From: Lytechinus pictus
Taxonomy: Eukaryota
Length of the DNA: 64,000 nt
NCBI RefSeq assembly: GCF_037042905.1
Contig: NC_087250.1
Coordinates: 16,432,001-16,496,000, forward strand
Direction of reading: 5' to 3'
Shown: positions 1-64,000 of the stretch, one piece after another
How the letters are laid out: every line of letters begins with the position of its first letter
Position numbering within the stretch: position 1 is the first letter of the stretch
The notes under the pieces: model-generated
What the model was told of the DNA's origin: nothing
The model's database searches: none
Seen by the model: only the letters and a program-made list of their open reading frames with translations
Made by a program: the position numbers and the translations under genes

Positions 1-749
1 AAGACCTACCAATGTAAAGCTTAGAATCACCTCTTTCATCTGGTATTACTTAGATTATTCCTCATTCACGCATGAGTGAGCAAAAACAATTCGAAGAAAG
101 GATGCCAAAAACTCATTTGGCGGGGAGTATCTGAATTTCAAAAAGAAAATCACATGACAAAAAAGTTCAATATCTGCTCTTTTCTTTTATACCGTAATCA
201 CAGAAAATGGTCAAGAAGTAAAAAAGTTATGATCCCTCGAAACAATGCTTGTTTTTCCATAATTTCATTAAATAAACGTGTTTTCACCGGTTTCCCACAG
301 AAGCTATCGCACGGTAACAAAAGACTTAATGCATGGTTGATCGTCAACAAAACGGAGTGTGGAGTGAGTTTGGACGCTTGCCTGTAAAACCTCTTCATTT
401 TATGAAATTATTGAAATTCAAGCCTTATTTCAAATAACCAGAATTTTATTATTTCTTGACCATTTTCTGCAATTGAGGTATCAAATTAAAGAGCAGATAT
501 TGAACTTTTTAGAAATATGGTTTTCATTTGAAAACCCAGATACGGCCCGCCAAGTGACTTTTTGGTATCCCCTTTTCAAATTGTTCTTGCTCACTCATGC
601 GTGAATGAGAAATAAACTAAGTAATACCAGATAAAAGAGGAGATTCTAAGCTTTACATTGGTACTGTAGGTCATTTGTCTATTTTATTTATGATTAAGTT
701 ATGATAAATCATCGCTAAATCTCGGTTTCGTTTTTTCTGGGACGCACTG
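1..749. mobile_element. Tc1/mariner-like MITE, left tip outside the window; long imperfect palindromic arms
   Basis: Right end ...ctcggtttcgttttttctgggacgcactg at 749, then TA; homologous to complete copies at 4091-4820 and 61061-61839. Confidence 0.85.
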
Positions 750-787
750 TATATATAAATATATGTAAATATATATATAAATATATG

Positions 788-863
<76 letters not shown>

Positions 864-886
864 CATACATATACATACATATATAT
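750..886. repeat. (TA)n microsatellite
   Basis: Direct reading. Confidence 0.95.
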
Positions 887-1576
887 GACTCATGAGATAG
901 AGACTCATATCTCACCGAAAAATTAATGCGAGCGCGAAGCGCGAGCTGAAATTTTTATAGTATACTGACCTGAAAAAAGGAAAAAGGTGCCTGTTTAGGA
1001 CTGTTTGTAGTAACTCATGAGGAGGATGCATATCTCACTACACAGATAATGCGAGTGCCGAAGGCGAGCTAAAATTTCTTTATATTCTGACCAGAAAGGT
1101 TTATATTCTAAGCATTTTGGTACCAATGATTAAGATGAGTATCTAAAAAAAAACAATAGATGCGAACGCGAAGCGCGAGCTTAAAATTTTGATATTTTGA
1201 TCTGAAAAAAATGACAGTTTAATGGACGTTTTTAATAGAGAACAAGATTAATCCAACAAAAGATTATTGCAAATCGAAGCGGGAGTTCTTTTGATTAGAG
1301 CTGAAAACGGGTCATTCTATTCACATATATTTAATCATGAAAAGTATGGGGTTTTGCTACAAAAATGATGCGAGCGCGAAGCGCGAGCTGAAATTTTTTA
1401 TATTCCAATCTGAAAAGCGCACAGTTTGCACGATTTTGAATAAGGAACTAGTTGTGTAGCTCTACCTCACTTGCTGATTTCTGTGTAACATTACCATCTT
1501 ATTTTATTTTTGCACATGCAAAACTTGTTAGGTCACAAAATTTGAAAATATTCGTGGCTCCCCCGATTATAGGCCC
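887..1576. mobile_element. Body of a hAT-like non-autonomous element, paralog of 3954-5569; probable end displaced to 8925-8957
   Basis: Aligns with 4860-5466, with repeated gcgagcgcgaagcgcgagc motifs; the sequence after the 1577-8919 insertion ends in ggatccaccactg at 8957. Confidence 0.65.
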
Positions 1577-1874
1577 TGTTACAACCGATAATGTCGCATC
1601 AACGCATAATGTCGCACCAACGCATAATGTCGCAGTCAACGCATAATGTCGTAGTTTTTCTAACGCATAACGTCACATGTCGCAACGCATAATGTCGCAG
1701 CAAGTTGTCAACGCATAACGTCACATGTCGCAACGCATAATGTCGCAGCGGTATTTTCTTCAGGACTCAAGTTACAGATAAGATATAAAATATTCTTTTA
1801 CTAAGTATTTTGATACACGAGAAAGAGAATTAAGTGATTTGGAAATCAGGATTACTCTTTGTATGGATATTTAT

Positions 1875-2720
1875 CGGTTTATTGCCATTTCGTGTACTGC
1901 CTTTTTCCCCACTATCGCATGGTCTGATATCATTTCGTCTACCATTAGTTAGTCAACTATCAACAAAATTCAATAACCATTTCGTCTAATTACCATCTGG
2001 TCTAATAGCCAGTTGGTATAATAGACGTTTTGTTAATTATCATTTAGTCTAATTGTATTATTTTCAATTGGTCCAATTTCCACTTTGTCCAATATCATTA
2101 TATACGTCTATTAACTTTTGGCCTAATAGCCAATTGGTCTAATAACCACTTGGTCTATTTTCATTTCATTCATGTTCCATTTGGTCTTACTTAAGTTGGT
2201 TGACTATCACTTTGTCGAAACTCATTCCGGCAAACAATCATTTGGTATCGTTGCCATGGTCCAATCACCAATAGGTCCAATTTCCGGTATTTTTTTTGTT
2301 TACTGACGGATGGTCTATTATCACTAAGTCTAATCATCAGATTGGCTAACAACATTCGTGATAAACCCACTTAGTCCTATTCTCTTTTGGTCTAATGACC
2401 ACTTGATATAATAGCAACTTGGTCTTCTTCCCAGTTGGACTAATTGCCAGTTGGTATAATTTTCATTTGGTCTAATTGCCATTTCGTCTAATGTATTTTA
2501 TTGTCACTTGGTCTAATACCAGTTCGTCTAATAGTCGGATGGTCTAATACTAGTTGGTCTAATACCAGTTGGTCTATTCCTCACTTGGTCCATTATTCAT
2601 TTGGTCTATATTCAGTTGGTCTAATGTGCAGTTGGTCTTATTTCCATTTCGGCCAATTTCCACTTGATCTAATTTCCAGATAGTCTAACATTCATTTCGT
2701 CTACATGCCACTTGGTCTAA
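1875..2720. repeat. Degenerate short tandem array (ttggtcta/ttcgtcta core) in the left arm of element A
   Basis: Core recurs about every 18-20 bp; mirrored at ~6340-6780. Confidence 0.75.
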
Positions 2721-3953
2721 TATGTAAAGTTTGCATGGTAACTTGTTTTCATTTTTCTGGTGAAATTTTTAAAGTAACTTTCCGCGCGCCGGCTTCGAAT
2801 CTTCACCCGTGTGCCCCTCGATATTTGAGTACATTTAGAGTGACTATATTTCCATCCCAAATTTTTTAAAAATATGAGGATTTTTCAAAAGCCTGTGGAA
2901 ATGAATGCTTCATATTCCAGTCCCAAAAGGGGTCAATCTAAGCACTTTTTTAAGCGCTATGCATGAAAATTCTGAAGTGGATGTGGATAAGAGCGCGAAG
3001 CGCGAGCGAAAATTTTAGCCTATATAGTACATGGTGTTTTTTACCTGCTGCTAATATAAGAAAGCATGATTGCTTGTAAGCAAGCAACCAGAGGACCGAC
3101 GCACAGTGGGCCGGGGCGAAACAAAAGTGCGCCAAAAGTCATTTTGGGCAATTTCAGATTTTTATTTTTTGTTATGCCCAGGTGAAAGACAACACTTTGA
3201 AGAATACTTTAGCAAAATATTTCATTTCGAAATTTGCATAAAGGTTGTTAATTTCCAACCTCAAATCGTAAAATGTGACGTTTTGCGAAATATCGCGTAT
3301 ATGACAACCTAGTTGAAAAAAGGCCATTTCCCAGGAGGTTTTTCATGTAGGAATCTGAAATGGCTCCAACATAATCCTGATATATTCTTTTTTGTGTGTG
3401 AAAGGGTTCAAAGTAGATAAAAGACACCTTTCAGGAGGTTTATAGTATGATTATTCCTGGAAATAGGCTGAAAATCCATGTTTTTTGCATTTACATTAGA
3501 AACGTTTAGATTTCCGTAGATTTCCGTCTAAATTCTATCATCATCATTTTTTCCGATGTCTAAGCTTTAAGTCGATACCAAATTTAGCTGCCCGTTTTTG
3601 CCCGTTGTCATGTAAGAGCCGATTTTATTTGACACAACACCACTAGCGTACCTACGGGGGGGGGGGGGGGGGGCAGGGGGGGCACTCTGCCCCCCCTGAC
3701 GAGATTTCGAAGACCTTCGAAAAACGGTCATTTTTATACCGCGCAGTCATCGTAGCGCACCGTATGGGTGTACATTGCCGTTCGCTTTAGTACGGCGAGG
3801 ACGATTCCCCTTCCATTCCATGAAAATGACATGAATTCCGGGCAAAATGTAAACAAAATAAAGGTTGCTAACGCAAATAAGGGCTATACCCACAACTCTT
3901 CCAGAGTTAAAACTTACTTGTAGAATAATTTCAGCCCAAAACCCTCCTCATAG

Positions 3954-4817
3954 CAGGGGCGTCGATCCATTTTTCAGATTGGGAAGGCAAAATCATGAAT
4001 CAATGTTCCAAAGCCGCTTGATCGTACAAAACACCCCCCCCCCCACACACACACACATAGGCATATTATATATGTATATATATATATATACAGTGCGTCC
4101 CAGAAAAAACGAAACCGAGATTAAGCGATGATTTATCATAACTTAATCATAAATAAAATAGACAAATGACCTACCAATGTAAAGCTTAGAATCTCCTCTT
4201 TCATCTGGTATTACTTAGATTATTCCTAATTCACTAAAAAGTTCAATATCTGCTCTTCTATTTGATACCTTAATCACAGAAAATGGTCAAGAAGTAAAAA
4301 AGTTATGATCCTTCGAAACAATGCTTGTTTTTCCATAATTTCTTAAAATGAACATGTTTTCACCGGTTTCCCGCAGAAGCTATCGCACGGTAACAAAGGA
4401 CTTAATGCATGGTTGATCGTCAACAAAACGGAGTGTCGAGTGAGTTTGGACGCTTGCCTGTAAAACCTCTTCATTTTATGAAATTATTGAAATTCAAGCC
4501 TTATTTCAAATAACCAGAACTTTGTTATTTCTTGACCATTTTCTGTAATTGAGGTATCAAATTAAAGAGCAGATATTGAACTTTGTAAAAATGTGGTTTT
4601 CTTTTGCAAACCCAGATACGGCCCGCCAAGTGACTTTTTGGTATCCCCTTTTAAAATTGTTTTTGCTCACTCATGCGTGAATAAGAAATAAACTAAGTAA
4701 TTTCAGATGAAAGAGGAGATTCAAAGCTTTAAAATGGTAGGTCATTTGTCTATTGTATTTGTGATTAAGTTATGATAAATGATCGATAAATCTCGGTTTC
4801 GTTTTTTCTGGGACGCA

Positions 4818-4853
<36 letters not shown>

Positions 4854-5569
4854 ATATATGACTCATGAGATACAGACATGTATCTCACCAACAAATTAAT
4901 GCGAGCGCGAAGTGCGAGCTGAATTTTTTTAGTCTACTTACCTTAAAACAGGAAAAGCGTACCTGTTTAGGACTGTTTGTATAGTAACTCATGAGGAGGA
5001 TACATATCTAACTACACTAATGCGAATGCCGAGAGCGAGCCGAAATTTCTTTATATTCTGACCTGAAAGCTTGATATTCTAAGCATTTTTTGGTACCAAT
5101 GATTAAGATTAGTATAAAAAAGAACAAATCTCTCTCTAATAGCTTGCATCTCTAAAGAGCTGAAAATTTTGATATTTCGATCTGAAAAATAATGGACTTT
5201 TTTTTATAAAGAACAAGATATATATCCAACAAAAGATTATTGCAAATCGAAGCGGGAGTTATTTTGAGGGTTAGAACTGAAAACGGGACATTCTATTCAC
5301 TTATTTAATCATGAAAAGTATAGGTTTTTGCTACAGAAAAGATGCGAGTGCGAAGCGCGAGCTGAAAATTGTTGTATTCCAATCTGAAAAGCGGACATTT
5401 TGAGCACGATTTGTGTATCTCAATCTCACTTGCTGATTATTACAATCTTATTTTATTTTTGCACATCCGGAATTATTGGGGGGGGGGGGGGGGCAAAACG
5501 ATATGTTTGCCCCCCAATATTTTCATTGGTGGGGCGATCGCCCCCTGCCCCCCAGGATCGACGCCTCTG
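3954..5569. mobile_element. hAT-like non-autonomous element
   Basis: 15-bp TIR caggggcgtcgatcc / ggatcgacgcctctg (1 mismatch); 8-bp TSD cctcatag (3946-3953, 5570-5577). Confidence 0.88.
4091..4820. mobile_element. Tc1/mariner-like MITE in a (TA)n tract
   Basis: TIR cagtgcgtcccagaaaaaacgaaaccgagatt; TA flanks; ~90-bp deletion in the left arm relative to the other copies. Confidence 0.9.
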
Positions 5570-7752
5570 CCTCATAGTGATACATTCTTGGTGCTATATA
5601 CTCTGCATTTTACAAAAGTCAACACAGCTTCATAAAGCACGGTTTATATTTTCCAGATTTTATTTTTTTCTTTTTATAAATCTAATTAATGATCATTTTG
5701 ATGCCATAAAATTATTTTCTGTATCTCATACACACTTTTTAGGCATGTGAGAAGCCTAAACCAACATTCAGTCTGGTCAATCTTAAAGTAGCACATAGCA
5801 CAAAATTTATATACTTCACATTGTTAAAAGTAATTTGTCTTCACAGATAGGTTTTAAGTAGCCAATCAAAATTTGGTATCAAGGTGACGTCATATCGGCT
5901 TTAGATTATGTTCAGTCGATTCTACGCCCAAAATTACCCATAAACAACATGTTAAAATAAAAATCTAACACGGAATATAATTTTGGCGCACTTTCAACTC
6001 ATTCTGGCCCACTGTGCGACGGCTTAAGGTCCAAAGGGCACTAATGCACCAATTAGGAATCATATCCGGGTCACCGGAATCAGAACCCCCGCTCTACCTA
6101 CTGAGCTATCGTGCCTCTTTTGAGCTTGAAAGATTTATTTTTTATTTTCCAAGTCTTCACCTCACCCTATTTTATTCACTCTTCTGTCTCCTCTTATTTT
6201 TCCTCATTTTCCCTCCTCTATTTCCCCTTCTTTTCCCTTTTCTGATCTGAACCACAAATCAGGAGAAGTACTGCAACAAGTCGGCAATATGATACATAGA
6301 GTCACCTTAGAGGTCTAGTACCAGTAGGCCATTATCGTTATAAGATGAAATGAATATGCCTATTGGACGAAATGATGATTCGACAAGATGGTGATTGGGC
6401 CCATGGCAACGTTCCAAATGATTGTTAGCCGAAATGGGTTTCGACAAAGTGATCGACCAACTTAAGTTAGATCAAATGGAACATGGACGAAATGAGAGTA
6501 GACCAGGTGGTTATTAGACCAATTGGCTATTAGACCAAAAGGTAATAGAAGTAATGATATTGGACAAAGTGAATATTGGACCAATTGAAAAAAAAATACA
6601 ATTAGACTAAATGATAATTAACAAAACGGCTATTAGACGAACTGGCTATTAGACCAGATGGTAATTAGACGAAATGGTTATTGGACATTGTTGATTGTTG
6701 ACTAACTAATGGTAGACGAAATGATATCAGACCATGCGATAGTGGGGAAAAAGGCAGTAGACGAAATGGCAATAAACCGATAAATATCCATACAAAGAGT
6801 AATCCTGATTTCCAAATCACTTAATTCTCTTTCTCGTGTATCAAAATACTTAGTAAAAGTATTTTTTATATGTTATCTGTAACTTGAGTCCTGAAGAAAA
6901 TAACGCTGCGACATTATGCGTTGCGACATGTGACGTTATGCGTTAGAAAAACTACGACATTATGCGTTGACTGCGATATTATGCGTCGGACGCTCTTGGC
7001 ATAATGTCGCAATCTGCGACATTATGCGTTGGTGCGACATTATGCGTTGATGCGACATTAGGCACCTTTCGCAATCCTCTACAACGCGAGATTAGAGTCG
7101 GGTAACTCAAAAGTTAATGATTAATCATAGACTCGATTTCAGATTGATTGTACATTACAGTCAATACAATCAAACGTAGAAAACTGTTCTACAATCATTG
7201 CTAAGCTTTGTGTTACAGGCCCTATAGATCTTGCTTTTCGTGTGCAAAGCTCTTTCACACGATACCAGCATGGAGCTATAATAGCTCTATGATACCAGCA
7301 TGCCATGCCATTTGCCTGCCTCTGCTCGCGGCGGGACTGTACCTGTATCATGGCTATGACTCCAGCTGGCTGGAGAGATGCGAAATGTAGATTTTGACAT
7401 GGATAAGAAAATGGTTTTTCAGACAAATCGAGTACATATTGAGTAAGGAAAAACTTACCGAATTAAGGCTTAGATATAGATCATTACAGTCCATCGAATC
7501 GATATTGCATTTAATTAACATTATTGTTGGATCACTGGCAATTTATTCCATGAGTCAGATCACCTCTCCAGCCGGAACCATTTTCGCATGCGTTGACATA
7601 TACACAGCATGCAAGAGGCCATGAACCGTCTGAAAAAACATCTAAATTTGCGGGGGTTTTCTTCATTTTCCGCTCCCCATACACAAACGATATGCCTCTA
7701 GCACACAATGTAATGGGCAGTATGTTTTACTTTCCGCAGAAATGGGGGATTT

Positions 7753-8632
7753 CCCGGGGGGTACACTTCCGTTGATGAGTGGATACCAGGCGCGACCATG
7801 GGGTTTCGTAAAGCACCCTAAACAATGGAAGTAAGTCTTTTCCAGATTGTGAAAATTTATTTATTTATTTTTATTTATTTATTGATATATTCATATTCCA
7901 CAATCATCAAAGTACATTTCGTAATCAATCATTTTTACAATGAAAAAATGCATAACACATGCAGGATTGAAACATAGCAATGAAATGAAAAAAGTGGAGG
8001 GGCCTACTAAAAAGCAAAGCTTGTAAGATGTAGACCCCCTATCAAAATTGAATACAAGGGTAATATGATATAAGAAGAGTAAAATAATCAGCAAACTTAT
8101 ATAAAATTATATAGATATAAACACAAATGTATATACACTATATACAAAATTAAATATTGACTTTAAAATAATCAATACAACCGTGGATAAGTATGAAGTT
8201 CACAAAATGTTTGATTGAATCAATAGGAATTCAGAAGACATTTTTTGATGAGTAATTTAAATCGGTTCAGATTAGCTGCCTCTTTTATTACTCTGTCCAG
8301 AGAATTCCAGAGTTTTGGTCCTGTGAAAAATACAGTTTTGCTAGAAAATACTGTTCTACTTTTAGGTAAGTGATAGTCCTTCAATTGTCTCGTATTATAT
8401 GAATGTAAAGTATTTTTTCTCATAAATTTCTCATAAATGCATCTCTTTAGTATTTGGGTTGTGACACCCTACAAGTATTGGAAATATATCCCGTTTTTCG
8501 GTATTTTAATCATCGTTTTTGACACCCTTATAACGCTACATATGCCTATACGTAACGTACTTACCCACTCTTTCCCTTTTTACGTATGGCCGCGCCTGGT
8601 ATCCACTATTCAATGGGAGTGGGCCTCCCGGG
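7753..8632. mobile_element. Diverged CCCGGG-ended MITE (family of 9543-10091) interrupted by a LINE 3' fragment
   Basis: gagtggataccaggcgcgacca / tggccgcgcctggtatccact subterminal inverted repeat; no clean TSD. Confidence 0.65.
7857..8438 (-). mobile_element. CR1/L2-group LINE 3' fragment
   Basis: Peptide HSYNTR...GPKLWNSL matches the ORF2 C-terminus at 40019-43021; (TAAA)n tail. Confidence 0.8.
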
Positions 8633-9542
8633 CGGCTTCTCGAGCTCTGGGAGGAACCAAAAGTGGATTTGGAAAGTCGTCCTAAATCGGATAAATCGCT
8701 GTTACCATAGTAGCAACCAGAATTTTGCACACGAAACGCATATTGAATGTTTCCGTCGCAGATGCGAAACGAAAAAAAAATCTCATGTCACACAATTTGC
8801 ATTGCAGGACAGAATTTTACGATCATGATGACGGGCCCAAAAAGTCTTCCAAAATCAACTACGGTCGTAAATAAGCGTGCGCGTCCTCAAACGAAAGGTC
8901 GGGAATATCGGTTGTAACAGGCCCCTCCCCCATTTTTGAATTCTGGATCCACCACTGATTTTTCCATAAATTAAACTGACCATGATAATTTTTTAGGAAA
9001 AGAATACATTTATGCAGTATAAAGAGTATTCATTCCTAAGTTTTCGAATGTGCTCGCTCAACCATGAAAATGTTATGTTCGGTAAGTGTGTGGTGATAGA
9101 AATGATGGATGATAAAAACAACATCAATCAAAGTCACATTTGAAACCGAATTAGCCCCCAATATTCACCTTATTACCCTTTAAAATGAGTCTGTGACATT
9201 GAAAATACAAATTTTATCACTTTGATGCGTGCTCACTCATCTGTAAATAAACAAATCGATTTCATTTTTGCACAGAATTCTGCCCATAGGTTAATAAACA
9301 TTACTGCCAAATGACATTGCTAAAGACAGCCTTGAAAAAAAGTTCCACCATATTGAATAAGGGGTTACTTATTCTTAAACATATGCACCCATAATGTACA
9401 CAGGTCTATGAGAGATGAGGTCAAAATTTTAACAAAATTAATATGAAATAAGGGGTTTGTTTCATGGACGGTTTTTGTTATTTATGCCAACAGTTATTTC
9501 ATGAAACTTCGCACATCGCTTCAGAGTAACACTATCCAAAAG

Positions 9543-10091
9543 CCCGGGGGGGGGGGGCAGTTCCATTCACGAGTGGATACCATGCGCGACCATGGGGTCT
9601 CGAAAAGCACCCTAAACACGTAACTTCCATATTCTGAAAATATACCACTTAACAAGTATTGGTGTTTGAAACCCTACCCTTAATATTGGAAACAAAACGA
9701 TACTCTTGGCAAATATTCCCTGAAATAAACCCCTAAACAAGTACAGGAATGTTTTATTGTTACGGGTCCTTCGGTCGTCGGCTTTACCTAATTTGGTTTA
9801 GTACGACCCCATCTTCTACACCTCGCGCAAATTTGACTCTAAACACGAAGTGTTGGGGCAAAAAGGACACCCTTTATAAAACATTTTAATTTTGTTTTAT
9901 CATCCCCGAAAATTCGACCCTAAACACTTAATTGTCCTAGCGGAATAGATACCCTTTTTTCATTATTTTTGTGTTTTTGACACCCTTATCACGTTACGTA
10001 CGTACGTGCCCTATCGTGAAAAAGACATCCTTTTTACGTGTTTTTTTTGGTCGCGCATGGTATCCACTCGTCAATGTAAGTGGCCCCCGGG
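9543..10091. mobile_element. MITE with CCCGGG termini and 8-bp TSD (hAT-like)
   Basis: TSD tccaaaag (9535-9542, 10092-10099); subterminal IR cgagtggataccatgcgcgacca. Confidence 0.85.
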
Positions 10092-10769
10092 TCCAAAAGG
10101 CGCGCGCACCAAAATAACAATTCGATACGGCACAGAGTGGGGCCAAGGCGCTGAACTTTCTTCTCATTTGCATAATTTTCGAATATTGTGTGCTCACTGA
10201 TGCATTAAACATCGGGATTTTCATAAAAATCAAATCAAATGAACCATGCAAGGAGGCTTGTGACAGTAATCCATAGTTACAAGTTGCATTCTTTCCAATA
10301 ATGTAAAAAAGAGCTAATCACATTCCACATGTTCATTCAAGCGTGAATGTTTAATTAAACGCCTTTGAATCATTGAATCATGTTAATTGGTCATGAACAT
10401 AACGGAAAAGTTGATAAAAGATCAGTTTTAGTTACCAAAATGAAACAATACTTGCCTATGATATTTGAAAATTGTATTTTTTGTTTTCAATAAATGTTCA
10501 TTGAACCGTGAAACGATGAATATTGTTGAAGATACTCTTCCCAAAAATAACTGTCATCATATTTTATCATTTGTATTGATGAAAATTTGTAAAAAAATCC
10601 AATTATAGCAAATTTGGACTTGTGTTTATTCAACCGTGAAATTTAGCCAAAAAAAATTGTATCGTCTTTTTGAAAGTACCTTTTACAAGCCTTCTGACTA
10701 TTTTTCATGATGAGAATGTGGAAGTAGTTCCAATAAAATGGAATCAAAGTCATGATTTTTAGCTTGTGA

Positions 10770-13500
10770 CGTTTGAAAAGTGATATTTTAGAGGTGTTGG
10801 ACTCGGGAGGAGGCGTCAGGTCCACCCCCTCCCCCCATTTAGCAAACGTATACAAAAACGCGAAGTCCATAATTTTTTTTCTTTTTGGGGGTCGGATCAC
10901 TCCCTCCCACATTCAGCTCAACCCCTCCATTATCAAAAAAGCTCAGCGGCCCCTGTTATTTATACATCTTGTTCAAATATTTTGGTGTTGATGCTCACCA
11001 CGGTTAGCGCCCCAAAGGTATGTTTGCCGTAAAGAAAAATATAAGGTCAACCTGTCTTGTTTTTCTTTATATGGATCCTTTTCTACTACGCTATTCGCCA
11101 GAAAAAGAAAAGGCAAAAAAGAAGAAAGAAACTGGCGAAAAAGTAGGAAAATTGATAACACTTTTTTAGGGGTAGGTGTAAGATTGAGAGGGGTTTGTCG
11201 GGACACGCCAAACAAACGTGTTTTTAGGTGGATGCCTCACCGTAAATTCTCATTCTATTTCCGAAATTTCCGGCGAGTAAACTTTCAGTTCATTATTGGT
11301 TATGGCATTTGAACTGATTATGCTTTTGTCGAATTTTCAGTGCAAATAATTCACCTGGCAGAGAATGAGAGAATGGGATTAAGAGCTTCCAAAACCTAAC
11401 ATGGCAAATTCATTCTATAAAATGACGTGAATTACAAATTGAGGTGGGGGACTAGTAATCTTTAATTCTTTACAAGTAAATATTCATGCAATAGCAAAAG
11501 CGCACATAATGGTTTACATTATGCCTTTTTGGTCTATTTCCTCTTTCCCCCCTCTCATCCTTTCTGTCGTTTTACATGTATCTCGATTTGCATTTTCTAT
11601 TCTTTTTCTGAATCTCACTTGCATCTTCTTCCATCCCTATATGCATATCATCACCCAGGGAATTGTATTTTTTAATAAAGCACTGTCATGCTCAAGAAGA
11701 AAACGTTCTTGCCTTTTCATAAGCGCGTGCATGTTTTGTTAATTAATTAGCAGACATTTACATTTTTTAATGTTACTGTCGTAATATGAAAAACAGTATT
11801 CCTAAGAGTTTTTTGTACTGCTAAATACGAAAAGTATTCAGTAGGTCATCCTGACGAAATCACTAATCTTTATTTTATTCAGGGCGTTGGCTATTTGTGC
11901 CCTGCTCTTTTTATAAGGGATTTATTGGAGCGTCCGCCATGACTTTCTTTTGTTTGGGGAGTGCGAAGATCAAGAACTACAAGGACGTTTTTATTTTCAA
12001 AAGAGCAGAGGATAAACGGTGTTCTAAATTACTTTATTTTCTGTTTATTTCCTTTGAAATAGAAGACAAAAATAAAAGCAATAAGATGAGAGAAAGCGGG
12101 AAGAGGGGTCAAAAGTGCACCAGAGGCCTGTTTTATATGAAATATGTTTACACATTTTCAAGAACACTTGAAAGCTACTGAAATCATTCGCTTTGTTTTA
12201 TTTTTTATTTGTCTCCTTGATTTCACTACCGAAAACACATGCAGTAATCATGGTAATAAATAATTTATTAAAACAATTCATACTAGTTAGAATTCATTTT
12301 TGTCTTTATCGTTTTAATCGTTCAATCTAATAGTACAGAGGCGGTGGAGTTGGTAGGAAGTTTCAGTCCTCACCCCCTTCAACAATTAAACATTTAAACA
12401 TGTAAAAAAAAATCCGAAGTCTATATAAATTTGTACTTTTTCTTTTGGCCGGTCCACTCCCTCCCACTATCAGCTCGACCCCCACCCCCATTATAAAAAA
12501 CGCTCAGCGGCCCCTGTTTTTATTCAAGAAATCAGATATTTTGGTTTTGATGCTAACCAGGGTAAGCGACCCAAATGTTTGTTTGCAGTAACGGGAACAA
12601 AAACGGGTGGGTCGGGTTTTTTCTATATAGATCTTTTCTATCACGCTATTCGCCGGAAAAAAAATGAAATTGGCGATAAAACAGAAAATAGGAGAGAGGA
12701 GACAAACAAGCAATATTAGAGTGTAGGTCAGAAAATTTCCATCGGGGGGGGGGGGGGTAGGTCAAACAAGAATAATAATTAAAAAACTCATCAGTTTGAC
12801 AAGGGTCTGACGACCGAGTTGCGACAAACAAATGTTGTGGGATTTTTTAAGTAATCTATAACCAAAAAATTAACTAATGTTGTTATTCGTTTAAGTGGAT
12901 ATTCATGGATTTTAGCAAAGCGCATTTGTCTATTACCCCCCTTTATCTCTGTCTCTCATTTTCTCTCGTTCTCCGAGACATCTGAACATTTTTTTTCTAT
13001 AATTTCCCTAAATGGTTCTTCTTTCATCCTTATATGCATCACCCAGGGGAAGCGCTTTTATGCAATATGAATCACTGACGGATGCCATAAGCACCCACGT
13101 GTAGTGGATAAATGAGACAAAGTTTGTTGTTTTTAGTTCCGGTATGTTGGTCGAAATAAAAAGAAAAAAATATTCATAAAAGCTTTTTGTATTGCTAAGT
13201 ACGAAAAGCATTCAAAAGTCATCCTCTTGATAAACACTAATCTTCCTTTTGTTCGGGGCGTTGGCCATCTGTATCCTGCTCTTTTCGGAAGGAATTTGTT
13301 TGAGTGGCCGCCCTGACATTCTTTTGTTCGGCTAGTGCGGATATATCATGAAATACATGGACGTTTCTATTTTGAAAAGAGCATAAAATGAATGGTGTGC
13401 TAAATTGCTTTCTTTTCTCCTTTTTTCAGAATAGTAGACAAAAATAATGAGAAGAAGAGGGATAAAAATTATGGGGGGGGGGGGTTTAAAAGTGCACCGA
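10770..13500. repeat. Old diverged tandem duplication (~10770-12130 and ~12330-13500)
   Basis: Collinear shared blocks: cactccctcccac, gctcagcggcccctgtt, acgctattcgcc, atcacccaggg, cactaatctt, aaaagtgcacc. Confidence 0.7.
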
Positions 13501-14015
13501 GATCAGCTCTAAGTACTAAGGCATTACTCTCGTACAAGCTTTTTGGTTTTTCTGAAAATACAATCGATCGATAAAACTAAAGAGATATCATTCTAGCGTG
13601 AAATCTCCTTGATGAAACAAATAATAAGACGAAAATAACGAATAAACGCGTAGCTTTTTACGTCACGATCTTGCAGAAAAGATTTTAGTATACGATATGG
13701 ATCAAATCACGTGATAAGAACGAATCACGTGATCAGGCCTCGTGTGCGCGCGCGTACGTGCTCGTCACAAAATTTATTCTTCCCCGTCTGACTCAAATGA
13801 AAAAATCGGGTAAAGTTGAAATGATTTCCTATTTTCGGGATTTTTTCCCACGTAGCTGTATATTTTGTTCATTCTGTTATCGAAATAGGTTTATAAAGGA
13901 AATAGTGGCAGCGGTTTTAGTACATAACAATTACGAAAGAGCTGAAAACTTCTTCGAATCAAACCATACAAATCTCGGCTTCTGTATATAGAAGCCCGTC
14001 GTAGCTAAGTGAATG

Positions 14016-14099
14016 ACTCGCTGGGCTTCTGTGGAAGCCCGTCGCACGCAAAGGGTTAACCCTTTGCGTGCGACGGGCTTCCACAGAAGCCCAGCGAGT
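14016..14099. repeat. Perfect 84-bp palindrome centred on TTAA (two piggyBac-like ends head to head)
   Basis: ...gcacgcaaaggg TTAA ccctttgcgtgc...; TTAA at 14056-14059. Confidence 0.85.
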
Positions 14100-17000
14100 A
14101 GTAGCTCAAAGTGATATTCCCGACTACATTAGTTTAATGCATTTAAATATAAGAAGTTTACCAAAAAACTTTGATACTTTCTGCGAATTTTTATCCACAT
14201 TAAACACATTTCCATTTTCTATTATTGGTCTCACAGGGACATGGTTGCATTCAATGTCTCCTCCAATTTACAACATTGATAATTACAACTTCCTCCATAC
14301 AGATCGAAAAGTTGGCAAGGGAGGAGGTGTCGCTCTCTATGTACATAAAGATCTTAATTACAAAGTAAGACATGATATTGAACTTCAAAATATAGAATCC
14401 TTATTCATTGAAATTTCTAACGCTAAAAATAAGAATAAAATAATCGGTGTAATCTATAGACCCCCAACCAATAATGCTGATATATTTTCAAATGAATTGG
14501 AGTCTAGTCTCGAATCAGTTTCCCGAGAAAACAAAAAATCTATATCATGGGCGACTTTAACATTGATTTGTCCTTTCCCTATACTACAATAGGTCAACAT
14601 TTTACTAATTTATTATCATCATTTGGATTACAACATCTCGTTAATAAACCAACTAGAATTTCTAACATATCAAATACAATACTTGATAATATTTTGTCTA
14701 ATGCACTTGATAAAAATGATAATGGAATAATATACTATGATATTTCAGACCATCTGCCTATTTTTGCAATGTATTCAAATGATAAACGCCCTCACCAACC
14801 TAGGGACAAATAAAACATAACCAGACGAAAAGAAACCCAACGTAATATAGAATCCCTGAAGGTAGATTTGGCTGAAGAAGATTGGCATGATATTTACCTA
14901 GAACAAAATGCAAATGACTCTTATGTAATATTCTTAAATAAACTTCTTTATTATTATGATAAAAACGTCCCATTACTAAGAGTTAAATCGAGCAAAAGGA
15001 AGAACAAACAACCGTGGGTTACACAAGGTATAATTAAATCCATATTTACTCGGAATAGACTTTATAAAATATCCATTAAATCGCCTACAATTCAAAACAT
15101 AAATAAATATAAAAAAATCCGCAACAAATTAACTTCAGTTATCCGCCTAGCTCCCAAATCTTACTTTTCTGATAAAATTGAAAATAACAAAGATAATAAA
15201 AATTTTTATTATGGAAATCTGTAAATGAGATATTAGGTAAGAAAAAAGAAAGCTATGATAACATTAATTTCGTAGAAAATGGTCAACACTTGCGAAACCC
15301 AAGTGATGTTGCTAATGCCTTTAATAACTTCTTCAATAATATCGGTCCAAATTTAGCTTCAAAAATAGTATCTAATGATAATGACTTTTCTGAGTACTTA
15401 AACGACTTTCCGGAAAATTCTTTATTTTTTAATCCGACTAATACTAAAATTGTTAGGTCTTTGAAACCGACTAAATCTTCAGGGCATGATGGAATAAGTG
15501 TCTTTTTATTAAAACAAATAATTCACTTTATAGCTTCACCGCTCATGCATATTTTTAACCTTTCTCTGTATCATGGCATAGTTCCCGATCCACTTAAGAT
15601 TGCAAAAATAATACCAATATATAAGAAAGATGATCCATGTCATACTTCCAACTACCGACCAATATCTTTATTACCGAGTATCTCTAAAATTCTTGAAAAA
15701 GTAGTTTACAAGCGATTGTATTCCTTTTTTAACAATAATAATATATTAATTCCAAATCAATATGGTTTTAGAGAGAATCATTCAACCGATCATGCTATTT
15801 TACAATTATTCGACAAAATATCTGATTCTCTCTCTAAAAAAGAACACACTGTTGGGATTTTTATGGATCTATCGAAAGCATTCGAAACAATTGATCACCG
15901 CATTTTACTTTGTAAATTAAAGAGATATGGAATCAGGGGGGTGGTTTTCACTTGGTTCAAAGATTACTTAAGTAATCGACGCCATTATGTTTCTTTCAAA
16001 TAAAAAACATCCAATATTTGTACAATGAAATGTGGAGTACCACAAGGATCGATTTTAGGTCCCTTGCTATTTTTGGTTTATATGAATGATATTGCAAAAG
16101 CATCTCGAGAATTAACATACGTTTTATTTGCAGACGATACAAATGTCTTCTATTCCCACAAAGACTTAAATATACTCGTCCCGACACTTAATTTTGAATT
16201 AAAGAAATTATCAAAATGGTTTAAAGCTAATAAACTCTCCCTAAATATAAGCAAAACTAATTTTATGTATTTTAAACACATTCAAACTAAACATATGTTC
16301 CTTAATATATACATAGATGACATACATATCATTGAAAAACAAGAAACCAAATTTTTAGGTGTATTGATTGACACAAATTTAACGTGGAACAGTCACATTC
16401 ACAATATTTGCATGATGGCATCCAGAGGAATAGGAATTTTGTTTAGATTAAAATATCATCTCTCCAAAAAAATCATTATTTATGCTTTATAATTCGTTCG
16501 TTTTATCCCACTTATCTTACTGCAACTTAGTATGGGGGTATAGTAGTAAGGTAAAAATAGAAACGATTTTCCGTCTCCAAAAGAAAGCACTCCGCATATG
16601 TACTCATTCACATTTCATTGCACATACTGATCCAATATTTCACAACTTAAAGACATTGAAAATTGAAGATATTAACATTTATCAAACGGCCATATTTATG
16701 TTTAAATTTTCATCCAATATTATCCCGATTCCATTTCGCAATTTTTTTGTTTACAACAAAGACATTCACAAATATCCAACACGACCTTCAACAGATCTTC
16801 ACTTAACCAACCCAAGAATATTACTCGCTCATAAGACAATACGCCACCATGGCCCAGATATTTGGAATGCATTGCCACATGATATTAAACAATGTACATC
16901 TCTCTATTCGTTTAAAGCTTCGTTGAAAAAAATTCTTATTTTTAAGTATACCTAATTTGATTCACCTGCACTCACCCACATGCACACACTTGCACTTCTT

Positions 17001-17305
17001 TTTACCATTTTTTCTACCAATATATATATATATTTTAATCTTATATTTCGTGACGATCAATTTATCAAATATGATTTATGATGGTTTTCATGTAGCCCCT
17101 CTCCTGGCTGCTATTGCTTCAAGCACCTCTGTGCTTATAATAGCTGGCCCCTGTATTTTACCGAACTATATCACATGCTTAGGTATGATTTAATTATCAG
17201 TCTTTTCTGTATTCTTTACAATGTATCTCTTAAATTTGTCACATTTAAATTGTATTCATTCAATTATGTGAACATGTTAATTTATCATTGATTTATGAAT
17301 AAAAT
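14100..17305 (+). mobile_element. 5'-truncated, frameshifted CR1/L2-group LINE ORF2 (APE endonuclease + reverse transcriptase)
   Basis: HLNIRS, IYRPP, GDFN, SDHLP, NYRPISLL, QYGFR, GVPQGSILGP, FADDT over successive ORFs; AATAAA at ~17298. Confidence 0.93.
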
Positions 17306-17329
17306 GCAGAAACTCCTGCAAAAAAAATC

Positions 17330-17499
17330 GTACCAGAAAAAAATTGACAAGCAAAAAAAAGGTCTTCAAGCTCGTCGGGGGGGGGGGGGGGGTAAAGGTC
17401 TTCAAGCTCGTCAGGGGGGGGGGGCAGGGATACGTCCTTTGTATGGGTTGTGGCTCGTCAGGGGGTCAGACTGCTCCCCCCCCCGCAGGTACGCTAGTG
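17330..17499. mobile_element. Terminal fragment of a hAT-like MITE (related pieces at ~3641-3703 and 27099-27290)
   Basis: Ends ggtacgctagtg; inverse cactagcgtacc at ~3641; caagctcgtca repeats shared with 27099-27290. Confidence 0.55.
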
Positions 17500-17631
17500 G
17501 AAAGGTCACGCTGTATGATCTTATCTTTGTATTATTATTGTTAAATATGAGCAAGGAAATTCCACAAAGGATCACTGAAATATAGCATGTAACCCTTTAT
17601 GTTGCAGTCATATATCCCTATGGTGTCCGCA

Positions 17632-18919
17632 CAGTGAGTCGAAAAGAGTTGTTTAACTGTTTTCTATCAAATATACCACAAGGGGAAGGTCGGACACTTC
17701 GGGGAATTTTGCCGTTTGAAACGCTCGATTTCGGTCATGGGTTCAGGACGCCCAAAAGACTTTTAAAGTAAACCTTCGCACATCGGCACGCTGATGTGTA
17801 TATAACATTTGGGGAAAATGAGAGGGTGGATTTCGGAAAGGGCACAAGGGCAACGCGTGTGGATAATTCCATATTTTTCTTTCCAAGAAACCTCTAAAAT
17901 ATATTCATCTCTAATTGAAGAGTTTCTTTGCAAAAGAGGTTAGATCTACTTTAGACCGTTAAGAGAAAATTACGGTTTTTTAAATTTTCCCATATTGCAA
18001 TTATTCTAATGCTTTACTACCATACGATGTGAACATAAAATTAGGTAAAAAAGAAACCGACCTGTCTTCGTATTTTTTCTCAAAAAATACCATTGACGAT
18101 CTAGCCCCTTTTGCAAACACTCGAAACTGGATCCAACCATAGGAATAACAGTTTTACTTTGGAATCACCAGAGCGACAAAATCTATTCATTGAGACAAAA
18201 AATAGATCTAACCCCTTTCGAAATGAGCTTTTTTTAGAAGAGTTTGTTGTCAAAAAGGGTTAGATCCACTTTAAATCATTCGAAGAAAATATATATATAT
18301 TTTTTTAATATTGCAATATTTTTATGCGAAATCAAATTGTCATGAAACCCTTACATGTGAACAAATTGGATATCAAAAAGAAATTTGCCTTTCTTCATAT
18401 TTTATCAAAATATTTCCCCCCAAAAAATCACCTTTGTGGATCTAGTCCCTTTGCCAAAAAACTGAAATCGATCCTACCCCCTTCGAAAATGTGATTTTCT
18501 TTGTCTTTTTTGTTAATTTTTATGGCAATTTTAGAATTTACTTTGAAAGCATCTTAATTAAAATGGTACCAAAAATCTATACATTGAGACAAAAATATCA
18601 AATTTGATTAAAAATTAATCTAACCCCTTTTGCAATGAGCTCTTTAATTATAAAAAAAATAACAAAAAAAATTGGCCATTCCTCCACCCCTCATCCATTT
18701 CCCTCAAATATTTTGCAGACAAGCATGGCGATACGCGAAGGCTGCCGAAGGTTCACCTACTGAACGCTGTGGGGCGCTCTTCCCGAGAGTTTCATTACGC
18801 GCTTTATGTTTTTGTCCATTCTTCTACTTGTCTGTGTATTTTGTTTCTATACGCACCCCATATAGGGAGCTGGTACAAAAAATATTTAAAAAACAAAATG
18901 AACTGTTTTCGACTCACCG
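17632..18919. mobile_element. Old palindromic Tc1-like MITE
   Basis: cagtgagtcgaaaagagtt vs aactgttttcgactcaccg+TA; internal diverged inverted blocks. Confidence 0.55.
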
Positions 18920-19439
18920 TACTGCCATCGTAAGCGAAATGTGACTGCGCAATCACATATGCTGCCGATTAATCATCGATTTATTGTTCAAAGTTCTTAG
19001 ATAACAGTTGAAATGAATTCATTTAATCCTCCCAGAAAGTAATACGGTATAACTCTGATCTTCCTTTATGCAGCGTAGACTCGGTATACCTTCTTAAACA
19101 AGGACTGGAGGTGGTTAGCTGTGACGATTCAGAAGCGATGCTTCGCTACGCAAGAAGTGAGAAGGAAAGACTTCGACTCGATGACTGGGGTACCGTATAT
19201 TCATGTTCTATTATCAAGAAAGTTCAAGCTTTAAGAAACAATGGCGTACAGATGGGAGCTTGAGGACTCGCAAATTAATTTAAATAAATTATTCCCAATG
19301 CACCATATCTGGCCCCTCTTTTGGGAATTTATTGTCAAGTATCTGCTCTAAGGGCAGGCATAACATTCTTGTATGCTTTATGGAACCCGTTACGTATTGA
19401 CATTAGGAACTGTACAAACCCTTTCTCTATCGGTTTATG

Positions 19440-19690
19440 GTCGCGTCGGGGTCTCGTGGTTCTGACTCTCAGCTTTCAAACATGTCAACCAGAGGGTGCA
19501 AGGTCAGAATCCGAGCCATGGCGTGTTTCCCTACAGAGGGAAATTTATCCACACTGCTCTGCACTCGACCGATGTGAGGTGAATGGGTACACTGCAAAGG
19601 AAGCTCAAGCTAAACCGGGGTATAACAACAATGTGCCTCGGAATTGATTGTTTCTAGATAGATGGCGCTATACAATACCTGTTATTAGTG
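19440..19690 (+). mobile_element. Degenerate tRNA-derived SINE
   Basis: Decayed pol III head then ctgcactcgaccgatgtgaggtgaatgggtac central domain and ggcgctatac...attagt tail, as in deuterostome SINEs. Confidence 0.55.
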
Positions 19691-20419
19691 CCTCTTTGAT
19701 ACCCTTGAATTAAATCTATAGCAAGTTTTATTCTTCTAAGGTATGTATTATCACGCAGTAGTCCAGCCTAGCTAGTCGTGTTTTTTTTTATACATAATTG
19801 TATTTAATATTTATTATGCTTATCATGTAGTAATTTCATTGTTGACATCTCATTTGATGTCGGGCCCCCACTAACATGCGCTACTTTTTAAAAGTCCTTG
19901 AACACCTTTTGTATATATATATATATATATATTTATATCCTACATAACTTTAATCCTGTATGCTGATTGGTTTAAATAGCATCATGTGATCTAACATATT
20001 CTCACTATTTTGCGATGATGTCGAAAATGAAACGCCCACCGAAGAAAAAGTGCTATTCCGTGACGTCAATGATGGAATAGTCGACTATTCCATCATTGAC
20101 GTCACAGATCATGATGGCGCAAGCACTAATACGCGTTCTGCGCACTGAGCGCGTAGCTAAGCGCTTTAGGAAAAGTAGGTCAGTCAGCGCAGCTGGTTTG
20201 ATTCAGATTTAAAAAAAGATGATCTAAGAGTACAAGAACTAGATTATCAAGATCTATTTCTATAACTTAGTAAAGTAGGATATAAAACAAATATACCAGG
20301 CCTTTATTTCGAAAGTATAGAGGGAATTAGCTTGCAGAGATGCACTGCAACTGCTTTCAGATCCTTTGTTTGGAGCTTTATATCTTCACTTTTCACACAT
20401 TCAAAAAAATATTTTAACG

Positions 20420-20990
20420 ATTATAAATCATGTCCCTCTTCCCTACCTTTTTTAAACCTCCCTTCTCATTCAACTATTCATCTCATCTCATTTTCTCTGA
20501 TTTCCCTCTTCTGTCCATCTCCCTTCTCCCTCTCACGTCCCTGCTCTTATCCTCCCTTTTCTCCATCCCTTTCTATTTCTTCCATTTCTACTTTCATGCC
20601 CCTCTCTCTCTTATTTCTCCCCTTTATATCATCTCGATCCCCCTCTTTATTATTTTTCCTTTTCTTTGTCTTCTTTCTCTCTGATTTTCCTCTTCTTTCT
20701 CATCTCTCTCTCTCTCTCTCTTACCTTCCCTTTCTATCTATCCCCTTATATCTCTCTTTTATTTCCCCATCTCCCTTATATAGAGCCCTCTTTTATCTCA
20801 CTCTCGTCTCGCCTTTCTCTCCTCACCTCTTTCTCATCCCTCGTCCCCCGTCATTTCCCCCTTTCTCTCCCCCTCTCTCTCTCTTTCCCTTTGATCTTCC
20901 TCTTCTTTCCATTTCTTCTCGTTGATCGTCTGTTTCTTTTTTCTCTCTCCATCTTTACCATTTTGCCTTTCTCATTTCAACTTTCTGTAT
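20420..20990. repeat. Polypyrimidine low-complexity tract
   Basis: Almost entirely C/T. Confidence 0.9.
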
Positions 20991-22104
20991 AAATTTTGAG
21001 TAAATATTTCCTTCCCTCCCTCTCATACTCTTCAATCACACATTCAGGGTGAAAAATTGAATAGAAGTTTGAGGACAAGAAAGTTGTTACTTTTAATGAG
21101 CCTTCAGAGTTGGACCTTCGTGTGCTCAGCCATGAAATATCTACTAAGTATATACAGTGTATACAAAAATGGGCACAATAGAATTTGAATTCTTAAGAAA
21201 TTTAATTTGGAAGAGCATGGATGTTGCTTATACATTTTACAAAAAGGAAGGAATGATGGATAAACAAAAAACAAGTCAACTCCTTACAAGTTTACTAATT
21301 AGAGCACAAATAAGAAAAGCATATAGCAATGTTAATTCCATTTAAAAAGTTCTGGCACTAAATTTCGCTTATTTTCACATACCAGTTTTATGCATATCCT
21401 GGTCAGTATGAAATATTCCACGATAAAATTAAACAAAAAGACCTCTACCTCTTGTCAAATATTTTCCGGGATCGTCCCGTATATTGCTCCTTTGTCCCGG
21501 CGTCCCGACAGACCCTTCCCAGGACACCTATCTGTCCCGTATATTGAACATAAATGTAGTTGATGCATTTAAAAGTGACGGATTTTCATCAAATAACCAT
21601 AACCAAACAGATGACGAAGCAGAGCAACAATAAATCGATAACTAAACTTTTGCAAGTTCTGCGGGTGATTTTTATCCTAACCCAATACATTGCAAACGAG
21701 CTAGCTTCCTGCCTGTGTGTGGTAGGATATGCACGTAGGATCGGAGCAGATTCTCATATGATAAACTGTTTTTCCACCAAAATAATCACAAAATCGGTTG
21801 GAAATTTTTATGATCATATTATATATTACCAGATTACTGATGTGATAGGAGGAACAATTTTTTTTAGTTTTCATAACTGGATCTACATGTAGTTGTTTTG
21901 TTAGCTTTCGTTTTGAGTCTTGTGTAGGATGCCGGCGCTGTTTCCTCTACATGTAGTTTGAAAATTGACAATGTTTCACTTTGAAATTTTATTCATTTCT
22001 AAACCACTTAGTTTTTCAAAATGTTAAAGATATATCTAAAAAACACCAAATATCATTATCATTTCTGTTAAATGATTGGATTGCTTTTGTTTGCTTGAAG
22101 TTTG

Positions 22105-22790
22105 AACTTTTTCCTCTTTCATTTTTATCCTTCATCCTTCTATCCTTCCTGCTAGCTTTTTTTGCTCCATCTATCTTTTAATATTTCCTACCTTTCTTTC
22201 CTGATCCTTTCTCTGTGTTAATTTTCTTTCCTTCTTTCTCTTATCTGCCCTTTTTATTTCCTTCGTTCTTTCTTTCCTTATACTTTTATTTACTTCCTTC
22301 TCCCTTCCTCACCTTTTTCTTTTCGTTTTTCTCTCCTTCCATTACTTTTTTTATTCTCTCCTCCCTCTAATCTTTCCTCCTCCCTCTAATCTTTCCTCCC
22401 TCTCTTTCATTCTTTCTTTCATTCTTTATTTTATTTTTTCCTTCTAATTCTTTCCCCTTATTCTTTCTTTCTTACCCTCTCTCCCTTCCTTCCTTAATTC
22501 CCCTTCCTGTTTTCTTCTTTCTTTGTTTCTTTCTTTCAAAGAATGAAAACATTTTTCTTTCCTTCATTTTTGTTTCCTCCTCCTTTTTCTTACTTTTTCT
22601 TTCTCACCTTTATTTTGTCTTTCACACATCTTCCCTTTCTTTATTTTTCTTTCTTTCTATATTCGATGAATTCAAAGAATGACCGAAACCCTTTTCCCTT
22701 TTATTCTTTCTTTCATCGTCCTTTTAATTATTCTAACTTTCTCTCATTTTCCCCCTTTATTCTTTCTTCTTTCTCATTTCATTTTCTTTT
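22105..22790. repeat. Polypyrimidine low-complexity tract
   Basis: Almost entirely C/T. Confidence 0.9.
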
Positions 22791-24989
22791 GTGAAATCTT
22801 GTCACCCTGATTTAAACCCTTTTTAAACTACATGAATTACCAGGTCCCAGTACATTGTGCATATAGAAATATGTTTGTACATGATTGGCTTAATGACATT
22901 AAAATACACTTTGTCACACTAAGTACATCAGTATTAATTTTATATTTATAGAGAAAACATATTGCATCTTGCACAGATGTCAATTGTCTTCTACGGCGCG
23001 TTCTCGAACAATTGACCTAGCAAAATGGCGGCGGTCACGTGACTTATCGAGTTCGCCGGCGATATTTTGCTTGGGTGAACACGACTTCCACGTATTTCTA
23101 GTTCAGTGGTCACAACCCATGCAAAGGATGTATCCCTGCCCCCCTGACGAGCTTGAAGTGAAGACGTTTTCTTTTCCTTTATTTTTTTACTGAAGACCTC
23201 TCTCGGAAAGATATAAAAACCTACTAGACTCTATCAGAAATCGTTGACGTGTAATAATTCTTCCCTGCCAAACTTATTCGTGGCGGGTTCGACAGGGCTC
23301 AACATTCATACATCTTTTTTTCAAATATAGGGGAGCCATATCATGTGTTACATTTGAATGAGCATGATAATAATAATACATAACATTTATAAGGCGCTTG
23401 CTACTGGTGTAGTTAAATTTCAACGAAATTATTGAAATTATCAGTAGAGGTCCGTGGCGGCCTGTATTGATTTAGACGGGGGTAAGTATACATTATTTTG
23501 CTCGACGTGAACGGAGTGATGTTTAAATTTGGGTAACTTAAAAAGGTTGGGTAAAAAACGTCAAATGTTTAACCATACTGTCTACACAACTAGTTAAAAT
23601 TTGTCCCGCATGGTAACAAAAGCTACTAATTGGGTCATAAGTTTGCTTAATTGCCAATAATATATATAAAAAGAGGTGTTTGGTCCGCACTATGCTAATT
23701 AACTATGGAAGAATCCTCTAGTCATGAATATCACTTGGATAAAAGAAGCTACTTTTTGAGGGCTTGCCGACTGATTGGATATAAAACTATCAAACATGTT
23801 TTAAGTAAATAAACATCAAGGCATTTTTTCCAAATGACACTTGGTCAAAAGCATGAATAATCTCACCTCTTTATTATGTTTAAACTCTTCAAAGAGCGTT
23901 AGCATTTACATTAACCTTTCCTATTATGTTCAATTTTAAAGGAAAATCGTTAGAGGATTGGGCTCCATCCGTACAGTCGTTGATTCTTTGCTTTGAAATT
24001 CTCCAAAAACACAAGAGGATTATGGTTCGTGTAGACTGCAATCTCTTCATTGGTATGCTACACCTCAAACTGCTGAAGGACAACGGCGAGACTCGGGGCC
24101 ACTTTTCCGATTGTTAATTGAAAGGTATATACTGTATATATATATATATATAAAAGGTATATATATATATATGTATATCACTGTAATGATATATGTATAT
24201 GCATATATATATATATATATAATATCACTGTAATAAATAAATTATGAATCAGTGAATATAAGTAGAATTTATAATTTGTAATTATTTTTCGTTTTTTAAG
24301 TACTTTTAACTTGTCTTTTAATTTAATTTTTTTGAGTTCAATATACATTTAAGAAAATTCACGTATTGCTAGCTTGCTTAGATTGAGTAAATCTAACTCA
24401 ATTAGGCAAAGATGATTATTACTTATAAAATTCTTGTTGAATGTACTTATATTTTTCAATTAACACCTTATTTAAATAATGCATGAATATTCATTAGACA
24501 TGTTAGAGCAAGTAAATGTTTTTTTTAATAAGTGTAATATCTAATTGTGTTTGAATTTTTTTCAGATAAGGGTGTGCTTACTATTTTATTCTTTTGTTGA
24601 ATCAAAGAAAGGGAAACATTAAATAGTCATTTAGCAGAAAATTTCAGATGTCTTTTTAGGTTTTCGGAAAATGCTTATATTATTCTCACTGTTTTATTTG
24701 TAAGAATGAAACGATCGCGTATAAATATCAACGTAAGTACCTATATATGTAACATATAAGTGAAAATGCACAAAGTCTAATATTTGGATAAAAGATGTCT
24801 AAGATGAAAATGATGACATTAAAAGTGGAACGATGAGGGAGCGGACATTCGAATAACGAGAGTCCTTGTTAGTTCAGGCAATGGTTTTCAATATTTTACA
24901 CACGTGCAAGCTGCCTTTAAATCGCACGCATTCTGCACCCGTATCTGTGTAAGGGCAACATAGGCAAATACTATCCTTGCAAAATCGGA

Positions 24990-25200
24990 ATGGCGACTCC
25001 TGCATGGACAACAATCTGTCATAATTTTGTTCACTACAAACGATGTTACGACGTTTTTGAAAAAAGGTCAGGCAAGGTCGATCTGTACAACAACTGGGCA
25101 AAAGAGGAATTTTCTAAAGTTGCTGAAGATATTTGTGGCGGGAAAAGGAATCCAGGCATTCGGAACCCGATTTGTACTTTGGGAATGGGCAGCGGGACGG
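24990..25200 (+). CDS. HNMT-like: Histamine N-methyltransferase-like protein, coding exon 1
   Basis: ATG at 24990; ends ...LGMGSGT-G at donor G|gtaag (phase 1). Confidence 0.85.
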
Positions 25201-26593
25201 GTAAGCAAACATCAACAGCAATCCGGCACACCGAAAGCAGATTTTTATTTTTGAGAAACAAAAATGAATAAGTGATTTGATAAATAAAAACGAATCACAG
25301 TTAAACATAGTTAGCGTAGACTGTGTAGATTAGTAAACCCTTTCCCGGCTTGCAACGTTTACTAACGTAATCACGTTAAAACCATCCCCTTAATCTACAA
25401 ATGTTGGGTTATACGACCCAACAATTCGCTGTAAGCAAAATACGATTTATTTATTGCAAATCTTTATCAAGAGTAGCCTCTTCAGCTTTATAGAAAAAAC
25501 ATTTTAAATTACACAGTATATGTAACTAAAATGTTCAATAAAATCGCTTGCCTTCATCAGGGGACTCCATTATCATCTACTTTACATATCTACTTAATTA
25601 TCACGTAATGTTAATAAAATAAATGTATAATTATTGTCATTGAGAACGGACTAACACCATCGCACGTCTACGGCAGAAAGCCTGGCACATAAATCGAATC
25701 TGAAAACCATAAAGTTTCCATATGGAACACCGCTGGAATTTTTCTCGTTTTACGAAACGCAAAAACAACTGGCAGGTTACGATCGGAGATTAAACTGCTT
25801 CATATGTTACTACTTTGCGAATAAAGGTTGAGACTTGTGTTGTTGCATACTGTACATATACATTCTGATCTTTGTGCGATTGCATTATTGGTGTGTGACG
25901 TCATGTTAATTGATACTAAAGAGCGCTCACAATAGAAAAATATAATCTTGAAAAACTCTTTAGTAAAAGGCGTAATGACTCCAGACACGTACGTTCAAAA
26001 CTGATATACTTTTTGCATTTACCGGCGTGCAAAATAACAAAAGTTTAGACCCTACACGTCGTAGATCAGAGGACGCGCTTTTATCAAAGTGTGATATAGT
26101 CAGTTCCTAAATACATATTCGCTGGATTTTGGGGAGAAATCTAAATTATATATTTTTGTAAAGGTTAATGTATAAGGAATTAGAATAACAATGTTTCCAT
26201 TTGCACCGATACCTATATGGCCGCCATCTTGGATTTTGACAAAATGACCGCCAAAAAGGTTTTTTTCGACAATATCTCCGCTTCTAAGTAACCTACAAAG
26301 AATCATCATTTTGGCACCTAAACCACTGTGACAGTTCTGAGGTCAAGGAATGTATTGGTGTATCCAGACTCGGCTGAATTAACGTCCAAATTAAGCGTTG
26401 CAAATTAAGCGACCTGAATGATTTTGACACCTAAACCACCATTTTTGAAGTCAAAGAATTTATTAGTATCCCAATAATTAACTTTATCTGTTTGATCATT
26501 CGTAACTCTTTGTATAACGGGGCACTGAATTGACCACCCTGACTATTCACCTAAAAATTATATGTGATTTCAAATATTTTTGCCGTTTTACAG

Positions 26594-26908
26594 GAAGCTT
26601 TGAAATGGCACTTCTAAAGCAACTTCAGCCCTACTTCCCTTCAATGCACCACACCGTGGTGGAGCCGTGTGAGGAATTCATTTCTCACTACAAACTTCAC
26701 TCCGTCCTTGAGAATGTACAGTATGACTGGCAGCCCAAGACATTCCAGCAATACATGCACGACCATGAGTGCACTTCCAATGGTAGAAAATTCGACTTCA
26801 TCAGTGCTGTCAATTCTCTTTACTACACTGGCAATGTGAAAGAGACCATTCGCTTCCTCATTGATCAACTAACTGAATCGGGCTATCTTTTGGTAGTTGT
26901 CCGTTCAG
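26594..26908 (+). CDS. HNMT-like: Histamine N-methyltransferase-like protein, coding exon 2
   Basis: Acceptor ttttacag| in phase 1 completes SAM motif I GMGSGTG; VVEP, LENVQYDW and KFDFISAVNSLYY match HNMT; donor G|gtaag phase 1. Confidence 0.9.
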
Positions 26909-28364
26909 GTAAGAACCTTCTATCAGCCCCATCTCACCTTTGACGATTCTCCATCTCTCTAATGTATTTTTCCATTTTATACGGGCATCTTTAAAATTGG
27001 CGGTACACTATTGTTCTAACTTCTAACAGTTTTCCTTTCTGGGGCACTATTAATCAGAAAATGCAATATGTGTGTTTCCATTTGTGTTGTTGCATTTACA
27101 GTGGCGAACCTAGGATTTTCCACAGGGGGGGGGGGGGGGGGGCAAAACCGTCTGCCAAAAATTTGACAAGCCAAAATAAAAAATTCAAGATCGTCAGGAG
27201 GCAATAAAGGTCTTTAAGCTCGTCAGAGGGGGCAAAAAAGGTTTTTCAAGCTCGTCAAGGGGGGCAGGGATACGTCCTTTATATAGATTCTGTATATTCC
27301 CAGGTAAAATGTTGGCTGAACGTTGGAAACTTGGAATTCGTTGACCGTTGCAGGAGCGGATCCAAAAAGGGGGGGGGGGGGAGGGGGGGAGGGGGGGGGG
27401 GTTGCAGATCGCTGTAAAGGAGGTACTATAACCCATGTTTAATTTACGGCCTCGTAACGGCCGGTCCGATCCCCACAGATCCACTAACAGTGGCACCGCA
27501 TTCTTTTGGTTCACAAGGCAAACCGCGCTACCGCAACTGCGCGCGTATAAATACATTCTCCTAGCTCCATCAACGGCCGATTAGCTCTGCATCGGACAAT
27601 GTAGGAGGATTATCATATGCGCACAAGGAAGCCGTAAAACAATATAAGAAAACGAAATGCTTAAAGTGTCCGGTTTTCAGGTGTTAATATCAACGGATTT
27701 CGAGCTCTCATAATAGGAAAATATAACCAATGAGTCATCCTTTTAGTGATTTACGAAACAAGAATAGTGAGTCCCATTTTTAGGTCTGAATCTCATTTTG
27801 TTTGCTCGCATGCAATATTTAGTTATATACGAGCCCTGTTTATGATTACAAAGGTGCTTAGAATCTGGCGCTCGCATTATAATAATTTTGATTGTTGATA
27901 TATGTGGTTTTCACGGGTAACTGCAAACACTGTCCTTAAGGTCTATTTTCTATCAGACCAGAACGTATATCAAAAACGTAAATGATATTTTTATTTTATC
28001 CGTTATGATGATATGATCAATTATTACATTTTACAAAATGCTGCAGGGGTGACTGGCCTCCACAGATGACAGGAAAATTCATGGCAGATTTTGAGTTCAT
28101 GTATCTTGGTAAAACATGAATTATATAAATGGAATGAATAACATTTACAATATAATTCTAAGAATCTGTCGAAATCATGTGTTTAATTAAGACAGACAGC
28201 GTCACCAACAATAACAAACATTCGTACGAAATTGATAAAAATAGGTATTCTGTCGTAGACGGGTTTCCTTATGACACTATTTTTATGACACACACGTTTC
28301 GTGGCTCAAGTCACTTCCATATTTAACTTGTTATTTGCATTGCTCCAATTTGATACTAAAACAG

Positions 28365-28747
28365 AAAAGGGATCTGGTTTTCGGATCATCGTTAATTTTC
28401 CTGAGCTGCACCCAGCCTTCAAGCCAAGTTATTTCATCTCTTCGAAGACAGTATCTGAGGCAATTGCTGAATTGGGAATGACGGCCAAAGTGAATAGCCT
28501 GCGGACCAATGTAGACTTATCAGGTGTGTTCGACGATGATGATGCTGAAGGTGATGATCTGTTGGACCTATTTACGGGGGTAATGAATTTCCGAAGAACA
28601 GCCCCAGAAACCCTGGTTGAACGTGTTCTTAACTTCCTTAGACAAGAAAGTATCCCGGATTCTGAATCTGGCAAAATAAATTATATGAACCATTCTGTGT
28701 GTGTAGACTGGGACGCTATTTTAGTTGAGAAATTACACAAGCAATAG
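28365..28747 (+). CDS. HNMT-like: Histamine N-methyltransferase-like protein, coding exon 3 (total 909 nt, 302 aa)
   Basis: Acceptor acag| in phase 1 (weak pyrimidine tract); VDLSGVFDDDDAEGDDLLDLFTGVMNFRRTAP resembles the HNMT C-terminal region; TAG stop. Confidence 0.85.
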
Positions 28748-28769
28748 TGACGACCTAATGTTATTGTGA

Positions 28770-30750
28770 ATTGAATTACTAGCTCATTATATTAGGAGAA
28801 CTGTTAATATTAAAGGGATGTGATCTGGGAAACGGGAAATAAAACAAGTTCTGTATGCAGATGACATTACACTGTTTTTTTTTTTAGATGAATTCGATCC
28901 ATAAAGTAAAGAAAATATTCTCAGATTTTGAAAATTGAAGTGGATTGAAGATTAATATGGATAAAACAAATTTCTTATGGTTGGGAGAAGAAAGAGATAG
29001 ACCTGGTTTACCACTTCCAGGAAATTGGTTACAGCATATTAAGATCTTAGGAGTATATTTCGCACGAGATTGTAAAGTCAAAGGTGACTTGAACTATAAG
29101 GAAATCTTAAGTAAAATTAAAAGACTTATTGGTTGGTGGAAGCAAAGAGATCTTACGATGTATGGTTGAATAAAACTTTTGAAAATGTATGCATTTTCCA
29201 AATTAAATTATGTTTCTTCCCTGATGACAGTCCCAAAAGACGGTTTTAAGGAAGTAGAATTTTTTGGAAAATTTTGTTTGGAGAGGAAGAAAATAAAACG
29301 CAAGGTTCCATATCAAGACTATTCTGTTGGCGGACTGAGAGCTCCAAATTTTGAGGTCTTTGTTAAGACCCAACGAATAATGTCGATTAAACGTTTGCTA
29401 GACGGAGGGAAAAGTTCGGGTTGGAAAGCAACCTTCGAATATCTTTTAGCTCTTTAGGTGGTCGAATCATATTTCTGTGTGATTATGATACGAGTAAAAT
29501 GAATTTGAATGGTATACCATTATTTTACATAGATATGCTGAAGGCATGGAACGAATTGGATAAGTGTAGACATTTTGGAGGGAAAAGTAATCCCATTATT
29601 TTCAATAACAAGCGTATATGCCTCAATAATAAGAACCTTTTTGATATTTAATTATTTCAAAAAGGTATAATTAAGGTCTCGGATATAATAGTTGGAGGTC
29701 AATTAAGATCAGATTCATACTGGTATAATCTGAAATTTTCATCTGAAACTTGCTCAAAATTCAAAATTTATTTTCAGTAATAACAGAAGAGTGGATACAA
29801 GGTGAACAAACAACTTTGAAATGCAATTGATGATATGTGGGCATATTCAGAAATTATGTGATATAAAATCTAGACGAATATATGACCACTTCATTGAAAG
29901 TTTTCAAATTGATTTCGTATTTCATGTTACAGATGGGCAATCCAAATATGATCTGGGAATGGGGGAACTGAAATAAGTATTTCTGAGACTGAAATGTGCA
30001 ATGCTATGCAATAAACACAGAAAATTTCAATACAAACAATTACAAGGGGCTGTGTACACAACAATGCAAAAGCAATTTTGTGTCTCGCCCACTTATGAAA
30101 ATAACCAGAAATATCGTGATTCGCGAGGGCACGCAAGATAATTATATTGAAACTTCATTGTAAAATGACTGGGATGGAATAATACTTGTCATAAGAGCCT
30201 TGCACGTAAACTTTAATGTTTGACCTGAAAATGACATTACCATGTGACCTCCGACTGCAGCATAACATGCAGGCCCCCCAAGTCCACCTACCATCCAAGT
30301 TTGGTTGAAAATGGACTTAAGGTTGTGGAGTTATGTGTCATTACAGGTTTGTGACGGACGGACGACGGACGACATTTGGATCCCTAAGTCTCGCCTTCAC
30401 CTCTGGTGGGCGAGACAAAAAGGGAACTTTTTGAATTTGGTTTTGAGACAGATGATTTGTGTTCCTTTTGTAAAAAAGAAGTTGAGTCTTACCTACATTT
30501 ATTTTTTATTGTCTTGAAGTTAAGCGATTAAGGGAAGAGATGAGTAAAATATTTAAACTGAATGAACTTGGCAGTGACAGCTGGAAAACAATTTTCATGG
30601 GGATATCTGGAAATACTACAAGAGTAACTTTAATAAACTGTATTATATTCTTAATTGAGTATATTATTTTTAGTTCAAGAAAACAGGGAATATTGTGTGA
30701 GTGTCTGGGGAGAGAGATGAGGGGGAGGGGGTAAGATGAGTGTGTAGGGA
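28770..30750 (+). mobile_element. Decayed L1/Tx1-type LINE ORF2 3' portion, interrupted at ~29935-30421
   Basis: IKQVLYADDITLF, GLKINMDKT, WKQRDLT, GGL motifs; same family as 62113-64000. Confidence 0.85.
30059..30421 (+). mobile_element. Helentron-associated (HINE/DINE-1-like) non-autonomous element
   Basis: 5' gtctcgccc subterminal IR, tgacct motifs, (GGAC)n microsatellite, 3' hairpin gtctcgcc...ggcgagac followed by an A-run. Confidence 0.6.
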
Positions 30751-30847
30751 CGTTTTAGGATAATAGCCTTCCTCTAATTAACCTTTAAAATAATATTTTA
30801 TCCTTTTTTTATAATTGTACAATTAATATGTGCATATAAATGAAATT

Positions 30848-31276
30848 ATATGACACCTAGATAGATCCTTGTGATTTGATTGGTTGTTTGATATCGTTCA
30901 TTCAGCCCATTTTGCAATGACGTCATCAACCGTGCAAATTTGAGTCCATTCATCGAGCAATTATGGATCAATACGATTTTGTCCATTGCACTCGCTCACT
31001 GAGACGCTGCAGCTCATGCACCAGCAGTGCGCATGTTGTAATGACGTAGCAATCAATAGACTGAACTCGCACTGCATGAGCATGTTTTGCATCGAAATTC
31101 ATGAATTTCACGTGAAAAAAACCCAAAAAAAATTAGGTGTCATATAAACCAAATAATGATTTTTTTTTTCATTTGTGCAATAGACAGAATAATTCATTCG
31201 GTGAAAGATGAAATAATGATCCATTCAACTCGGCTACGCCTCGTTGAACGGATCATTTCATCTTTCACCTCATGAA
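30848..31276. mobile_element. Non-autonomous element with internal IR and long terminal hairpin (tentatively Crypton- or Helitron-derived)
   Basis: tatatgacaccta / taggtgtcatata IR; ~28-bp stem at 31200-31269 around ctcggctacgcctcg; related layout at ~19930-20310. Confidence 0.45.
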
Positions 31277-33259
31277 GTTTGAAATGTAAACATGAACGAT
31301 CAGACTTTTTTCTTTCTAGATTTGCAGTTTTTGTTTCTCAAATCATTAGAAAAATTGCGATTTTCACGAAGGAAAAATGTTGTGTCATTTTGTCAAAGCT
31401 TCGTTTTTCCCGAATCAATAGACGCTGTGTACAACAATGCGTAAGAGCGAACAGCACGCGCGGAAAACCAGGGTTCGATCAGTACTACATTGTCGTCTGC
31501 TCTCCTTGCTTTTGTTGATCTCGCTACTCATGAATCAGGGAAGTGGGGGGAGGGGGATTACCTCCCACTTCCCTGGATGAATGGTCTCTTTACGATCTAG
31601 TATAGAGGCCATTTATAAAGATTATAAATATGCCGGTACCTAATCTGTTTGGAGTAAAATCACAGCAGTGAAGTGGAAAGTGCTTTTATTTCCCAGAAAA
31701 AGAAAACAATTTCCCTTACCGGCACGATTGATTGATTGATAACGAATTTATTTCATTCCAAAATTTCAACAAGGTTACAAAGTTAAGCAAAATATAATAT
31801 AATATAATACATGATGATTGATTGATTGAAATCATTTTTCTTCATTTCAAACAAACTGACAAAGTAGGAACGAAACATAATATGAATAATAGAAATGAAA
31901 ATGAAAATTATGATCTCACTCGTGACAATTTTGTTAGCCTGGGGCTTCGTTATGTCAATATGGAGGCCTCATTATTGCTTTGTCACTAAAAATCGCGCTT
32001 TGTATAATCTTTTTATACGTTTTATTTCTCTTTTTACTCGTTTTTTCCACAGTTGTGATGATAAAATAATTTTGTTCATGAAGATTGTGTACCAGTATTT
32101 TATTTGTTTTCCTGTTGTTATTTCAAAAAGTAGAACGAGTTAAATTGGCTCAATTAGTGACACAGAAATCATCAAAAAACCCTCTTGTTCCTTGCCTCTT
32201 TCTATAGCTTCTTTCTTTTACATCTCTTTCCCCTTCAAAAGAGCCAGGCGAGTGATTACTATTTTTCACAATGATTAGTTTTTTTTCTCGGATGTATGTA
32301 GTTTTAGCATCCGCAATCAAAAGTATTTCGAGGTGTTCTTTCATTTTGTTCTATTAGTGCTTCTGATTTTTCCGTTGTTTTCACGACCAAGGCAAATAAT
32401 AATGAAAAAGAATCACTTTGATATACCCAATGGTTTGAATATTTGTATTCATTTTATATCTATATTTTTAATCGTTCAAAGTACATGAATTAAATGTTGC
32501 GGGGGGAAGCGGGGCCTGCGTAAGTCCTCCACCCCCCACCCTGCAAACATGTACAACATATACAAAAACGCGATTGATTTGTGACTTTTTACCCTTTCAC
32601 CCTCCCCTCCCACATTCGGATCAACACCTCCAAATGCTTTGCTGTGTAAAATTACGTCCAAATATAATTATATTTAGAGCAGGCCTTAACGTAGAAAAAA
32701 CAAATGGTCGACAATTTTTTTTTCATATGAGTCTTGTTTTACGGTGCTATTCGACAATAAAGAAATAATAATAAATCGGGGGAAAATAGGGACGTTCAGA
32801 ATATTTCTTTTGTGGGGGCGTCAAAAATGGAAGGAAAAAAAAGTCGGCAGGTTTGACGAGAGTTTGTTGTGGCAAACAGAGGGGTGTATTTGATTTCTTT
32901 ATTTTTATTTTTATTTTTTGGCCTAATGATAATTTTCTTTTTTTATTTCATCTGTTTCTACTGCTTATCTTTTGGTCCATTCTTATCTGGGAGAGGAAGA
33001 GAGTAAAGTGGGAAAAATTACATTTTTTTAAACGTAAGCTATGATCAATGTATTATGTACAACGTCATGAAAAACCAATGGGGTGGAACACTAGTAATTT
33101 AATAAAAAGATAATGTCATACAAATCATATTCTACAAATCAAGTTCAATATCTTATTTCAAATAATCAGAACTTTGTTAAATCTTAACCATTTTAAGTAA
33201 TTGAGGCATCAAATTAAAGAGTAGATATTGAACTTTTTTAATGTGGTTTTTTTCATATG

Positions 33260-35383
33260 CATTTATTTTGTTCATATATTGAAAATAACATTTACAAACA
33301 TATTGGAATATACAAGAAGTAGAAATAATTCATCAAACGAGGAGACAGCTTAGAAGGCAGATAAGCCTTATTGGTGCTGCCACCAATAGAACAAAATACA
33401 AATTTGTACCAAAAAACTTACAATATACAACACCTAAAATACCTAAATACGTAACATAAACAAAGTAACGATAAAGCCTGTAATACAGTAAATGAATTAA
33501 GTAGTGTAATTTTCAATTAAATATGATTTTAGTCTCCTTTTGAAAACAGAAAGGGAAGGGCTATATTTTATATGTAAAGGAAGGTTATTCCAAATGATTG
33601 GACCTTTGAAAAAAATAATTTTTTAGCAACATTGGTTCTCGTCAATGGTAAATGAAAATGAGAGGAACTGCGTGTATTATATGAATGACAATCGTCATTA
33701 AAAGCAAATTTATCAGAAAGACTTGGAGGAACAATCTTTTTATAACAGAGGTACATGAAAATAGCCAAGTTGAAGTAGCATAGATCAATTACATTTAAAA
33801 CCTTTAAGTGAAAAAATAATGGTCTGGTGTGAACAAGGTAACTGGAATGAGAAATAACTCTAATAGCTTTTTTTTGTAAACGTAATAATTTGGATATTGA
33901 ATAATTAGTAGAAGAACCCCAGACAATATTGCAGTATTGGAGGTAAGGTGATATTAAGGCGTTATAAATCATTAATAATATTGTCGGAGGGTGTACAATA
34001 TACCGATGTTTCTAGACATTTTGGTATAAATGTTGTCAATATGATTATTCCATGCTAATTTACTATCGATTATTACACCTAAGAATTTCAGTGACGTAGA
34101 TCTTACAATTGGGGTGTTATCTAATAAAACATTAATTATGTCATAATTGATTACCTTGTTTGTAAAAATCATGTAATGCGTTTTATTCATATTCAAAATA
34201 AGCTTATTAACAATCAACCAAGAGTTCAGTTTCATGAGCTCATTATTGAAAGTAAGAATCAGATTGTCTATATTATCATCTGAAAGAAAAACACTAGTAT
34301 CGTCTGCAAACAAAATAAATTGCAATTTGTTAGAAGCTTGACATATATCATTGATGTAAATAAGAACTAATAGGGGACCAAGAATTGAACCTTGTGGTAT
34401 TCCACATGTTGTAATATTAGAAACTGATACTTGATTATTGACAATAACATATTGATTTCTATTAGTGAGATAACTTTCATATAAATCTAAGAGCAAACCA
34501 CGAATCCCGTAATATTGTAATTTAGTTAATAAAATAGAATGACCTAATGTGTCAAATGCCTTGCTTAAGTCAAGAAACAAACCAATTAAATTACTTTTGT
34601 TGTCGAGGGTTTTACTAACTTTGAACGTGAAATCAATTAATGCAGAAGATGTAGAGTATCGAGATCGAAAGCCATGCTGACAATTAAAAAGAAGACCCCA
34701 TGGAAGACCAGAGTAATTTATGTCAATAACTCTGAAATGGGCTATCCTTTCGATTATTGTATTCTATCTATTCATTTGCAATTCATTTTGTTTAATCCCA
34801 TTAATGCCATTTATGTCATGTATTTATGTAATATATATTTCATGTTTTTTTTTAATAATCGAATAATAACAAAATTAAAAAAAAGATTATGATGCTCAAA
34901 ATATTTTAAAAGACGATTATAAAGACACTTTTCATAAATCTTTGAGAAAACGGATAGGACAGATATAGGACGATAATTGCTCATATTATCACATAAACCA
35001 TTTTTAAAGACCGGTATAACTTTAGCTATTTATAGGTTATGAGGAAAAATACCTGAGAGAAGTGAGGCATTGTAAATAATACATAGCGGGTAACAAATTA
35101 TATGAATGGCACGTTTGACAATCGATATATCAATATCATCATAACCAGAACTAGAACGGTTTCGTAATTGATTTACAATTTTGATTATTTCATTAGGGGT
35201 AATTGGCAAGAAAAAGGCAATATTATCATTTCGATCTAGGTATCGTAAAAATGCATTTTTCGGAGAATCTAAATATTCATCATTTTGAGCCAAAGATGGA
35301 CCAAAATTTACAAAATAACTATTAAATTCATTAGCAATTTCAATGTCACTAGATATAAATCGATTATCAACTACAATTTGACT
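33260..35383 (-). mobile_element. 5'-truncated degenerate CR1/L2-group LINE (RT region)
   Basis: FLDLSKAFDT, GIPQGSILGP, FADDT, YCNIVWG, HSYNTR. Confidence 0.92.
34681..34889 (+). mobile_element. Short LINE 3'-UTR fragment inserted into the antisense LINE
   Basis: Removing it restores FEHQHGFR; tga duplicated at both sides; A-rich tail. Confidence 0.65.
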
Positions 35384-35498
35384 CAGATGGCGTCATGCTG
35401 AACGACGGCATCACGCAATTTGGAAGTGCTGAATAATTCGTTAAAATCCTACGAAATCCACGAAATGAACTGCAAATAATAACTGATTTTAACATGAA

Positions 35499-36383
35499 AT
35501 GAGTGGAAACAAGGAAAAGAACAAAAGAGGACCATATTTGTTACGATCTAACAAGTTCACGAGAGATTTGAACATGTCTAATAATCAAGTCACCACGGAA
35601 GAGGACCATGCATTGGAAGCTGGGAAGACACCAGACATGGTAACACGTGCAGATTTTCAAAAACTGTCTAACCAGATTCTACAACGTTTGGATACATTGG
35701 GCTCTCAGATGACTGCTATCAAGAAGGATATTTCACGAATGCATACAACACTTGCTGATCTACAGGTGGCAGCAGCAGATTCGGCTTCAAGAATAAGTGC
35801 AATTGAAAATCAGGAAATTCCGAAGCTAAGAAAGGAGAAAAATGCTATGGAAGCACAAATTAAGGATTCAATCCTTGCTCTGGAGCTACACGATCGCAAA
35901 CTCAACCTTCTGCTGTACGGAATAGAAAAGGAGAAAGATGAAGATATTGAAAGGAAAGTAAGAAGCAGCATACAGAAATTAGGTTTTACCCAGGAGGAAA
36001 CGAGTAAAATGAAGTTCGTAAACGCCCACAGGCTTCCAAGACGCCAGATTCAGGGGGAGCGCAGAGGTCCGGATCCAATCATCGTTCGATTTATGAGTAT
36101 GTTCGATCGCGATGCAGTATTGAAAATATATCAGCGAAGTCAGCTGAAGAAAAATCACCATGCTCAACCAAGTTCTGATAGTCCACGGCTTCGAGTTGTC
36201 ATAGATCTTCCATTACAATTGAAAAAGCGACGGTTTGAGTTGGAAAATCACGCCTATCAACATGATCAATTGAGGAAAAATGAAAATAAATCAACAAGGA
36301 TCCGTCTAAATGGAATCAAGCTAACCCTAGAGTGTCGAGTAAAGGGATCAACATCACCTTGGATAGCACTTGTAAACGCTTGA
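35499..36383 (+). CDS. LINE ORF1p-like protein (coiled coil + L1-type RRM), 294 aa, with no ORF2 downstream
   Basis: Heptad-rich N-half; RKLNLLLYGI, AHRL and PIIVRF motifs as in the ORF1 at 43215-44072. Confidence 0.85.
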   Translation: MSGNKEKNKRGPYLLRSNKFTRDLNMSNNQVTTEEDHALEAGKTPDMVTRADFQKLSNQILQRLDTLGSQMTAIKKDISRMHTTLADLQVAAADSASRISAIENQEIPKLRKEKNAMEAQIKDSILALELHDRKLNLLLYGIEKEKDEDIERKVRSSIQKLGFTQEETSKMKFVNAHRLPRRQIQGERRGPDPIIVRFMSMFDRDAVLKIYQRSQLKKNHHAQPSSDSPRLRVVIDLPLQLKKRRFELENHAYQHDQLRKNENKSTRIRLNGIKLTLECRVKGSTSPWIALVNA

Positions 36384-38607
36384 AAAGAAGTTGATAAGCA
36401 AGCCTCTGTACAACCACATATTTATCATGTTCATTGATTTAATGTAAAACATCCAACAAAATATTGTAAAAATGTAAGCAGCTTTGAAAGAAAATATTGT
36501 ATCATGAATATGTTATTTCACTGTAAAAGATTTTTTCACAGTGAATATGGATAAAAATTCCATTGGATTGTTCTGATATTCTGAAAATACTGAATATATG
36601 GAATAACAATACTATGATTGTCCGAATCCAGGATAGTTTCTCAAAGAAAATACAGAATTAATTCAAAACATTATAAAGTAAGGAAAAATAAATAAAACAA
36701 TTAAGTATTAATAACCTTTAAAAATTGCTTTCACAGATGGGAAACAACTATGATAAATAAGTTTCCACTTTATGTTTGAAATAGCAGATATATAGATTCA
36801 CTAAATAACAAAATGCCAAAAGAAGGTATAGACTAAGATGAATAGTATTTGCTATAAATGTATATTGGTATATACTATGATTTTTTTTAAATAAATACAT
36901 TAAGTTGAAATGTGGAACAACCAGTATTCATCTATGTATGCATACAATCTCATGTAAAAAGAAGAAGAAAGGTGATTTTTATTTTAGTACATTGATGTAT
37001 TTATTGTATCATTCATTCAAACATCACAGACCACAGATTATTTGCCACAGATATACGCATGGCATGTGGTGATACAATTCTTAAGACATGACATTTTAAT
37101 TGACAGATTGTACAATGAATAATACTCAAACATTAAAACATCCAATATGTAGATAGTGAAGTAGACATAGGCTTGTGAAACTAGAGAAAGTGGAATATAT
37201 AATGACTTCATAGCTTGTATAGAAAGAGTAGTCATTTTCAAGTTTGACAGTTTTGAAATAGAATGATGATATAAAAATATTAATACGAGAGGAAAAAAAA
37301 CACAAGTTGTGACATTAAAAATGTCCTAATTAAACATAAAGAATATTTTTTGAATTATATTCAGAACGAAATGGAAATAAAATACATGATTCCATTCATT
37401 CACTTTATACAATTCTTGCAGTCATTAAGCATAGTTTTAAGTGCTTGAGCTCGTATGTCCGCATAATCATGATAATTGGACGAGCAATCGAGTGGATCAA
37501 TTGCCTACGAAGTCTTGCATTGGCGCCATCCAATCGACATGGAAGTTATTCGAGAGCTGGACACGCACAATGTCTTTGTATCTGCCTCGATAACGTATAT
37601 TCTAGTTTTCTTATAATTGTGTACAGAAAAGATGAACATTTACATCCGTTATTAACTCACCATAAATGAAAATAAAACATCACGGATAAAAAGGTAAGAT
37701 ATCGTAGGCGTATGCGTCAACAGAAATGATAGTCGATTGCTTTTCATTTGAGAAAATATGAAACTATTGAATTAGAACAACAGAGGATAGACCAAATTAA
37801 GCGTTTGTTCAGTTAATAAAATTATCTATCAAAGTGATTTTATTATAAGCAGTGAAATGAGCATTGAAGAATTGTTTTAACTATAGCAAAAACTATATAC
37901 ATGACTCGCAAGACATTACATGCTCTGGTTGTAATGTTCTATTATAAAACTTATTTGATAAAACGAACCAACACCAAAGTGCTATTAAATGAGACATTAC
38001 AAGCTCTGCCAGTCTGCTGTTTATGCAGGTTCCTTTATATTTCACTTTATTTACTGCCATAATATTATGTATGTTGTATGCTATATGAATTTCTTGTATT
38101 ATGTTGTTATTAATGTTGTGAACTAAGAAAATAAATTCAATTCAATTCAAGTATATTCCTATAGGGCCAAATAATAACTCCTCCGATCAATGTTAGTATT
38201 ACGATCCTTAATTACACTGTAGCATACAATACACGAGAAAATGTACCACTAAGATGCATTATACAGTGGTCTGAGCTCAAAATTATCATCATATCATTTT
38301 ATGATTTTTTGTATCAGTTTGAAAGTTTGAGAGGATATCTCTTTTAAATGATTGATATACCATATAGGCCTACACCTAAGAGCAAAACCTGAGTCTGGTA
38401 ATCAAAACTAGGCTTTCCCCTATAACAGAAATACAGATCGGAAAAGTCAACGTGAATGCTAATCTAAATCATCGATGATGGTCTATGTTGTATCTTGAGT
38501 TATTATATAGTAATATAGTATATAGTTATATAGTATAGCTCAAATGAAGAGGCAGGATTAACAGTGATATTGCGATGAAAGTTTAATGTGCACCTGAATG
38601 AATCAAC

Positions 38608-39379
38608 CCGGGGGGGGGGGGTACTCGACCAAAAAAGTAGTAGGTACGATCCGCGGGTGAGACAAAAAGGGGCATTGGAGCGGGCTTATTGTAAAAAAAG
38701 AGGGTCCTCGGAACGGGCTTTGGAACTACAAATGTTTGTGAACACGGGGGTTCTTGGAACGGGTCGCCTGCGTGTGCATTCCAATGGAACGGGCATACAT
38801 ATGTGCATGCAGCTAGCCCGGCGGCACGGGCGCCGGGTGCGCTAGCGCAGAGGCGATGGTCGGACAGCGCTTTGTGGCGCTTTTCACCAAAATAGCATTG
38901 GAGCGGGCTTATTGTAAAAAAAGAGGGTCCTCGGAACGGGCTTTGGAACTACAAATGTTTGTGAACACGGGGGTTCTTGGAACGGGTCGCCTGCGTGTGC
39001 ATTCCAATGGAACGGGCATACATATGTGCATGCAGCTAGCCCGGCGGCACGGGCGCCGGGTGCGCTAGCGCAGAGGCGATGGTCGGACAGCGCTTTGTGG
39101 CGCTTTTCACCAAAATAGCGGCTCATCGTAGCAGATCAACGCAATCTGAACGGGGTAACACAAAAAATGCGAAGCTTTGGAGCGGATATCTTACTTCTTT
39201 TTTTCTCGATAAGAAGAAAATGCTATGCTTTGGAGCGTGTTTTTTTTTTGGTTCTTTTTTTCTCAATAGACAAAATTGCTACGCCTTGGAACAGAAATTT
39301 AAGTGTAAAATTGGGGTCCCCTCCGCGGCAGATACCCACTATGCATTATATACTGAGTGCCCCCCCCCCCTCCCCCAGG
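38608..39379. mobile_element. MITE with CCGGG-type ends and an internal 223-bp tandem duplication
   Basis: TSD gaatcaac (38600-38607, 39380-39387); IR ggggtactc / gagtgcccc. Confidence 0.75.
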
Positions 39380-40018
39380 GAATCAACATGAAGAACAGGC
39401 ACAGCCCGAGATTGGAATCCGTAAGAATATATGAATACCCAAGACATCTAATTTGGTGCTTATCTCATTAAATTTTAAACCACGATCATGCGCATAATCT
39501 TCTGAACATGCGCAGAGTGGAACTACGATCTGGCTAATACATTTTAATGTATATGGATAACTCTAACTTGACATGCCAGGTGATGTGGATACGATATTTT
39601 GAAAGAGCATGGAGGAAATAGGTACAATGCAGGGAAACAAAGGAAACATATAATAAAAAAGGGTAGAGAAATATAAAAGGATGGGTGAAGAAAAATAAAA
39701 AAAATGATATCAGAAATGATGAAAAGGCAAATAGATGAATGAATTGAATTTATTGAATTTCCACAATCAAAATAAAAGTGTACAAAGTAAGCATATTATA
39801 GTGCAGTGGAGGGGATAACAAAAGTAGAATTACTTATCTAGGTTATCCCCTTACAAAACAACAAGTACACATAAAACATATAAAATTATACATTTCAATG
39901 TAATACAACAAAAAAAATCACTAAGTAAATAATTTACAATTACGGTAAACATAATCATGTACATACACACACACACACCCACGCACACACTTACACTCGA
40001 TACACATGCAGGAAAATC

Positions 40019-43000
40019 CTATCTCTTATCGCGCTGTAACAAAAAGTGCCTATATCTCCTTTTGAATGAGTTCAATGTTGGTTTTTCTCTTAAAATTACT
40101 TCAATATTGTTCCAAATTTCTGGACCTTTAAAGAAAATATAAAATTTTGAGCTGTTTGTTCTTGTTTGGGGAAAATGATATTTACTGGATGATCTTGTAT
40201 TATAATTGTGAAAATCAGAATTGAATTGAAAATATTTTGAAATTTGAATGGGAATTTTATTTCTGTAACAAAGATACATAAAAATTGCAATATTATAGAG
40301 ATTTAAATCATAAATATTCAAAATCTGTAATTGAGAAAAAAGTGGCTTCGAGTGGGCAAGATAAGACGACTTTGTAATGATACGGACAACCTTTTTCTGC
40401 AATAGGTAGAGTCTGTTTATATATGAGCTATTTGAATTACACCAGGCTATATTACAATAGTTTAAATAAGGTAAAATAATTGCACTGTATATAGTCATCA
40501 ATATGAATTTTGGCAAGAATCGTAATCTGTTGATAATACCAACTCCTTTGGAAACTTTGTTACAGACGATACCAATGTGTTCATGCCATGTTAATTTGTT
40601 GTCTATTGTCACCCCTAAGAATGTTAATGAAGATACTAATGAAATTTTTTTATCCCCCATATTTACATGAAATTGAGTATCTAAATGCTTATTCGTAAAT
40701 ATCATATAATTTGTTTTTTTAATATTAAGTACTAGTTTATTTACAGATAACCATTTATCTAAAAGTACCAATTCACGATTAAATTTATCATTTAGTAACT
40801 GTGGGTTTGTATGTGACATGAAAACACTGGTATCATCTGCAAACTGAATAAAATCAAGATGACACGATACATTGTAAATATCATTCATATAAATAAGAAA
40901 TAACAACGGGCCTAAAATTGAACCCTGGGGCACTCCACATCTGCTGCATTCTGTTTCGGAAGTAATATTGTTAACATATACAAACTGTTTACGATCAATT
41001 AAATAGCTTTGACACCAATCTAATAACACACCCCTTATACCATAATTACTGAGTTTGTGTAACAAAATAAAATGATCAAGAGTATCAAAGGCTTTTGACA
41101 AATCAAGAAATAAACCCAACATAATTTCTTTCTTGTCAAAACAATTGCTAACTTTATGGATGAACTCAAGAAGTGCAGAAGATGTGGAATGCCCCGGTCT
41201 AAAACCATACTGATGTTCTGAAATGATATTACATTTTTCAAGAAAGTCATATAACCTGGAGTAAAAACACTTTTCAAGAATTTTAGAAAAGACAGGAAGA
41301 ACAGATATGGGTCTATAATTACTTACATCATTATGAGCACCACCTTTGTAAACTGGAATTACTTTGGATATTTTCATTTTATCAGGAAATACACCTTTGG
41401 CTATAGACATATTGAAGATTTTACAAAGAGGAACACAAATGACATGAATAACACGTTTAACAACATATATGTGTACATTATCAAAACCAGGACTGGAATT
41501 CTTTTTCAATTTACAAACTATTTCAATTATTTCTTTACAAGTGACAGGTGGAAAAAATGCAGTTTTCACATTGTTCTTTAAGAATGTTTGATAATTTACA
41601 TTAGAATATTGCACATTTCCCCTTAAGTTGTAACCAATGTTGACAAAATATTCATTGAATATGTTAGAGATTGCAGATTCATTTTGAATCAAATTATTAT
41701 CATGAGAAATTTCTACTATTTTCTTCCTATCTTTCTTTTTTGTACCAAGTATGTCTTGTAAAACATTCCATGTTTTCCGCATGTCACCCATAGCATTATC
41801 AAATTTATGTTTATAAAAGTTATGTTTAGCTTTTTTTAGGTCATTGTTCAACTTGTTTCGAAACTTCTTATATTTTTCGTGTCTATAAGCTGTTCGATTC
41901 TGAAGATATTTTCTATATAACTTGAATTTTTTATTGCACATAATACTCAGTTCCTTTGTGATCCATGGTTTGTTTTGTTTGCTCTTTTTTATTTTTACAG
42001 TTTTAATAGGGAAACAATCATGATAACATTCTAAAAATTGATGTAGGAAACAACTGTAACTATGATTTGGATCTTCATTAATAATCCATTTAATATTCTT
42101 GAGTTTATCCATAAACCTACCTATATTCACTTCACTAAGGTCACGTTTTTCAAAGGAATATGATTGACTTTTATTCTTTTCTTTTTTACAAATACTAAAT
42201 ATAGGTAAATGATCGCTGATGTCTGCAATCAAAACACCTGACATAATATGTACAAGTTTATTAGTAAAAATATTGTCTAAAAGGGAACTTGTATTATGAG
42301 TGGTACGTGTTGGAAAATATATTAACGGATACATAGAATTGATCATGAGAATATCTAAAAATTCGTCAACTGTTGAACTATTAAGGGAATTCATTAGATC
42401 GATATTAAAATCCCCAACTAAGAAGAGATCTTTATTTTCTTTATTAATAGATTCTAGAATAACATTCAGCATTCCAAGAAAATGAGGAATAGATTGACCT
42501 GGAGGTCTATATATTGAACCAAATACTGTTTTTTTTTTATAAGTATTAAATTCAATGAAAATGGATTCTATACAATCATTATTCACATCAAGATCTTTTC
42601 TATGTATAAAGTTAAGATCATTACGAATGAAAATCCCTACACCACCTCCTTTTTTCTTTTCTCTTGATTTTCCAATAAATACGTACCCACTTATATTAAA
42701 TGGTATATCATCAGGTTTTAACCAAGTTTCAGAGACTCCTATTGCACAAAATGTAAAATCTAAAATACTAAGTAGAGATAAAAGAGAATCACCATTTTTA
42801 AATATACTTCTACAATTTACATGCATGCATGAAAATACATCTCTTAATTCATTCAACTCCAGATTATTAATGCAACTATTGAATTCCTCAGGTAAGTATA
42901 CATGTAACTCTTTGGCGGGCTCACTATCACAATCTTCATTCAAACTTGGAGATAAAAATTGTTTCAATTTAGAAATATTTACGCCATGAACAGAATTGCT

Positions 43001-43021
43001 CGAACTGTCAGAAATAGGCAT
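40019..43021 (-). CDS. LINE ORF2p: APE endonuclease + reverse transcriptase, 1000 aa
   Basis: HVNCRS, SETW, IYRPP, GDFN, LDNIF, SDHLP; NYRPISVL, FLDLSKAFD, GVPQGSILGP, FADDT. Confidence 0.97.
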   Translation of the reverse strand: MPISDSSSNSVHGVNISKLKQFLSPSLNEDCDSEPAKELHVYLPEEFNSCINNLELNELRDVFSCMHVNCRSIFKNGDSLLSLLSILDFTFCAIGVSETWLKPDDIPFNISGYVFIGKSREKKKGGGVGIFIRNDLNFIHRKDLDVNNDCIESIFIEFNTYKKKTVFGSIYRPPGQSIPHFLGMLNVILESINKENKDLFLVGDFNIDLMNSLNSSTVDEFLDILMINSMYPLIYFPTRTTHNTSSLLDNIFTNKLVHIMSGVLIADISDHLPIFSICKKEKNKSQSYSFEKRDLSEVNIGRFMDKLKNIKWIINEDPNHSYSCFLHQFLECYHDCFPIKTVKIKKSKQNKPWITKELSIMCNKKFKLYRKYLQNRTAYRHEKYKKFRNKLNNDLKKAKHNFYKHKFDNAMGDMRKTWNVLQDILGTKKKDRKKIVEISHDNNLIQNESAISNIFNEYFVNIGYNLRGNVQYSNVNYQTFLKNNVKTAFFPPVTCKEIIEIVCKLKKNSSPGFDNVHIYVVKRVIHVICVPLCKIFNMSIAKGVFPDKMKISKVIPVYKGGAHNDVSNYRPISVLPVFSKILEKCFYSRLYDFLEKCNIISEHQYGFRPGHSTSSALLEFIHKVSNCFDKKEIMLGLFLDLSKAFDTLDHFILLHKLSNYGIRGVLLDWCQSYLIDRKQFVYVNNITSETECSRCGVPQGSILGPLLFLIYMNDIYNVSCHLDFIQFADDTSVFMSHTNPQLLNDKFNRELVLLDKWLSVNKLVLNIKKTNYMIFTNKHLDTQFHVNMGDKKISLVSSLTFLGVTIDNKLTWHEHIGIVCNKVSKGVGIINRLRFLPKFILMTIYSAIILPYLNYCNIAWCNSNSSYINRLYLLQKKVVRIITKSSYLAHSKPLFSQLQILNIYDLNLYNIAIFMYLCYRNKIPIQISKYFQFNSDFHNYNTRSSSKYHFPQTRTNSSKFYIFFKGPEIWNNIEVILREKPTLNSFKRRYRHFLLQRDKR

Positions 43022-43214
43022 TTATCCCACAATACACATACATTCACACACCTACATACAAATGCATACAATAAATAGATAAAATAAATAATGAGTAATT
43101 AGTAATAAGTAAGAAAATATGAAAAATAGGAAATAAGAACCAGAAACCTTCAACATACTTAAAAAATGATTGCAAGCTATACTTCAGGATCAAACAGAGT
43201 TCCAATCTAATACA

Positions 43215-44072
43215 TTACAAAAGTTCAAGGTCTTTGGTAGAGGTGATCATTTTTTTTATTTCATGTCCATTTGTAGTCTTGATGGAAGCAAATATCCTGC
43301 CGTCCAAAGACCAGGAGGAACTCACTTTTTGGTGCTTGAAAGTTTGTGACAAGAGATGATTGTTGTACTTCGTCAGATCCTCTATCACAACTATCCCAGA
43401 GTTCTTTAACTTACTACGCTTCTTGATGAATTCATACTTGGTCTTATACGACATAAATTTCACGATGATTGGGCGTGGTTTGTGGGTTTCCTTGGCAGCA
43501 CTAGCATATGAGTTTTCATGTGTGGACTGGAGATTCTTTTTTCCAATGCGATGTGAGCGATCGATGTCCTGTGAAGAGATGTGGATACCAATACGTGATG
43601 CTACTTCTTGCACGACATTATCGGTAACTTCATTGGCATTTTCTTTTATTCCCAAAATTCTGATGTTACTTCTCCTGGAGTATTGCTCAAGGTTGTTCAA
43701 TCGAAGTGACAATTCCTCAACAGATTCTTGCGTAGATTGCATCTTTTCTTGGATTCGTTGGAGATCATTGATTTTATCATTATTTGATGATTCACATTTA
43801 CGAAGAGCATTCATCTTTTCATCTAGCATTTCCTTCAATTTGTTTTCCCGTTCTTGCATATGTTCATCGAGCTTGATACGCTCTGTTTCCATGGCCTTAG
43901 CTACCGCAGACTGAACAGCTATATCTATTCTTTCAAGAAGATCCTTAGTCGAATCAAGGTTACCAAGAGATGGCGCCTCATCAGATTTATCTTCCTTACA
44001 TTCTGAAGAACATGCTACTTTTGATATAGTTTTCTGAGATTTATTGCTGGAAGTGGAACGAGTATCAGGCAT
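43215..44072 (-). CDS. LINE ORF1p (coiled coil + RRM), 285 aa
   Basis: LEQYSRRSNIRILGI, IDRSHRIG, RPIIVKF, EDLT motifs. Confidence 0.92.
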   Translation of the reverse strand: MPDTRSTSSNKSQKTISKVACSSECKEDKSDEAPSLGNLDSTKDLLERIDIAVQSAVAKAMETERIKLDEHMQERENKLKEMLDEKMNALRKCESSNNDKINDLQRIQEKMQSTQESVEELSLRLNNLEQYSRRSNIRILGIKENANEVTDNVVQEVASRIGIHISSQDIDRSHRIGKKNLQSTHENSYASAAKETHKPRPIIVKFMSYKTKYEFIKKRSKLKNSGIVVIEDLTKYNNHLLSQTFKHQKVSSSWSLDGRIFASIKTTNGHEIKKMITSTKDLELL

Positions 44073-45893
44073 AGTTCTAGATGTATGTGCTTTGAATTTT
44101 TACAAATAAATATAAGAATGAATCAGAAGAATGCAATCGGAAGACTAAACCACATGTAGTTGAGGAAATGTTTGTATTATCCATCATCAGAAGAAAGATT
44201 ACGTGGGACTGAAGTGAAGATTCAGCAAAAACCATGACAGCTTGCAGATATAAAATATTGGTTCCTGGTTCAAAATTAAGTTCAAAACTTATTTACATGA
44301 TGGTAGAAATAATCCAGTAGGCTAAGAATGATAAAAACACAAGTTCATTCCAGATTTAATAGAGAATATCACGAGAAACAAAATCCTGCAGTGTTTGCAT
44401 TCACCAGATACTTTTTTATATATGATAGATGGGGGGAAAGGATAAGGAAAGAAAACAATATATATATTTTTGTTAAGTCAAGAAGGAAAACAAATGCATA
44501 TGAAAAATAAAAAAACGATGAAAAGAAATAAAGACGGATAGAAAAGGAGAAAGAAAGAAAGAACATAAAGAAAAGAGCAAGAAATATATAGTTCGAGAAA
44601 AAGAAGGAAGAAAGAACTGGGAAAATGAGAATATGTATAAAACTTTGAAAAAATGGATAAAAGAATTAACGAAAGGAGGACATGGACAGAAATTATAGAA
44701 GGATGAAAAGAAACGGGATAGCCGATAGGAAAAATGCAATACAGTTTTTCTATCGTTTTATCTCATCAGTGAATTATGGTTTCCTAAAGATACGACATGA
44801 GTGAAACGTGCACAGCGAGGTAAATACAAATGAATCAAAGAGAAGACAGAGAATGGGGGAAATATACAAACAAATAAAAAAGAGAGAAGAAGAAAAAGAA
44901 AGAAGGGGGGAACGAAGAAAAATAAGAGAATGAAAAGTTAAAAAAAGTGTAATGAGCTAGAATTGAGAAGATACTGAAACCAAGGAGAAAAGGCGAACAA
45001 ATTAAATTGAATGAAGAAAGAAAGAGAAGAAGAATAAGAAAACAAGAAAAGTTACACGGGGGGGGGGGGGGAAGTAAAATAGATTTCAGCCTGGAATGGG
45101 CATGAAATGAAATGAATTGATATCTTTTCTTCTTGAACATCCCAGCCTTACAAAACCGTTTATTACAACCGATTAATTAACGACAATTCACACGAGCCGA
45201 GGAATGTTTTTTTAATCAAAATTGGATGTAAGATGAATATGTTTTTGTTTTACATAATTTCACTAAACAATTTGTTGACATCTCCCTATTATTTCATTGT
45301 GTTTATCTCGATTATAGTGTAAAAAGTCGTGATTGGCCCGTAACACGGTGAATATGTGATTTTGATTTGATTTTATTTTATTCAGACAGATAAATAAAAT
45401 ATTTACATGTCTCGGGTTGCAAAACAAGGTTTAGGAAAACCCATACAAGTTGGCATCCCAGATATATAAAACGAAGTACAAAACATATCGATGACATTAA
45501 CCAAGTAATACAAATACATAATATAAAGGCAGATAAAAGATTAATTGTTAAGTACAACATCAGGGTTACAAAAAAAAATTCTTCAAAATACTAAAATTGC
45601 TTGAAATAAATAACTCAAATGTCTAATTGGAGATGTACTGAGAGATGGTCTATAAACTACTCTTTCGGGGAGTTGATTCCACTCATTGATTGTTTGAGGA
45701 TAAAATGATTTCATATAATAGTCTGTTCTGGCATGTGGAACACTCATCTTAAAATTATTATCATTTCTTCCTATTCTATTCGCTTGTGTGCACCTAGTTA
45801 TTTCACCTACATTAACAATCTTATTTAGTATAAAACAAGTCTATGGTATTTTTTTTTTTTCTAATGAATTCAGTTTAACCTTTTTTAACAATA

Positions 45894-46919
45894 CAGCGCG
45901 TCCCAAAAAAAATGTCCCTCTGACATAGGGCTGAATTAATTCTAAAATGTGGTAGTATTCTCAAATAAATGTTCATGAGTGGAAAGCTCATCTCCTGATC
46001 TAACTTCTATGAAAATTTCATTGGTCACGCTTCAGCGGTTTTGAATACACACTCTGTTAAGTAACAGTGGTGCATTTTTGCCCATTCCAAGTTTGCAGCA
46101 TTGTATTTCTGCTTTGTGTATTACATATCAACTCCGATTTTTACATAAAGGATCTGAGCAGGGATTTTTCCCTTATCATATCCAGGCTCATCAAATCATA
46201 AACCTTGGCATGTTTAGAAGTATAAGAAAAATATTAAAAATTAAGATTGTTTGATGATTGATAAGGGGATCAGTGCAACATCTTAGAAAGAAAATGTGAA
46301 TGATGGATGAGTAAAATAAGCTGAAAAATAAAGGGTAATCCACAAGTTAATCACCCTTTGCGAAAAGGAACTTTACCAGATAAATATTTGACTTTTTTAG
46401 TTACATTGGATTAACTTAACAACAGTAGCTTATTAACTAAAAAAATAATGAAAACATAAATGCAGTATTAGGCATGAATTCGGCATGAAACAGACATGGC
46501 CTGTTGTTCTAATCATTGTGCATCTCCTGTTATCACATGTGAAATGAACTGTCAAATATTGTTTTTGCCCTCCTGAACATGCTAAAGGTTGTGATTTGAT
46601 GAGCCTGGTTAGATCATGGAGATTTCCCTGGTAAGATCAGGGAATTCCTCGGTCAGAACTTTCAAAGGGGGTTGATATACTAGAAAGTGCAGAACACACA
46701 GCAGTGCTGCATACACGCAAACTTGGAATGGGCTGAAAAGCACCACTGTTAATTAATAGACTGTGTATTCAAAACCACTGAAGCGAGATCAATTAAATTT
46801 TTACAGAAGTTAGAACATGATATGAGCTTCCTAAATCCATACATTTCATTGAGAATAATTCTTATTTTTTGAAGTAATTTAGCCGCATATCAGAGGGACA
46901 TTTTTTTTGGGACGCGCTG
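45894..46919. mobile_element. Tc1/mariner-like palindromic MITE
   Basis: TIR cagcgcgtcccaaaaaaaatgtccctctga; TA TSD on both sides. Confidence 0.9.
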
Positions 46920-46959
46920 TACGTTGTAGCTCGTAGACCAATCTTTGCACATCATCCTA

Positions 46960-48146
46960 AAGCCCCTTTCACAATTGACGTACGACCATTTGCGACCTTT
47001 TGGTCGTGCGACAGGCTGCAACAGGCATCAATCGCTAGTCATCTCATAAGATCGCACAGAGGCTTTCACAGTTGCAACAGCTGTCGTACAACAAAACAAC
47101 CAGTAAACCCCGTTGCACGAGTAAGTCGCATATACTCTTGTTGTGCTCGTGCGATCACATGCGAGTGTTGCACGAGGGATTGCGAGTGGAACGGTCGCAT
47201 ACATACGAATGAAACGGTAGTGCAATGTTGTAAGCCGTTGCGATCGGTCTTGCAACAGTCTTATGACCCATATTATCATCGCAACCAGTCGCAAGACAGG
47301 TCTCTGTACATGTAGGTCGCTTGCACATGTGCAAGTGTTGTACGACCTCCAGTCAAGTAAATGCGACTACTTAGTTGTGCCACCCCTCGCACCAAGTCGT
47401 ACAACGTTGAACAACACTCGCACGATGATCGCCCGACCGATGGTACGACCCCGGGTACGGCCTGATGCGAGTGAATCGATCGTATTTGATCGCGTTCGGA
47501 TTTTGAACATGTTCAAAGTTCAGATGTGACCAGTCACGACCACCTCGAGTTCGTGCGACCGTCTACAACGACTGCGAGTGCTCGCAAGACACCAAGAGAT
47601 TGATCGTGCAACACCAAAAAAAAAATGTTGCAGGCGGTCGTAAACTGGTCGGACGTCAATTGTGAAAGGGGCTGAACGGTCGCATACATGCGAAAGCAAC
47701 GGTAGTGGAATGTTGTAAGCCGTAATTTCGATCGGTCTTGCAACAGTCTTATATTATCGCACCCAGTCGCAACACTGGTCTCTGTAGGTCTCCAGCACAT
47801 GTGCAAGTGTTGTACGATCTCCAGTCGACTAAATGCGACTGTACTTATTTGTGCCACCTCTCGCACCAAGTCGTACAACGTTGAACAACACTCACACGAT
47901 GATCGCCCGACCGATGGTACGACCTGTTGCGAGTGAATCAATCGTATTTGATCGCGTTTGGATTTTGAACATGTCCAAAGTTCAGATGCGACCAGTCACG
48001 ATCACCTCCGACCACCTCGAGTTTGTGCGATCGTCTACAACGACTGCGAGTGCTCGCAAGACACCAAGGGATCGATCGTGCAACAACAAGAAAAAACTGT
48101 TGCAGGTGGTCGTAAACAGGTCGTACGTCAATTGTGAAAGGGGCTT
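46960..48146. mobile_element. TA-flanked non-autonomous DNA transposon with a duplicated right half
   Basis: TIR aagcccctttcacaattgacgtacgacc; TA TSD; extra internal right end at 47647-47673. Confidence 0.85.
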
Positions 48147-48995
48147 TACGTACCGTTTTTTAATACGTTCAATCATGTCTTTGTGTGCGGCTCGATAAGG
48201 ATCCCATACCGTACAACAATACTCTAAACGTGAACGAATTAATGTTTCAAAAAGACTTTTCAAAATAGATTTTGGGCAATTAACAAAATTCCTCCTGATG
48301 ATTCCCATAATCCTGTTACATTTTGTATATAAATCCATGCAAAGGTCGTTCCAGTTTAAAGAATCGTTTATTACAAGACCTAAATATTTCTCACATTTTA
48401 CATTTGATAATTCCTGTCCATTAATATAATACATATATGTTATATCGTGATGTTTTCGTGACATATTCATAATTTTACACTTATATACATTAAAATCGAG
48501 CATCCACGCTTCAGACCATTTGCTTAAAACTTCTAAATCGTGTTGTAACGTCTTACAATAATTTATGTTAAAAATTGGGCGATATAATATACAATCGTCC
48601 GCATATAATCGAATAGTTGATGAAACATAATTAGGCATATCATTTATAAAGCATAAAAACAATACCGGACCTAAGATTGTTCCTTGATGAACATCTGATT
48701 TAACTTTGGACCATGAAGAACATTCGCCATTTACTCTTTGATATCTATTCTGTAAAAAAATCATGATCCATTCTAAATTGGGAGAAGTAACATCGTACAT
48801 GTCAAGTTTTGTTCTTAAAAGATCGTGAGGCACACTGTCAAATGCCTTTGCAAAATCAAGAAAAGCAATATGGACGCTTGAACCAGACTCCATATAATAA
48901 CTCCAATCATTAATTGCTTCTATAAGTTGTGTTTCACAACTTCTCTTTTGACGGAAACCTATGTTGATTGTCACATAATATGTTATTTTCGTTAA

Positions 48996-49083
48996 AGAGA
49001 AATGCCAGTAGTTGCATTAAACACTGATTTCGTGAGAAAGTCTGTAAAACAAGGCTTAATTGTCAGTATATCATCGAGGATCT
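48996..49083. mobile_element. Truncated left end of a TTAA-flanked (Kolobok-like) element
   Basis: TTAA followed by agagaaatgccagtag; cut off by the array at 49084. Confidence 0.4.
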
Positions 49084-49195
49084 GGGGACATCCCGATAGA
49101 CCGCGGGTCCGATAGACCGCGGGTCCGTTAGACTGCGGGTCCGATAGACCGCGGGTCCGTTAGACCGCGGGTCCGATAGACCGCGGGTCCGATAG
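49084..49195. repeat. 16-bp tandem array (cgatagaccgcgggtc), ~6.5 copies
   Basis: Direct reading; inverse of 60526-60725. Confidence 0.92.
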
Positions 49196-49235
49196 GGGGC
49201 CGAGGGGGAATTGCCTCACCCCCCACCCCCAGCTC

Positions 49236-50030
49236 AAAAAGAGGGGGTACAGGGGAAAAGGGAGAGAATAAAAAAAGAAAGAGGAAGATGGGAAAAGAAG
49301 AGAATAGAAAAGAGAGTAAGAAGGAGAAAGGAAGAGAAGAAAAAAAGAGAAGAAAAGGGGAAAGGAAAGACAAAGAAAAAGGAAGAAGAGAAGGGGAAAG
49401 AAGAGAAAAAAAGAGAAAAGGGAAAAAGAAGAAAAAAAGAGGAAGGAAGAGAAGAATATTTAAATAGAGAGGAAAATGGGAAGAAAGATAAGAAAAAAAA
49501 GAGAGAGAGGAACAGGGGAAAGAAGAGAAGAAAGAGAGAGAGGGAGGAAGGGGAGGGAGAGAAGAAAAAATATTAAAAGAGAAAAAGGGGAAAGGAAAGA
49601 AAAAGAAAAAGGGAGAAGTAAAGGGGGAAAGAGAAAAAAGTGGAAGTGGGAAAAGAAAGAAAAGAAAAGAACGGAGTAAGGAAAAGGGGGAAAAGAAGAA
49701 GAAAAAAAGAGGAAGGAAGATAATAATATTTAAAGAGAGAGGAAGATGGGAAGAAAGATAAGAAAAGAGAGAGAGAGAGAGGAAAAGAGAAGAAAAAAAG
49801 AGAGTAAGGGGGGAAGAAAGGAAAAACGAGAAAAGAGAGAGGAAAAGAGGGAAAGAAAAAAAAAGAAAAAGAGAAGAAAAGGGGGAAAGAAAAGAGGGTG
49901 AAAAAGAGAAGAAAAGGGGGAAAGGAAGAGGGGGAAAGAAACAGAGAAAGAAAGAGAAAGGAAGGAAGGGGAATGAGGATAAGAGAAAGAATGAAAGAAA
50001 GAAAACGAGATGGGAAACGGAAGAGGGAGA
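49236..50030. repeat. Polypurine low-complexity tract
   Basis: Almost entirely A/G. Confidence 0.9.
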
Positions 50031-50039
50031 TGTTAACCT

Positions 50040-50375
50040 GGACGTCGATTTGATGGCGCCAAAATGACGTTCGAACTATGAGGCGCCGAACTGATGTTTG
50101 AACTGGGAGGGGGCGCCAAATTGATGTTCGAACTATGGGAGCGCCGAATTGATGTTCGATCTAGCGGGGCACCAAATTGATGTTCGAACTAGGGGAGCGC
50201 TAATTTGAATTTTGACCATAATGCGACAAATACATGTTTTAGAGAGGGGGAGGGAGGGCAAATTTATATTTCACATGGGGGCGCCAAGTTTATGTTCAAC
50301 CGAGGGCGCCAAATTGACCTTGAACTTAGAGGGCTTCATGCAAATTCATTTTCGACCGGGGGCGCAACATTGCTC
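50040..50375. repeat. Degenerate ~31-bp minisatellite (ggcgccaaattgatgttcgaact)
   Basis: Direct reading. Confidence 0.75.
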
Positions 50376-50544
50376 GTATTGCCTGTTTATAGTGAAATAT
50401 ATGTCCTGCACAAAAAACCTAAATTAATGCGGCAGAATTAAAATATCCCGTTTTTACAATAACAGACAAAAACAATATTTTCGAGTTTTAAGTCTGTTTA
50501 GCGAGATAGATACCCTGTTCAGGGTCACAAAAAAGGGTTATTAT

Positions 50545-53220
50545 CAAATTCAGCTCGCGCTACGCGCTCGCAATATTTGATTAATGAGGTGTGCATCCTC
50601 TGCTTCAATCCCACATGTAAGTGTTAGTGTTTTTCAAGTCAACATACATAGGCCGATCAATGGGGCAAAGATTTCCCCCCCCCCCCCCTGGTGGCGCAAG
50701 AAAGGGGTAAGAAACAGAAAAAAGAAGAGAAAAGAGACAAGCAATTAGAATAGGAATTATACCTTAGTCCTTCTTATTATTTATTTATTTATTTTGTTTT
50801 ATTTATTTTATACTGCAGGGTAGGCCTGTTCAGTTCTTAAAACTGCTTTACAAAGGCGCCCTGCAGTTTAAAATACATGTCAAGATAACTACAACAACAA
50901 ACAACATCAACAATACAAAATACAAAATATCTAACATCAGAAACAATTAACACCAAAATATAGAGTGGGAAGTGACAATTTAAACATACATAGCATTGTA
51001 AATCAATGGAATATCATTTCGCTCTTTATCAATTCGTATGAAAGGCTTTGCATAATTTTAAGTCAGTATATACAAAAATTTGAGCTCGCGCTTCGCGCTG
51101 GCATCAATAAATTGTTTAGTTATATACGCATCCCGACCTTACAGATTTTTATGCGAACGAGAAGCACAAGCTGAAAATATTTGATATTCTAACCTGACGA
51201 CTGAAAATGTATTTTTCATTTAATCATTATAAAAGTTTTCAGCTAGCGCTTCGCGGTCGCATTCATTTCTTAAAAATATGCATCGTGTTCATCATAACAA
51301 CTACTAACATAGGCGGATCGAGGCGGCATGAGGGCAACCTCCCCCCTATTGACAGAGCAAATAAATTGGGAAAAACGGGGAAAGAAAAAAAGGGGGAAAG
51401 AAAGGAGAAAAAAGAAGACGAAACATAAAAGGAGGAAGACGAGTGAATAAAATAAGGTCAGGAGAAAACTTGGAAAACAATTTTTTTAAATATTTAATGT
51501 CACTATATTAAAGTTTCGCTCGCGCATCGCGCTCGCATTGCCTGTTCGATGAGATACATATCTTGCTCAATAGGCTGATATCAAGTTTTGATATCAATAT
51601 ACAAAACATAATTCAGCTCGGACATCGAATCGATTTTGTTTTATTTACCAATTTATGTTTTTAAGTGCTCTGGAAAAGTCCGTTTTATGGTTTGAATCAA
51701 CATTTGCAACATTCTGTGCGCTCGCACTATTTGCCAAGTAGGCATACCTATTGTATTTTTTGTATTTCATATAAGATTCTCTAAATATACCTTTTCAGGT
51801 GTCTCGATCGTAGAAAAATAATAAAGGCCTATGAGCTAGCGTTGTGCGCTCGCATTTTGATTGGTGAGTTATGTATACCTATATATTAATTCTATAACAA
51901 ACTACTTAAATCCCCTCATTAAAAAATTCCGGATCGCGATTTGCGCTCGCATTATTTGCTAAAAATATATCAACCAATGAATCCTATTCATGATTACAAA
52001 AAAACTTAAAATATCCATTTTTTAGGCCTCATGCACTGTCAACAAATTTCACACAAATTTTAGGAAAAGAAATAGAAGATAGTCATTATTCTTATATGAT
52101 GACAAAATGTCCTTAGGCCTAAAATGTCTCGATCCTAGGTCAAAATAATAATAGAATATCAGCTCGCGCTTCGCGCTCGCATAATTTATATAGTGCTATC
52201 AAATTTCCCTATATACACAGTGCTGTACACATTGCTTAAATTGACCCTTTTCATATCGGAATTTCATATTATTTTAAGCTCGGGCTCTGCGCTCGCATTA
52301 TTGATTTTTATGATGAAAAATTCAGATTGCCAGGATTCTGTCTAACTCTAAAACACGCGCACGCATGTTTTTTGAGATACAAAGCTTGATCTTATTCAAA
52401 ACGTGCTGAAATTATCCAGTTTCGAATCAGAATATCAACAATTTTTGCGCTCGCATTATTATTGTAGGAAGATACCAAAAATTACCCATCCTTTTTCTTG
52501 ATTGACAAACATGAATCGAATGTCCCATTGGGGATTTGAAATCTCATCTTTTTAGATTGGAATATCACAAATGTTCAGCTCGCGCTTCGCGCTCGCATTA
52601 TGTTGCTTTTAAAGTAAATCTAGGAAATGACTCTTAGAACATGGGCGTTTTGCCCTCCCCCCCAAAAAGAGAAAATCAATACTAAGAAAAAATAGAGAGA
52701 AAAGGAAAGGGACTAGGATGAAATATAATATTATTTTCCAAATATTATGTCAAAATATATCACAACCTTGTATTCTTGTCATAGAAATGTCAACATATTT
52801 GCTTGCTCGCTTCGCTCACTGGCAACTTCTTATCAATTTTATGCGATACGCCATATCGAGCCCCCTCGAAATTATTGGCTCATTAAAGCACTGGGACAAC
52901 CCCTTCAAAGAAAAAAAAATAAACTTTGAGCGGCCGATCGGGGAAAATATGGGTGGAAAAAATGGCCCCTCCCCCTATAGGCGGAAGCTGGGTCCGCCCC
53001 TGACTTAGGCTTTCAGGAAAAATACAGTGAACAAAAATCAGATCGCGCTTCGCGTTCTCATTATTTATTTAGGCCTTGTGAGATACCTCAATGTGTTTTT
53101 AAGAATAAAATCTCAGATTTTCTTTAACGTCTACCCCCTTTCCATTTCATTTATTTTTTTATCTTGGTGCCCTGGCCCCCCCCCCCCCCCGTGCACCCAT
53201 GCTGAATAAATACGCCACTG
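50545..53220. mobile_element. Cluster of hAT-like non-autonomous elements with recurring gctcgcgcttcgcgctcgc motifs
   Basis: Inverse of the motif in 887-1576; TIR-like cataggcggatc (51308) and ggtccgcccctg (53002); TSDs unresolved. Confidence 0.55.
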
Positions 53221-53364
53221 ATAAGGATAATTAGTCGTGATTGCATTATTCCCAAGAAGTTATCATTAATATTATTGAAGGGTATACTAAAACAACAGTA
53301 CATAAACTATACAGCTCCCGTTCACACAATATTCTAGTAGTGCCTACATTGGTGAGTAGCTTAA

Positions 53365-53861
53365 AGGGGAAGTTCACCCTGACAAAAAATGTATTGTAAA
53401 AATAGCAGAAAAAATAATAAAAAATATTGCCGAAGGTTTGAGAAAAATTCATCAAATAATTAAAAAGTTATTAGAATTTCAATTATTTGATTTGTAACGT
53501 CATATGCGAGCAGCATTCCTACATAGCGAATGGTAAAAAATCAATGAAATGTCATTTTCTCAAAAAATTGAAAATGGTTTTCACTGTACCTTTTGTATAT
53601 CAATAGACAAATCATTTCACACCCGATCATGAATAGAAAACAAAATTAAGTCATCAGGAACCATACAAAATTTGAAATTCATGCATTTTATATTACATAA
53701 CACATGGGGCAGCTGCTCGTTTATGACGTCACAAATCCAAAACTTTGAACTCTAATATTTTTCCTACTCTTAAACGAATTTTCCTCAAACCTTCACCAAT
53801 ATTTTTAAAAAAAAATTCTGCTATGTTTACAACAAAGTTTGCTTCAGGGTGAACTTCCCCT
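53365..53861. mobile_element. Kolobok-like non-autonomous element
   Basis: TIR aggggaagttcaccctga; TTAA TSD on both sides; purine-purine terminus. Confidence 0.85.
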
Positions 53862-54092
53862 TTAACCAAATTGAAAGCCCCCAAAACCACTCGTGCTTCG
53901 CGCTCCCATTGATATTACATTATAAATTTGTAACACTCTGTATATTTGTCTATCTTAGTGATATAGAGGTAGCGTTGGCGAAATTGGCGAGTGTCACTTT
54001 AAATATGATGCACACAGATGAAACACAGATGAAACAGGATAAATTGGATTTAAAGTTTATTATCACCTCTCTTAAAGGTAGAGAAGGTAATT

Positions 54093-54761
54093 TGTAATAT
54101 TATAACGATATTGTAGATACTGGTATTCCAGATAAAATAGCATTTATGAGCTGATGACTCCGTTACCGGCCATAGGTTTGGCCTGGAGTTAATAACACTG
54201 GGAGGGATGTGATCCGGAGAGTCACAAACCCAAGAAGAACCCAGAGTGACAATTTGTCTACTCTTTTATTCAATATTGCATGTGTACAAGCTACAAGTAG
54301 TAATTAACAGGGGAAAGTGAATAAAGGATTTCGACATTGGTCCAAATCCTAACCAAATGAAAGGTCTATTAGTTCTATTTAAAAAGGTGGGAAAGGATTG
54401 CTACCAGCTAGGTGAAGGATAAGTACAGACAAAAGGAGGAAGGAGAGGAGGAGAGAAAGAAATACAAAGATGTCAGTTCTATTAATTTCCAGTTATATTT
54501 GTACAACTGATGTGGGTAATATGTGCGGTGAGAATCAAAGGAAGGTTTTCTGGGTTTTACTAATATGGGTACAAAAGCGAATAATTAGGTGAGGATTACT
54601 GGATGGGTCTGAGCTGGTCAGAAGGACAGTAGAGAGATTCTAGCGACTTAACAATACTTAAAATCTCACCTTGCTATATGACCAAAGCTAATTATAAATT
54701 GTGTATGAGCAAAATAATACAATTATCTAAACTGAGTAAAAGGTATATTTTTAGTCTTACA
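54093..54761 (-). mobile_element. Possible solo LTR
   Basis: TGTAA...TTACA ends; minus-strand TATA-like motif (~54375) upstream of AATAAA (~54265); imperfect TSD aatt/tatt. Confidence 0.35.
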
Positions 54762-55064
54762 TATTCATGGATTTTTTTTCACATTAAAAGTGGTCTTAAT
54801 TTTTTTTTAATGTGATTATAAGATAATTCAAAATACATTTAAGGCACTTAGGTTAGCCTGGCCGGGAGGGAGTGGGCGCCATTTTTCGAAAAGTACACAT
54901 GGACGCCAAACATCAGGTAAAATTTGGCCCTCCCCCCTCCCCACGAAATCCTGGATCCGCGCCTGGGTTCTATAACAATAACCCAATTAGGTCAATCACC
55001 CCCTGACAACTACTTCAAGGAAAATATTATCCCCATATTTTTACCGCCGGGGACTGTTACCCCC

Positions 55065-58000
55065 TGTTACACCCACAAATGTAATAATCGCCCACAAATG
55101 TAATAACGCCCACAAATGTAATAACACTTTACCCACAAATGTAATAACGCCCACAAATGTAATAACACTTTACCCACAAATGTAATAATTTCACCCACAA
55201 ATGTAATAATGCACTTTACCCACAAATGTAATAATTTTTGATCGCCCACAAATGTAATAACGACTTTACCCACAAATGTAATAAATTTGAAGGGATTTTT
55301 GGCGAATCTGTTCTAAACTAAAATCCTATAGTAATGCGTTCATATAGCACAAAAGTGCAAAGTCTTTTTTCCAGACCCGGATAATAAAACATTATAGTAC
55401 AATTCCAAAGTCTTTTTCCAGACCCGGTTGTTTCAAATTTATAATATACGTCCAAAGTCTTTTTTCCAGACCCAGTTAATTCAAAAATTATAATGCAAAT
55501 CCAAAGTCTTTTTTCCAGACCCGGTTGTTTCAAAAATTATAATATACGTCTAAAGTTTTTTTTCCAGACCCAGTTGTTTCAAAAATTATAGTACAATTCC
55601 AAAGTCTTTTTCCAGACCCGGTTGTTTCAAAATTATAATATACGTCCAAAGTCTTTTTTCCAGACCCAGTTAATTCAAAAATTATAATGCAAATCAAAAG
55701 TCTTTTTTCCAGACCCAGTTAATTCAAAAATTATAATGCAAATCAAAAGTTTTTGTTCCAGACCCAGTTGTTTCAAAAATTATAATATAAGTCCAAAGTC
55801 TTTTTTTCAGACCCGGTTGTTTCAAAAATTATAATATATGTCTAAAGTTTTTTTTCCAGACCCAGTTGTTTCAAAAATTATAATATACGTCCAAAGTCTT
55901 TTTTCCTGACCCGGTTAATAAAAAAATTATAATGCAAGTCCAAAGTCTTTTTTTTCAGACCCGGTTGATTAAAAAATTACAATATAAGTCCAAAGTCTTT
56001 TCCAGACCCGGTTGTTTAAAAAAATTATAATATACGTCTAAAGTTTTTTTTCCAGACCCAGTTGTTTCAAAAATTATAATATAAGTCCAAAGTCTTTTTT
56101 CCTGACCTGGTTAATTAAAAAATTATAATAAGTCCAAACTAAGATACAATAATGATATTCTAGTATATAAAATAAAATGAGAATCGAGCTTAGTCTTTTC
56201 TCCAGACCCAGTTAATTAAAACTGGTGGAAAAGTAACAAAGACCCCAACTCTCTTGTAAATGTTAAATAACATGGAAATATAGCGTAGTCTTTCATCCAG
56301 ACCCAGATCTTTCAAATAACAAATGAATAATAATAATAATAATAATAATAAATTAGTAATAATAAAAAAACAAACAAAGACCCACGATCGTATTTATGTT
56401 GAATAACATGGAAATATAGCGTTGTCTTTCCTCCAGACCCAGATCTTTCAAATAACAAATGAATAATAATAATAATAATATATTAGTAATAATAAAAAAG
56501 CAAGCAAAGACCCACGATCCTATTTATGTTGAATAGCATGGAAATACAGGCTAGTCTTTCCTCCAGACCCAGATCTTTCAAATAACAAATGAATAATAAT
56601 AATAATATATTAGTAATAATAAAAAAGCAAACAAAGACCCACGATCCTAGTTATGTTGAATAAAATGGAAATATAGCGTAGTCTTTCCTCCAGACCCAGA
56701 TCTTTCAAATAACAAATGAATAATGTTAATAATATATTAGTAATAATAAAAAAGCAAACAAAGACCCACGATCCTCTTTATGTTGAAAAACATGGAAATA
56801 TAGCGTAGTCTTTCCCCCAGACTCAGTTATAAACATCATTTAAAACACAACAACAACAACAACAAAACAAAGACCCTGCAATTATTAACATTGAATAACA
56901 CAGAAATATGGTGCAGTCTTTCCTCCAGACCCAATTATTTCAAAATAACCAAAATCATTAAAAAAGAATAACAGAATCTAAGGCCCAACTATCCTTCAAA
57001 TTGAGAACCTTCAATAAATAAAGTTTAGAGAGTTTTCTTTATTCCAGACCTTGTCATTTCAAAAATAAGATAAATGAAATCCTCATAACTAAGACTCAAT
57101 CATATTCTTGTGCCTGTTCAACATGAATAAGATGATTGGGGGAGTATTTCATCAACATTTATGTCCGACAAGATGTCAGATCTGACAACTGTTCTTGATG
57201 TTGATTGGCTAAAAAGCAGTGCTACCAGTGTCGGATAAAACGTCAGTCAACAACTCCTTTCATGAAATGCTCCCCGGGCTCTAAGTTTTGATGTTGTTTT
57301 TTATTATAAATTTCTTTGCCTGGGAGAAAAAATGAATGTTTAATTACATCATTTATTAAAGGATGTTAGGCTGGAAGAGGGTTAATTTTTTTTGTTCTGT
57401 TTTTTTTAATAAACTGGTCTGGTCAAATTAAGTATGCGTTATCACAAGGGTTTTATAGTTTGGAAGATGCTGGGGTCTACGTTTTAAGATTAATGTTTCG
57501 CTTAATTTGTATTTTAAAGAGAACTGGGTGAGGGGTAAAGACAACACTCTAAGCCCAAGCATTTTAAGTGGGTTTAATTTTGAAGACTGGCCTTATAATT
57601 AGCTGTGATTTTTTTTTTCAATATTTGTTTTATCTTTTAAATAACCGGGTCTAGACGAAAGACTAAGCATAATACTCGTGTTATTCCACAAGAATAAGAA
57701 TATGACAAAGTGTTTTGTTTTTAAGATTGTTTAAATCATTTTTAGATAACTGGGTCTGGAATAAAGACAACGCTCTAAACATGTTCTTTTCTACATGCAT
57801 GGTCTTAATTTGAGGATTGTTGGTTCTAAGAATCGTTTTTGGGGGTTGGGTTTTATTGATTTTTTATTCTTGAAGTAATTGTGTCTGGAGGAAAGTCGAT
57901 CTTCGACAATCGGTCTTCATGTTATTCCACAGTAATTAGATTATTGGGTATTCGTTTTAGAATATTTGTAAAAACTATTTTTTGTAAAAAAAAATAACCA

Positions 58001-59557
58001 AGTCTGGAGGAAGGATGTTTGCTTTACCCATGCATTATTACAATGTTTTGTAGGGGTCGTAGTATTATTAAAAAAACTGGGTGTGGGGTAAAGACATATC
58101 TTTTTTACTGGGTGAAACTTTGGAAAATTGGTCTTAGATTTGAAGTTTTTTATTCATTTTTTAATAGCCGAGTCTGGAGGAAAGACTTTGGACTTATATT
58201 GTAATTGTTTAATTATCCGGGTCTGGAAAAAAGACTTTGCACTTTTCTGCTATATGAACGCATTGCTATAGGGTTTAGTTTTTAGTTTTAAGTAACCAGG
58301 TCTGGAGAAAAGACTACGCTTGATTCTCAATTTACTCTTAGCGCATATATTCACATTATACGCCGTATAAGTTGAAACAACAACAAAGACATTAATTCCA
58401 CTAGTTTTAATTAACTGGGTCTGGAGAAAAGACTAAGCTCGATTCTCATTTTTATTCCACTGGAATATCATTATCGTATCTTAGTATGGACTTATATTAT
58501 AATTTTTGAAATAAACGGGTCTGGAAAAAGACTTTGGACTTATATTAACATTTTTAAAACAACCGGGTCTGGAAAAAAGACTTTGGACTTGCATTATAAT
58601 TTTTGAATTAACCGGGTCTGAAAAAAAGACTTTGGACTTATATTGTAATTGTTTAATTATCCGGGTCTGGAAAAAAGACTTTGCACTTTTGTGCTATATG
58701 AACGCATTGCTATAGGGTTTAGTTTCTAGTCTTAAGTAACCAGGTCTGGAGAAAAGACTACGCTTGATTCTCAATTTACTCTTAGCGCATATATTCACAA
58801 TATACGCCGTATAAGTTGAAACAACAACAAAGACATTAATTCCACTAGTTTTAATTAAGTGGGTCTGGAGAAAAGACTAAGCTCGATTCTCATTTTTATT
58901 CCACTGGAATATCATTATCGCATCTTAGTATGGACTTATATTATAATTTTTGAAACAACCGGGTCTGGAAGACTTTGGACCTGCATCATAACTTTTGAAT
59001 TAACCGGGTCTGAAAAAAAGACTTTGGACTTATATTATAATTTTTGAAACAACCGGGTCTGGAAAAAAGACTTTGGACATATATTATAATTTTTTAAACA
59101 ACCGGGTCTGGAAAAAAGACTTTGGACTTATATTATAATTTTTGAAACAACCGGGTCTGGAAAAAAGACTTTGGACGTATATTATAATTTTGAAACAACC
59201 GGGTCTGGAAAGAGACTTTGGACTTGTACTATAATGTTTAATTAACCGGGTCTGGAAAAAGACTGCACTTTTGTGCTGTATGAACGCATTACTACAGGAT
59301 TTTAGTTTAGAACGGATTCGCCAAAAATCCCTTCAAATTTATTACATTTGTGGGTAAAGTCATTATTACATTTGTGGGCGATCAAAAATTATTACATTTG
59401 TGGGTAAAGTGCATTATTACATTTGTGGGTGAAATTATTACATTTGTGGGTAAAGTGTTATTACATTTGTGGGCGTTATTACATTTGTGGGTAAAGTGTT
59501 ATTACATTTGTGGGCGTTATTACATTTGTGGGCGTTATTACATTTGTGGGTGCAACA
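55065..59557. mobile_element. Foldback-like DNA transposon B (4.5 kb) with TGTTACA terminus
   Basis: tgttacacccacaaatg / catttgtgggtgcaaca; inserted in a C-run; outer cccacaaatgtaataa arrays and inner ~54-bp ccagacccgg arrays, mirrored. Confidence 0.88.
57138..57275. mobile_element. Small MITE near the centre of element B
   Basis: ggggagtatttcat / atgaaatgctcccc IR. Confidence 0.5.
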
Positions 59558-59681
59558 CCCCCCCCCGGAAATTTACCCTCCAAACAATTACCCCGGATAA
59601 TTACCCCGAGTACGGAGCCGTGAAAATGCCATCAACGTGACGACATGGCGTGGTACTTTATCTTACCATGTCTTAATTAAT

Positions 59682-60005
59682 CATTGGCGGCGGAAGGAAA
59701 AACATTTACGGGGTCAACCTGAAATTTTGGGATGGACACAGGTAAAAAATTTGACAAGCAAGTCAACCAAAATTTATAGGAAGGACCACCAAAATTTTTT
59801 GACAAGAAAAAAAAAGTGATCAACCAAAATTAGGGGGGGGGGGACAAACAAATTTTAGGGGGGGTCCACCTCAATTTAGGGGGGGACGTAGAAAACAAAT
59901 TGACAAGCAAAAAAAAAGGTTCTCAACTAAAAATCTAGGGGGGACCGTCCCCCACCTCAAATTTAGGGGGGAAAGGTCCCCCCCCCCCCGCTTCCACCGC
60001 CTAAG
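59682..60005. mobile_element. hAT-like MITE
   Basis: TIR cattggcggcggaag / cttccaccgcctaag; 8-bp TSD taattaat. Confidence 0.82.
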
Positions 60006-60525
60006 TAATTAATACGCTTATTATTTCGACATAGCGATATATTCTATCTTGTCAAGTCGATATGTCCACATGGCGAGATATGAAGTGTACAAGTCCCGGC
60101 GAGAATCCCGATATATCGCTATGTGGACATGTAACTTATTTAAGTCGACTTGGCAAGATAACATATCTCGCCATGTTGACATATAACTTTTTAAAAGTGG
60201 CAGGATAACGTATCGCGTCATGCGGACATAATAAGCTTATCATGCTTATTTAGTCGACATGGCAAGATAAAGTATCTCGCCATGTCGTCAAGTCGATGGC
60301 ATTTTAGAGGCTCCGTATGGCGTCTAGAGGGTAAATTTCCGGGGGGGGGGGGGGTAACAGTCCCTGACGATAAAAATATGGGGATAATATTTTCCTTGAA
60401 GTAGATGTCAGGGGCGACTGTCCTTTGGGTCATCGTTATAGAACCCCATGGACTCGTATCATTGGCCTTTTGACCTCTTGATGGCATTGGATCTCACTAT
60501 ATCCTGATCATAATTTTACACACAC

Positions 60526-60725
60526 CGCGGACTATCGGACCCGCGGACTATCGGACCCGCGGTCTATCGGACCCGCGGTCTATCGGACCCGCGGTCTATC
60601 GGACCCGCGGTCTATCGGACCCGCGGTCTATCGGACCCGCGGTCTATCGGACCCGCGGACTATCGGACCCGCGGTCTATCGGACCCGCGGTCTATCGGAC
60701 CCGCGGTCTATCGGGCTGTAACCCC
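60526..60725. repeat. 16-bp tandem array (ccgcggtctatcggac), ~12 copies, ending gggctgtaacccc
   Basis: Direct reading. Confidence 0.93.
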
Positions 60726-61044
60726 AAAAAACTCATTTGGCGGGGGGTATCTAAATTTCAAAAAGAAAATCACATGCCTAAAAAGATCAACATCTGCTCT
60801 TTTATTTGATACCTTAATCACAAAAAATGGTCAAGAAGTAAAAAAAGTTATGTTCTCTCGAATCAATGCTTGTATTTCCATAATTTTCAGAATATTGAAT
60901 ATTCGTGTTTAAGGGTGCTTTTCGAGACCCCATGGTCGCGCATGGTATCCACTCGTCAGTGGAAGTGCCCCCCCCCCCCCGGGATTAAGTTATGATAATT
61001 AAATCATCGATAAATCTCAGTTCCGTTTTTTGTGGGACGCACTA
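60726..61044. mobile_element. Broken Tc1-like MITE copy containing one end of a CCCGGG-family MITE (~60905-60983)
   Basis: Homology to 107-270 and to the TIR; ~60905-60983 is the inverse of 9543-9620. Confidence 0.7.
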
Positions 61045-61060
61045 TACAGTGCATCCCATA

Positions 61061-61839
61061 CAGTGCGTCCCACAAAAAACGAAACCGAGATTTATCGATG
61101 ATTTATCATAACTTAATCACAAATACAATAGACAAATGACCTACCATTGTAAAGCTTAGAATCTCCACTTTCATCTGGAATTACTTAGATTATTTCTCAT
61201 TCACGCATGACTGAGCAAAAACAATTTGAAGAGGGGATACCAATAGTCACTTGGCGGGCTCTATCTGGGTTTCAAAAAGAAAACCACATTTCTATAAAGT
61301 TCAATATCTGCTCTTTAATTTGATACCTCAATTACAGAAAATGGTCAAAAAATAAAAAAGTTCTGGTTATTTGAAATAAGGCTTGAATTTCAATGATTTC
61401 ATAAAATTAAGAGGTTCTACAGGCTAGCGTTCAACAAAGTCTTTTGTTAACCATGCGATTGCTTCTGTGGGAAACCGGTGAAAACACGTTTATTTAATGA
61501 AATTATGGAAATACAAGCATTGTTTCGAGGGAACATAACTTTTTTACTTCTTGACCATTTTTTGTGATCAAGGTATCAAATAAAAGAGCAGATATTGAAC
61601 CTTCTAGGCATGTGATTTTCTTTTTGAAATTCAGATACCCCCCGCCAAATGAGTTTTTGGTATCCTTTCTTCAAATTGTTTTTGCTCACTCATGCGTGAA
61701 TGGGGAAAAATCTAAGTAATATCAGATGAAAGAGGATATTCTAAGCTTTACATTGGTAGGTCATTTGTCTATTGTATTTGTGATTAAGTTATGATAAATC
61801 ATCGCTTAATCTCGGTTTCGTTTTATCTGGGACGCACTG
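61061..61839. mobile_element. Tc1/mariner-like MITE, complete, inverted relative to 4091-4820
   Basis: cagtgcgtccca...tgggacgcactg TIRs; TA on the left, TG on the right. Confidence 0.9.
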
Positions 61840-62112
61840 TGAAGTTGCGCGACAGCCGAAGTAATTAGTCACTGTTTTTCCCGTTTTTTTGGTGCATTTT
61901 AGGACAAAACGGAATAATAATCTGTATTTTGGTACAGTTCTTTTCATATATTTTTATGAAATAAAGACAAAAATCGATGAGCCCCGTCTGGGGGATTTTG
62001 CATTTCAACCCCCTAATGGTGGCTGCACGATAGCGAGTCGTCTGTGTACGAGGAGAAATAAAAATGTTAAAAAACTCCTCGAAACAGACGGCTGCCAGCT
62101 GTCTAATACGTA

Positions 62113-64000
62113 ATTTTTTAAAAAAGATGTTTTTATTGTTTTTCTCTCAAATCAAATTTCATATACAAAGCAGTTTACAAAGTAACAATTGTAAATAATA
62201 ATTCGAACAAATCTCTTGAACTCGTATACATTATGCACATCATGAAATAATATTCTAAGACACTGCATCGTACCACTACCAGATGAGTTTAACAAACACA
62301 TATCAGAGAAAAAAACTTATAAAAGTATATGTGTTGTACCTGCCCCCTCCTTACCCACCCCACCCCATCCCCTTCCCTCCGCAAACCCCTACACTTCACA
62401 CCCTCAAACACTCACACACTTCATACGCCCTTACATACGGTGCCCGCGTCCCGTTTGAAACAAGAAAAACACCATAATGAACGAACATAATCTCGTGAGC
62501 TCTGTCGCCTCTATACTCTTGTAGGTGATGCTGTAAGGAAATGTTCTCATTTCCTTATATGGTTTGATAATTTACCCCGCGTTACTGCTAAAATTTTCTC
62601 TTCACGTTCATTTTCTAATATCTTCTTTCTAATTTCGTTGGGACTTGGTGGTCTTTGTTTAGTCCTGCTGTAAACAAAAATCAGATATTTTATTAAAAGA
62701 ATAATGTGATTAATTATCTGTTCCTTCCCTATATTAGCATGCTTAACACCAATGTGTATATCCACCCAACTGGCATTTTTTATTTCATACATATTGAATA
62801 AGTTACCACAATCTATCCATACGTCTCTCGTCTTTTCACATGAAAAAACAGATGCTCGTAAGTTTCTTCAGTATTCCCACAAAATGAACATTCACTATCT
62901 GAGAAAATTTGGAATAAATGTAAATATTTCTTCGTGTATATTAAGTCATAAAGCATTTAAATTGAAACTCTCTAAGCCTACTGCTTAGAGTACATTTTCT
63001 GGGTCTTGAAAATATAGCACAGATATCTTTTTCGGATAAATTATATGTCTTCTCTACATTATTAAACGCATACGATTTTTCCAATTTAATACTTAAAAGT
63101 GCTTTGTTTTTTTTCTTGGATGTCACGTTTGGTAAACTGTTAATCTTACCATTAAATATGGATTTAGACCAGTGTCTTCACAATTCTCTTCTTTCTTCAA
63201 AAGGTGTTTCCATGTTACTGGAATATTTTCAAAAACTTTATAAACTCTATCTATTTCATTTCCATCTAACCCCATTCTCAGAAAGTCTCTAGGAGATTTG
63301 ATGTTACCTTCCTTGTCAACAATATGATGCAATTTATATATATTTTTAAGAAATAAGTTTTCATCAAATAGCATTTGCCCGTTTAGTCGAATAAGTTTAT
63401 TGTTAAAAAATATCTTATTTCTTTTAGATGTTTCTTTTTTAAGGAGTACTTCTTTGGTAGCGGCCCAAATTTCCAACATATCCATATAATATTTTGGTAA
63501 TGATATTTTACAAATATTCAGTGAAGTATTAGTGAATAATAACAACAGTCCTCCTACATCACGGGTTCCAAATATAAAACACGTTTCCATCCTATTCTGA
63601 AATCTCCTGTCAAAAGCCTTTTCAGCCACATGACTCTTTGTGCATATACAAATAAATGAAAATCAATCATTTTAAGTCCTCCCCTTACGTACTCCACAGA
63701 CATCACGTTTCTTTTGACCTTATCTTTACCATTCCATAAGAAATCAAACATTAACTTGTCGATCTCCTCAAATACCCATATTGGTACTGGTAAAAGTGAA
63801 GACACATAATTTATTTTAGAAAGTGCAAATGTTTTCAAAAGTTGTATCTTGCCCATCAGGGTGAGATCTCTTTGCTTCGACCATATTAATAATTTTTTTA
63901 TTTTACTTAAAATCTCTTTGTAATTAACATTTTCCTGAATTTCTACATCTAATGAAAAAGTTATTCCCAATATTTTAATAGCTTCAACTAATTTACCAAA
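62113..64000 (-). mobile_element. Decayed L1/Tx1-type LINE 3' portion, running off the window
   Basis: QRDLTLMGKIQLLKTFALSK, GGLKMID, LREFQFK; A-rich tail with AATAAA. Confidence 0.88.

Follow-up and report, generated by a model that had tools for sequence, protein, structure and literature searches.

An ordinary gene-less Transib transposon with RSS-like, equally spaced ends in Lytechinus pictus

Introduction

The RSS-like appearance of Transib ends, their conserved blocks, and their target preference were already described in 2005, and Transib families with true 12/23 ends have been published as well. The source of the 12/23 rule is disputed, with Transib ends favored on one side and RAGL-A ends on the other (PMC8355894 vs PMC10462144). 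A 64,000-nucleotide stretch of Lytechinus pictus DNA (contig NC_087250.1; hereafter the window) contains an element that was described in a preliminary description as being of the Transib type, with a left end resembling a V(D)J 12-RSS and with asymmetric ends possibly reflecting 12/23-like spacing. The locus raises two questions: whether these ends constitute a 12/23 pair, and which type of transposase moved the element.

The element is an ordinary gene-less Transib copy. Judging from its sequence, it is very probably a non-autonomous DNA transposon of the Transib type, belonging to a multi-copy, ~1.2-kb family close to Transib-N1_SP and moved by a Transib transposase made elsewhere (Table 1). 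What is added to the published record is that the Transib-N1_SP end type is common to at least one more genome and to two metagenome contigs.

Table 1. Features of the element and its surroundings (positions in the window)
Feature	Position	Strand	Remarks
Non-autonomous Transib element	3102..6016	.	2,915 bp including nested insertions; core ~1,211 bp
TSD CGACG, left copy	3097..3101	+	5 bp; heptamer-flank comparison and empty host-repeat sites
TSD CGACG, right copy	6017..6021	+	5 bp; heptamer-flank comparison
Left bipartite terminal repeat	3102..3137	+	36 bp; 11-bp block including heptamer, 11 variable bases, 14-bp block AAAGTGCGCCAAAA
Right terminal repeat	5981..6016	-	36 bp; both blocks at equal spacing; 28/36 vs left end
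"12-RSS nonamer" of the preliminary description, ACAAAAGTG	3121..3129	+	last six bases open the block common to both ends
Nonamer-equivalent in the published Transib register, GCCAAAAGT	3131..3139	+	positions 30-38 of the terminus; 22-bp spacer
G-rich piece of another repeat	3641..3720	+	~80 bp; absent from other copies; borders approximate
Nested hAT-like non-autonomous element	3954..5569	.	15-bp inverted ends starting CAG; 8-bp duplication CCTCATAG
Tc1/mariner-like MITE	4091..4820	.	long inverted arms in TA run; lies inside hAT-like element
Host repeat, part left of insertion	3058..3101	-	all four runs show loose ends at 3057 and 3101
Host repeat, part right of insertion	6022..6117	-	SINE-like by eye; A-box-like TAGCTCAGTAGG on minus strand

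Borders and target site

Each end of the element carries the heptamer CACAGTG, starting at 3102 on the plus strand and at 6016 on the minus strand, and thus shows the CAC start and RSS-like heptamer of a Transib. The heptamer occurs four times in forward and three times in reverse orientation across the window, and only the 3102/6016 pair has a common 5-bp flank. The exact heptamers and the 5-bp duplication (cgacg) previously reported are both confirmed, the duplication lying at 3097-3101 and 6017-6021. No second copy of the left or right end was found elsewhere in the window. A further heptamer, at 26330, was rejected as an element end because it lacks a partner that would give a 5-bp duplication and because a stretch like it is found again at 26418-26439.

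The element inserted into a dispersed repeat, at a CGACG whose 5 bp were duplicated: copies of this host repeat have a single CGACG and run uninterrupted across the insertion site. Contigs diverging from the window at 3101 go on with GCTTAAGGTCC, identical to the 11 bases at 6022-6032; such empty-site contigs, which represent paralogous host-repeat copies and not the orthologous locus, number 69 in run X1, 64 in X4, 57 in X2, and 16 in X9. The host repeat looks SINE-like by eye, with no tRNA reported in it by ARAGORN or Rfam. The element itself belongs to an interspersed multi-copy family, with a single variant letter within it found in as many as 45 distinct contigs of run X1 and 59 of run X4, counts that do not equal copy number. 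The target is GC-rich, being CGACG here and CGACG and CGGCC, respectively, beside related ends on the metagenome contigs L002 and L001 (three sites, two of them from another organism).

That another superfamily supplied the mover—hAT5, Chapaev, or a further member of the CACTA-Mirage-Chapaev-Transib clade—is extremely improbable. Families of hAT5 do make 5-bp duplications, and the wider clade has CA..TG ends with duplications of 2-5 bp, but the duplication of Chapaev is 4 bp long and the one observed here is fixed at 5 bp by the empty site. Furthermore, position 3 is a G in hAT ends, which lack a second conserved block (PMC1131882, legend to Fig. S7), whereas the present ends start with CAC and include a 14-bp second block.

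Architecture of the terminal repeats

The two ends agree fully at positions 1-11 and 23-36, with GGCC at positions 8-11 of both, and the 11-base spacers between these blocks are unlike at 8 of 11 positions. When the window was searched for this bipartite pattern (11 bp + N11 + 14 bp, with up to three mismatches), only the two ends matched, and none of 100 shuffled controls reached two matches; the bipartite structure is beyond chance. The individual motifs in the preliminary description—namely a left heptamer followed by 12 bp and then ACAAAAGTG, a 6/9 match to ACAAAAACC, and CCAAAA 23 bp past the heptamer at both ends—were found as described, the first at 3121-3129, but the terminal repeat was under-described, since identity spans both blocks. 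Given this identity, six of the nine bases of the "nonamer" (AAAGTG) are part of the common block.

In Transib elements the nonamer register corresponds to positions 30-38, and bases 34-35 of the 38-bp terminus are AA (PMC1131882). This second conserved block, including AA at 34-35, is present at both ends, where GCCAAAA occupies the start of the register; the counterpart of the left-end GCCAAAAGT is GCCAAAATT at positions 30-38 of the right end.

Spacing of the ends and the 12/23 question

The nonamer-equivalent in the published register lies 22 bp from the heptamer at the left and right ends alike. Aligning one end against the other gave the best agreement at offset 0 (20/34), the next best being 15/34 at +13, and offsets of 10 or 11 in either direction gave 7-13/34; the displacement of the distal motif by ~11 bp between ends that defines a 12/23 pair was not found. 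Thus, both ends carry equal spacing, and a 12/23 pair is not supported. The suggestion of asymmetric, 12/23-like ends finds no support in this offset of 0, in the presence of GCCAAAA at positions 30-36 of both ends, or in the nonamer score of the left end, which is 6/9 at 12 bp and also 6/9 at 23 bp. The ends look RSS-like because all Transib ends look so.

An alternative that dispenses with spacer length is that the ends are polarised, with the transposase using a 12-bp register at the left end (ACAAAAGTG) and a 23-bp register at the right (CCAAAA), so that a 12/23-like rule would arise from sequence. The nonamer score at 12 bp is 6/9 for the left end and 3/9 for the right, and two A-runs of the common block, 10 bp apart, coincide with nonamer positions 5-6 in the 12 register as well as the 22/23 register at all four ends compared (element left, element right, L001, and L002). 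Among the 40 of 241 contig variants that were listed, none falls at 3121-3123, or anywhere at 3102-3164 on the left side, and ACA may therefore be the normal left-end sequence of the family and not an accident of this copy. True 12/23 Transib families exist (PMC1131882), and HzTransib transposes 12-RSS substrates more readily than 23-RSS substrates. Polarised ends are nevertheless improbable. Besides the equal score of the left end at 23 bp, no length difference exists between the ends, whereas TransibN1_AG, inspected by eye, has 12-bp and 23-bp spacers before a common motif. Transib-N1_SP spread with identical ends, having ACCAAAGTG at 12 bp on each side, a 5/9 match that is one base below the left end here, and positions 20-22 read GCA in L001 and GTA in L002.

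Such a score also arises in random spacers: when positions 12-22 were randomised around an unchanged common block, at least 6/9 at 12±1 bp was obtained at either end in 25.4% of 200,000 trials, and the probability of an exact ACA at one of the two ends was 0.035 under this fixed-block null. The 12-bp nonamer-like motif occurs once in the window; a window-wide shuffle was rejected as a test of it because the heptamer and common block are already given and such a shuffle scrambles the known terminal repeat as well. The 12-bp look-alike probably results from the A-run at the start of the common block, combined with an AC that the related symmetric family also has.

A bolder proposal, and a long shot, is that the ends are bivalent, their conserved block carrying two A-runs one helical turn apart, situated at the nonamer core of the 12-bp and 23-bp registers, with the left end in this family having drifted toward a 12-RSS and the right end keeping only the 23 register. 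If true, the element would be a living intermediate in which a 12/23 rule develops from symmetric ends by point changes, with no insertion or deletion, and would offer a testable route to that rule.

Compared with V(D)J 12-RSSs and 23-RSSs, the ends match the consensus heptamer exactly, show AA at nonamer positions 5-6 in the 12 and 22/23 registers, and have, on the left, a 6/9 nonamer match. They differ in lacking ACAAAAACC, in conservation that reaches into the "spacer" (positions 8-11 and 23-29), in the absence of 12/23 pairing, and in flanking a transposon and not gene segments.

Coding content and source of the transposase

Consistent with the earlier statement that no transposase is encoded, no transposase domain was detected, with none of the 55 frames of at least 35 aa overlapping the element reaching the Pfam cut-off; sub-threshold matches to TrbL_3 and DUF6686 were rejected as noise. 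Likewise, no Transib transposase was found in the 114 frames scanned of the 138 other frames of at least 75 aa in the window. The lack of coding sequence, the Transib-N1_SP-like ends, the CGNCG target, and the empty sites together support the original view of a Transib-type, non-autonomous element mobilised in trans.

That view had named a "Transib or RAG1-like transposase", and of these a RAG1L/ProtoRAG mover is less likely than a plain Transib transposase. Had a RAG1L-RAG2L (ProtoRAG/TransibSU) transposase been the mover, the element would be its miniature derivative. RAGL transposons (ProtoRAG/BbeRAGL-B, PflRAGL-A, and TransibSU) likewise have CAC ends and 5-bp duplications, gene-less derivatives of them are reported, and RAG1L-RAG2L loci occur in sea urchins; moreover, the plain-Transib mover of Transib-N1_SP was itself assigned from the ends of that family. 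The element contains no RAG1L or RAG2L sequence, however, and an adenine-rich, conserved TR2 block adjoins the heptamer in many, though not all, RAGL ends (PMC10462144), a place taken by GGCC at both ends here. The family whose ends match is classified as Transib, and the 10-bp length asymmetry of PflRAGL-A is not seen. According to PMC10462144, echinoderms have no known RAGL element that is intact and transposable, but Transibs whose ends are intact are common in them. A RAGL mover is thus very unlikely.

For the preferred Transib transposase made elsewhere in the genome, known Transib biochemistry suggests that it would bind both alike ends through the CAC heptamer and the block at 23-36, cleave at the heptamer border by nick-and-hairpin chemistry, and integrate them at a GC-rich target through cuts staggered by 5 bp. 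The left and right ends would pair symmetrically, since the nonamer-equivalent lies at equal 22-23-bp spacing on both.

Relation to known Transib families

Transib-N1_SP is a non-autonomous Transib of Strongylocentrotus purpuratus (Kapitonov and Jurka, 2005; PMC1131882, Fig. S4g). Kinship to it is judged from the ends and target site: its 36-bp ends are identical to those here at positions 1-11 and 23-36 (by eye, 32/36 for the left end and 28/36 for the right), and it has the CACAGTG heptamer, a 5-bp CGNCG duplication, and equal spacing at both ends. In Fig. S4g, read by eye, the left flank ends in CGNCG in 10 of 11 copies, the 5-bp duplication is perfect in 8 of 11, and CGACG stands on both sides in 3 of 11. 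Transib-N1_SP is likewise small, with 9 of the 11 listed copies spanning 866-920 bp and the other two 558 and 992 bp. It differs in that the core here is ~1.2 kb, in that its consensus ends are perfect repeats whereas the spacers here are largely unlike, and in that the present copy holds nested insertions. The Drosophila families TransibN1_DM and TransibN1_DP have, by eye, GCCAAAA at positions 30-36 and a T-run, not an A-run, at 22-25.

Families of the 12/23 type (Transib5, Transib2_AG, and TransibN1-3_AG; PMC1131882, legend to Fig. 4C and Fig. S4a-c) resemble the element in the CAC heptamer, A-rich second block, and 5-bp duplication, but have a true difference in spacer length (12 vs 23 bp in TransibN1_AG), which is not present here. 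Main text relevant to the end motifs was found in PMC1131882 alone, and the motifs are absent from the supplement text of PMC9435367.

A search with the end pattern gave no matches in viral contigs or genome contigs and two in metagenome contigs (L001 and L002), each being one end with no partner on the contig. Both have the identical two blocks with different spacers, L001 being 63% alike to the left arm over 156 columns and L002 58% over 189 columns.

Nested insertions

Later arrivals in the element are the hAT-like element, with the Tc1/mariner-like MITE inside it, and the short G-rich fragment, and removing the nested insertions yields the core. The 8-bp duplication of the hAT-like element lies at 3946-3953 and 5570-5577, and its length points to the hAT superfamily; other copies of the Transib element pass from 3953 directly into the sequence at 5578. 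For the MITE, TA flanks and CAGTG ends suggest the Tc1/mariner superfamily. Contigs support the G-rich piece with joints from 3599 to 3721 and loose ends before 3720, and a stretch similar to it is found at 17500-17395.

Borders and nested insertions of the element

In the window sequence, the heptamer CACAGTG begins at 3102 on the plus strand and at 6016 on the minus strand, and among all heptamers of the window (four forward and three reverse) these two form the single pair with a common 5-bp flank, namely CGACG. The left end reads CACAGTGGGCC GGGGCGAAACA AAAGTGCGCCAAAA and the right end CACAGTGGGCC AGAATGAGTTG AAAGTGCGCCAAAA, with 28 of 36 positions identical overall and full identity at positions 1-11 and 23-36, counted inward from the terminus. 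The two-block pattern matches these two ends alone in the window, and was equalled in 0 of 100 shuffles. The preliminary description had correctly reported that the left heptamer is followed by 12 bp and then ACAAAAGTG, a 6/9 nonamer match, and that CCAAAA starts 23 bp past the heptamer at both ends.

Contig sets from four public runs that contain the left arm (X1, X4, and X2 from organism A and X9 from organism B, with 2505, 3642, 2178, and 296 records placed, respectively), were compared over 2730-4030 only, and this comparison rests on 24 of 975 loose ends and 40 of 241 variants. Contigs running along the left flank and departing at 3101 were observed to read on GCTTAAGGTCC, corresponding to 11 bases of 6022-6032 (69, 64, 57, and 16 contigs in X1, X4, X2, and X9, respectively, among those listed), indicating other copies of the host repeat, a dispersed, SINE-like (by eye) repeat, with one CGACG and without the element. 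These empty copies fix the borders and the 5-bp duplication of the element, though the sites are paralogous. Contigs departing at 3953 resume at 5578 (11 in X1 and 15 in X4, with none in X2 or X9 among the 24 of 975 loose ends listed), identifying the hAT-like segment as a later insertion. Furthermore, joints from ~3599 to 3721, together with loose ends before 3720, indicate that a G-rich 80-bp piece is also foreign. The core remaining after removal of the insertions is 1,211 bp long. At no fewer than 21 positions of the 772 core bases covered, the majority contig depth differs from the window letter (40 of 241 variants listed), placing the window copy at least 2.7% from its family; a single variant letter inside the element is carried by up to 45 (X1) and 59 (X4) of the contigs listed, indicative of a multi-copy family.

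The longest open frame of the core has at most 84 codons, and none of the 55 frames (≥35 aa) overlapping the element reached the Pfam cut-off. Among other window frames of at least 75 aa, 114 of 138 were scanned, the excluded 24 being of low complexity or overlapping LINE frames in a different strand or reading frame, and the domains detected were those of LINEs and a methyltransferase only.

Features of the window (positions within the window)
Feature	Position	Strand	Remarks
Left end of element	3102-3137	+	
Right end of element	5981-6016	-	
CGACG flanks	3097-3101, 6017-6021		
Host repeat	3058-3101, 6022-6117	-	
hAT-like insertion	3954-5569		15-bp inverted ends, 8-bp duplication
Tc1/mariner-like MITE	4091-4820		inside hAT-like insertion
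Inverted arms	1589-2270, 6389-7060		89.8% alike over 687 columns
Further hAT-like and Tc1/mariner-like copies or pieces	3-1517, 33152-33253, 60727-61841		157-1517: MITE-inside-element arrangement as in 4233-5466
Open frame, methyltransferase-like	26518-26943		matches Pfam Methyltransf_23
Open frame, methyltransferase-like	28289-28747		no Pfam match
LINE	40019-44099	-	unbroken 1000-aa frame, endonuclease and reverse transcriptase
Broken LINE copies	14017-16955, 33568-36383, 47982-49016		
Short tandem array	60474-60912		several frames open

Relation to published and metagenomic ends

In excerpts of PMC1131882, Transib-N1_SP of the purple sea urchin carries CACAGTGGGCC AGGGAGGAACC AAAGTGCGCCAAAA at both ends, which by eye agrees with the element at 32/36 (left) and 28/36 (right) positions, with both blocks exact. 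This agreement points to a sea urchin as the host. In the 11 copies presented there, the left flank ends CGNCG in 10 (by-eye count), the 5-bp duplication is perfect in 8, and CGACG lies on both sides in 3 (PMC1131882). The end type of the element is already published, as Transib-N1_SP; its particular family was not found in print, Repbase being outside the search and supplements possibly listing it.

Among metagenome contigs, a search for the end pattern recovered two single ends, L001 and L002, which retain both blocks around different spacers; they are 63% (156 columns) and 58% (189 columns) alike to the left arm and flanked by CGGCC and CGACG, respectively. Viral and prokaryote collections contained no match to this pattern. 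On sequence grounds, both ends are assigned to a related family in another organism. L001:50-380 and L002:526-197 are 87.6% alike over 330 bp, resembling the window left arm only distantly, and L001 contains a tandem palindromic repeat at ~640-1050.

By eye, a flank like the host repeat occurs in 2 of the 11 Transib-N1_SP copies published: the left flank of Contig29183 ends AACCAGGGACCGACG (window counterpart, 3097-3101 side, AACCAGAGGACCGACG), and the right flank of Contig23311 reads CGACGGCTTTCAGTCCTC, versus CGACGGCTTAAGGTCCTC at the empty site (PMC1131882, Fig. S4g). In two sea urchins, the host repeat may have served repeatedly as an insertion target. At window 6032, after the 11 shared bases, other host-repeat copies continue with TCTCCGAGGGACCTGG and the window with AAAGGGCAC; part of the window's copy has apparently been lost there.

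Spacing of the ends

The ends had also been described as asymmetric, possibly reflecting 12/23-like spacing. In published 12/23 Transib families the ends differ in length, and TransibN1_AG has, by eye, a common motif preceded by 12 bp on one side of the element and by 23 bp on the opposite side (PMC1131882, excerpts). The best alignment of the element ends, with 20/34 matches, is obtained at offset 0, and shifts of 10 or 11 in either direction give 7-13/34. The ends accordingly lack the length difference of a 12/23 pair, and 12/23-like asymmetry is not supported. The nonamer-equivalent of Transib lies at positions 30-38, with key adenines at 34-35, a register filled by GCCAAAA at both element ends and likewise in TransibN1_DM and TransibN1_DP of Drosophila (PMC1131882, excerpts).

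Against the nonamer, the left end scores 6/9 at both 12 and 23 bp; for the right end the score is 3/9 at 12 bp and 5/9 at 22 and at 23 bp. The 12-bp motif owes three of its six matches to the shared block, and two more (AC) are common to Transib-N1_SP, which reads ACCAAAGTG at 12 bp, 5/9 at both ends (PMC1131882, excerpts); at this place L001 and L002 score 5/9 and 4/9. When positions 12-22 were randomised and the blocks kept constant, scores of at least 6/9 at 12±1 bp at either end arose in 25.4% of 200,000 trials; the probability of an exact ACA is 0.035 for two ends. A sequence-polarised, 12/23-like pairing would find support in the spacers, which differ between left and right at 8 of 11 positions, in the two A-runs, 10 bp apart, of the shared block at all four ends compared, and in the lack of variants at 3102-3164 among the 40 of 241 listed, which could mean that ACA is typical of the family. 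Such pairing is nevertheless improbable. The T-run at 22-25 of TransibN1_DM and TransibN1_DP speaks against the inner A-run as a one-direction nonamer (PMC1131882, excerpts).

Classification and mobilization

Judged by sequence, the element can be taken to work like a non-autonomous Transib, as all the hallmarks of the superfamily that can be examined at the ends are present. Its history comprises insertion at a CGNCG site with 5-bp duplication, spread of the family, and later nested insertions, with no coding content. Movement by another superfamily has a negligible probability; the Chapaev duplication is 4 bp. A Transib transposase encoded elsewhere in the genome very probably moved the 1.2-kb core, and would have done so by pairing the two alike ends. 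HzTransib cuts by nicking and hairpin formation and leaves GC-enriched 5-bp duplications, its ends resembling the RSS in the heptamer and little in the nonamer (PMC4840297 and PMC10462144, excerpts). A RAG1L-RAG2L transposase as the mover is highly unlikely: the adenine-rich block beside the heptamer, frequent in RAGL ends, is absent from the element ends, and echinoderms have no known intact mobile RAGL but many Transibs with intact ends, according to excerpts of the PMC10462144 preprint. Features of RAGL, TransibSU, the subgroup, and hAT5 were taken from parts of the text of PMC4411706, 10.1101/100735, PMC7204232, PMC9435367, PMC8355894, and PMC12730594.

Other repeats and genes

A minus-strand CACAGTGG...GCCAAAA motif with only a short gap lies at 26330 (region 26200-26440); a close copy of it occupies 26418-26439, and GCCGCCATCTTGG lies ~100 bp off; no partner end was found in the window. 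The inverted arms enclosing the whole nest are rich in 16-bp and 18-bp subrepeats and probably constitute a foldback-like element. The two methyltransferase-like frames look like exons of one gene. Upstream of the unbroken LINE, a 294-aa frame with no Pfam match may be its ORF1. The unit of the short tandem array translates as SIGPAVYRTRGLSDPR, and similar words close the frame at 49128-50075.
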